Shown here one piece after another: positions 1 to 64,000 of a stretch of DNA of 64,000 nucleotides; position 1 is the stretch's first letter, and every line of letters begins with the position of its first letter. Below the pieces are notes generated by a model, which was not told the origin of the DNA, did no database searches, and worked only from the letters and a program-made list of their open reading frames with translations. The translations under genes and the position numbers were made by a program. Location: assembly GCA_964247055.1 (NCBI GenBank), contig OZ176053.1, positions 1 to 64,000 on the forward strand. The letters are read 5' to 3'. Source of the DNA: Paragordius varius (lineage: Eukaryota > Animalia > Nematomorpha).

Positions 1-3000
1 CCTAACCCTAACCCTAACCCTAACCCTAACCCTAACCCTAACCCTAACCCTAACCCTAACCCTAACCTAACCCTAACCCTAACCCTAACCCTAACCCTAA
101 CCTAACCCTAACCCTAACCCTAACCCTAACCCTAACCCTAACCCTAACCCTAACCTAACCCTAACCCTAACCCTAACCCTAACCCTAACCTACCTAACCC
201 TAACCCTAACCCTAACCCTAACCCTAACCCTAACCCTAACCCTAACCCTAACCCTAACCCTAACCCTAACCCTAACCCTAACCCTAACCCTAACCCTTAA
301 CCGAGTGAATAACCTAACCCTAACCCTAACCCTAACCCTAACCCTAACCCTAACCCTAACCCTAACCCTAACCCTAACCCTAACCCTAACCCTAACCCTA
401 ACCCTAACCCTAACCCTAACCCTAACCCTAACCCTAACCCTAACCCTAACCCTAACCCTAACCCTAACCCTAACCCTAACCCTAACCCTAACCCTAACCC
501 TAACCCTAACCCTAACCCTAACCCTAACCCTAACCCTAACCCTAACCCTAACCCTAACCCTAACCCTAACCCTAACCCTAACCCTAACCCTAACCCTAAC
601 CCTAACCCTAACCCTAACCCTAACCCTAACCCTAACCCTAACCCTAACCCTAACCCTAACCCTAACCCTAACCCTAACCCTAACCCTAACCCTAACCCTA
701 ACCCTAACCCTAACCCTAACCCTAACCCTAACCCTAACCCTAACCCTAACCCTAACCCTAACCCTAACCCTAACCCTAACCCTAACCCTAACCCTAACCC
801 TAACCCTAACCCTAACCCTAACCCTAACCCTAACCCTAACCCTAACCCTAACCCTAACCCTAACCCTAACCCTAACCCTAACCCTAACCCTAACCCTAAC
901 CCTAACCCTAACCCTAACCCTAACCCTAACCCTAACCCTAACCCTAACCCTAACCCTAACCCTAACCCTAACCCTAACCCTAACCCTAACCCTAACCCTA
1001 ACCCTAACCCTAACCCTAACCCTAACCCTAACCCTAACCCTAACCCTAACCCTAACCCTAACCCTAACCCTAACCCTAACCCTAACCCTAACCCTAACCC
1101 TAACCCTAACCCTAACCCTAACCCTAACCCTAACCCTAACCCTAACCCTAACCCTAACCCTAACCCTAACCCTAACCCTAACCCTAACCCTAACCCTAAC
1201 CCTAACCCTAACCCTAACCCTAACCCTAACCCTAACCCTAACCCTAACCCTAACCCTAACCCTAACCCTAACCCTAACCCTAACCCTAACCCTAACCCTA
1301 ACCCTAACCCTAACCCTAACCCTAACCCTAACCCTAACCCTAACCCTAACCCTAACCCTAACCCTAACCCTAACCCTAACCCTAACCCTAACCCTAACCC
1401 TAACCCTAACCCTAACCCTAACCCTAACCCTAACCCTAACCCTAACCCTAACCCTAACCCTAACCCTAACCCTAACCCTAACCCTAACCCTAACCCTAAC
1501 CCTAACCCTAACCCTAACCCTAACCCTAACCCTAACCCTAACCCTAACCCTAACCCTAACCCTAACCCTAACCCTAACCCTAACCCTAACCCTAACCCTA
1601 ACCCTAACCCTAACCCTAACCCTAACCCTAACCCTAACCCTAACCCTAACCCTAACCCTAACCCTAACCCTAACCCTAACCCTAACCCTAACCCTAACCC
1701 TAACCCTAACCCTAACCCTAACCCTAACCCTAACCCTAACCCTAACCCTAACCCTAACCCTAACCCTAACCCTAACCCTAACCCTAACCCTAACCCTAAC
1801 CCTAACCCTAACCCTAACCCTAACCCTAACCCTAACCCTAACCCTAACCCTAACCCTAACCCTAACCCTAACCCTAACCCTAACCCTAACCCTAACCCTA
1901 ACCCTAACCCTAACCCTAACCCTAACCCTAACCCTAACCCTAACCCTAACCCTAACCCTAACCCTAACCCTAACCCTAACCCTAACCCTAACCCTAACCC
2001 TAACCCTAACCCTAACCCTAACCCTAACCCTAACCCTAACCCTAACCCTAACCCTAACCCTAACCCTAACCCTAACCCTAACCCTAACCCTAACCCTAAC
2101 CCTAACCCTAACCCTAACCCTAACCCTAACCCTAACCCTAACCCTAACCCTAACCCTAACCCTAACCCTAACCCTAACCCTAACCCTAACCCTAACCCTA
2201 ACCCTAACCCTAACCCTAACCCTAACCCTAACCCTAACCCTAACCCTAACCCTAACCCTAACCCTAACCCTAACCCTAACCCTAACCCTAACCCTAACCC
2301 TAACCCTAACCCTAACCCTAACCCTAACCCTAACCCTAACCCTAACCCTAACCCTAACCCTAACCCTAACCCTAACCCTAACCCTAACCCTAACCCTAAC
2401 CCTAACCCTAACCCTAACCCTAACCCTAACCCTAACCCTAACCCTAACCCTAACCCTAACCCTAACCCTAACCCTAACCCTAACCCTAACCCTAACCCTA
2501 ACCCTAACCCTAACCCTAACCCTAACCCTAACCCTAACCCTAACCCTAACCCTAACCCTAACCCTAACCCTAACCCTAACCCTAACCCTAACCCTAACCC
2601 TAACCCTAACCCTAACCCTAACCCTAACCCTAACCCTAACCCTAACCCTAACCCTAACCCTAACCCTAACCCTAACCCTAACCCTAACCCTAACCCTAAC
2701 CCTAACCCTAACCCTAACCCTAACCCTAACCCTAACCCTAACCCTAACCCTAACCCTAACCCTAACCCTAACCCTAACCCTAACCCTAACCCTAACCCTA
2801 ACCCTAACCCTAACCCTAACCCTAACCCTAACCCTAACCCTAACCCTAACCCTAACCCTAACCCTAACCCTAACCCTAACCCTAACCCTAACCCTAACCC
2901 TAACCCTAACCCTAACCCTAACCCTAACCCTAACCCTAACCCTAACCCTAACCCTAACCCTAACCCTAACCCTAACCCTAACCCTAACCCTAACCCTAAC

Positions 3001-3161
3001 CCTAACCCTAACCCTAACCCTAACCCTAACCCTAACCCTAACCCTAACCCTAACCCTAACCCTAACCCTAACCCTAACCCTAACCCTAACCCTAACCCTA
3101 ACCCTAACCTTAACCCTAACCTTAACCCTAACCTTAACCCTAACCCTAACCCTAACCCTAA
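1..3161. repeat. Telomere, (CCCTAA)n = (TTAGGG)n on the minus strand; left chromosome end
   Basis: About 525 hexamer copies. The tract is perfect from ~312 to ~3100. CCTAA-type indel variants occur in 1-200, a non-telomeric insert at ~297-314, and CCTTAA variants at the proximal edge (3107-3135). There is an abrupt junction to AT-rich unique DNA at ~3161. Confidence 0.99.
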
Positions 3162-3856
3162 AAATATTTGAAAATTTTATTAATTAACAATCCAATACCT
3201 AATAATAAAAAATTTCTCATACCTAAATATTTTTGCCAGTTTTGATAATTATAACAAACCTATTTTAAATAAATAATTACCAATGCAATACAAATTAAAC
3301 AAAAAATTCTTAAATTGAATGTTTTTAAGAAAATTATTTATAATTAACGAAATTGAATAAAAAACAAAGAAATTAAATTTGACTAAATTTATAAAAACCG
3401 TAATTTTACCTGAATATATGTCTGAAATACTTAAATAATTAACAATGGAAAACATAAAAAACAAAAACAATATAAAATCTACTTAAATAATTATTAAATT
3501 TAGGAATAATTAACATAAATAATCTTAAAATGTATTTTACTATTTATTAATTTATAAAAGATAAAAACCACAAAATTCCGCATCTAAATACGTAAAAACA
3601 ATATTTCAAATGTTAACTTAAATTGCTATAATATTCTCAAAATTTAACTTTACAAAATATTCATTAAATTAGAGCCTATGTTAATTATCATGTCTCCTCT
3701 TTCATATGTGTACAACGAAAAAAATTTGTGGATTAGTATTTTACGCATTTGATAAATCATATATGTTATTTGACTAGCAATAAATTACTTAACATACATT
3801 AAAATGCATACTGTATAAAGCCATCCATACTTTTTATCTGACTTTTTTGAATTGTA

Positions 3857-4049
3857 AAAGTATGAGGAAATTATACATTGCTGGAAAGTTATTAGATATT
3901 GCCAAGTATAGAAAACAAGGGGGAGTTTTATTGGTTTATAGTTATTTTTTTCACTTTTTACTTTTATTAGCCAATTATGATGCTTTTTATTTTATTTACT
4001 ATTTGGCAATAAATAATAATTTTCTAGCAATGTATACTTACTCATACTG
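3857..4049. mobile_element. Foldback MITE (TIR CAGTATGAGTAAGTATACATTGCTAGAAA), left TIR decayed
   Basis: Right end reads TTTCTAGCAATGTATACTTACTCATACTG-TA, and the left end is a degenerate inverse. A second copy lies at 24435-24627. Confidence 0.7.
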
Positions 4050-5498
4050 TATACCCCCTATCCTTATGTTGTCTAAAACGTTAAGATCTATAAGACAATT
4101 ATTTAAAGTATGCACATTTATGCTCCCCTTATTTATGCCCGATTGAATATACAGCTGTGTATAAACATAATGTAAAAAAACATTTTTTTGAATTTACATT
4201 ACATTAATTATTATGGACAAAGTTTTTTTTTAACATATGCTGCTGTATTACCAATGGTCCAACATGCATATTGTAATTAATAACCAATCTTTCCAATGTT
4301 ATGGATTAAAATAAGTGTTTGTTTTTAAAGGGAAAATTTTGTTATTATCATTTTTTTTTCACGAATAAACTATAATCTGAACATGGAACATTGAAAAAGC
4401 GATAATTAGACCTTGTTTTTACATTGTAAAGATAACAATCGTGATTGCATAAATAAAATCGATACTTATTGAAAGGGAACAGATGGAGGTTTTAATAGAG
4501 TTTTGATCCGTGGTGCTTATTAAAAATAATCTGTCGAGAGAATGATATTTTGGCTCAAGGGCCGTTTTCCACATAGAAAAATATTTTAATAAGGTTTATT
4601 AGCCGTTATGCATATATTTATACTCTATATCAGCACACCAATATTTTTTGCCTATCGCCATAAAAATCTAAGCTAAAACCCTTTTCGTACGTACCATTTA
4701 CTAAACAGTTACTTGATTATCCTACATAAGCTATTTATATGATAGCATGCATCACCAATCTACATCTATTGCTATTTTGCGAACTAAAAAGTTGTTATGC
4801 AAATTTAAAAAGTATGTTTGTCCTTTAGAAAAAATAATTGTCTTTTAATTTACGTTTTATCCATATACTTCCAATTTCTATCGAAAAAAATATAATTTTG
4901 ATCATATCTACATAATTGCATATGTAGACCCATTTTATCAATAACCAGCAATTTTTATACAAGCCAATCTTAATACGTTATCGATGTAGGCATCTGCAAG
5001 CAATTTCGATATATATTTTTAACGTAATGCATTTTAATATGCCGTCTCGCTTAGCTGACACTATGCAGCAAAAACGGGGTCAAAAATAGGGATTAGTGTA
5101 TCATATATCATCGTTAGTTAAGCTTCAGGATAATAAACATTGAAATGATATGTGCCTTTACAATACTAAAAATAGTTATTTAATTTTTCTGTTATTAGCC
5201 AAAATCAAAAAAACACATTTTTATCGCATATTAGATCAAATAAAATTAAAACATTAGACGGAAACGTGTTAACTCAATTTAATTTGTGTTAATATAGCAT
5301 AAAGATAAATCTAAACGCAAAGATTTTACAATGCCAGAAAGATTTTTCAAAATATAAGCCAAAAATCACACCTTGGCGTAAATTTAAATCATAAAAACTT
5401 GTTATTTTTGGGTAAAATATTTTTTTGCTTTTATATGTAGTTTAAGACATTTAGTAATTTTTTTAGGATTATAGGATTTAGCCAGACAGATATATTAG

Positions 5499-5816
5499 CA
5501 CTTGGATACATTCAGATCAGTTCTTAGATTTAAATTTGGGTCGGTAAATACCCCACAAAATCAATATCATAAATGTAATTTAAATAACAAAATAGCTTCA
5601 ATTTTACCCTTAAAATGAAGACGATATGGCGTCGAAGTAGTTTGACATGGAATTTTTTTTTCAAAAAATTTTATTTATATATTTTGGCATATTTATATAA
5701 TTTTTATTAGGATAAAAGCATAAATTTAAATTGGGACCATTTCCTTCAGTAGTTTTTTAAAATTCTAACTCAAATTTAGTCTGGGGTATTTAGATATCCC
5801 AAATTGAATCGAAGTG
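5499..5816. mobile_element. Non-autonomous TIR element ending ...CCCAAATTGAATCGAAGTG-TTA(A/G); TTAA-type ends
   Basis: About 250 bp is clearly homologous to the copy at 62282-62832 (ATGGCGTCGAAGTAGTTTGA...TTTAGTCTGG...GAATCGAAGTGTTA). Confidence 0.6.
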
Positions 5817-7263
5817 TTAGATGTGTATGATAGTCTATTTTTTAATATGGTGCGGTTACCATATAGCTGTATACCATGAGAATCATGATACATTTTGTCA
5901 GAATATAATATTTACGATTTAAATTCACTCTCGAGCAATTAAAATATACTCTTGAACTTTTCAAGAAAAATAAATTATATGTTTTCCGGCTAATATAACT
6001 TATCATTATTATAAATATTCTTATGGCATAGTTTATTTTCAGTATTATATTAATTTTAAACAAAATTTCATTATTTTAATAATATAGCTCTAAAAACAGA
6101 AAATATGTCTTCTGTCCGCTGAATTTAAATTTCATCTGCTCTGAAAACGGAAAGAAACATTAAACTAAAATGCATATAAATTATCAGATTTTTTTATCTA
6201 TCAGAATAGATTTGGTATGATACCCGATAAAAACCATGCCCAGTATTTTTCTATTTTATCGTTAGTAATCATTAAAGATACTGCAAGTATTGAAAATATT
6301 AGCGAGTTAAATTTTACAAAAATATCATATCTGTAAATTCATTTGAAAATTATTGTTATTGCTCAATGCTTCTATATTCTTGCTATGTCAATAATAAATC
6401 ATAAAATATCATACATTTCATTTTTATAGAATGTAAGTTACTAGGTATCGCTTTGTTAACCAAAACTTATGTTTATATATTTATAACATTTTATGATAAC
6501 AAAATTAGTCATAAGATAAGTCACACTGATATACTTTATCTTGTATTTACATAAATAATAATTCTTTGATCACAAAAATTATATATAATATCTTATCTTA
6601 ATATATAATTCTTTTTATAACTATTTTTTATGCCTGCTTTTTTATATTTTTAAATTGAATTTTACAAACACTACATATATTCACCATTCTATTTTTACCA
6701 CCATTTATTTTTCATAATCGCTCATTTATTTTAGCACTTATTCAAATCGACTATCATTATTTGGATTTGAATATACTCACTTTAATTTATTTTTTCGCTT
6801 GGATTTCTTTAATACCTTGTTAATTGTTAATTATTTTTATGTAATCTTCGGTTTTATTATAGTCATATCATTTTTAATCGCTATTTTTGCTTAATTTTTC
6901 TTTTGTTTTTATTTTAAAATTAAATTTTTTATAATATGAAACAATTGTTAGTAATTTTCTTCTCTACGAATAACTTTGGGTACCATTTTTGTACTTTACT
7001 AAATATTTATATTCGTTACAGTATGTGGTAATTTCTAAATATTTCTGATCACATATGTTATATTCCACAGGTCCATAATGTTATTTTTATTTTTGGAGAT
7101 TTGATCCTTCCTTCATGTGTACATAGCAGTGGCCCGATATCGAAATACACTTTAAACATTTTATAACTTGTTTTTTCAAATCATCTAATACTTTATAAAA
7201 AAAATTTTATACTTTTTTTTCAAAAGTTTAAAAATTGTTTCTAAATTGATTTTTATGATTGTG

Positions 7264-7415
7264 TTTGGGCCACTCCTGGAGGTACTGCAATACCAGGTTG
7301 ACCCGATGGGGAGGGATAGGCAAGCCCAGAGCGCCTCCCCAAAATCTCCAAAAATAAATTTAATATCATGGACCTCTTTAGAGGTCGTATCAGATATTAA
7401 GCTGATAAGAACAGA
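7264..7415 (-). ncRNA. U2: U2 snRNA, 3' part (nt ~40 to end), separated from its 5' part by a retrotransposon
   Basis: Minus strand reads TCTGTTCTTATCAGCTTAATATCTGATACGACCTCTAAAGAGGTC...ATTTTTGG (Sm site)...CCTGGTATTGCAGTACCTCCAGG (stem-loop IV). This matches the metazoan U2 sequence. Confidence 0.97.
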
Positions 7416-8284
7416 TTTTAATTTATTTACATAATATATATATAATAATAAAAAAAAGATGCATGTGTTTAATTATAATATATTTTTATATTAGATTGAT
7501 CAATGATGGCAATGAAGTGGTGATTTACAAATTATTTAAAATTTATAATAAATATTGTAATAAAAATATTTTACGTGTAAAAAAAAATAACCTCCAGTGG
7601 AGGAAAAAAAAAATAGGAGAGAAAAACCCCGGACGGGGTTAGAAAAAAACTCTCCCAAAGGAATCTTTGTTGGATCCTGTTGGTTGGTTTGAATCTAGCA
7701 CAATTCCGTTTTCGTTCGACGTCTGTTGTATTGGTGGGGGATCAACGAAGGTAGCAGCGTCTTGTCCTGGCGTCATTTGAGATGTTGATTGGAAGTGATC
7801 ATCGTTGGTTGAGTTGAAGGTTGTTTCGGCAGTTGTTAGTGAATTGACTTGATTAGGTTTGGTTGAGGCGTTCGTTACACTGTCGGGAGGTTCGACTCCA
7901 TTTTTAAACTCGTACCAGAGCCGTGATGAGTGTCGTATTGTAGAACTTATCATCAGGCTTCTGAGCCGAGAAATAGAGGAACTAGTAATATTCTTCAAAC
8001 CTTCGTCGTTTTTGGGGAACCATGATCCTAGACTTCCGACAACCAGTGGGAGTATCTTGACTTCGTTTGAGTTATTAGACAATAAGGGAATCAAAGGGGT
8101 ATATTTTTCTACCTTATTGTCCCAAGCCGAAGCCAAGGCCGCCCACCGATCATCGAAAGGACAGGTCACGTCGATGATGTATATAATGCCGCGAAATTTA
8201 ATTACTAAGTCAGGTTTCAGGGGGAGGGAGGCTGGGTAGGAATTCTCGGACATGATTTCAGCGCCACAAGATAAATGTGTTTTT
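7416..8284 (-). mobile_element. 5'-truncated Utopia-type (U2-targeting, NeSL/R2 group) non-LTR retrotransposon, 869 bp
   Basis: Inserted exactly between U2 GTAGTA and TCTGTTCTT. It encodes a restriction-like endonuclease. No TSD or poly(A) is visible. The 3' UTR has two GC hairpins and ends in an AT-rich tail. Confidence 0.93.
7639..8253 (-). CDS. C-terminal restriction-like (PD-D/ExK) endonuclease domain of the Utopia element plus a low-complexity tail; uninterrupted 204-aa ORF
   Basis: Motifs KPDLVIK-x7-DVTCPFD-x-KVEKY and PLVVGSLGSW are typical of R2/NeSL/Utopia endonucleases. The frame stays open back to the U2 junction (KTHLSCGAEIM). Confidence 0.88.
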   Translation of the reverse strand: MSENSYPASLPLKPDLVIKFRGIIYIIDVTCPFDDRWAALASAWDNKVEKYTPLIPLLSNNSNEVKILPLVVGSLGSWFPKNDEGLKNITSSSISRLRSLMISSTIRHSSRLWYEFKNGVEPPDSVTNASTKPNQVNSLTTAETTFNSTNDDHFQSTSQMTPGQDAATFVDPPPIQQTSNENGIVLDSNQPTGSNKDSFGRVFF

Positions 8285-8323
8285 TACTACACTTTGATCT
8301 TAGCCAAGAGGCCGAGAAGCGAT
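8285..8323 (-). ncRNA. U2: U2 snRNA, 5' part (nt 1-39, stem I and branch-point recognition sequence)
   Basis: Minus strand reads ATCGCTTCTCGGCCTCTTGGCTAAGATCAAAGTGTAGTA. Confidence 0.97.
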
Positions 8324-8364
8324 AACCACATACAAATTTGACTCTTTCAATATATATTTATTTA

Positions 8365-8385
8365 TTCCGTTAATTTTGGGCATTA
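8365..8385 (-). promoter_or_regulatory. Putative snRNA proximal sequence element (PSE) of the U2 gene
   Basis: TAATGCCCAAAATTAACGG starts at about -62 relative to U2 +1. Position and 5' half resemble the insect PSEA (TAATTCCCAA..., about -61 to -41, recalled). Confidence 0.5.
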
Positions 8386-9526
8386 CCAATTGAAAAATTT
8401 TTGATTTGCAACTCCTATGGTTGAAACAAGCATTTTTTTAGCTATCGAATGATACCAAATACTCTATATGTTGTTTGAAATATCAATTATTTTGTAATTT
8501 TGGCAATTATTATCATATTTTTATAAATATATGCTTTCTATCAACATTTTATCCATTTGTTTGTTAATTTGCTCATCTTCGTTTTGTATGTATTATCTTT
8601 CCCCTATGTTATGTTATTCGAATACCAATATCCATATTTTTATTATGATATAATACAGAATTTAATAAATATTAGTACTGAATTTTATATAGTTGTCTTT
8701 TGGAGGTAAATATAGCAGATTTTAAAGAGAATATTTAGATAATAAAATGGAATTTAATAAGAAAAAATTAATTATTTTATAATTATTCATAATTTGAAAT
8801 AAGTGGAAAATTTCAAGTTATATAAATCAAAATATTTATTGTAACGATTTTAAGAATTTGTAACAGATGACATAACGAAATAATTTTATTATCAAAAAAG
8901 AAATAAACAATAAAAGTTGAAAAAATCTATAAAAGGAAGTCAAAAAAGGTATACAAAATATAATTATTGCTAATGAGAAAGAAAAAAGGAGGCATAAAAA
9001 TTTGAATCGTAATCATGTTATGGAGAAAATGAAGTTTTTTTTTTTTATTCGCGTATTCAAATTAAGAATTGTTTTATAATGCTTTTCAAGTGGAACTTCC
9101 TTCTTGCATAAAAGTTTTTGAACGGAATGTAAAACAGATTTTACGATATCGAAAAATAAGGCGCAGTGATAATTGTTTATTTATAAGATGTCTTTATACA
9201 TCTTGGTAGCGAAATAACATAAATTATGCATAAGGTATAAATAATAAATTTAACTTTGATCGATGTAAATAAAACTAATACAGTTATGGCATAAAATTAT
9301 ATTGGTTTACATTTTTTTATAATTTCTATTCTAATTGTCTGATAATGTATATATATATTTATGTTCTTATTAAATTATAATGCACATGCGCTCAAGATTA
9401 TAACGGTTCCTTTTATGTTATTTTCCTTTGTCTAATGTATCAATTTATATGTATTGATTTGTCTCACATTTAATTTCATTTTATATTTTCTTTGTTGTAA
9501 TTTATTTTAAATTTTTTCTATTAACA

Positions 9527-9560
9527 ACTCCTGATGATGCCATTGGGCGAAAATTTGAGT
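9527..9560 (+). ncRNA. Minimal type I hammerhead ribozyme motif (Penelope-type)
   Basis: ACTC-CTGATGA-T-GCC(ATTG)GGC-GAAA-ATTT-GAGT: core CUGANGA and GAAA, stem II GCC/GGC, stem I ACTC/GAGT, and a palindromic AATT in place of stem III. It is preceded by a T-rich tract and followed by AATAAA. Confidence 0.7.
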
Positions 9561-9639
9561 ATATAATAAATTTATTTTTTATTTTCTTCCATTATTCACG
9601 ACGTTAACACGAATTTTATAAGAAATGATATTTTTAAAA

Positions 9640-11257
9640 AAACAAAGGGATATTATGGATATGCTTATACATTTTTATTATTTTATGGACTAATAATGAT
9701 TTATGCCATACGCTACTGTAGTTTTAAAATCATAAAAAATTCTAACACATGCAAATCTGGTCGGGATTCATTTAAAGAAAAAAATAGGGATATTGGTAAA
9801 AATTAAATGTATACATAAAAGAAATTTTATAATTATGTGCAAATGTGAGATGAACGTTACAGAAAAATATGAAAGAAAGGACGGTATATTTTGTTTATTC
9901 TTTCCTGTTTTTTTAACATGAGATGAAAATTATAGTTTGATGGATACATATGTGTTTTCTTTTGAGTATTCAGAATTACATAAATTTTTTTAACATTTCA
10001 TCAAAAAGTTAACAATTTCCATGTGTGAATGTCTTAATTATATTTAAGTATGTTGATGGGTAAGTTGTGTATACATATACAGTAGCGTATGGGAGTAAAA
10101 CAATATTAGTCCATAGAATAATAAAAAAATGTTTTTTTAAAAAAAACAAGGGGATATTATAAATATGTGTATTTACATCTAGGATTATTTTTAAAAAAAA
10201 AAACATTTTTTTATTCTTTTATGGACTAATATTGTTTTACTCCATACGCTACTGTAAATGCGAAATAGAATTCATATAGTATATAAAAAAAAGAAGCAAG
10301 GAATCAAATATAGAATTAAAATTTTAGGATTGTTAACAATCAATATAGTCAAGCAACTTTAACGTTATTATCAAGTCTAACAAATTATGTGTAGGAAACA
10401 GCATATTGACAGTTATATGGGATATAATTTATTAAAGTGTACTATTTTAAGCTAGAAAAAAATAATAATCCTACTTCTCTCATGCAAATATTTATCATTT
10501 ATAATTTAAACAAGTTAAAATCCCATACAATAATGATATAGGTGTAATATAAATTTCAAATAAATAATTTAAAATCATGTTATTTATTACTTAAATTAAG
10601 TATATTTCAAAGGTATTCGCTAAGCTAATGTCCAATATCGTGCAAAGTTGCTTAAACCAATCGTGTACCGTCTAAAAATTATCACAGTAAAACCTTGATA
10701 ATGTAAATTAATTTAATATCATTTGTTGTTTTTTCGAATTTCCAATCATAATGTGAATGTGGCACCCAAGGCGAGTTTTTGCGGAACACGGAGATATTTT
10801 CATAAAAGAGAAGTGATTTAAAATTTAAAGCAGATGTAAATTACAGTAGCGTATGGCATAAAACATTAGTCCATAATAGAATAAAAAAGGTACCCATAAT
10901 ATACCCTTGTTTTATAACATTTTTTTATTCTTTTATGGACTAACATTGTTTTATGCCATATGCTACTGTATTTATATATTTTGAGTAAAATTTATTTTAA
11001 TTTTTTACTTCATTTTATAGAATACATTTTTAAAATTGTCCATTTACATATCTGACCAATATAAATTACAACATACAGTAGCGTATGCAGTAAAAGATTG
11101 TTAGTGCTAAATAATCTTAATGAACACAAAACAGGGGGATATTATGGATATGTTTATAAATAGGACTGAATGATAATTAATATATGAAAATTGTCCCCCT
11201 GTTTTGTGTTGATTAAGATTATTTTGCACTAACAATCTTTTACTGCATACGCTACTG
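9640..11257. mobile_element. Cluster of Tc1/mariner-type MITEs (TA|CAGTAGCGTATG...CATACGCTACTG|TA)
   Basis: Complete copies at 10080-10254, 10844-10968 and 11076-11257, each flanked by TA with 40-60 bp TIRs. A right-end-only copy ends at 9718. Further copies at 42551-42616 and 43650-43823. Confidence 0.85.
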
Positions 11258-11303
11258 TATAACCATTTTAATTATAAAGTGGACTATTTTTAAGGATCTA
11301 AAT

Positions 11304-13616
11304 CAGTGATACTCAAACAGCGGCCCACGGGCCGCATGCGGCCCTAAGAGTGCCTTAAAATTGCCCTATGACCATATTGATACTTTTTATTAATGAATTT
11401 TTAAAATACACATAATCGGATTTTCGCTTATTTCAATATTAATTTATTTTATTTAGATTTAATTTTGGTAATTTCTTTACCCAATTTGAAATGTAGAAAG
11501 ATTTCCCTACATTAAGATGATTCCAAAATTTTGGCACACGTTGTTTTTGTTTCTGCATTCTATTTTCTTTTCTATTTTAAAATTGTAGCCCTTTTTTGTA
11601 TTAACAAACTTTTCACCCAAACTTTCATATACATCTTTTATCCTGCATCATTTTTTATAACTTATTCCCATAAAATATTAGTCACAACATCATTTAATTT
11701 CGACCTATTTTTTATAGCATAATGCAAATTATATTCCTTTTTTAAAAAAATACCATAATATTTTAACATAAACTCAAAGGATGACATCTAATGCGGAAAG
11801 ACGTAAAATATCCGATGAAAATCACTCTTTTTAAAAAGAGAATGGGGAAAATTCTTTGCGTATTAAATAAAAATGTCACTTGCCTTATATGTAAGGACAA
11901 CATAATTAAAATAAAATATTGAAAAACATTTTACCATCCATCATTCTCACAAATTACCAGAAAATGAGTAAGGAAACCAGAAATATAAAAAAATTAAGGA
12001 AGTATACTATACCAGGAAGAAATATCTATTATATCCATAGCTTTCTCTCAGAAAAAAACTGTAACATTAGCTTCGTATGAAACTTGCTATATTTTAGTAA
12101 AAAATATGAAATCGTTTACTCATTGCCAACTAATAAAAGAATGTCTAATAAATGGTTGCACTTTAAAGATCAAATCATGAGGCAAATTAAAAAACTTCAA
12201 CTCTCTGTAACATGTGCTCGGCGCATCGAATATATGTCTAAATATATTTACAATACATTATTGGCTCTGAACTGAAAATATTTTAGTATTGCTATTGATT
12301 GTAGCACTGATATTAGTTCAGCTCCTCAGTGTGCGCTCATGTGAAATTTTGCAACAACATAAACAATGAGGAATATTTAAAAAAATTCCAATAAATAATA
12401 CGACCAGAGTGATTTTCTCGAAATAATTGGCACTTTTTTCTATAAAAATGATATATCTATAAAAAAATTGGTTTTAAACTACATAGATGGCTGTCACTCT
12501 ATGATTGGAATAAACAAAGGATTTATTTCTCTTTTGAAAAAAATATATTTTGCAAAATATTTTATCCTTTCACTGCTTTATTCATAAGCAAAACTTGGTT
12601 TCGCGTGTAAAAGATGAATACTCAATTCAGTAATTAAAACGGTTGTGGATGCAGTAAACCACAGGGGCAGAGAATTTAACCGCCATAAATTCAAAAACCT
12701 TTTGAAAGATATCCCCAGTGAGTTTGATGATATTCTTTTGTATACCGGTGTAAGATGGTTAAGCCTTAGCTAAATAGATTTGTTAAGACACCCATACAAA
12801 TGAATGATGATGATTATGATAAAATATTATTTATAAATGATAACAGAAAGTTTGATGAGGATATTAAAAGTGACAAACTTAGTATCTTAAATACACTTCG
12901 GGAGCAAAATAAAAACCAAATATAAAATATTTGCTTAAGAAATATTATATAAACAATATTTTATAAATAAAACACTCCTATATTTTCCAACACTTAAAAC
13001 AATTCATTAAGAGAATATACCGCGGAGATTAAGTTAATAATAGACAATCATTTAACATTTTTATCTAATGAGATGAAATTCATATTTCAGGAATAAGAAA
13101 TATTAAAAATTGCTTAAAACTCGTTAAAAATCCATGGCATATGGATATATCCAATATAAACAATTTGAGTATTTCGGTTTTGATTAGGCGCATATCATTG
13201 GAGAATTAGTAGATTTTAAAGATTCTTGGAGGCTATATTCATGGAGAATCGTAGAGAAGAAAGATATGTAGAGTTTTTGCAAGATGTGCCAAATAAATAT
13301 GAAAATATAAAAAAATGTGCCCAAGTTATCCCAACTGTTTTTCCCTTAACTTACACGTTTAAGACGGCATATCAAGAATACATACGGAAATCGCTTAACC
13401 GATATATGGATGTCAAAATATTTTTGTTAAACTAAATGGTGCAAAACAAGTTTTTAGCTGGATATATCAGCAAAAATATTATTGTACTGATATTAAGTAT
13501 AAATATGTGCATAATTGTCAAATAGCTATGGGATATTTGCCATTATAAGGTTCATGGCCCTTGAAAATAAAATATATTTTATGAGGCCCGTCAAATTTTT
13601 TTGGTGAGTACCACTG
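11304..13616 (+). mobile_element. Decayed hAT transposon (Charlie/SPIN/Buster, GTF2IRD2-like transposase remnants)
   Basis: TIRs CAGTGATACTCA / TGAGTACCACTG. Perfect 8-bp TSD ATCTAAAT at 11296-11303 and 13617-13624. Fragmented motifs include IAIDCSTDIS, HCFIH and VRWLS, broken by many stops and frameshifts. Confidence 0.88.
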
Positions 13617-15657
13617 ATCTAAATTATCACTTTGATTATTTTTAAAGATATTCAATGCAATTTATTCATAGATCCTTAATCCCCTTGCTTACTATATTTT
13701 TGGTAATTTAAGTAATGGGATCTTTGTTAGCCCCCACATTTCTTGAAGCCTTAAAAGGTAATCAAATTACCCATAGCTATGTTGGTCTTATTTGCAAATA
13801 ACCTTTATTTTTTTAAAAATATTTCAAAACATTGGACCATCTAATTAAAATATTTTTTTGTGCAAACTATAATACTAACAAATAATGAAACAATTAAAAT
13901 AAAGTACATAAATAAACACTAAGATATTACCAATATATCAAACATATTAAGTACATTTAAAACAAAAAAAACGCAGATGATATGTTAAATTTTGATTAAT
14001 AGTAATCGTTTGAGTTATTTTTGGGTGTTTTAAATGGCTAAAAGGGGTATAAATTTTTATGACTATTGATATGTTAAAATTTTTTTGTTTTTATTGAATT
14101 TTTTTATAATTGTAGATAAAAATATTTAAAGAGACATGTTATTAAAAATAACCAACTAGCTATTTAAAATACCGAAATTTCCCTGTAATAGCTCTTGTTC
14201 TTGGACTATACAGTTTCCAGCTTGTTAAATTTCATAAGTACGACACAATTATTAAAGCCTACATGCAAATCTCCTATTATGTGTAAGAGAATATAGTTTT
14301 TTGCTTAAATTTATACAATAAATATAGAAAGAAAAATAAAAATTATTCTCTCCAGTTTGCGTTATCAAAAAAGGCGCACTCAACCAACCACCAGACCTCA
14401 AGCATAAAGGAGCATTTTAAATCATTTATAAGAAGGTATACCCTCACCAAGAAAGGCTAAAAAATCTTCGAATTCAAAACACAATAATTGTTACACGGTA
14501 TGTAAAATTAAAATTTAATTTGCTTAAAGTTAAAATATATACTTAATGGAACACTTAATCGTTTTTTTCTTTTCCGTCTAAAAAAGGTATCGATATTTTC
14601 TTATTTTGTCAGGATCAGAAAATAGTGGTTTCTTGCTACATTACATGGCATAAAATATTCACCTATATAAAAATGCAGTTTTGTGTATGTTACTATGTAG
14701 AATATATGTTTCAAAACAGTTTAAATTTAACGTTTATAAGGTTTAGCCCAGGACTTCAAGGTCCTTAAGGGCAGAATTTGAAAACTGCATTTAGAAGTAT
14801 TTGTTTCAAAAAATATTGAGATTACACACAAAAAATTAGTTATAAAATTTTTCATTCTACAACTAATATTAATCATAAAAACCAATTTTTTAAGTTCCAA
14901 AATTGTCTATAATTTAATTTTTTTAAAAAACTAGAGTACAACGTATCATAACGGAGGAAAAATACATAGACACTTTTAAAATATATTAAAACACTATTTC
15001 TATAAAACTGAAGATAGGAATCATCGTCCATTTCCAAATTAAAAACTAAACAGTTTTGGTCTCAAAATTAGGTTAAAAAATGTATTTTTTTATATAAGGG
15101 CAGACATTTTTACGATATCGTTATGATTTTAGCATGAAAGTATGCCTATTAATCATACCATTTTTCAGTTAAAAGCAACATTTTTTCAAGCAAACGCGTT
15201 ATTTTATAAGCAAACGCAACAATTTGCTAGGAAAATGCAATATTTTTCAAGCAAACGCAACATTTTTTCAAGTAAGGATAACTTTTACTTTAAAAAGAAA
15301 TTATTTTTGCTTGTAAAAATGTTGTTTTTGACTGAAAAATGGTACTTATGGCTGAAAAATGGTATACTGCCGGTATAATGAAAAGAAAAATTTAGCGTTA
15401 CGAAATATCGCGTTACAAAACACGTATTTATAACTATTTTAAACTCAAAATATAGGTTTACTAGTTGTTAGTGAAGTATAATTATAACTTTGGTCCGGCA
15501 ATATCGATATTTTTAAAATAAAAGTTGATGATGTCTATTTTTAGATTTTGTTCCTAAAAAGGTTAACGACATAATAATAATGGACTTAATATAAATATAA
15601 AAAATATTTTAAATTTTATTTTAATTAACATATAACTACTATATATTTAGAGTTTAC

Positions 15658-18600
15658 CCAATATACAGTATACAAAGCTCTATCATTAATAAAAACGTTG
15701 TATAAAACACATTTAATTAAAATTCGGGTACCAAAATGAAACCGTTCTAAAATCCGCGGTTCCGGAAATGTTAAAATTTTTAAGGAACCAACCCGATTCT
15801 GGTTACATTTTCTCACAATTATTTGTAGACATTTATTTGCCTGTTGTATTAGCAATAAATTCCAAACAAATAGCCGAGAGAAAGCTTTAAGATGAATAAA
15901 TTTTACAATATTTTTTTAAACAAAATAAAATTTATTTTTAAATTTGGCTTATTATGTATAGCTTTAAGATGTGCGATTTTAAATTGCTCTGAGGTATCAA
16001 ATACTCTAAAGAGCAATGAAATGTTTTAAAATAAAACAAGTTGCTATATTTATTGAGCTAAAATAATATCTAACTGTATTTTAGCTGGTGATTTTCTTTG
16101 TGAATTGAATATACGGATTTTGACAGCCTTCTTTTTTACCTGTATATGTTTTTAATATAAAATATTATCAAAAACGTTGGTAAATATATCTATGTACATA
16201 CAGTAAAAATAAAATTATATGGAAACCTAAGGCAAATATTTTTTTCTAAAAAGATAGCTACACTTTTTAAATCTTAAATAATCAAAATTTGATTGTTAAA
16301 ATTTGAAAAGTATTATATAGTTTATTGATAACACAATCAATTATATTGATAACACAATCAATTATATTGATAACACAATCAATTATATTGATAACACAAT
16401 CAATTATATTTATAATTTTATATAAATAATTTATATGGAAAAATTTAGATTTAAAAAAGTATGGTTGTCTTTTAGAAAAAATATTTGTCTTTATATTTTT
16501 TACTGTACGCCACTTGTATTCATACGAAACTTAAAAATTTTACATTTTTTTAAAAAATAACCATTACGCAAAATAAGAAATATTGATGATTGGTAACAAT
16601 AATAAATAATTTAGAAAATATCAGGTTATAAAAAGTATGGTTGCCCCTTTAAAAATATTTTATCGGGCTTTGTCTATCTATGTAATTTGAATTTTACTGT
16701 ACATTTGAATATTTTTTTTTATTTTCTTCGCCCCATACTGGAATATACAGATGAAAATATACTGACAAAACGTAAAAATAAAAGGACAATTCTTTTTTTT
16801 CAACAGACAACCATACTTTTTTTAAACCTTAATTTACCCTATAAAAATCATTTTAAACAATCGCAAAATACTTAATTTTGTTTTTATATTTTTCGGTTTT
16901 GTCCTTATAATTGTAATGTATATTTGTATAATTATTAGTTGATTACTTATTTTATATTTGGCTTCAAATTCTAATTGTATGGAATTTTTGTCCAAAGTTA
17001 TGTTTGTTTCATTTAATCCTGATATGCGGTGAAATCGTATGAGAATTAGCATTTCTTGTCCAATGGCTGAAAATATAGCATCTTTTGGCAAGTTAGTTCC
17101 GCATAACCTTAAATAAGAATACAGATATAACCATGTTTATAAAAAGGCATAGGGATGTTCTAAATATTAAAAAAAAATATTTTATATCCAATTTCTATCT
17201 AACTTATCTGGTGGGAAGCATTCAAAACTCCGAAAAGCCTAGTACGAAAAAATCTGCTAAAACAAGTTTTACCTAGCAAAACGAACTAAAATATTTTAAA
17301 TAAAGAATGATAATATAATAGCAACACTAATTCAAAAATATCAAAATTTTTTAAAAACAGTTGAATGTTAATAATCGGCTATGCGAGTGTTTCAATTTAT
17401 CAGATAAAAAGCTTATATTTACAGTTTTGTGACCTTTAACGTCTAAAATTGGGAGAGCTACAAAACACGATTGAAACGAACAGCTGATATTAATATCATA
17501 AAATATCAGTTTTAGCTGGTTATTGTAGCTTGAAAGCTTTAAGTTAAGTATTTACATTTTCTAAACATAATACACATTTATTTGCCTTTTGCATTAACGA
17601 TTAAAAAAAATTTATAGAAAAAAATGGCGGCAAAAATTTTTTGGATAAGCATTTTTTTACAATTTTACATTTCTTAAAACAATGCGCCTAAAAGCCTAAA
17701 AAACAAATATTTTGGCCTAATACCTAAAATATTTTTTAAGATATTCAAATATCAAATCTGTGGGATATTAAATTACACCAAAAGGTACAGTAGTAAAATT
17801 TAAATTAACGGAAATTTTTTTTATTAAAAGACAATGATTAATTTTGAGTCTTGATTTATTTAAATTAAATACTATTTAAGAATATAGAGTTGTATATATT
17901 TAAAAATAAATAATTTTCATTGGAAAATCTAAGGCTTAAAAAGTATGGCGGTTGTCTTTTGAAAAATATATTTGCCTTTATATTATTAGGTTTTGTTCGT
18001 ATAAACTATTTGATACCTTTCACCAGTTTGAGACAAATCTTGCAAAGTGCGAATCTCAACCCAATTCAAACATCTAACATTATCGGGCGCGCGGCCAGGC
18101 ACATGCAGTTTTGTCACTTCTAATGTGATATCCTCGCATAAACCTGCCTATAATAATATGTCAATTGAATTACACTATATAAGCCTGATTTATGATTAAA
18201 ATATATAAAATTATTTAAGTCACCATCCAATTATAAATTTTTGATTCCTTTATATAATTTATATACATAATTTTATTAATCATATCATTTATGCGTTAGG
18301 TTATCTAACGTTGGTAATAATTTAAAAATACTGGTTATATAAAAGATTTTTACAAATAATTTTCTGTAGAGGTAAATACCGAATCAAAATTTCTAATAAT
18401 TAAATTAGGACCCGTGTTAAATCCTAAACTTGGTCTGATTTCATTTAATATTAGTTACCAAGTTTAGGCATGTCGCTATAGTATTGTCCAAAAATAATTC
18501 AATAATATAGTTACCAATCTTTACACAGTTTAATGTTTGGAAATACATTTATTTATGCGTTACTTTTATAAGGTAGGTGCATTGGAATTCAAATAATCGA

Positions 18601-21600
18601 GTGCCATTTATTTGAACGTATTCTATCAAAGTGACATTTTCATTATTATCACTGATAACGTTTGTGGATGATGAGTTAGTTAGCTCTATTTTATGGTTAA
18701 CATATATATGGTTTTCTGGCGTTTCTTTACTGCTTAAAATCTGAATTTTTCCGCAACCTATAACCAAGAATATTTAGTAAAATTTAATTTTAAGACAAAA
18801 CGTAAAAACGTAAATTATTTTCATAAGGCGCATACTTTTTATCCTTGATTTTCTTCTAGATAAGCTATTTTACTAACATTTTTTTATATAATTGGATGTA
18901 TTACCATTTAACACAACTCCTTTATCTTCAATCCAAAAATAATTCAAGTTTTGAAAATATGCTAGAGCCTTTTAAAAATTTGCACATTTTGTCTGTATAA
19001 TATTAATTATGACATTTTATAATTTTTTTCGTTTTAAACGATATAAAGAATGAAAGAAACTTTGTGGATGAGAATGCGGTGTTAAATGATCACAGTAAGG
19101 GCCGCCGTTAAAGCCATCCGGACACAGGCATTGGGTACAATTATTAGGGTTCGGATATCCGTTTCTATAACATTTGCTTGCACGATAAACATAATCGCAT
19201 GTTTCTATTATTTATATAAAATATATGAATATGGAATCAAAATTGAAAAGGCCTAATTCTAAAGAAATTTAATTGCAAAAACTTGAAAATTGGAGCAATT
19301 AACTATAAATATTGCAAGTTCTTCAGTATCTTTAATTAATTAAAATGGGGTTTATATGTACAGCTACTTTCGACTTTATATGATATACATCTAATCTCTA
19401 TGAGATAAGTAACCAAACTCGTGTCCTTGATCCGTCAAATTAGAAATAATAAAATATAATATTTCAAAAAGGTAAATAATATGCATGACATAATTGATGT
19501 TTTCAATTAAAATTGAATAATTTCGATTCGTTAGCCTTTTCTATTATTACCGATGATGTTACTCACTCTTTGATATATGTGTTAGTACCTGGACAATATT
19601 CTTCATTAATAGCCTTAGCGTCAGAGAATGTTAGATATTCCCTGTTGCCCATACTAGCTTGCAATCGTGGTTTTAACGTTTTCAAAGTCGGTTCCTTATT
19701 TTTGGACAATGCCTAATATATCAAATAAAAATATTATATAACATTATATTATATTTATCTGTCATGCCTTAAAGTTACGGATAGCCTTTAAATGCGACAC
19801 TGTCCAGCGTTTTATTGAGTATTGCCTTGTGGTTTAACCTCATTTATGTATATTTATTTGACAAATATTGCAAAAATAGGAAACCCTAATGTTGAACGAG
19901 AATATTTATGGCAATATGAGTTGTCTCTAATTTCCTAATAGAAGGATATGTCTTAGGCATATTTTTTTCGTAAAAATAGTTAACTCCATTGAACCGGTTG
20001 ATGCGTAGTTACCGTAGCACGTAATTTAATATTCAATGGAAAGAAATTCTGATTAGCATTGTTAACAGAATCAAAGCAAGTTTTATCTATAATTTAATTT
20101 ACTCAATTGTAACATAATTTTTTTTATATAAATGCCAGGTCAAAACCTTGTTTTAATGGACAAACGGAGACTTTTAAAATTTATAATCCGTAACTCATTC
20201 AGTATCAGTTCTTACACATAAACGCGTGTCAGGACAGAACTAATTTTTCAACATAAACTTATTAATATATACTTTTTACAATTCAAATTGACCCTTAAAC
20301 AATTCAAATTTACCCTTGAACAATTCAAATTCACTCTAAAAATAAATTATGTGTTTTCGAGCTAATATAACTCATAATTAATATGAAATATATCTTTATG
20401 ACATAGTTTATTATTTTTCATTATTATTTTAATTTTAAACAACATTTTCTAAAAATTAAAAAAATATGAGTAATTTTAAATCTAATAAACACATAATTTA
20501 TTTTAGGGTGAATTTGAGTGGTTCATGGGTTGATTTGTTCAAGGGTTAATTTAAATTGTTTAAATGGTATATAAATCAATACATGCGGATCATAGTGCAT
20601 TATGGAACTGAGATCGTATGGAATAGTTAGGATTTTGGTATTATTTTTGGCAACTTTAGCAAAATTACGGTAAGCATCATTCTCCAAATTTTTGTATTGA
20701 ACTTCAACATAAAAATCTCGATCTGGTCGACTTTGTTCGTGCCAAAGACCTAAAGCGTGACCAATTTCATGAGCTATTTCACCCACCTACCGTTAGTTTT
20801 ACGATAAAAATTGAAACTATATAAAGCAGGGGTGGCCAACGAGGTGACCGCGGTCACTTTCGTGACCGCGACAACTCAAAAAGTGACCGCCTGAAAATAT
20901 TTTTTTTAAAAAAATTTTATTGATTTTTTTCGGATAGTTGGCTACTTCTGAGCGAATTTAAATTTAAAATACAAAAAAATACGGTTTAAATTAAAAAAAA
21001 ACGTCTAAGAAAAGGGTGTAAAAAAATTATTTTATTAATTATAATTCATATGTTTTGGAGCATTTGCATTAAAACTTAAAATCAGTCATTTCCCTTGAAT
21101 ATATCAAAACTTTGAGCAAAGCTTATTCATAAATCAGAAACATAATCGTGAAGTTAGATTTGATTTGATACACCAAAAGTAGGTTTTTAAAACTTATATT
21201 TTAGAATGAGCCAAAAAAAGTTGTACAGATACAAGAAAGATTGGGAGCATGAATACTTTTCTATTATGATAAATGAAACATGCACCTGTCTAATATGCAA
21301 TAGTACTGTTGCTTTGCCCAAAAAGTCAAATATTGAAAGACATTATAGATCTCTGCATCCACATTACTCCAAAAACTACCCCTTACAAACTCAAGAACGC
21401 AACATTAAAGTAAAGGAATTAAAAGAACAATTATCCGCCTCACAAAATAGCATACCTAAATACAACAAAGACTATAAAAATGCTACGATTGCTTCATTCA
21501 AGGTAGCGGAAATACTCATTCGGAACAATAAGCCATTCCAAGATGGTGAAATATTTAAAGAAGCCTTTATTAGCGCTTGTGATATTTTATTTGAAAATTT

Positions 21601-24600
21601 TGATAACAAAAATAATATTATGACAGCTATTAAAAGCATAAAGCTTATCGAGAAATACCGTTATGCGCGTAGCTGAAGATATTAGTAATTATCTTGATGA
21701 AATTTTACATGAAAATATTAATAACTGTATTTTTTTCCTTGCAACTCGATGAGTCCACCGATTATGTTGGAATCGCCCAATTATGCATTTTTATTCGTAT
21801 GATATTTAGTGATTTATATGCAAAGGAGGAATTATTAACTATAATACCTCTCCACGAACGAACCAGAGGGCAGGATATTTTTAATTCTTTTTATAAATTT
21901 ATCACAGATACGAAACTTCCCATCGTAAAACTCGCATCTATAACTACTGATGGAGCTCCAGCTATGATTGGCGTTAACAACGGCTTTATCGCTTTATGTA
22001 AAAATCACAGTGCATTTCCCAAGTTCATTGATTACCATTGTATAATCCATAATCAAGTTTTATGTTCAAAAGTTTTAAAATACCATCATGTAATGAACCC
22101 CTGTTTTAAAATTGTTAACGCCATTTGAACAAAAAGCTTGTCCCGCCGCCAATTTCGAATTTTGTTAAATGAGTGCGGCGTGGAATATGGAGAACTTTTA
22201 TTACGTACTGATGTAAGGTGGTTGAGTCGTGCCGCATTTTTAATTAGATTTAGGCAACTTTTACCACAAATAGAAATTTTTTTAGAGAATTCTAAATTTT
22301 CATACCCTGAATTGAAAGATCAAGATTGGCTGCTTGATCTTGCATTTTTATGCGATATCACGGAAAAATTGCATAAATTAAACATCCAATTACAAGGAAA
22401 AGATAAAACAATAATGGATATGATGGGTGCTTTAAAATCTTTTAAGGAAACACTAACAGTAGTAGAAACACAATTAAAAAACCGAGATTTAAAACATTTT
22501 TTTAATCTGGCAGCGGTGTCTGAAAAAATAGAGAATCTCTCTTTTGAAAAATATGCAGATGATATTGGTATGCTTATTAATGATTTTGAAAAACGATTTT
22601 CATCTATAAATAAACTTGAAGACATCGCTATTTTTTTATCATGCCCATTTAATAATAATAATAATAATAATGTTGAATATATTGCTCAAAAACTCAGCCA
22701 CTTTCTTGGTGTACCAAATTTAGCAGAGTTGGAAGAGGAATTAATAAATGTTAAATGCGATATCCATCTAAAATCATTAGGATCAGATATATATAAATTT
22801 AAAAGATAAATACCCCCATATTTGGAAAACCGCTGCATTATTCAATTCTTTTTTTGGATCCACATATTTATGTGAATCGGCTTTTTCAATCATGAATGCT
22901 ATCAAAACTAAACAGAGGTCACAATTAACTAATAAACATTTAGAATCATGTTTGAGAATTGCTTTGACTTCATTTGAACCTAATTTAGATAAACTTTCTG
23001 AATTTTTTCGCAGTCGGGCGTTTTAAATATTTTTTTCTTTATTAAATATGGATGTTTATCGAGTTGTATTTTCGCTTAGGAAAAAGCCGATTTACTAAAA
23101 AATATGTGGATAGAATTAAAACTGATACAATTTTAATGTACTCTTATTTATGTTCAAATTATGGTTCTAAATTGGAATGCTATTTTTTGTTTCTTTTATT
23201 TTTTGTATCATAATGTATTCTCCCCTGTAATTTCAAATGCATTGTTTAAATTTTTATATTGTAAAATTTCATATAATAGAAATTTAATAAATAAATATTT
23301 TGAAGTGTTTTATGTTGGTTAAAAAATTAAGGTAGTTAATAACCCGTTGTCTTTTAATTAAAATTATTTTTGTATTTGGTTGATAGATAAAAAAATTACA
23401 ATTTTAAAATGGTTTAAACAAGTCACTCTAATCTGTAAAGCATGTATATACATCATTTAAAGTGTTGATTGAGTTTTTTTGATAAATATTTCTGGGTGAC
23501 CGCGAACTCTTTTTTTAACAAAAAAGCCAAAAAAAAAGCTCGCGACAAAAAAAGTGTGGCCACCCCTGATATAAAGGGACATAAAGTAAAAGCTAAAAGT
23601 CAAATATTTTTTTTCTAAACACAATAGTTTTGTTAACCTTAAATATAAACTATCTAATCAGTGGTTTCCAAAGGGAGAGCGACGCCCCCAAGGCGGCCAT
23701 AGAAAAATCCAAGGGCGCGAAAAATTTAGAGAATTAATTAAATAAAACTAGATTAAAATTTTCAGCTGCTAATTATCACTTTTCACTGATATGGAAAATA
23801 TTTCAAAAAAATGATGTAAGGATGATTGGATATAATATATTTTATATTTTTATCTTGGATTTTGAGAGGGGGAACAAAAAATTTATTTTCGATTTGTTGG
23901 GGCTTGAACAAAATAAGGTTGGGAGCCACTGATCGAATTAATATTTCATTGATTATATTACCAATTCACATCTCTATTTCCTACTATGCAGTTTAAAACA
24001 ATGAGTTATATATGTTAATCAGGAAAGTATGTCTTTTCTCTATGTGTTTGTACAATTACAATATTTAATGTAATAAATACCTTTACCTCATAAAATCTGT
24101 TGAGGTTCATGCTTTATTTGGCCCAGAAACAAATTGATATATTTAAAAAACAAAGGCATAACAACGATGTATATGCTACTTACAGTGAATTTTAATTGTC
24201 GCTTATTTTGCACTATAATTGGACCATTTGCAACAAAATCGTGTATGGAAAGAACAATAAAATGTTGATAATATATTTTTTCTTTCTTACATTATTTTGT
24301 TGTTTTTTCCTTACGCTACTGTGTTGCGAATCGCCCAACTATTGTGTGCAATAAGCAACCATTAAAATGCATATTGTAATAGGAATAAAAAAAATATTGA
24401 ACTTTTTAACCTTGAGACTTCTATTTATATACAACAGTATGAGTTAGTATACATTGCTAGAAAGTTATTAATTATTGTCAAATAGCATCTGCAGCAAAGA
24501 GATGTATTATTGGCTAATTATAGTAGAAAGTGAAAAAATAACTATTAGCCAATAATACTGCCCTTTGTTGTCTATGCTCTTTGGCAATAATTAATAACTT

Positions 24601-25850
24601 TCTAGCAATGTATACTTACTCATACTGTATATGTATTTATATCAAAAGATTGTCTAAAAACACTAACTTTCGCACATTTCGTTGTTATTGAAATGGTTTG
24701 TTCTCCGCCTGTTTTACCAATGTAGGACCAACAACTAACAAGAGTAAAGGTAAATAAAATTTTGCCTTTTCTATATAAAAGAAATAGGTATTATAAATTA
24801 CCCAGCCCCAGAAAAAAATACTAAATGATCTCCTTGGACAGTTTCATTTGAGTTGTCAGGTATGGCTTGGAATCGTACGCAAGTTAAATTTTGCCAAAGA
24901 TACATTGCTGCAATAATTTGATCATTTAGCAACGAATCTATTAAAATAATTTTATGTGCTGATTTAAAATTCATAAGAACTATTATAGAGTTAAAAAAGG
25001 AAGCATGAAACGTTGTTAATATACATAATTACCTAAATTGTATACTTCAAACACTAAATATATGGGAAAATAATTAATCCCACTATACATTTACATTTAA
25101 TCATCTCCATATTTTTGCTTGTTTAACTTTATTCCAATAGATCCCTATGTCTAAATGATTAGCTGTCTGGCTTTTATAAATCAATAGGTACTACTTAAAC
25201 AAAGTCATAACTATTTACATTTCATATTAATCAAAATGAAACAATATTAATTACCAACCTTCCAGGTCTTCCAATTTATATCGGATTGGCATCGTATCTT
25301 TCCATGTTTTATAAACTCTGGATACTTTTTTGGGTAATATTGATTTCAAATTCTGTTCCGTTGTTTGGGGAAAATTGCTTCCGAAATAATATTGGGCTGT
25401 TTGAGGTGTCAAAACAATATCCGTTTCAAATAGGACATTGCTTTTGGTTGAGGGCGTAACTTTTTTGCTAGTACTTTTTTTATATTCAGTAGTGTGATTA
25501 TTATCAAGATATGCCATATATCTTTGAACTAATTCGTATTCTTCCCATGTTCGGCCCTTCAATATCTCGCGATCATCCTTGACACTTATTGGCCTTTGAA
25601 ATTTGGCTTGTATTTGTGAACTTAAATAATTTTCCGGTATTTTTTCGGCATATACAAAACTGAAATTGTTTGAAAACTCAACATTACCAGATATATCATC
25701 GATTGTGTTAAAATTATTGGTTAATTCTGAATCGGAAGCATTTTGATATTGAAAGTAAGATGGTGCTTTGGATACAAACACGAACGCATACTGAGGTCGC
25801 AAAAAAAGACCCAAAAAATAGAGTAGGAAGAAGTATAAATCATGATACAT
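15658..25850 (-). CDS. Astacin-family (M12A) zinc metalloprotease, signal-pro-astacin-EGF-CUB architecture; 3' end not resolved
   Basis: Phase-compatible GT-AG exons: 25850-25259, 24937-24802, 24734-24668, 20786-20583, 19712-19589, 19204-19061, 18757-18564, 18147-18017, 17107-16947, and tentatively 15884-15658. Motifs: signal MYHDLYFFLLYFLG, FETDIVLT, GCWSYIG, HEIGHALGLWHEQSRPDRD, Met-turn SIMHY, EGF CYRNGYPNPNNCTQCLCPDGF, CUB CLNWVEIR...TGERLCG. Confidence 0.9.
16201..16505. mobile_element. Tc1/mariner-type MITE (TA|CAGTAAAAA...TTTTTACTG|TA) with an internal 21-bp x4 minisatellite
   Basis: TA-flanked TIRs; ATTGATAACACAATCAATTAT x4 at 16324-16409. The family core AAAAGTATGGTTGTCTTT recurs near 16630, 17940, 27590-27750, 34220-34390, 37560 and 52775. 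Confidence 0.75.
20827..23568 (+). mobile_element. Near-complete hAT transposon (Charlie/SPIN/Buster group) in astacin intron 3
   Basis: TIRs CAGGGGTGGCCA / TGGCCACCCCTG. Perfect 8-bp TSD ATATAAAG at 20819-20826 and 23569-23576. Repeated subterminal GTGACCGC motifs at both ends. Confidence 0.96.
21206..23000 (+). pseudogene. hAT transposase pseudogene (GTF2IRD2-like)
   Basis: BED-type zinc finger CLIC...RH, LDESTD, TTDGAPAM, HCIIH, RWLSR and C-terminal STYLCES-like/MNAIKTK segments. Disabled by a frameshift near 21680, an in-frame TGA at 22126 and a frameshift near 22800. Confidence 0.92.
23659..23931. mobile_element. hAT-type MITE
   Basis: Ends CAGTGGTTTCCAA / TTGGGAGCCACTG. Flanks ATCTAAT vs ATCGAAT form only an imperfect TSD. 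Confidence 0.55.
24435..24627. mobile_element. Foldback MITE (same family as 3857-4049)
   Basis: CAGTATGAGTTAGTATACATTGCTAGAAAG ... CTTTCTAGCAATGTATACTTACTCATACTG-TA; long TIRs. Confidence 0.8.
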
Positions 25851-26216
25851 TTTATAATTGAAAGAAATTATGCTTATTGTAGAATAATAAAATGGCCTTG
25901 AACACACTATATGAACATTAATAGTTTTTTCAATAATTTTTTAGGTTAAAAAAACATTATTTATCTATAATCGGTTAAAATTTTCATTTTTTAACGCCCA
26001 TTGATAGCACATGTATTTAATTTACAATTTTATATAAGTGAATAATTTGTAAAAATCTATATATCAGTTAAACAAAAAGCTTACCTGAAAAAAAAACTTC
26101 AAAACGATTGATAGGTTTAGGAGTCATGATAATGTTAATATGTTTATTTATATATAATTATAATTTAATCAAATCATGCTGGGAGCTAAAACATTTATAT
26201 CGTCCATTTTTAACAG

Positions 26217-26932
26217 GATTGCAAGAATGATATAAAAAGAGAACGTGATAGAGATTCAAAAGATTCAAACTAAGAAAAAATGGGCACTCATCCGATAAAT
26301 GTCAGGACAATGATTTTGATTCCAGTAAAAATCCGAGGGATCGCCATGAATATGATGATATAGAGGCAGATAGAGGGGGTATTTATTAATTTTAGAGCTT
26401 CGATTTCGTTTTAGCCATCCACGACACCGTTTTCAATTATAAAGACTATATTTACTCATAATACAAAAATGAAACCGAGAATTTTAATGGAAGTTGTGTT
26501 GATTTCTTATTTACGATTTCAAATAAGAATATATTAGTTTCTTAACATAAATTTTTTATAATAAGAACAAATAATAATATTGATGTGAGATAACCCCGTT
26601 CTAAGAACCAAGTTTTTCAAAAAACGGCCTTAATTTTTTTTAAGCGGATGTTGCCCACAAAAGGGTTAACGTGCAGTTACAGTTATCGGTGAGTTTTTAT
26701 TATTATCTTTCTTTCTCATTTAGATGATGAGAAATACAACCGTCATAATAGCAGAAATTCGGATGAAGACAGGAAATCTGAATCAGATTTAACTGCAAAC
26801 GATGAAGATGTTGCCGAATTCGATGATGTTAATGAAAGAGATAAACCAAATAAAAAAGATATTAAAAATATATGCAAACCTATGTTCTGCCATACCATTA
26901 ATAAATATTTTAATTTACTTGATTGTAAATAA
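26217..26932 (+). pseudogene. Two exon-like segments of an unidentified D/E/R/S/N-rich protein, one apparent frameshift
   Basis: Segments 26217-26378 (DCKNDIKRERDRDSKDS..NGHSSDKCQDNDFDSSKNPRDRHEYDDIEADRG) and 26724-26932 (DDEKYNRHNSRNSDEDRKSESD...) have compatible phase-1 GT/AG ends. One extra A near 26268 would restore the frame. Confidence 0.4.
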
Positions 26933-27528
26933 TATTTAATAAAAGTATTGATTCGAACTTGGATCCTGATGTTAAATTTTTCAGTATATAAAACTATTAA
27001 ATTATATTCCCAATTATACCATCCACAAAATTAGTGATAAAAAAATTCTGAAAAAACATACATTATCACAGATTTTTGATTAAGAATGATTTGTGAAAAA
27101 CCAATATGTAGAAAGAGAGTATTATAACAACATCTGCATAAATGACAATTATCAATTCTTTTACTACACCGAACGAGATATTACTAACGGGGTATTTTTT
27201 GTCCAAAATATTCGAATAAGGCGTGTAAATTGAATATTTATGTGTATATATATGCACAAAGTAGGTTTAAGTATGAAACGTATAATCATTGTAAAGCTTT
27301 TCAAAGTATGGGTGTCGATATTAATGAATGGTGTTATTAAGGGGGTCGGTTTTAGGAAAATGTGTTTCAATAATTGTTTTTGAAAACAGAAAGCATAAAT
27401 TTATTTAAACTAAATTCTGAAAATGTAATTGGACCCTTCTAAATTAGGCTAATTTATTTAAAGTCAAGCAAGAAAGCCGAATAGCCATAAGAATGTTTAT
27501 ACATAATTATAACAATATTAAAAACATA

Positions 27529-27812
27529 CAGTGAAAACCTAAATTATACGGACAAAACTGAAAATAAGACAATTATTTTTTTCTAAAATACAACCATACT
27601 TTTTTAATCTTGACTTATTTCAATATAACTCATTGTTTTAAATGGCAAAGTATGAAATAGAGATATATATTACTAATACAATCAATTCAATTACACTTGT
27701 ATTTAAATAGCTTATATGGGAAACATTAAGGTTGTAAAAAGCAAGGTTGTCTTTTAGAAAAAAATATTTGTCTTTATATTTTTCGTTTTGTCCGCATAAC
27801 ATTAATTTTTAC
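27529..27812. mobile_element. MITE, same family as 16201-16505
   Basis: TA|CAGTGAAAA start; inverted CAACCATACTTTTT / AAAAAGCAAGGTTGTCTTTT cores. Confidence 0.6.
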
Positions 27813-28606
27813 CAAATCAATTGAAAATTAACTAACCTTACGATCAGCATCATTCCTATATTAGAAAAGTATTTTTACTATCAAAAAGCTTTTTATACCG
27901 TTTCCATCATGCCTAAATATAGTAGAAAATATGCTTACTTGCTAAAAATATGTATTTTTTTATAATTTTTTTTAATATAATATTATACTTCAATATTTTA
28001 TGGCGCAATCCCGGTATTTTGGGGTCTAGAAGCACTAGCTCTTAGAAGAAAGAAAAAATGTGACGCAGCCAACATCTAAAAATTTAATTTGACATATAGT
28101 TTTGCCTTTATAGGTAGTTATTTATTGTTTTTTGGAATAAGCAAATCAGCTTTCTTTAAAAGTTTATTTCAAATTAATTGCTCAAATTTTGCCATTTTCC
28201 ACTACAAAAATATAAATAACTTTCTTATATCACTCATAAGGTCCAAACCATAAGCACCATCATAATGATACCTTCTATCAGAATAGTTTATTTTTTGTAC
28301 TTTATTACAATCGTAAAATATTTAAAACAATTTTAAATATGTTTAATAATGAGTTTTAAAAAGTAGAGCAGCCTTATATTGAATTTATTTGTATTTTGTC
28401 ATAATTTTAACTGTTACTTGGACAATACTACCTCATAGTCCCTATACATATAGATCATCTTAATTTTTTTTTAAAAAAATAAGACAACAAATAAAACTTT
28501 ATTTTGTTCGAAAACTCCTTTTCGCTTTAAAAACTAGAATAATATAATTTTTTAGGTTAAGCATATGATTTACTATAGAAAAATCGTCTCGCATGGGTTA
28601 ATTTAA

Positions 28607-31600
28607 ATGCGTTTAAAATTATTTTACTATATGTCTCAAAAATTTGACATTACTGGTGTGAAGAATATCTGCACTTTAAAAATAATAGATAAAAATTTAG
28701 GTATATCTAAAATTACTGTAGGAATTTATGCTATTGAGTTAAACAGACCAACTGTAAAAAATGCCTTAAACGTAGAAATGCTCGATTTAGTACTAATTTA
28801 ATCCATTTTATCTCAAATAAAGCTAATAACTTTTAATATGTAATTTTATTAAGTTTGAAAATATATTTGATATAATATAGCTGTCGAATCACGTTGAAAC
28901 CGCTTCAAAAGAAACTAATTGTCATGCAATCATCTTACGTAGCCTTGTTCCCGGTGTTTTTTGCTCAGGTCTTTTTTCCATTTATTAAAAATATTTAATT
29001 TTTAAGAAAAAAGAACCCATTAAATATTGGCTCCACTTTTTCGACCTAGATCTATCCGAGCTCTGTAACGTGTTTCGTCCATAGTCTTTTTTTAAGTTTT
29101 TCCTGATTTTATTTGGATCAGTAAATCAAGAACAAAAAATAATTTAAATGATAAATTTTGTCAAAATTTGTTTTGACTATTTTAATGATAGCTGTGGGCG
29201 AGTATTAACCTTATTTTTTATTTGGATTTGTTTTATTTGAATATCAAAATGACAATTATTTTTTGGATTATTTGTAGAGAGGAATTTTTTTTAAGTCCAA
29301 GGTGCTGGCTGGCCTTGTTGGAAACACATGTTGAAAGTTTTTTACGATTTTTTTTTAAATGTTCCATTTTCATTTGGGAATTTTATCCTAAATATGAGTG
29401 GAACATCACATCTAATTAGATGTTCATTTAGTTTTATTGTTAGAAAGCTAATTCTTAAACGATGTTTTTGTCCGAATAGAAACCAGAATGAGGATATTCG
29501 TCAAAAGCCATCATTGAAAATTCAAATTTCAAATTTACTTTACAATGTAATCACACGTTAGGTTATATCTATAACTAATATTATGCTTTTCTTAAAATAT
29601 TGATTTTTTCCAACTTCTATATTGGTTGTTATTTGTAGCTATCAAATATTTCGATTACTTTTTAGGGGCAGATCTTAAAGAAAGAACATCTATGCCAATA
29701 GAACGGGTCGGAGATCATGTTCAAAAAATGCGCAATCTTTTCCAACGTTTCTATCGACTTCCTCAATTAACCATAGCGGCTTTAGATGGTTCAGCTTTTG
29801 GTGGAGGTTTAGAATTGGCTCTATCAGCTGATATGAGAATAACGAGTATTTAATATACTTTTTATTTAAATTTATTTATTGTGAAGGAACGTTAAATAAA
29901 TAGGTATTCGCTTTTACAGCTGTAACCACCATCTTTCTTTAATCGTTTATTTACTTTTCTCCAGATTCTCTGGTTGCCGGTTAGTAAGGGCATACACGGC
30001 GTAAAAAACGGTTGCTCCATAATTTACTTCAGTATTTTATCGCTAATTCACTTTTCTTTCTCGCTTTTTGCTTGTTCTTATCATATCATTACATTATAAC
30101 GAAACATAATATGTGTTCGAATCCCACAATCCATACTAATCATATCATTCGTCTGGCCACTTGGAATATAACATCTTTAACCAGAAGGAGTCAGGAAATA
30201 GCAGCTTTGCTTTCTCCAAGAACATCAAAAAATGTTGCGTCCAAGAAACTCGCTGGAAGAACACTGGTTCCAAAAACATTCTAGATTATAAATTATTCTG
30301 GTCTGGATCTAATGGCCGTTCATCAGGTGTCGGAGTTTATGTCAAAAATTCAATTTTATCCAATATCATATCCATCGATTACTGTTCTGAAAGATTATTA
30401 GTATTAAAAATTCAAATCAACAAAAAAATCTTTCATATTTTATCAGTATACGCCCCACAAATCAATTGTGATTCAAACTGTAAGGATTTATTCTGGTTGG
30501 CTTTATATGAAAAAGTCACTGCTATTCCACACACTGATTTCATATTTATTGGGGGTGACCTAAACTCTCACTTTGGTAAAGAATCTTTACATTCAGTACA
30601 TGGAGGTTTTGGAATGGATGATTTAAATGAAAATGGTAAAATATTATTAGATTTCGCAAGTAATAATAATTTATCCATCATTAACACCTTTTTTAAAAAA
30701 AATGATAATAACTTGTTAACCTATATATCCGGCACAAATCGCTCGATGATTGACATAATTATGTCAAGAAAAGAAAACAAATCCCATTTTAAAAATATTA
30801 GATCTATCCCCGCTCTAGAACTACAGCACAAACTCATTATTGCTGAATTATATAAATCTACATCAAAGGCAATCACCCATTGGACAAAATAAATCTAAAT
30901 TTAGATATAAAAAATTAGTCGATAATAATATCAATAATAGATTGAAACTCGACACGGAAAGTTCCCTTAAATTAAAAACAACCTCTCCGGAACACCTCTG
31001 GAATTCCTTAAAATATAGCTGCATTGAATCACTAGAGAAGAATGTTGGGAGAATGAAATCTAATAATAAAAAAGCATTTAAATGGTGGTGGCAAATATCC
31101 CTGATAGATATAATTAAGAAAAAGAAATCTGCATTCCAAAAATGGAAAAAAGAAAAAAGTGCTGACAGCAAAATAAATTACCTCCAAACAAAGAAAGATT
31201 GCCGTAAAGCGATCAGAGCATCGATGAGAAAAATGGGTGAAGAAAAAGGGAAGGAACTAGAAAATGCCATATCTTCTCAATCTGTATATAGATGGGTAAA
31301 ATATGATAATAATATAAGGGCCGAAACAAATGCAATTAGATTACCCAATAATACCATAACCCACGACGCCCAAGTTATAAAAGCCACATGGTATAACCAC
31401 TATTTTAATATTTTTAACAAACCTATAATACCTATGGAAATCACGAACCCTCACCCAACATATTCTTCATTCCAACCATTTACTAATGATGAAATAGAAT
31501 TTTGTTTAAACAATTTAAAAAGTAATAAATGCCCCGGTTTATCAGAAATCACAAATGATGTATTCAAAGCCCTAGATCATAATTTATTTTTGGACTATTT

Positions 31601-34600
31601 CAAAAATCTTGCGAACAACATAGCATTAAATAATACCATACCCTCTGATTGGCTGAAAAGCTACACAATTCCAATTTATAAGGGCAAAGGAGATCGTTTT
31701 AACGTTTCCAACTTCCGTCCCATACGCATCTTAGAACATGGTTTTAAAATCTTTGAAAATCTGATAGCCAACAGAATCCGTCGACACTGCACCATAGATT
31801 CTATGCAATTTGGATTTTCAAAAAACAAGGGTACTATAGACGCAATATTTATAATCCGCCAATTACAAAATGCTCACCTGAGAAATCTTCCTCTCCACTA
31901 TGCGTTTGTAGACTTGGAACAGGCTTTCGACTCAGTCCCGCAACACCTGATTGCTTGGTCGCTCAGAAGGCAAGGTATAGAGGAAAATATGATACAAATA
32001 ATAGAAGCACTATATAAGAACACCTCAACTGTAATCCGTACAAGCGTTGGCGATACGAACCCCATCCCACTTAAAAACGGCCTACACCAAGGTTCTATAT
32101 TAAGCCCCCTTTTATTTATTCTAATTATGGAGGAGATCACAAAAGACATACGAAAAGGCTTACCATTTGAACTTCTGTACGCTGATGACTTAATATTATG
32201 CGCCACATCTGCTCCGGAATTAATGGAAAAGTTAAATTTATGGAAGGATACCCTTAGTAAATTCGGTTTGAAGGTAAATACATCAAAGACTAAACTAATG
32301 TGCGATGAAAACAGGACAATAAAATGGCCCTGCTCCGTGTGCTCATTAAATGTAAAGTCAAACTCAATAAAATGTAACAAATGTTTAAAGTGGGTACATA
32401 AAAAATGCTCCACTTTAAAAAGTTTATATGATAATAAAAACTTTATCTGCCCCTCGTGCACTACAACAAATACATTAACCATAGAATCCCCCGAACCCTC
32501 CACTTCATTCGAAATTGTCGACAAATTTACATATCTAGGCGATACTTTGGATGCTGGTGGTGGTATAGAATCGGCCTTATCGCATAGAATCAAAGCCGCC
32601 TGGAAAAAATATCATAGTCTGCGCACAATAGTAAACAATAAGTACGTTTTACTCAGCTCAAAGGCAAAAATTTTTATGACGGCTATACGTCCTGCTATAC
32701 TATATGGTACGGAAACATGGCCTATGACTAAATCAAATCTACTATTACTGCAAAAGGGTGAGCAAAAGATCCTAACGCCATTCTTTTCGCACATAACCCT
32801 AACATATACAATTTCCAAGCCAAATTTTGCCCCTATCAAACTCTAAAAATTAAACCAATTAATACAGCTATCCGGGAATACCGTTTGCGTTGGGCTGGTC
32901 ACATCTACAGAGCGCAAGACACAAACTGGATCAAGCTCATACAGTCTTATTCAACCAATAATAAAAACAAAAAAGGAAGACCGTATAAAACCTGGCAATC
33001 CACCATTCAAGAAGACCTAGATTCTCTTAGTATCGATATCGAACAAGCTCAAGATAGAAACAAATGGAAAACTCTAACACGCTTACCTCCTTTGAAAGGA
33101 GAAAATAGCGTATAAAGGTGATATATATACATATATATATATTATATATTATTATATATGTATATTTAAGTAAGAAAACAACTATTTTTATCGTTTACTT
33201 ATAGTTTTTTCGAAAAAATTCTCTATCATATATTTTAACATAAATCATAAGGGTTGTCCTTAATATCCTAGTTTTAGCATTTTCAATTTTTATTGTATAG
33301 AAACTTATACGTATCAATATATATCACTTTAGCTGACACTTCTAAGCTTGGGTTAGTTGAAACGAAATTAGGCATCATTCCTGGAGCTGGTATAGCTTTG
33401 AATATATGTTAACGATGAATTTGATAATTAAATTTATATAAAAATTTTAATAACCTTTTTATTATTTGGGTTCATTTTGTTCAAATTTTACTAAATTGCG
33501 CTTAATTTGGAGAATTAAAATAAATAATAAAACTTTAAACAAATCGAAGAATTTCAGGTGCGAATTATCATAATTTGTTAGCAATATGGAAAAAATATTT
33601 TAAAAATGCAGATAGAAGTATCTCATTGATTGGGTAAAATATTTTACATTTCATCTTGAATTTATTGAGAGGGGCGCAACAATTTTTATTTCAATTTGTT
33701 AGGGCCTCAACAAGAGCACTCCTTTAGATTAATATTGTAAGACGGAACGCATAAATCTTAATATATTTTTTATGTTTAAAGAGCTTTTCCTTTAAGAAAA
33801 ACTACCCAATTTTTAAGAATTAATTTCCTTTTTAATAATTGAAGGTGGAACCCAAAGATTAGCAAGACTGATTGGTACTCTTAAAGCTAAAGAACTCATT
33901 TTCTCCGGTTCTATTATTGATGGACAATTAGCCGAACAACTTGGTTTAGTTAATCAATCCATCAAAATTGACCACACAACTAAGACCGGTTTTTAATTCA
34001 AACATAAACTCTTTTTCAACCAATTATTATTAACCAAAATGCTTGTTTTAGAGGCGGTTAATAATTCAATTAACGATTCAAGGAAAATGTTTATTTTAAA
34101 AGTTACTTTTTTCCAATTTTTTACCTGAATCTCTATTAATCGAATTCCTTTGTTTTGGTATATGCAGTAAAAATAAATTTTATATGGGCAAAACGAAAAA
34201 ACTTAAAGATAAATTTCAAAAGACAACCATACTTTTTTAATCTAGAATTTTTAATTATAACTCATTGTTTCAAATTGGAAATTATGAAACAGAGATGTAT
34301 ATGGAAACATAAGCAATTAAATATTTAACGATTTCGACTAAATAATTATAAAGGAAAATTTTAGATTTAAAAAGTATGGTTGTCTTTTGGGAAAAAATAT
34401 TTATCTTTTTTTTACGTTTTGCTTGATTATCCATAATTGGACTTTCTTGACATTTTTTGGAATATGTAAAACAAATGGGAACCATATTTTTAGGTCATAA
34501 ATATTACTTTGAACCGGTGAAAAATAGTAAATATGTCTATATCCGATTAGATTACAAATTTTTAATCATTCTTATAATTATAGCTCATTTATTATAATAG

Positions 34601-35104
34601 AGAACAATTCAAATGAAAATAGGAATGTCATTTTCCCAGCTTACGAGAGATCCCTGGAATTAACAACTCAAATTTTGCAAAATTGTGTAAATAATTCATC
34701 TAAATTTATATCCAAATATATTATTTACCTTTATGTAAAATTTAAAAGAGGTTTTTGAAGTTTCTGTTAATCGATTTTTTTCTATTGATTTAGGACAAAT
34801 CATATAACATTTGGTCTAAATTATACTTGTAAAACTTTTTTGTGCTTTATTTTTGTAGAGTCCTTTGAGTATTCGTTGTGCTAAAAAAGCCATAGATGAA
34901 GGAATGAACACCACAATGGAAAATGGTTTAGAAATTGAAAGAACTTGTTATGAAACTGTACGTAAAATTCCAATAATTAATTATGCCATTCAACAATTTG
35001 TCTATAATAAATTTCATAATATTTAGGTCATTTATTCAAACGACAGATTGGAAGGCTTAAAAGCATTTACCGAAAAAAGGAAACCAATTTTTAAGGGAAA
35101 TTAA
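28607..35104 (+). CDS. AUH: Methylglutaconyl-CoA hydratase (AU-binding enoyl-CoA hydratase, crotonase family)
   Basis: Exons 28607-28700, 28722-28789, 28881-28968, 29666-29845, 33333-33389, 33845-33988, 34601-34686, 34859-34957 and 35027-35104, all phase-compatible. Motifs: [85 protein letters not shown]. Confidence 0.93.
29950..33165 (+). mobile_element. RTE-clade LINE, near full length, frameshifted, in AUH intron 4
   Basis: APE endonuclease from ATG 30111 (TWNI, CVQETRW, SVYAPQ, IGGDLN, IDII) and RT ([23 protein letters not shown]). A post-RT PHD-like finger (WPCSVC...C..C..WVHKKC...FICPSC) and a C-terminal RWAGH...GRP..TW follow. Frameshifts near 30225, 30880 and 32800-32880; (AT)n-type tail at 33121-33165. 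Confidence 0.92.
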
Positions 35105-35509
35105 TTAATTGATCTTATTTTATTAATAATTTTATTATATATATATAACACATGAAGATATTTATCAGTTAATTTTGTTAGATAAAAGACGTGATGATGA
35201 ATCTCCTTTTTAATTATTTAATTAGACACAAAGTATACGTTGTTAGATAAATTTAAATAATTCAATGTGGGAATCTACTGTGTTTTATATTAAAATTAAA
35301 AAAATTAATCCTTGACCTCCTTGATAAGCTTACAAATAATGAAACATTTATCGATCACACCCTTATATTGTTATGTGATTAACCTTTAGGCATATAATAC
35401 TTCTTAATAAAGACATGTATAATCAGTATAATAAATTTCCATTTATTAATATAGAAAATTCATACTTCTGCCAAATCTAATTTATTATTCTGAATATTAT
35501 ATGTTATAT

Positions 35510-37172
35510 CCGGGCTTCTTATACTTTTGTAGTTTCCCACCCCATTTATGATTGCGAGTTTCTTCACGACCCCAACAAATATAAAACAAAAATAATAGTT
35601 TCTTCAAAATAACACTTAGAAATTTTGTTGATAATATTTATCAGGATTGTTTTGGTTTAAAGAGATTGACAAAAAATCTAAATTTTTTATAAATTTCTAT
35701 AATATTTTCTGATTCATAATAAATTTATACAAGATACTAGCGGGCCCTGTCACGCTTCACTGTGACGTAGTTTCACCGATAATCATTCTTAATAATTTGC
35801 AATAAATAGAGTTAATGGAGATTAAAAAAATAATAAAAATTATATGTAATAAAAAGAATGTCTTTAATTATTCTTTTACGGGTTTTTGCATAGGCTCAAA
35901 TATTGTTACTCGAAATGGACCATATTTCAACTGTCCCTTATTTAAAGTTAATATTCAACTATCATTAGATTTATTTTAAGATTTTCGTTTTACAAAATCA
36001 TGTTTAAAAAGTCTATTTTGAAAAGTGTTCCAGCAGCTGAGGCCAAGGGATATAAAAAGTAAATCGTTTGTGGTCCCTTTTTAAAAGAAAGAATGATATT
36101 ATACAAATTCCCCATAAATGTGTTTAACTGATCTCGCATGGCTTCTTAAGTTTTTTAAAAATCAGCTCCAAAACTACGCCATTTTTGTATGGCGTCTAAA
36201 CCAGATCCCTACCCATAGACTTATATGGGAAAAGCGCTGAGTTAAATTTTTTGCCTTTATAGGGCAAATATTTGGAATCATCTTTGATACCATCGCATGG
36301 GTTCTTCAAAAAAATACCTCAACACTAAATAATCGTTACATGATGGCGTATTTTTAGGGCATAAAGGCCCCAATTAACGGTTAATAATAAAAGCCCGATT
36401 ATTTCAAGCTTTTAATGATCTCATATGGCTTCATAAATTTTCTGGAAATTAGCTCCAAAACAACGAAATTTCTATATAGTGGCGCAGTTTCAGCGGCAAT
36501 CGTTTACCCAGCAGCTAATATTAATAAAACGCAAGACTAAAATTTTTGCCTTTTAATAGGGAATACCTGGAATCCTCATTAAATTTTAACGGTCTCATAC
36601 CCTGGGCAAAAAATATTTTGTTTTTTATGAAAAAAATGGCATTTTACGGAGGGAGCGGGTAAAAATAGAGCCTAAATTTAAAGTAAGCCGACTATCAATC
36701 GAAAAAAAAGTAAAAAAATCATATTTGAAATCGAATGGTCCTACACGTTTTCCGGAAAATTGTTTCAAAGACACGATTTTTGTGGGCTTCTGATTAAAAA
36801 AAAACATTTTTTACAAGGGCTAATTCAAAAAATGGGTGATGGTATTGTCGGGGCATTCAATAATGATTAATTTTTTTGACATTTGGATTTAAATAGGTCT
36901 ACCGGTTTTCCGGAAACAGATCACAAAGCCAGAATTTTTCATTTTTATAATATATGGAATATAATGATCATATAGAAATGCTGGTATAAACAGTTTTTCC
37001 GAACCAGAAGATTTTATGATATATTTATCTACGATGAATGTTATTTTTATTTATAAAAAATTTTATAAGTTAAAAAACATTTTTTGTTAAATTGTATTTT
37101 CATCACTCGCGACCCCATAATTTTGCTAGGCGACCTTAAATGGGGTCGGGACATATAGTTTAAGAAGCCCTG
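35510..37172. mobile_element. Non-autonomous hAT element
   Basis: Ends CCGGGCTTCTTATACT / AGTTTAAGAAGCCCTG. Perfect 8-bp TSD TGTTATAT at 35502-35509 and 37173-37180. No transposase ORF. Confidence 0.85.
35734..37030. mobile_element. Possible Helitron-type non-autonomous element nested in the hAT element
   Basis: Starts ATACTAGCGGGCCCTGTCACGCTTCACTGTGAC (CTAG plus small hairpin, Helitron/Helentron-like end). Imperfect internal repeats GATCTC(G/A)(C/T)ATGGCTTC at ~36130, 36290 and 36418. The far boundary is a guess. Confidence 0.4.
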
Positions 37173-37726
37173 TGTTATATAGTATTATAGCCAATTTGAA
37201 ATAGATTTAATTGTCATGTAAATATGAGAGTCCTAAAGTAGGTAGATATCAAGCAAAAAGTTTTAAAAATATTTCCCAAAAATTAGGCTATTATAAGTTA
37301 TCATCTTGGATATAGGGTAATACTTTGAAATGTATTAGCATTTTTTATTCATTATTAAGCGAAATTTAGAGTAATTTAGCATTAACCATATCTTCTCTTA
37401 ATTCCCTTTAAATATATCATCTCTTTATGTGAAACGGGGATTTATCTCAATTATATAACTTTTGCAATTATATAAATAATGTGGGAAATATCTAGCAATA
37501 TGGCGTAATTACACATACGAAATAGCTAAAACAACGATATCTAGGTTAAATGTATGGTTGTTTTTAATAAAAAATTTTGTCTTTTATTTTATTGTTTTGA
37601 CCGTCAAATATTTGGTATAATAGGATTTTTAATCTAGTTAAATAATTGTTTTAAGCATGAACTCCTATAATTTGAGCAACAATCATTTTATTATATTTAA
37701 TGTTTTTTTAATTTTAACAATAATTC

Positions 37727-40700
37727 ACCTTCATCCATCCTAATACTGAAACGTCGCGGTTTCGGTGACGGATGGATGTAAACTCAAATACGATAATCCA
37801 TTAACACAGTTACATCAAAATCAGTTGTCCAACATTCCTGACTCCATCTATCCTAACACTGAAAAGAGGTGGTTTCGGTTACGGATGGATGTAAACTTAA
37901 TATACGATAATCCATTAACACAGTTACATCAAAATCAGTTGTCCAACATTCCTAACTCCATCTATCCTAATACTGAAAAGAGGTGGTTTCGGTTACGGAT
38001 GGATGTAAACTTAATATACGATAATCCATTAACACAGTTACATCAAAATCAGTTGTCCAACATTCCTGACTCCATCTATCCTAATACTGAAAAGGGGTGG
38101 TTTCGGTTACGGATGGATGTAAACTTAATATACGATAATCCATTAACACAGTTACATCAAAATCAGTTGTCCAACATTCCTGACTCCATCTATCCTAATA
38201 CTGAAAAGGGGTGGTTTCGGTTACGGATGGATGTAAACTCAAATGCGATAATCCATTAACACAGTTACATCAAAATCGGTTGTCCAACATTCCTAACTCC
38301 ATCTATCCTAATACTGAAAAGGGGTGGTTTCGGTGACGGATGGATGTAAACTTAATATACGATAATCCATTAACACAGTTACATCAAAATCAGTTGTCCA
38401 ACATTCCTAATTCCATCTATCCTAATACTGAAAAGGGGTGGTTTCGGTTACGGATGGATGTAAACTTAATATACGATAATCCATTAACACAGTTACATCA
38501 AAATCAGTTGTCCAACATTCCTAATTCCATCTATCCTAATACTGAAAAGGGGTGGTTTCGGTGGCGGATGGATGTAAACTTAATATACGATAATCCATTA
38601 ACAAAGTTACATCAAAATCAGTTGTCCAACATTCCTAACTCCATCTATCCTAATACTGAAAAGGGGTGGTTTCGGTTACGGATGGATGTAAACTTAATAT
38701 ACGATAATCCATTAACAAAGTTACATCAAAATCAGTTGTCCAACATTCCTAACTCCATCTATCCTAATACTGAAAAGGGGTGGTTTCGGTTACGGATGGA
38801 TGTAAACTTAATATACGATAATCCATTAACACAGTTACATCAAAATCAGTTGTCCAACATTCCTAACTCCATCTATCCTAATACTGAAAAGGGGTGGTTT
38901 CGGTTACGGATGGATGTAAACTTAATATACGATAATCCATTAACACAGTTACATCTAAATCAGTTGTCCAACATTCCTAACTCCATCTATCCTAATACTG
39001 AAAAGGGGTGGTTTCGGTGACGGATGGATGTAAACTCAAATGCGATAATCCATTAACACAGTTACATCAAAATCGGTTGTCCAACATTCCTAACTCCATC
39101 TATCCTAATACTGAAAAGAGGTGGTTTCGGTGACGGATGGATGTAAACTTAATATACGATAATCCATTAACACAGTTACATCAAAATCAGTTGTCCAACA
39201 TTCCTAATTCCATCTATCCTAATACTGAAAAGGGGTGGTTTCGGTTACGGATGGATGTAAACTTAATATACGATAATCCATTAACACAGTTACATCAAAA
39301 TCAGTTGTCCAACATTCCTAATTCCATCTATCCTAATACTGAAAAGGGGTGGTTTCGGTGGCGGATGGATGTAAACTTAATATACGATAATCCATTAACA
39401 AAGTTACATCAAAATCAGTTGTCCAACATTCCTAACTCCATCTATCCTAATACTGAAAAGGGGTGGTTTCGGTTACGGATGGTTGTAAACTTAATATACG
39501 ATAATCCATTAACACAGTTACATCAAAATCAGTTGTCCAACATTCCTAACTCCATCTATCCTAATACTGAAAAGGGGTGGTTTCGGTGACGGATGGATGT
39601 AAACTCAAATACGATAATCCATTAACACAGTTACATCTAAATCAGTTGTCCAACATTCCTGACTCCATCTATCCTAATACTGAAAAGGGGTGGTTCGGAT
39701 GGATGTAAACTTAATATACGATAATCCATTAACACAGTTACATCAAAATCAGTTGTCCAACATTCCTAACTCCATCTATCCTAATACTGAAAAGGAGTGG
39801 TTTCGGTTACGGATGGATGTAAACTTAATATACGATAATCCATTAACACAGTTACATCAAAATCAGTTGTCCAACATTCCTAACTCCATCTATCCTAATA
39901 CTGAAAAGGGGTGGTTTCGGTTACGGATGGATGTAAACTTAATATACGATAATCCATTAACACAGTTACATCAAAATCAGTTGTCCAACATTCCTAACTC
40001 CATCTATCCTAATACTGAAAAGGAGTGGTTTCGGTTACGGATGGATGTAAACTTAATATACGATAATCCATTAACACAGTTACATCTAAATCAGTTGTCC
40101 AACATTCCTGACTCCATCTATCCTAATACTGAAAAGGGGTGGTTCGGATGGATGTAAACTTAATATACGATAATCCATTAACACAGTTACATCAAAATCA
40201 GTTGTCCAACATTCCTAACTCCATCTATCCTAATACTGAAAAGGAGTGGTTTCGGTTACGGATGGATGTAAACTTAATATACGATAATCCATTAACACAG
40301 TTACATCAAAATCAGTTGTCCAACATTCCTAACTCCATCTATCCTAATACTGAAAAGGGGTGGTTTCGGTTACGGATGGATGTAAACTTAATATACGATA
40401 ATCCATTAACACAGTTACATCTAAATCAGTTGTCCAACATTCCTGACTCCATCTATCCTAATACTGAAAAGGGGTGGTTCGGATGGATGTAAACTTAATA
40501 TACGATAATCCATTAACACAGTTACATCAAAATCAGTTGTCCAACATTCCTAACTCCATCTATCCTAATACTGAAAAGGAGTGGTTTCGGTTACGGATGG
40601 ATGTAAACTTAATATACGATAATCCATTAACACAGTTACATCAAAATCAGTTGTCCAACATTCCTAACTCCATCTATCCTAATACTGAAAAGGGGTGGTT

Positions 40701-40875
40701 TCGGTGACGGATGGATGTAAACTCAAATACGATAATCCATTAACACAGTTACATCTAAATCAGTTGTCCAACATTCCTGACTCCATCTATCCTAATACTG
40801 AAAAGGGGTGGTTTCGGTGACGGATGGATCTAAACTCAATATACGATAATCCATTAAGACAATTCCATCAAAACA
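37727..40875 (+). repeat. Tandem array of a 114-bp unit (27 full intervals, 28 hairpin modules)
   Basis: Unit ATGGATGTAAACTTAATATACGATAATCCATTAACACAGTTACATCAAAATCAGTTGTCCAACATTCCTAACTCCATCTATCCTAATACTGAAAAGGGGTGGTTTCGGTTACGG. Variant units are 113, 107 and 106 bp. Block duplications are visible (e.g. 38227-38680 repeated 797 bp downstream). Confidence 0.98.
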
Positions 40876-42550
40876 TCTAATAATACAACACATTTTTTCC
40901 TTTTCATATAATTCCAATACAGCTCTCTCACTCAAAATTCTTATTTTTTAAAAAATTTTGTTATAACCTATATTTAATTAATGTTTTATTATCCATCATT
41001 AACCCCCAAAATGGGGTCACTATATCACAAAAAAATAAATAATTTAATCAAATATAATATATTGAGATATGGTGATGTTATTTTTTACAATCTATTTTTC
41101 CTGTCTTGTCAAAAATCAATTAGAGGAGATAGCGATTCCGTTACCCTTAATTTTTTAAAACACTAATATTTTCTACAACCAACATCAAAGTTATTGGCAA
41201 GATTTATTTTAAAAATTAAAACTAAAACCCTCTTGTGTTGATTACACCTCTACATATTTCCTAAAAATTAAAATATAGACAAAACGGAAAAACTTAATAT
41301 TTTTATATAAGAATATCCATATTTGTTAAAACAGGAATGGCCACTCTTTTCGGTATTAACCAACTCTAAAAAAATGTTAAAATATATAAAATTGAATTTC
41401 AATCAAAATTTAAGGTTTTTTAGATGATATATAATCCAAAATTGAGCTCAAAATCGAAAAAAAATTATTATGTAAAGCAGCCGCAGAGAGATTTGTGTTG
41501 GACGCCCCTGTGATATAGCTTTATTTTGAATTAATATGCTAATATATATACATATATATATACGTTAGTGTTATAGTAATTGTGATCATGCAAATAGTAA
41601 TACATTCATATGTGTAAATTTAATAATATTTGGTTGTATACTAATTGGATTTCAAGAGTGTCCTTAAACATTTCAAGTTGGTCCTTAAACTTTTTTGTTT
41701 TGTTTTTAACCATTACACTGTACAACAAATCTTTCAGCCACTAGAGATTTCTGCATATTCTGATATTTACTATTAGTTTAAGAGTAAATTCAAAATAAAA
41801 ATATAATTTCACCTAAGAATTTTGTTTAAATTGATTTTTTTCGATGAAGCGCCCTCTTTATCAAAATTTTACTAAAAAATGTTTTACAAACATACAAATG
41901 CCCAATACATGATTCGAAAGAGTAATAAAAACTCTATAAAATGCACACTAATATTTACAGCGATAGCTAATATTGGACATAGGAAGCGACAAACGCGCGA
42001 AGCGAGAGCGTTTTTCTTAATTGTTATATTTTTACTAAGGGATAAAAATAGATACTTGGTATAGATTATGAATGTCCAAAAGATACAATAAGAAAGTTTT
42101 TTTATTAAAACACTTATTTATTGCTTTTATGTCATTCAAAATAGCCATTTTTGAGTTTTTGCGATTTTTAAGACATGGTATTTTAACGATTATGTAATAA
42201 ATATACAGTCATAAATATGAATTTTTATATCCACTAGGTAAAATAATTTTGATGATAACAATTTTTATTAAAAAAGCAAACCAACAGCTTTTTCAAAATT
42301 CTTTTTTTGAATTTCATTCTAATGTAACCCTAACAATTATAATGTTAAAAATATTTATAAGTTTTATGTTATATCGGGGCCAAAAATTATGGATAAACCC
42401 TAATAAATAAAAATTCTTAGGTGCTATTTTTTCAGATATACTCTTTAGGTATTTTAATGAATTGGATTTTAAATTTACAAGAATGGCACTTAAAAAAGTC
42501 AAATGGTGTCTAGTATTATCAATCAAATGTACAGTAATTGTTAATTTTTA

Positions 42551-42616
42551 CAGTGGCATATGGAGTAAAACATTATTCTTCTATGGACTAATATTGTTTT
42601 ACTCCATACGCCACTG
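42551..42616. mobile_element. Short copy of the CAGTAGCGTATG MITE family
   Basis: TA|CAGTGGCATATGGAGTAAAA...TTTTACTCCATACGCCACTG|TA. Confidence 0.75.
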
Positions 42617-42627
42617 TAATATCAAGA

Positions 42628-43926
42628 ATTTTTTTTAATCTGTGTGGCATTTTTTTATCCTTTTATAAGTTGTTGTACAAGTATATAAAAAATAACATTT
42701 ACATATATATTTAAATGTACATACATGTCCCTTTTCGGTACACATATATGAGAGATATATTAACATTGCATATGTCCCCCTTCTCGCTACATATCTCATT
42801 AGAGAACTAATAACATATGTGTGTTGTGCTTACTTAGGTTTGATAAATTTTTTTATAAAATTAGGTATTAATCAGTTGTTATGTGTTGTGCATACTTTGA
42901 TTATTAATTTATAAGTTTGATATATAATTATTTATATAAAATATTAAGTTTTTATTATTTAATATAGATGTAAGTTTGCCATCTACAATAGATCCAAACT
43001 ATGGGAACACATTAATAATCCAGACTCCAGAGATCAAAAAAAATCAGGAAAGATTCAACAATGTGGAAGAATTTTGATTGATAACTTAACTCAAATTCTT
43101 GAAAATATTAAGCACATTCATTTTCTTAAGTATTATGAGCCGACCAAAAAAATTGTCAAAAATATTTGCTTAAATAATTTACCACTTGTAAAATAATTAT
43201 AAATGATATTATTTTACCATTTTTCGTCGATAGTTTAACTAATTTTAGGTGATATAGTGTTTTCAAAAAAGTGAGCAAAATTAAATCAATATTTAAATTT
43301 GTATAATACAAGTTTTATTACGCACATAAGCGATTTATATGTTAATTTCAAATATATTTTTTATAGTCTTATATGATATGAGTTATGATTTTCTGAAATA
43401 TTTTTTAATAAATTGATAAAAACTTAATTTTTTATAAAAAAATTATATATATAAAATTTATAAATTAATTATCGAAGCATGCACAATACAACACATAACA
43501 TACTGATAATAACTTATTTTATAAAAAAATTATGTATCAAACCTTTAAAATTAATTATCGAAGTAGGCACAACAAATATTCAATGTTTTCTCTAATATGA
43601 TATGTAGCGACAAGGGGAACATATGCAATGTTAATGTATATCTCTCATACAGTAGCGTATGGAGTAAAAGATTGTTAGTGCAAAATAGAATAAAAAAATG
43701 TTTTTTTAAAAAAAACAATCCTAGTTGTAAATACACATATGTATAATGTCCCCTTGTTTTTTTAACAAAAACATTTTTTTTATTCTATTTTGCACTAACA
43801 AGCTTTTACTCCATACGCTACTGTATATGTGTACCGAAATGTACATTTAAATATATATGTATCTTTATATACTTGTAAAACAACTTTTAAAAGGATAAAA
43901 AAATTGCCACACAGATTAAAAAAATT
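42628..43926. mobile_element. Foldback element with ~290-bp inverted arms and a short internal coding-like segment; MITE inserted in the right arm at 43650-43823
   Basis: 42628-42915 is the reverse complement of 43470-43926 once the MITE is removed (e.g. TAATCTGTGTGGCA / TGCCACACAGATTA). Confidence 0.75.
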
Positions 43927-45229
43927 TTGTTAATATTAATTTTAGCAATTATTGTGTATAACATTTACAACTTAAATGACCCTTGAACAATTCAAATTTA
44001 CTCTTTAAATAAATTTGTGTTATCGTGATATGATACATCTATAATCTAGAATATTTCTTTATGATACACTTTATAATTTTTTCGGTATTATCTTAATTTT
44101 ACGAAATTTCGGTTTAATATAAATATCGGAGTTCCAATACCTAAAAACATTCATTTTTATTATCATTATTATAGCGATCGTTGTCGATTTATTTCTTTTT
44201 CGAAGGTATATTTTCACCAGTTGATTCGATTCAAGCGAATTATTTAGCTGTTGTCATTTACAATGTAAAAAGTATATTGTATGGATTAATAAGGCACTAA
44301 GCACAGATCTTGGTATATGCCAGTGCTATTTGTTACAAAGCGTGTGTTTACTATTTGTGTTCTTTTTAATATAAATTAGTAATGCAATAGAAAACCCTAA
44401 AAATTAAAAGGCAACTATATTTTAAATCATTGGTATTTTAATAAACAAGCATTAAAAATCAAAATTGGTATCACAATCAATCATATATTATAAAGGTGAA
44501 TTATATGCCTAATGCGGAAAACCAAATTTAAAAGACATGGGTTTTAAAAAATATGAGGCCTTTTCTACATTTTTGTCTTCGAAACATATGGAAACATTTC
44601 CGCGGTGTTATCATCTTTCAAAATTTTGTACATTAAAATTCTTTTACGCTATATCGGAATTTTTGCGTTTAGTTTACTCACGTATTTTATTATTTTAAAC
44701 ATGCGCTAATAGCAAAGGCCAGTTTTCTTATGAAATTATTATTAGTATTAAAGTGTTATTTAAAAAAATAACCTCAACAAGTAAGATTGAATTATTTTAT
44801 AGAAAGGGAACACTATCAGAAGTCCGTAATTTTACCTATTTTTTTCGTTTTACCATGAATCTATTATACGTCCTTTATTTTTATGGTAAATCTATTATGA
44901 ATCTATATAATATAATAAATTGGTTATTTCCGAATCTGTGGAATGTGTTTTAGAAATTGAATCGGTCAGTTTTCAGGAAAAATATCCAACTTTTTATGAA
45001 AATGTCCATTTTTTGTTGAAAGATAAAACTTCGTTTACTGTATAAATAACCCTAGAAATTTAGGACCAAGCAATCAGTATAGCAGAACTTTTTTTACAAC
45101 GGACAACTTAAAGGGGATAAAAAAATATTTTACGGGATAAGTTTTTAATGACATTCCGATCGGTTTTAGTGAACTGCAATTTTAAATAGTTTCAAGTATA
45201 AGAAACGAAATGAAAAATTTTAGAATTGC

Positions 45230-46436
45230 CGAATAAGGGCGATCGTCTTATTTTTCCCCGAGTCCGCAATGAAACGTTAATTATGTTGGACATTTGTGGG
45301 CATATAAGGTTTATTGGCCAAAACAAGACATTGGAAGTTAAGTGAGATCTTGTATGGAGTTTCAATTAAACTGAAGTAGCAAAAATCATTCTGTACAAAT
45401 GGAAAAGTTAATATAAGAATGGATATATCTGGATATTGCCATCCTTTAGATGATTTTTATGGGTTGGTGGCTATCGATAGCAACTATGGGTTAAAGTCTA
45501 GTTCCTAAGAAATGTTAATCCGGATGGTTAAAAATTTAGTGAGTAAGGTACGGGTTAATGATAGTTACCGATAATGGGTCATATTTTACATCTGACTTTG
45601 AAGAAACCTTGCAATGAGCACATTAAACTGTCATCAGTGCTTTCTATCCACTAACAAATGGGCTGGTTAAACGTGTTATTTGACCTTAAAACCACACTAT
45701 AAATAGCTAACGTACTCTAAGGTGCCTTCAAAAAATAATTAAATCAAGTGGAATGTGGATAGCGATATAAAAGGGTGTCCGTATAACTTTCTTCAAAAAA
45801 GATATAAATACCCCTTTCTCCTGGGTCAGAGGATTACCGCAACAATTCAATGACGATATTATACCCAATAAAATTTCACTCCGAACGAAGAGGTGTACAT
45901 AAACAAAGAAATAAATAAATAAATAGAGAAAAGATTCGATTTCAGAAAAAACACAAGTTTCGTTAACGGTAAAAGATGGAAATCAAAGTTTCACAAACAT
46001 GCGGATTAATTACGGCCCACTCGTCGCGAAGGGTGGTGATGGGGATGATGGTTTTCCAACAAAAAACCAAACTGTCGAGTGCAATAGAACAAAAAATAAT
46101 CGGGAAATGGGGCTGGAAAAACCATAAATATCGACACCTCGGCGGCGAAATAAAAACGGAATCCAGTCGTTTGGCCACTCACATGTTTCCCACTACACCT
46201 TTTGACATAACTTGTGTAACCTTTCTACAGGAAACAACCGAAAAAGAACCATAAATAATATACCCCCTGGAAAGATAGGTACCGGGTCTGCTTGGATTCG
46301 GATAAGGAGATATGTTAGATTTGAATATATCATTTGTATAAACTTAGGATGACAAATTTAAATGTTAGATTTAATTATATGTTTTATAGACAAATCTAGT
46401 ATTTGAATTAAACTTTTATCACTTTTATATTAAACA
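45230..46436 (+). mobile_element. Decayed Ty3/gypsy integrase with PPT and probable 3' LTR
   Basis: Fragments KGDRLIFP, VYWP, YLDIA, IVTDNGSYFTSDF, FYPLTNGLVKR and GKRW...H. A purine tract AAGGAGA is followed by TGTTAGAT at 46311, with a candidate LTR end ...TAAACA at ~46436. Many stops. Confidence 0.75.
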
Positions 46437-46770
46437 TGCCACGTTGTTTTACCTTGGTTTAAACATGGAAAAATTACAAACACAAAAAAGCATAAAACAA
46501 CGCAAAGTTAATTTTTGTGATTTAACTTAATGAATCTCATTGTTTGGCGAGTCAACACAAGGAATAATTCATTAAGAATACGAAAAATTACTGGCTATTT
46601 TAAGCAAATTTATGATATTTAACAGGATATAACAACGGTTTTAGTTTTACGTGTCAATATATTCATATGGCAATAATATAGACTGCGCATATTTATTTTT
46701 TCATTTTCAAAACACCCTTGCTGTAAATATTTAAGCCCAACACCAAATAAACAACCATTAAACCATTTTT

Positions 46771-49700
46771 TTAAAACATTTTTATCATTTTTGAAGCATT
46801 TCCAGCAAAAGAAATGTTTTTCAGCTTCTCACATTCTATTACGGTAGCATTAATATTACACATTTTGAAAGTTGTGCAAATTGTAAACCCATAATGATTA
46901 CCATTGCGGTTTAGAGCAACCAATCGATTACAAGCATCATTAAAGTATTCATTATCTAGTAATATAAAACATATAAAGTAAAGCGTGAATATCAAAAATA
47001 TTAAATATATATTATAAGCCTTGTTTGCTCAAAAAATAACAAAAAGGCTTGACTCATAATCCGCATACTAAATCTTTTAAAAAAATTGGTTACGCAAATT
47101 TTGTTGCTTCAAATATTTAAAAAATGTATATCGGAGAGTAAGAAAAATCTAAACGAAGGCATCGTACATCATCGTGACTTAAAATCAGAAACCCTTCTCT
47201 GAGGAAGTAATTTTAACAAGACACTTAATTTAAACGAGTTGCCGTAAAAATTAATAGTTAAGTGGAAAGAAAGGAATTAGATCGGAAAACACACAGATAT
47301 ATGTTTGAGGTGTAAGAAATTGACATTAAATAAAAACATAATTGAATAAGCAATTCTATAAATCAAATATTAACATTGATTAATGATAACATAGAAAACA
47401 TAACAATGAAACTATTTGGAGGCATGTTAAATTCTGAACATAGTGGCGTACCGATAGGGGGCCAAGGGGGGTGGATTATGTCCCGGGCGCAGTTATTTAG
47501 GGGCGCCTAAATAATTTTTTTAAATTAAATTTAAAATATGCAAAAACAACTTTCAAGTAAGATTTTTGAGCAACTTCTTGATAATCCCAAAAATAATATA
47601 AAGATCATAAAAATGAGATCAAGATCAAACATAATGCAAACAACTTTCATTATCCCTTCCACGTGTATAAACTTATTTTTTCGCTTAAAAAACGTTCCTT
47701 TATCAGGCCCATATTGTCAATTCTTTTATTGACTTTAATTAAATTATTTTAACTTCTCGCTCTGTTCAAAACCTTATCTCCTATTCTTATAATTTATAAT
47801 TGCATTTTTATTTTATAAATATTCAATTTCATAACACAATTTTATTTATTTAAATCCCCAAGATCATTCCAATACTAACAAGGTAGTTTTTTATTATAAA
47901 TATAGCCTTTATTTCATAATTACATTTATTTTCATCATATATCAACTAAGCTCACCGGTTTCGAAAAGGAAGCAAAAAATCCAGGAATAAAACAAATAAA
48001 ATGCGAATGAGTAAGAAATCTTTTTTAACAAAAATATCTGACCCTAACATTGAAAAAGTGTATGCGACACAAAGTTAACGGACCTTGATAATAACTTTAA
48101 TACATCTGAAACCTTAGTTATTATTCCAATATATAGAGATGAGAAAACTACAAATAATTTAATTCCAAGCGCTATACCTATAGAGTTTAAATGTCCTTTT
48201 CTAATGATATTCCTCCTGTAATATCTAATCAGCGTCATACAGAAATGATTATTCGTGGATTTCTAGTGTATAACGAAATAAGTGCCATCTCTTTGAAACA
48301 AAAAATCATCGTTTAATGCCTCAATCTTGGTTTTTTCGACGTGTCGGTCAAAAGAGGGATTTGAAGTTGAAAGTTCTTGGTTTTTATATTCACCAAAGAA
48401 CAGATTTGAGTGTTGTATTGATGCCTACTTGATCGATGTTATTACATCGAATATTGGCCTGCATAAAATTTCTAATCAACCAAAATCTCCCTTTTCGAGG
48501 ACATGTTGAGAGTTTAATGTATCTAAGACTCAGCTCCGAAAAATCTCTTATCTTTACTATACCTTTTAGCTCGGTTTGGCCCAATAATGGTAGAACACAT
48601 GAGAACATTGAATCTCATAACTTATCCTATGTTTCATCTAAAATCCAAAACGAGTTTATACATTAAGAGTTAAAGCTAAATTGATCAATGACACAAAGAA
48701 GTTATGGACGTATATTTGATTCAACCCCAAATATAGCGCACCGAAAAACATTTCCAAGTTGCCAGATAAGTTTAAGTGATTATGAGAAAAAGAAAGTTGT
48801 CATAAAGGAATTCTTTTTGGGTTTTTTTTCAGTTATACAACAAAAATGTCAATTGGTAGGTAATTTTAGAAAATTTAAATATGATAATATTCAGTTATCA
48901 AATTGTAGAAATAATTTATCGTCACACCTCTTTAAATAAACATACCTCTGAGTTGGAAGTCCAATTTTACAGTTCTGTCGCTTGAAAGTTTTTTCCAGCC
49001 TGTTATGTTCTTAATTCCTGCACGGTAGGCCCCGAAGGTATGTAATGCTGGTAAAACTGAAATCATAGAAATGTTTAATGAATCAATACGATTGTGGTCC
49101 AAAAAAATTAGTTCAATTGATTGATTATATGCAGCGCGTGTGAAATCAACGGATGTAATATTACTATGATGTATACTAAGGGATTTTAAATGCATCCATT
49201 TCTCAAATGGTTCCAAGTCTGTCAACCCCGAAACATAGCCTAAACTCAAAACTTCAAAATAATTTTCTTTTTTAAAAAAGTCGGGAGTGACCCTACAATA
49301 CCTAAGGATCAAAGATGTTAGAAGTTTAGGGAAAGATTGTGCGGAATTAATAAAGGATGTAACGCGAAGCGATCTGCCTATTATGGTTAAGGAGCGAACG
49401 TTAGGGTATTTTCGTAATATATCAGAAAAATCATAATGATCTTCCAACACGTGCAAAATCACTTCTTTCGCGTTTAAATTTTTTGGAAAAAAGTTTGTGT
49501 ATGATTTCACCTCAAGTCTTTCCAATGAAGGCAAATTAACCTGCAAGGCACTATCAAATGTTGCGTTTAGAGTTAAACTCTCTATGCTTGAGTGATTAAC
49601 ATGACCTACTAAATTTACTTGGCCAATAATCAAAGTTACCTGTTGCAACATTGGAAACAGATGCAAGATGGTCCAATTAAAATCTTTTTCGAAACCAATA

Positions 49701-51533
49701 ATTCTAATATATACCGATTTAACCATTAAGTGTGTAGACAATATCTTTAACAATTCATATATATGTTCAATATTTGTGTCATAATCCTTAACACTAATTT
49801 CCGTAAAATTTTTTGGGAGCCAGACTGAAAAGGCTGATTTATAGATACAATATTCTATTCTTGGATTGGCCTCGGATTTAAGCACTCTCATCATATCATT
49901 GATTGATAATATATCCGAACAATTGTAATCCTTTGTCCCGACTATATATTTGCAATGAATATCGTAAGTAATTTTACATTCGTTGATGCGATCATTATTA
50001 TCCAGTAGCCCAATTAACTTTAATACATGGGTTTTATTGGCAAAATCATAGATTAAACCATTTCTGTATTCACAAGTACCGATAAAATTGTTGATTTTAC
50101 TAAAAATTTTCATCATATCCGAATCACATTTCAACGTGTTCCCAATAACTATCAATTATCAAAAATACATTGATTAAAACGAATTATTGAATGGGAAATA
50201 ACGTAAATAAATAAATAATAATATTACCTATTGAAACATTTTTTGATTTCATTGAACTCAGCGGCTTAAGAATTTTCTTTAAATAAGGTGAGCTAATGTC
50301 TATGATTTGTAATTTTGGAAATTTGTTCAATTCTTCAATGTCAAATGTCTCAATAAAATTGTTTGAAATGTTCAAATATTCCACATTCATGAAATAAGAT
50401 TGTCCTTTAAGTAAAGCATAATTTTTCAAAGAAGGGAATATGTGTGTAATGTCATTAAAAGCCAGATTTAAGTGTCTAAGATTCGAAAGTTGTTGCCAAA
50501 CATCCATAGTAATAGCAGAGATTTGATTATTTTCCAAGTTTAAAGATTGCAAACTAGTCAAGTTTATATGTAACAAATGACTAGCATTTATTTGACCGTT
50601 CAATTTATTAAATCCCAAATTCAGACTTTGTAACTCAGAACAATATTGGTATTTTTCGTTCATTTTCTCCAATCCAATCTGATTATAACTTAGGTTAAGA
50701 GCTTTTAGGCTGGGATCACACACATCAGTCCAACTACTTAATTCATTACCAGATAAATCCAATGTTTCTATGTTATGCGTTGCATTGAATCCCCCAATGA
50801 CGACGGTTTTTAGGTTGTTTCCAATTTTCAAATATTTTAAAGAAGATGGAACATTTTGTAAATTAATTTTTTCCAAATTTTTAGATAATAAAGTAAGATT
50901 AATCAGTTTCGTTAAATTCTCTAATTCGAAATTCCAAAAATCGGTTAATGATTGCGACGAAAAAGTATGACCATTCACCTCCAAACTTTTTAGTGATGAC
51001 CCCAAATATATGAATAATTTTTCCAATTCAGATTCAGATATTGATTTGTCTACTTGATTAATTTCCAGGCGGTTTAATTTGGGTAAAGGCATCTCCTCAG
51101 TCGTAATAACACTTTTGATTTGTACATTATAAAACTTTAATGCTTTTATCCATCTTAATTTTATATCGTTCAAGTTTAGCACTTCAAAATCGCAATTTAT
51201 AAAATTCAAATTAAAAAATTGCCTATCTGAAGTTCGAAAATCAAAGATATCCTTGTAAAACCCAGACATTGATCCCGAACCACTGTGGTAGATTTGATCT
51301 TCATCATCGACAGAATACTGCAAATCTAATAATTTCGTTAATTCCTCCAATTTATCTTTTAACGTATTCAATTGTTTGTCCCCCATCTGGCTGCATTTTA
51401 TTTCGTTTAATACACATTTGCATGGTTTGGTTATATTGAGGCACCAATCTCGAATAACTTTGTTCTCAGTGAATTCCTTGTGAGCATTAATAAAGGGATA
51501 AACGAAGGAAAAAAGTAGTATAGGTAAAAACAT
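46771..51533 (-). CDS. Secreted leucine-rich-repeat protein (two LRR blocks separated by an LRR-CT-like cap); last exon tentative
   Basis: The two long ORFs join through a 79-nt GT-AG intron (50227-50149) giving NVSIVIGNTLKCD. Exon 2 ends at a GTATGT donor (48946), and a phase-compatible Cys-rich exon lies at 46955-46771. Signal MFLPILLFSFVYPFINA, N-cap C..PCKC....KC, LxxLxLxxNxI repeats. No TM or TIR domain found. Confidence 0.8.
47158..47202 (+). pseudogene. Isolated protein-kinase catalytic-loop-like fragment
   Basis: GIVHHRDLKSETLL* resembles IVHRDLKxENLL, but no flanking kinase subdomains are recognisable. Confidence 0.3.
47441..48930 (+). mobile_element. hAT (ZMYM1-like/TTF zinc finger) transposon remnant in the LRR gene intron
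   Basis: AGTGGCGTACC...GGGCGC hAT-like end at 47441. Fragments SWFLYSP, NQNLPFRGH, YVSSKIQNEFI and IFDSTPNIAH...EFFLGF lie in different frames. The right end is missing. Confidence 0.75.
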
Positions 51534-54500
51534 TGATAAACGAAAAATAAATGTAATGATAAAATATAGACTTTTACAGACTGCTAAAATTTTTGAACTC
51601 TAAAATTTGGTAATTCAGCGAATTGTTGTTAATCTTACCTTATATGGAGTTTACATTAAACAAATTTTGGTAAATGTAGAGAAATTACAACGAAAATAAA
51701 TGATTGATTTTTTGGAAAATTTATAATTAGAAATATAAATAAACAACCTATAGAGTTATTGTAATGGTAATACTTATTTGTTTCTACTGCGTGTTACCTC
51801 TTCGTAGAATAAACTTTATTACGCACATAGTAAAAAGTATACAATTAAAATTGATATTATTCTGATTTGATATACAGTATGTATTTTAGCCTAACAGGTG
51901 AAATGGTTTGAAAAATATTGATACATAAAATTACTTCGTACTGCATATATTGACGTTTATCATTAAATTATAGCCATGTGATTGAGCCTGTTACCCTAAT
52001 CATGTGTATGAAAGTATCAGAATTATATTTGTAAAGCCCCATAAATTATTATATTTATATGATTATAGGGTTAAAGAATTAAACTTAAAATACTTAATGC
52101 AGATATTTTTTTACAAAAACAATTATAATTGTTTAAACCTACATTTTTCCGATATAATTTATAATTGAAATTGTGAGTATAATTAATTTACATCTCGTTT
52201 TTTGCGCCCAAGAAGGTTATATTAAAAAATTATGGTTTTTGGAAAAATAATTGTCGTATAATAACAATTTTTACTATATATTAATGTCCTTGAGCCACTA
52301 AATTACTGTTTTTGAGATGAATTAAATTGATTATAACGTGACTACTATGGAAAAGAAGCCGGAATTGCAGAAAAATTAAATAAAAAACTGGATACTAATT
52401 AACTCTCAAGGAAAGTAAAAAAATTTAGGAATATCTTTGCCCCCCACCTAATATGAAACGTAAAAGAGTGTTAATTATATATCGCCTTTTTAAATTCTTT
52501 TAAAATAAAAGCAAAAATGTCATCGAGCATTAATATATATGTATAAAATTTTGACATCCAAAATAGTTTTTTCCGAAAATATGCAGAAACCGAAATTATG
52601 AAAAAACGTAAAAATGTAAAGAAAAATATTTTTTCTATAATACAATGATTTATATATACTGATTCTTTAAAATCAGACTCCTTGTTTATAATTGCAAAGT
52701 ATGGAATATATATTTATATATAACTAACACAACCAATCTATATTTTACAGTTGATGTAAAATTAAGGTTTAAAGTATGGTCATCTAGAAAAAAAATATTC
52801 GTCTTTATATTTTTAGCTTTTGTTCCTATAATTTTAATTTTTATCGTATTTAAATATTCAATTTATAATTAAATATAGTTAAGTTTTACTATCTTTTAAA
52901 ACATGGTGGATAAAACGCTTTCATTTTATATAATTCGATGATTTTAACATTATCGCCTCAAAATTTCGATTAATATATTCGTTTCTTTTTAAATTGTAAA
53001 TAATTTGTTTTTTAAATTGCCAACGAGCTTAATATCTGAAATGTCGGAAACGGCTGGCTATTTATATTATATCTTATGGCCTTTTCATACCGCTTCCACC
53101 ATTCTCAAAATAGTATGTAATACGTTTCAATAAAATTTTGCTATAAATATTTTAACGCAAAATACCTATTTTTTGGAAAAACTTTTTTTGATGTTAATAG
53201 AATGAATTAATATTTTTGCGCTCTCAGCATTTTTACGTTTTTTAAGAGGGTTAACCCATAAGAGCGAAAAATTGGACTTTCGCAGCCCGCATCTATAAAA
53301 TAATATTTGGAAATTTGACTTTTTATATATATTAGTAATATATTTTGGAAGGAAGCATTTATTTATCAAAAAAAATTGCCATTTTCTGATATGGAGTAGT
53401 TACTACAAAGGTGAATATAACTTTCTTATATCATTCGTAAGCAAACTCAAAAGATCATGGTATACATTTTCCTTTCAGAATAAATATATTTCTATCAGGA
53501 TATTTTGTTAAATCCCTTGATTTTGGACACAGTGATAATGAATTTGAGTAAACAAAATTAAAATTAATCAAAAGTTATAAAAACAAAAATAAAACTTGAA
53601 TTTTTACTAAAATATCATATATTTATTTTGTGTTAAGTTAAATTTAAGAACCCTATTCCATTATGATTCGAGCAGAAATAAATTATTAAACCATCACGAA
53701 TATGCCAATCCTAGTTTTTTTACCGCAAAATGAACCAATTATCTTTTACGAATGGAGGCTATTTTAGCATAGAAACTCTATCGATTCTACAATATTTTTT
53801 TGTAGAAATGATAAAAGGGTGATTAATATATGTTAATATAAAAAATATAATTTATTAAAAAAGCAGTACCAAAGTTAGCGCAGTATAGACGCAGTTGTTT
53901 TTCGAAACCCAGTACTATACTGCGAAAAATAGACTATCTGGTCATATTACTATATTTATACATATATATTTTATATATCTTTAAATTGTTTTCGTATTGT
54001 TGAAGTTGGATATAACAAATTATGAGTATGTATAAGCCGATTCGATATGGAAGGTAAAAAAAATTAAAAATATTTAACATGTTTTTTAAAGTCTGAGTTG
54101 AATAAAGCATTAACCTTAAAATACTTTATAGACTATTACCTTTATTTCGTGTAAAGTTAATTGAGTTTAAAAAATAAGGATAAATTACCATTTACAGTCA
54201 TGTATATTTTATTTTATTAACAATTTACTTTTTTCGTTAAATGGGTATTAATATTTGGTAAAGAATGTAAAAACAAGAGCTCTATGGTATTAACCATATC
54301 ATATTTGAAAAAGTAAAAGAAGTGTGGGGGAAGGGCGTGGAATTGGAAAAAAAATAGAAATACATTAAGTACTAACTCTTGAATTTAAAATTATTGTATA
54401 AAAGGGTTAGAAAAATCGTAATTTTTATCTCAAATAAATTTTTTTGTTATGATATTGGAATATTTTAAAAGGGTTATTTACGATAAATGCTATATTATAT

Positions 54501-55015
54501 AATCAATTTGATCCAATTTCGTTAGGATATAACCCTCTTGCGGGTATTTTTTTCCATTATAATGTTAGATTTATGTTGACGCTGGTCTAAGGCAAACACA
54601 AACTATTGAGCCTGGCAAGGATGGTTGTTTTTTATTTAACTTTAGATGTTAATGCGACGGTAAGGAATTGATAGTAGAGATTTGTCCTGGTGTCTTTAAT
54701 AATTTTTTTCCTTTATAATGTTAGATTCAGATTATGTTGACGAAGATATAAGACCCACAAATAATGTCCCTGGCAACGTTGGTTTTTTTCATTTAGATTT
54801 TAGGTGTTAATGAAATCGGGAATGAAAATATGACATTCATTAATCAGAGGAAAAAGGAGGAGTGCCGTTTTTGTTAATTTTAAATATCATTTTTAGTCAG
54901 ATGAAAAAAAGGCTAAAGCTTAAAATTTCGGGAATCTCAGATATCATGAATTAGCGTCTCGTTCTTTTATGGATGATTTAGACATGTCTATAAGTTCTAT
55001 AAATGCTATGAAAGC

Positions 55016-55690
55016 ATGACTCTGGGAATAGAGAAAGAGCCATTAAAAAAGGGTAGGAAAACGAAATGCATTGAAGGTCTAGTCAAGCAGGTCAAAACAA
55101 TCCTCGATAGTGATTGTGAATTGACTGTCGATGAGATTCTCAATAAATTATCTTCAGAATGCAAAATATCCAAAAAAACTCTATATAAAATATTTAAAAT
55201 AATAAACTACACGCGCAAAAGGTGAATTATGGAACCTCAACAGCGCAATTCCTCGCTGGTTATTCAAAAACGATTTGAATATGCCTGTCTTGTGAACGGC
55301 ACACCCTCGGACAAAATCTATTATTTAAATGAGTCTGGTTTATAAATGATAAAAAATGTATTTGATGGGGCGCCGTCAGGACAGGCACCTATCGTAAAGG
55401 GCTTTAATAAAGGTATATCTTTATTTTATAGGTAAAAATGTTTCTTTGTTGAGTATGTTTGGCATATAGCGTGTTGTTAATTATAGTATCACACAGGGAG
55501 CCTTCAATGGAGAGATTTTTAGGCCATTTTCGGATGAGTCTTTGGCTATGTTACCACAAGATGCGTTTGTCATTTGCGACAATGCACCCATTCATGAATG
55601 TTCTATTTTGGGTAATTTAAGAAGGAAGCTTATATATTTACCGCCTTATTCGCCCCATCTTAATCCTATTTAAGGTTTTTTTCACGAATT
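55016..55690 (+). pseudogene. IS630/Tc1-like DDE transposase remnant
   Basis: HTH region (LTVDEI..L...ISKKTLYK..YTRKR), YLNESG (catalytic D>N), GKNVSLL, GAFNGEIF, VICDNAPIH and LPPYSPHLNPI* (E codon now TAA). Removing 55413-55431 (GT..AG) restores the frame. Confidence 0.85.
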
Positions 55691-55824
55691 AAGATTTATT
55701 ATGCAAAAAAAAACCAAGATGCACTACATTCTGGGAACAATATTGCCAAATCAAAAGAGCGACGAGAGAAAAACAAAATCTCTTCAAAATTAAAGTTGAG
55801 GGAATTACGCATTATATTTATGAA

Positions 55825-57097
55825 ATTTATTAAAAAAAATAAGCTAAAATGCGTACAAATATAAAAAATATATATTTTAATTTTCGACTTTAATAGTAAA
55901 GTCTTTATCGAAAAAATATTAAATGAATTGTAACGTAATAAGATGCCTTATATAGTGTGATATAGGTAATTGATGAAAAAAACCAGTAACATTAAAAAGT
56001 ATTGTATACTGGAAAAAATCAATTACCTTTACAACATTATAAAAGACATAAATATGATAAGTGTTATGGATGTGAGATAATTATAGTGGATTGATTAAAG
56101 TGATATTGTTATTCTATTAATATATAATTCCAAATAGGAGACAATATTAGACCATCGTCCCTATTAAGTGATGCATTGTTTTTCTTAATTTCTATTGACT
56201 CGCGTATGAGACGCTTGTTGTAGTTTTCTATATTTGTAATCACCTTAGTGTCCGCAATGAAGTGTCCTTCCTTGCAAACGTGTTCAGATAAACCTGAGGT
56301 GGGTTTATTAAGACGAATGTATTGGGAGTGTTCACGTAAACGGACATCTATACTTCTACCACTTTCACCTATATAGACGCTTTCACATGAACATGTGGCC
56401 TTGTATATACCAGGTAGTCTGTTCTTGGGTATCGGATCTTTGTATTTGATTAAGTTGATCAGTTTTGTCATTGGCTTATACACTGTACGGATATTAAATT
56501 TATTGAGAATATTACCGATTTTTGTGGTAACATTATTAATGAAAGGTAAGGTGGCTGTGGATACAAAATTGTTATCTTTTTTGTTTGAGGTTTTGTGAAG
56601 AATTTTATCAAAAAGTTGTTTGGAGTAGCCATTTCGTTGGAACGTATGTTTGAGATTTGATAATTCTGTGGTTAGAGATGCTGAGTCACATAGGTCATAG
56701 GCTCTATGGATGAGTGTTTTAATAACTGAGTGTTTTTGAGCTGGGTGGTGGTGTGAGTGAGCGTTTAGGTAGAGGTTAGTGTGGGTTAGTTTGCGATAGA
56801 TCGTGTGATTGAGATGGCCATCGGGTGTTTTGGTAATGTATGTATCTAAAAAACTTATAGAGGTATTATTGTATTCCATGGTAAAATTAATATTTTTATT
56901 CATTTTGTTTATATGATCAAAAAAATTACGTAACCTGTCTTCTCCGTGGGGCCATATAACAAATATGTCATCAACATAACGTAGCCACATGGTAGGGAGA
57001 AATTCGGAACTGTTAAATATCTGTTTTTCCAGGTTTTCCATATAAATATCTGCAAGGATTGGTGATATGCTTAGTCCCATTGGTGTACCATTGTTTT
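55825..57097 (-). mobile_element. 5'-truncated Penelope-like element (RT C-terminal half + GIY-YIG), left arm of a palindrome
   Basis: ORF 56109-57101: GTPMG.SISP.LA.IYME, WLRYVDDIF, SFLD, YRK.THTNLYL, GIYKATCSCESVYIGESGR. Confidence 0.95.
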
Positions 57098-58265
57098 CCA
57101 TGTGGCTACGTTATGTTGATGACATATTTGTTATATGGCCCCACGGAGAAGACAGGTTACGTAATTTTTTTGATCATATAAACAAAATGAATAAAAATAT
57201 TAATTTTACCATGGAATACAATAATACCTCTATAAGTTTTTTAGATACATACATTACCAAAACACCCGATGGCCATCTCAATCACACGATCTATCGCAAA
57301 CCAACCCACACTAACCTCTACCTAAACGCTCACTCACACCACCGCCCAGCTCAAAAACACTCAGTTATTAAAACACTCATCCATAGAGCCTATGACCTAT
57401 GTGACTCAGCATCTCTAACCACAGAATTATCAAATCTCAAACATACGTTCCAACGAAATGGCTACTCCAAACAACTTTTTGATAAAATTCTTCACAAAAC
57501 CTCAAACAAAAAAGATAACAATTTTGTATCCACAGCCACCTTACCTTTCATTAATAATGTTACCACAAAAATCGGTAATATTCTCAATAAATTTAATATC
57601 CGTACAGTGTATAAGCCAATGACAAAACTGATCAACTTAATCAAATACAAAGATCCGATACCCAAGAACAGACTACCTGGTATATACAAGGCCACATGTT
57701 CATGTGAAAGCGTCTATATAGGTGAAAGTGGTAGAAGTATAGATGTCCGTTTACGTGAACACTCCCAATACATTCGTCTTAATAAACCCACCTCAGGTTT
57801 ATCTGAACACGTTTGCAAGGAAGGACACTTCATTGCGGACACTAAGGTGATTACAAATATAGAAAACTACAACAAGCGTCTCATACGCGAGTCAATAGAA
57901 ATTAAGAAAAACAATGCATCACTTAATAGGGACGATGGTCTAATATTGTCTCCTATTTGGAATTATATATTAATAGAATAACAATATCACTTTAATCAAT
58001 CCACTATAATTATCTCACATCCATAACACTTATCATATTTATGTCTTTTATAATGTTGTAAAGGTAATTGATTTTTTCCAGTATACAATACTTTTTAATG
58101 TTACTGGTTTTTTTCATCAATTACCTATATCACACTATATAAGGCATCTTATTACGTTACAATTCATTTAATATTTTTTCGATAAAGACTTTACTATTAA
58201 AGTCGAAAATTAAAATATATATTTTTTATATTTGTACGCATTTTAGCTTATTTTTTTTAATAAAT
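57098..58265 (+). mobile_element. Second, shorter Penelope-like copy in inverted orientation, right arm of the palindrome
   Basis: Reverse complement of 55825-56992, with only two amino-acid differences over ~290 codons (L/P, H/R). End symmetry holds: 55825+58265 = 56992+57098. Confidence 0.95.
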
Positions 58266-59380
58266 CTTTTCAAAATTATTATAATTTTTAAAAAAGAGTT
58301 TTAATTGATGTTGCTTTAAAAAAATTAAGGTTGGAGAATGAAAATTCAACCATCATTTATTGTAGGTATCGGAGAGATTTCGTTTCTTAGATCGCACAGT
58401 ACGATATAAATATATTTTCCACTTGTTTTTTTAAAACGATTTTAATAGAAAAAACATTCAATGGGGTTAAATAGTGGTAAACTGGTATATTCATATGATT
58501 TTATTTTAAATTTCCGAAGAAACGCATTCAGTTCAATACTATTTTTTTAGAAACGCTATATAATCGATATTCATTCCCTATTTTCCTTTATATACACAAT
58601 TGATTACATCCTTAGCTTTTGTCCGTTACAATGTTTGTTTTAATGATTGTGATATTCTATTAAATGAATTTTAATAAATATTTTTTTAATATATAAAAAT
58701 TTAATATTTACGTGGTTAATTTGTTATGTTTAAATAAGAATTTTATCGGAAAAAGAATTAATATAAAAATTTGGCAAAAAATTAACAAAAATATTATTAT
58801 TCCCCTTTAACAATATTTTAAGATTTTTTACCAAAGATTTCCGACGCCCTTCCCCCACGCTTCTTTTACTTTTTTATAGAATATGATATGGTTAATACCA
58901 TAGTCTTGTTTTTACATTTTTACCAAATATTTATACCCATTAACACTTTTTTTCATGCATGAAACCATGTGATTAAAAGCGGCAAGAAACTCAAGGAGAG
59001 TATTATTATTATTTATATTATTATATACTATAAATATATTTAAAAATATGTTTTCCTTTCAGTAATTATTAATCTTTTTCTTTGTTTTGTGGAGTTTTTT
59101 TTTATTTGTATGCTAAATGTAATTTAAAGAGTAATATAATTCATAAGTCATAAGTCATCAAAAATCATTGTTATACATATTATCTCTTTTTTTTCTCAAC
59201 TACTTGGTGCCTAATTATTTTATTTTTACTAGCCTAGCCATAATTCCCTTATATTTTCTTTTATGATTGCTAGACAGAGTGAAATATCAATATTTATAAT
59301 TTATATCCAAATTAACAACATTTATAAAGATTACCCTTTAATTTTATTTATTTTTCTAGATATTTATTTTTTTTTATAAA

Positions 59381-62270
59381 GAGGGTAAGTGAGAGGGAAG
59401 GCAATGGCAAACCACCCTCGTATATTACTGCCAAAAAATAGTTTTACTATATAAACTTAACGCGACTTTTCAAAGTTGGATGCTGGAACGTACGTTCCTT
59501 AACAGTAACAAAACAAGTGATAATTGAAAAGGAAATGGAAAGATTAAACCTAGATATACTGGGTCTAACAGAAACCAAGCAAAAAGGTAGCGCGAAAGTA
59601 CAAAACGAAAATTATACATTGTTAAGATAGGGGAGAGATGACCAGAAATCAGAAGGCGTTGCAGTATTAATAAAAAACAAATTAAATAAAAGTCTCATTA
59701 GTTATACACCATATACACCCAGAATCATGAGTATTAGGCTGAATGCCAAGCCACTTAAATTTACATACATAGTAGTCTATGCTCCTACGTCAAACGCTCC
59801 CAAAGAAGACATAGAGGACTTTTATGCAACGTTGCAAATAGTTTTGGATGAAACGAAGAAAGGAGATATGATTATCATAGGAGGGGATTGGAACAGCAAA
59901 GTCGGTAGAGGTAGAGTAGATCAAATAGTTGGCCCATATGGATTGGGAGAACGAAACGAGGCCGGTGAAGCACTGATCAATTTTTGTCAAGAAAATGAAA
60001 TGATGATAACCAACACATGGTTTCCACAACACAATTGGAGATTATACACACGGACCTCTCCATGTGGTAAATATAAGAACCAAATTGATTACATAATGTG
60101 TCCTCAAAAATGGAAAAGCTCTATAATCGATACCAAAACAAGCAAAAGCAGCGATTGCTCTAGCGATCATGAGCTTCTAGTAACCAAAATCAAACTTAAA
60201 ATAATTAAAAATAAGGTTAAGCAGATATACAGATATGACACTCGGAACATTCCAAATAGTTTTAGAACAGAAAAAAAAGACAGATTAGAAAGATTGGACA
60301 GTGAATGTAGCTCGGAACAATTATGGGGAACGATAAAAAATGTTGTTAATGAAGTGGCAAAAGAAAAAGTGCAGAGAGTAAAGAGGAAAGATAACAAATG
60401 GATATCAGAAAAGAGTTTAGAGATAGCAGAAAAGAGGAGAAAAGCTAAATTAAGAGGTGATAATAAAATGGTAAAATTATATAACAAAGAATTTCAACGA
60501 CAAACAAGGAAGGATTATGAAGATTTTCTTAATAAACATGTCTGGAAGTGGAATTAAATAACAAAAAAGGATTAATGCAACCATTGTTCCAGAAACTGAA
60601 GCAAATGACTCATAAACCTTTTATATCATCCCAAAAGATTAAAAAAGAGAATGGCACCATATTGTGCAAACAAACAGAAGTACGAGAAAGATGGAAGGAA
60701 TACACCCAAAAACTCTATCAGGCTCCTCAAGCAAAGGTGTTGCAATTAAAAGAAGAAGAACGTGATCGAGATATACTAAGAGAGGAGGTTGAATTAGCCT
60801 TAAAACAAATTCCTAACAACAAAGCTATGGGATTAGACAATATCCCAATAGAGTTCATAAAAGCTATTCCTGTAGAAACGTTACACAAGTTATGTCAAAA
60901 GGTGTGGGAAACATAGTGGCCAAACGACTGGACATCATCTGTATATCTCCCAATATACAAAAAAGTGTACTCCAATGCGAGAACTATCGGAACATATCTC
61001 GTATTAGCCACGCTAGTAAGGTCTTACTAAAAGTATTACAAAACAGGATGCACAGTATCATACAGACAGAAATACCAGAAAATCAAGCCGGATTTATGAA
61101 GGGAAAAAGTACAAGAGACCATATCTAAAACATGAGAAGGATAATGGAAACATCAAAAGAGTTCCAGAAAGAATTATACATGTGTTTTATTGATTACAGA
61201 CAAGCCTTCGATTCAATTAACTATGACTCCCTGTGGGAAACATTAAAGTTAGTAGGGGTATCGTCTCACTTAATAAGATTGATTAGCTCTCTCTATGTTA
61301 AACAAAGAGCGATTATTAGAACATCAGCGGGGGACACAGACGAAATACCTATCTTGAAAGGAGTCAGACAAGGGTGTTGCTTATCCCCTTATCTGTTCAA
61401 TATGTGCACAGAAATGATAATGAGGAATTTGGATGGTAAAAATATTGGAGTAAGAATAGGAGGGAGAACAATCAATAATTTAAGGTTTGCAGACGATACC
61501 ACTCTAATAGCTGAAAGTGAAAATGATTTGAAGGAATTGATTGAAGAGATTCGAAAGAAAAGTTTTAGTTATGGTCTTAAGATTAATCCTAACAAAACCA
61601 AAATATTATGTACAGGAAAAAAGCCTACAATTTTTATAGAAGGAGTAGAAATAGAAATAGTTAAACAGTTAACGTTTTGCGCAATTATTTCAGAGGATGG
61701 GTCTTCAATTCCTGACATCAGAAAGAGAATAGGATTGGGTAGAGAAGCGATGACTAAATTAATAAAGATTTGGAAAAACAAAAGCGTAGGAGTTGAAACC
61801 AAAAAAAGATTACTCTACTGTTTCGTTCTCCCGGTCACCACATATGGATGCGAGAGTTGGACTCTCAGAAAAAGGGACAAAGAAAGGCTCATGGCTTTTG
61901 AAAGGAGCTGCTGGCGTAGGATGCTAGGATACACCTGGAAGGATAAAATCAAGAATGGAAATCTAATTTCAGAAATAAAACCTCAAACAAACATACTGGA
62001 GATAATTCTAAAAAGAAAGTTAACATATTTTGGTCATGTCATGCGATCGAATTCTCTGGAGAAAGATACAATGTTTGGGAAGGTAGAAGGGCAAAGGAAA
62101 CGAGGCCGACCACCGATGAGGTGGTTGGATACGATAAAAGAAGAGACCAAAATGACATTGAAAGAGCTCAATATAGCGGTGAAAGATAGAAAAAAATAAA
62201 AAGAAATAGTTAAAACTATGTCCAAAAAGTCGTTTACGACTTAGGAAAAAACCAACCAAACCAACAACAC
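59381..62270 (+). mobile_element. RTE/BovB-like LINE, full length but inactivated
   Basis: 5' motif GAAGGCAATGGCAAACCAC. APE (LGLTETK, VVYAPT, IGGDWNSKVG, NQIDYI, SDH) and RT (FIDYRQAFDS, GVRQGCCLSP, RFADD), then YFGHVMR and GRPPMRWLD. 3' hairpin AGTCGTTTACGACT and a CAAC-type tail. Stops at ~59625 and 61126; frameshifts at ~60550 and ~60900. Confidence 0.93.
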
Positions 62271-62281
62271 ACTCATTTTAG

Positions 62282-62832
62282 TCCTTCGATTCAAATTGGG
62301 GTAGTTGGATACCCCAGGCCTGTTTAATATCAAATACTTTAAAAAGTATGGAAGGAATCGAAACCATGGCAAAATTTTGCACTTATATAACATTAATAAA
62401 CCGGAATATATAAAAAAATTTATATAAAAACACTTGATATTACTTATTTTAAGCTAAAACCGAAAGGTAAAAATTCCCTCAACGTGACATGTGTTAAATC
62501 ATAAAACTAAAAAATAATACATAATAAACCGCTTTTTCTATTTCTCTCAATGTTAGATGTAATTTATATAAAAAATTAGCTTTAGTTTTACCCTTAAAAT
62601 TAAATGAAGACGATATTTTGCATAAATTTTGTAAAATAATGGCGTCGAAGTAGTTTGAGATGGAACTTTTTTTTCAAAACAAAATTTTATCAATATATTT
62701 TGGCATAGTTATATAATTTTTATCAGGAGAGAAGCATAAATTTAAATTGAACCGTTTCCTTTAGTAGTTTTTTAAAAATATTAATTTAAATTTAGTCTGG
62801 GTTATTTAGATACCCCAATTTGAATCGAAGTG
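62282..62832. mobile_element. Non-autonomous TIR element with TTAA-type ends (piggyBac-like MITE)
   Basis: CTTCGATTCAAATTGGGGTA ... TACCCCAATTTGAATCGAAG-TG-TTAA; homologous to 5499-5816. Confidence 0.7.
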
Positions 62833-64000
62833 TTAAACGAAAAAAAGTAAATTGTTAATAAAATAAGGAATACATGACTGTAATTATAAAAGGTTATTGG
62901 TAGTTACTAATAAATCTTAATATAGATATTCATTACCACAGGTTACTAAAAAAACCAACATTAATATGAAAAGGCCTTTTTAATTTAGAATGTAAGAATT
63001 TAATGATTTCAGTCCAATGTTTAGGCCTTGATAAGTCTGGATACAATTTAAGTATTTACCCTAAATATAAAAGAAAAAAAAAGACTTTCTGTAATATTTT
63101 CAATTATAATTCACTGTTAAAATGTTAGTAAGTATTAGATAATGCAAAAAACTCGACTGAAAAAATTTTTTTGTTTAGTATGTAAATATATTTTCTAAAT
63201 TGCCTACAATTAAAATCGTTTTTGTTTTGCCAACCTGAAATGATTTTACTTGTTCCACAAAAGTATGCATTTATGGCGCCCCATTCATTAATCCATAAAA
63301 ACGCCCACTCCCCCTCCATGCCACGCCTTGCATTATAAAATGATCAAATCCAAATCGTACTCATAAATGAGATTTTTCATGTAGTATATAAAATAATAAC
63401 CTATTTTTGAAATAAAATTAAAATATAAAATCCGACGCCCCTTCAACTATGGCCCCAGGCGCATTAACTCTCCCTAGCTACGCCTCTACACCGGCAAAAA
63501 TAGATGCCAATGAAGAAAAATTATTAAAAACACATTTTATATAAACAAAAAATATTATTTTCCATATATAATTTTTTATATTTCCTAAGTCATGTTTCTA
63601 CCTATTTTATGCTACTTGGTAAAAATTTATTAGCCCCAAAACTACCCGCTCCCAAAGATATTACCGTTATGTTAAAAATTAAGTTACTTTTAGAGGACAA
63701 AAACGCTATATAACTGTCAAATTTGGTTAAAAACATATATTACAAAAATGTCAATTATACCCAATTTATTGATCAAGTAATTATACCTAAAATAAACCAG
63801 TTTGATGGCCCTTACTCCGTTACTCGAATCGGCGGTCATAATAAAACATGATGTTGTGTTCCCATCTCTGTTTTTAAGAATTATATTACTCTTATGCAAA
63901 GCGTTTGGTCTGTAGATGATAGAATGATGGCGAATCGCACATGAATTCTTTCGATTAGCTAGCTGGCATTGTCAATATCGATTTGACCAGGGAATATAAA

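Follow-up and report, generated by a model that had tools for sequence, protein, structure and literature searches.

In the window, i.e. the whole stretch of 64,000 nucleotides analysed here from the start of Paragordius varius contig OZ176053.1 (referred to as C4 where contigs of the assembly have to be told apart), a U2 small nuclear RNA (snRNA) gene close to the telomere is split by an insert of 869 bp. With a probability of roughly 90%, this insert is a dead-on-arrival, 5′-truncated copy of a U2-specific retrotransposon of the Utopia kind, a group characterized by a restriction-like endonuclease (RLE), and was made by target-primed reverse transcription. The features of the locus are as follows:

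1-3160, no strand: telomeric repeat (CCCTAA)n (direct reading; GC 0.50 and GC skew -1.0 over 1-3000)
5746-7259, minus strand: subtelomeric block downstream of U2 (blastn against the C1, C6 and C8 loci)
7260-7415, minus strand: 3′ part of the U2 snRNA gene, from T40 (TCTGTTCTTATCAG...) to the 3′ end (Rfam RF00004)
7416-8284, minus strand: whole insert, 869 bp, 5′-truncated copy of the Utopia-like family IV (homology to the copy on C3)
7416-7638, minus strand: 3′ UTR of the element, 223 nt, with two short GC-rich hairpins after the stop, then AT-rich (direct reading)
7639-8283, minus strand: open remnant of the element's single ORF, 214 codons plus stop (7641-7639) (translation)
8285-8323, minus strand: 5′ part of the U2 snRNA gene, nt 1-39, ending in the branch-point-pairing box GTAGTA (direct reading)
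8324-8906, minus strand: flank upstream of U2 (promoter region), with 92% identity to the corresponding flank of the intact C1 gene (blastn)

A search against Rfam returns the gene in two pieces, namely a U2 match on the minus strand at 7260-7460 (RF00004; 121 bits, E 5e-24), whose 5′ part aligns poorly and which is well aligned only from model position ~38 onward, and a second, weak and separate match at 8252-8323. By direct reading, these pieces correspond to three minus-strand segments (U2 5′ part, insert and U2 3′ part) that are joined exactly at GTAGTA/TCTGTTC. The 3′ part (7415-7260) begins TCTGTTCTT and includes an exact 28-mer of the U2 3′ half at 7388-7415, and an exact 21-mer of the 5′ part is present at 8285-8305. 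The A at 7416 is ambiguous, as it can be assigned to the element or to A39 of U2. Both parts are identical to the canonical intact U2 genes C1:15223126-15223320 and C3:526786-526980, which score 177.7 bits each and are the best two in the assembly. Identity or near-identity to these two genes extends over about 30 nt of flank on each side of the split copy, with the proximal 30 nt of the upstream flank conserved in the window and in the intact genes on C1 and C3. In 110.6 Mb, the 21-mer at the end of the U2 5′ half has three exact occurrences, namely the two intact genes and the split copy. From the U2 3′ end to the last telomere repeat the distance is 4.1 kb. An earlier note made from the letters of the window had described the split U2 gene, the 869-bp insert, the coordinates, the junction and a telomere distance of ~4 kb, all of which direct reading and Rfam bear out. 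The split copy cannot make U2 snRNA.

The surrounding genome is very AT-rich, with ~25% GC outside the telomere, and the telomeres are of the TTAGGG type. In the window, the telomere tract is broken by a short non-telomeric stretch at about 296-312 (..CCCTTAACCGAGTGAATAACC..). Further inside, other retroelement ORFs combining apurinic endonuclease (APE) and reverse transcriptase (RT) domains are located at 30161-32846 and 56109-62199, the first of which also has a PHD finger, and 48932-51533 holds two ORFs with leucine-rich repeats.

Direct evidence on the insertion event comes from the end of C1, where a paralogous block carries the same U2 gene uninterrupted and hence represents the empty site. 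This locus aligns by blastn to window positions 5746-7416 (94%) and 8285-8906 (92%), and the two alignments meet from either side at one base, A39 of U2. The insertion is therefore exact: 869 bp were added, and target bases were neither duplicated nor lost. A seamless join lacking a target-site duplication, as already proposed in the earlier note, is thus borne out by the empty-site paralogue.

The coding part of the insert corresponds to a C-terminal RLE domain whose PD..D..K..Y residues become apparent upon alignment with relatives. The nuclease columns P782, D783, D796, K815 and Y819 are invariant across 18 relatives, and all of them are kept in the window remnant. The remnant begins just after the CCHC knuckle codons of the parent frame and is devoid of both the RT and the knuckle itself. 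When searched in isolation, 204 aa of it gave only a chance BRE match in Pfam (E 0.019), and the matches to the R2 C-terminus in a PDB search were non-significant (E about 0.2). Since the remnant thus has no significant domain match of its own, its identity rests on the alignment with full-length relatives. The insert cannot move on its own because it carries no reverse transcriptase.

The 3′ UTR of the insert ends ...AATAAATTAAAA, a tail motif that is common to family III, another of the four U2-specific families in this genome (families I to IV, see below). In families III and IV, two short hairpins directly follow the stop codon (window 7590-7638, minus strand). The second hairpin keeps its ACT loop in both families, with stems that differ (CCTCC/GGAGG versus CTCCTC/GAGGAG). 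The tails of all four families end AATAAATT(A/C)(A/T)A. The post-stop hairpins together with the common tail may constitute a candidate 3′ RNA element that is recognised by the reverse transcriptase.

The closest relative of the insert is located on C3. From C3:474875 onward, both sequences are 99% identical, and within the element they differ by one substitution and three small indels, i.e. an in-frame 3-nt indel and two homopolymer length changes. The remnant is 99% identical to residues ~760-972 of the ORF at C3:475100-478015. This frame is open over 972 aa and encodes RT, CCHC knuckle and RLE; it matches Pfam RVT_1 with E 1e-37, and its best PDB matches are R2 proteins (E 4e-58). Position 8284 is the exact start of the homology, which continues across the U2 3′ half. 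Upstream of this point, U2 nt 1-39 follow in the window, whereas RT-coding sequence follows in the C3 copy, and the flanks outside the U2 unit are unrelated between the two loci. The copies in the window and on C3 are two independent insertions from one recent source. The C3 copy is itself 5′-truncated, as its similarity to the nearest full-length family starts at residue 508 of the latter, and no U2 5′ half lies upstream of it.

In a protein search of the whole assembly, no further family IV copy with >91% identity was retrieved. The source element is absent from the assembly or was missed, and no complete copy was found. Family IV proteins share 46% identity with family III, 40% with family II and 33% with family I. 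Relative to this 46% for the nearest local family, identity to anything in the searched protein database is at most 39%. Family IV is a new family of the known Utopia kind, in a comparison made without named Repbase references. At the DNA level, the insert has 16 relatives, all of which, bar the window copy, lie in C3:248-514 kb. A recognisable U2 3′ half is abutted by 12 of the 16, and the others abut decayed look-alikes. Copies at unrelated sites, which the earlier note had named as an observation that would speak against its reading, were thus not encountered among the DNA-level relatives of the insert.

The insert could have arisen as follows, if R2 and Utopia are taken as the model. The element protein would have nicked the antisense strand of the subtelomeric U2 gene between nt 39 and 40, and the freed 3′ end would have primed copying of the element RNA from its ...AATAAATTAAAA tail. 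Reverse transcription would then have ceased once 869 nt had been copied, at a point immediately downstream of the codons for the CCHC knuckle, before the cDNA end was presumably joined to the upstream target end at a 2-nt TA microhomology. Indeed, U2 (..GTAGTA) and the parent sequence (..ATACTA) share TA at the 5′ joint. A 5′ truncation with 2-nt microhomology is a usual outcome of target-primed reverse transcription.

Alternatively, no new retrotransposition event may have taken place, and the insert could have reached this U2 gene as DNA, the split U2 genes arrayed on C3 serving as partners in ectopic conversion or recombination. U2 units share ~200 bp as well as short conserved flanks that are able to seed conversion, and every other member of the element lineage resides in C3:248-514 kb. 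However, given that the C3 copy carries RT-coding sequence in the place of U2 nt 1-39, a tract of conversion would need to begin exactly at the canonical insertion base. Moreover, the joint between U2(1-39) and the truncation exists at no other locus, with the 21-mer confined to the intact genes and this site, and the truncation with its 2-nt microhomology fits what target-primed reverse transcription usually leaves behind. Copying at the DNA level is thus improbable, and target-primed reverse transcription remains the favoured origin.

The open frame of the remnant raises the question of whether these 204-214 nuclease codons have been kept as a gene that is expressed from the U2 promoter. The frame is open with its catalytic residues present, an ATG is available at 8253 after the U2 head, and the upstream flank is 92% identical to that of an intact U2 gene. 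Yet, the remnant is one substitution away from its sister copy, and with so little divergence an open frame is to be expected from youth alone. A second locus with the same architecture was not found, nor was there evidence of selection, and snRNA-type transcripts are not normally translated. The chance that the remnant serves as a gene is practically negligible, which leaves it as a dead fragment of a retrotransposon. As for the recent activity that the earlier note had read from the intact ORF remnant, recency is supported by the 99% identity to the C3 copy, whereas the open remnant is not the basis for it, and both copies of the family are 5′-truncated. Judged from sequence, current activity would be evidenced not by family IV but by the open frames of the three other families, which occur in copies that are 98-99% identical.

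These families became apparent in an all-U2 census of the assembly of the kind that the earlier note had suggested. A pattern search for the initial 28 nt of the U2 3′ half with ≤3 mismatches returned 34 places, at each of which the junction was read; one was discarded as a chance match that is not U2. Among the 33 genuine places, an element tail precedes the U2 3′ half at exactly T40 in 28, so that 28 interrupted junctions compare with 5 uninterrupted ones. Of the latter, two are in the canonical genes, two more in genes on C2 that represent a second U2 type, and the fifth is in an odd copy at C4:2.626 Mb. The tails before T40 are AT-rich and end AATAAATT(A/C)(A/T)A or similar. At several loci, full-length insertions of 4.4-5.7 kb separate the U2 halves. 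At least four families use the same U2 base:

Family I: 1279 aa, five copies that are 98-99% alike
Family II: 1173 aa
Family III: 1411 aa
Family IV: the window copy and the C3 copy

Families I-III have open frames of 1173-1411 aa in copies with 98-99% identity. The 5′ joints differ slightly among the insertions (GTGT/, GTAG/ and GTAGTA/), and such slightly variable 5′ joints are as described for Utopia and R2.

The uninterrupted junctions include U2 variants that deserve separate mention. The U2-like gene at C4:2626169-2626361 (153 bits) has the uninterrupted junction GTAGAACTCGTTC in place of GTAGTATCTGTTC, i.e. four changes in six bases, located exactly where the branch-point-pairing box and the Utopia cut site lie. 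This gene may be in decay, or it may be a variant that escapes recognition by the elements. Paralogues of the second U2 type (155 bits) are grouped in a small separate cluster at C2:11950601-11988570, in which two copies are intact and several are split; their stem sequences are different, and their branch-point box is intact. The intact U2 genes of the genome comprise two canonical and two variant ones.

Genome-wide, site specificity is not absolute, as decayed family-I-like copies are present on C1, C7, C10 and C11. A 21-mer composed of the U2 head and the start of family I (..AAAGTGTCGTC) was observed at C10:3549903, C11:223590, C11:384464, C11:394123 and C11:478534, and the 28-nt pattern search detected no U2 3′ half near any of these five sites. 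They resemble off-target copies, and their U2 head suggests, at the level of sequence, transcription from the U2 start site. Additionally, open frames of 1289, 906 and 829 aa that are 43-49% identical to family I were seen at C6:3725585-3729067, C8:180036-182615 and C4:7793977-7796394, respectively. Near these, too, the 28-nt pattern search revealed no U2 3′ half, and they may represent a fifth RLE family with another or looser target.

The properties of the insert and its local relatives closely follow those of Utopia. Utopia elements are RLE-type non-LTR retrotransposons of the NeSL clade that are flanked on their 3′ side by U2 from nt 39 onward (PMC4640811). Their 5′ joints are variable, and arthropod families insert without target-site duplication; the protein features one to three N-terminal zinc fingers, RT and then a zinc finger and RLE (PMC4640811). 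Several families co-occupy U2 genes at low copy number, and split U2 genes outnumber intact ones by 41 to 7 in P. infestans and by 77 to 15 in Nasonia (PMC4640811). In the present genome, the insertion base is the same, with nt 39 of the human numbering corresponding to nt 40 here because this U2 has one extra A. The element lies in the same orientation as U2 and lacks a target-site duplication, as in the arthropod families. The longer C3 copy encodes RT, CCHC and PD..D/ExK nuclease in a single ORF. Intact U2 genes are in the minority compared with split ones, and the niche hosts several families at low copy number. Weak Pfam matches to C2H2 fingers were obtained in families II and III, C..C..H..H patterns are present in families I and III, and the family IV copies are N-terminally truncated. 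In contrast to the described elements, the window copy consists of an 869-bp tail only, and its target U2 is part of a repeated subtelomeric block. The host also seems to lie outside the published host list, which as of 2015 covered arthropods (among them Ixodes scapularis and Acyrthosiphon pisum), two nematodes, echinoderms, reptiles, oomycetes and Acanthamoeba (PMC4640811).

R2 shares the layout of RT, CCHC and RLE with the local elements and provides the best match among solved structures (E 4e-58). It also shares the target-primed mechanism and often leaves 5′-truncated dead copies in a multicopy RNA gene. Yet, R2 targets 28S instead of U2, and the absence of a Myb domain separates Utopia from R2 (PMC13188248). 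No Myb match at E ≤ 0.01 was obtained with Pfam in the complete proteins of families I-III, the N-terminus of family IV being missing from both copies, and a 28S-flanked relative falls far outside the clade of the local elements. An identity as R2 was rejected in view of the U2 target of all copies of the lineage and of the sister families, in which no Myb domain was detected. YURE from Ciona belongs to Utopia relatives that prefer U2-derived satellites. Its homologous protein Q76IM9 was retrieved in our searches; it is placed outside the clade of family IV, and the target here is a real U2 gene. An Rfam search of four long copies (E ≤ 0.5) disclosed no ribozyme or other RNA family besides U2.

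Relatives in other organisms reinforce this picture. A word search with the C3 frame gave 783 matches, the best of which are 36-39% identical and originate from spiders, ticks, aphids and crayfish; further matches come from a Plectus nematode, octocorals, a sponge and Ciona (Q76IM9). Metagenome contigs were scanned with an alignment of 18 proteins, which yielded 80 loci with protein relatives that are 29-35% identical. In at least 25 of these 80, a U2 3′ half starting TCTGTTCTT directly follows the element tail in the same orientation, and Rfam confirms U2 at the flanks. One distant metagenome relative adjoins 28S rRNA according to Rfam. In three metagenome contigs, the elements reside in tandem U2 arrays with U2 both upstream and downstream, and these arrays resemble those described for Phytophthora.

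A maximum likelihood tree was calculated from 34 rows, none of them a named Utopia, NeSL or R2 reference, and 897 columns. The four local families form one clade (100/99); as the tree tool flagged the local proteins as compositionally skewed, this grouping could be inflated. The local clade is nested within a 100/100 clade that also comprises a U2-flanked contig and the tick, spider, aphid and crayfish proteins. The sister of this 100/100 clade (94/92) contains more U2-flanked contigs, Plectus and a scorpion protein; proteins from Ixodes scapularis and Acyrthosiphon pisum lie within the 94/92 grouping. The octocoral, Ciona YURE, sponge and 28S-flanked elements are positioned outside both clades. 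Membership in the Utopia clade is accordingly suggested by surrogates, namely U2-flanked relatives and proteins of published host species.

The shared insertion site leaves room for a different assignment, according to which the insert belongs to the APE-type lineage Keno, whose U2 site is identical, or to some other lineage outside Utopia that has arrived at this site by convergence. The 3′ junction in U2 is identical, since Keno and Utopia have the same 3′ flanking U2 sequence (PMC4640811), and the tree is devoid of named Utopia references. However, Keno encodes an AP endonuclease, whereas the remnant has a C-terminal PD..D..K restriction-like endonuclease, to which the longer copy adds a CCHC motif, with R2 proteins as its best PDB matches. 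An AP endonuclease domain was not found by Pfam in any local family (RT and zinc fingers only), and in the tree the family is surrounded by RLE elements with U2 flanks in other organisms. A Keno-like or convergent origin is therefore very improbable. The assignment of the insert to the Utopia type in the earlier note stands, as site, orientation and lack of a target-site duplication agree with the published description (PMC4640811), the RLE residues are kept and the tree places the family among U2-flanked elements.

With regard to the host, the grouping with arthropod and nematode elements is compatible with an ecdysozoan, albeit not proof of one. The mitochondrial COX1 gene (C44) has six in-frame TGA codons that are read as Trp (invertebrate mitochondrial code), and protein matches to a stop-free COX1 piece of 136 aa are at most 79% identical. 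Directly upstream of COX1, C44 features a long tandem repeat with an open reading frame. No link between Utopia and Nematomorpha was found among the papers searched, and the host phylum is probably new for Utopia.

The occupied U2 gene in the window is one of several in similar surroundings. A repeated block of a few kb with a U2 gene lies near five contig ends, i.e. the end of C1, the start of C4 (window 5746-10077), the start and the end of C6, and the start of C8. Over the part at 5746-7259, identity to the window is 94% at the C1 end, 88% at the C6 end, 80% at the C8 start and 81-96% at the C6 start. Telomere repeats are seen at three of the block-bearing ends (C4 start, C6 start and C8 start), and the U2 genes of the other two blocks are 7.6 kb (C1 end) and 6.6 kb (C6 end) away from the contig end. 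In all five blocks, U2 is oriented toward the chromosome end. Four of these U2 genes are occupied, and each of the four hosts a different Utopia family; only the C1 copy is intact. The occupants are:

C4 start: family IV fragment
C6 start: family I
C6 end: family II
C8 start: family III

As a tentative and rather doubtful explanation, recombination between chromosome ends might keep regenerating empty U2 sites and thereby let at least four families persist in a telomere-linked safe harbour. If true, subtelomeric turnover would provide a safe harbour for a site-specific retrotransposon despite the small number of intact U2 genes.

Taken together, the locus reveals no new mechanism; it is a clear-cut case of an element type already described. 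With it, a host genome and a new family join a site-specific lineage that is known and has a patchy distribution, and the filled and empty sites form an unusually clean pair in which the insertion is exact to the base. The occupation of one block by different families at different chromosome ends and a family IV without a complete copy are added here. For annotation, it should be kept in mind that most U2 matches in this assembly are dead halves and that the few working U2 genes include a subtelomeric one. The ratio of 28 split to 5 unsplit junctions and the presence of at least four families repeat the picture from Phytophthora and Nasonia. The coexistence of these families within one clade supports, as far as can be judged from sequence comparison, a long-term vertical maintenance of such elements in a small multicopy target.
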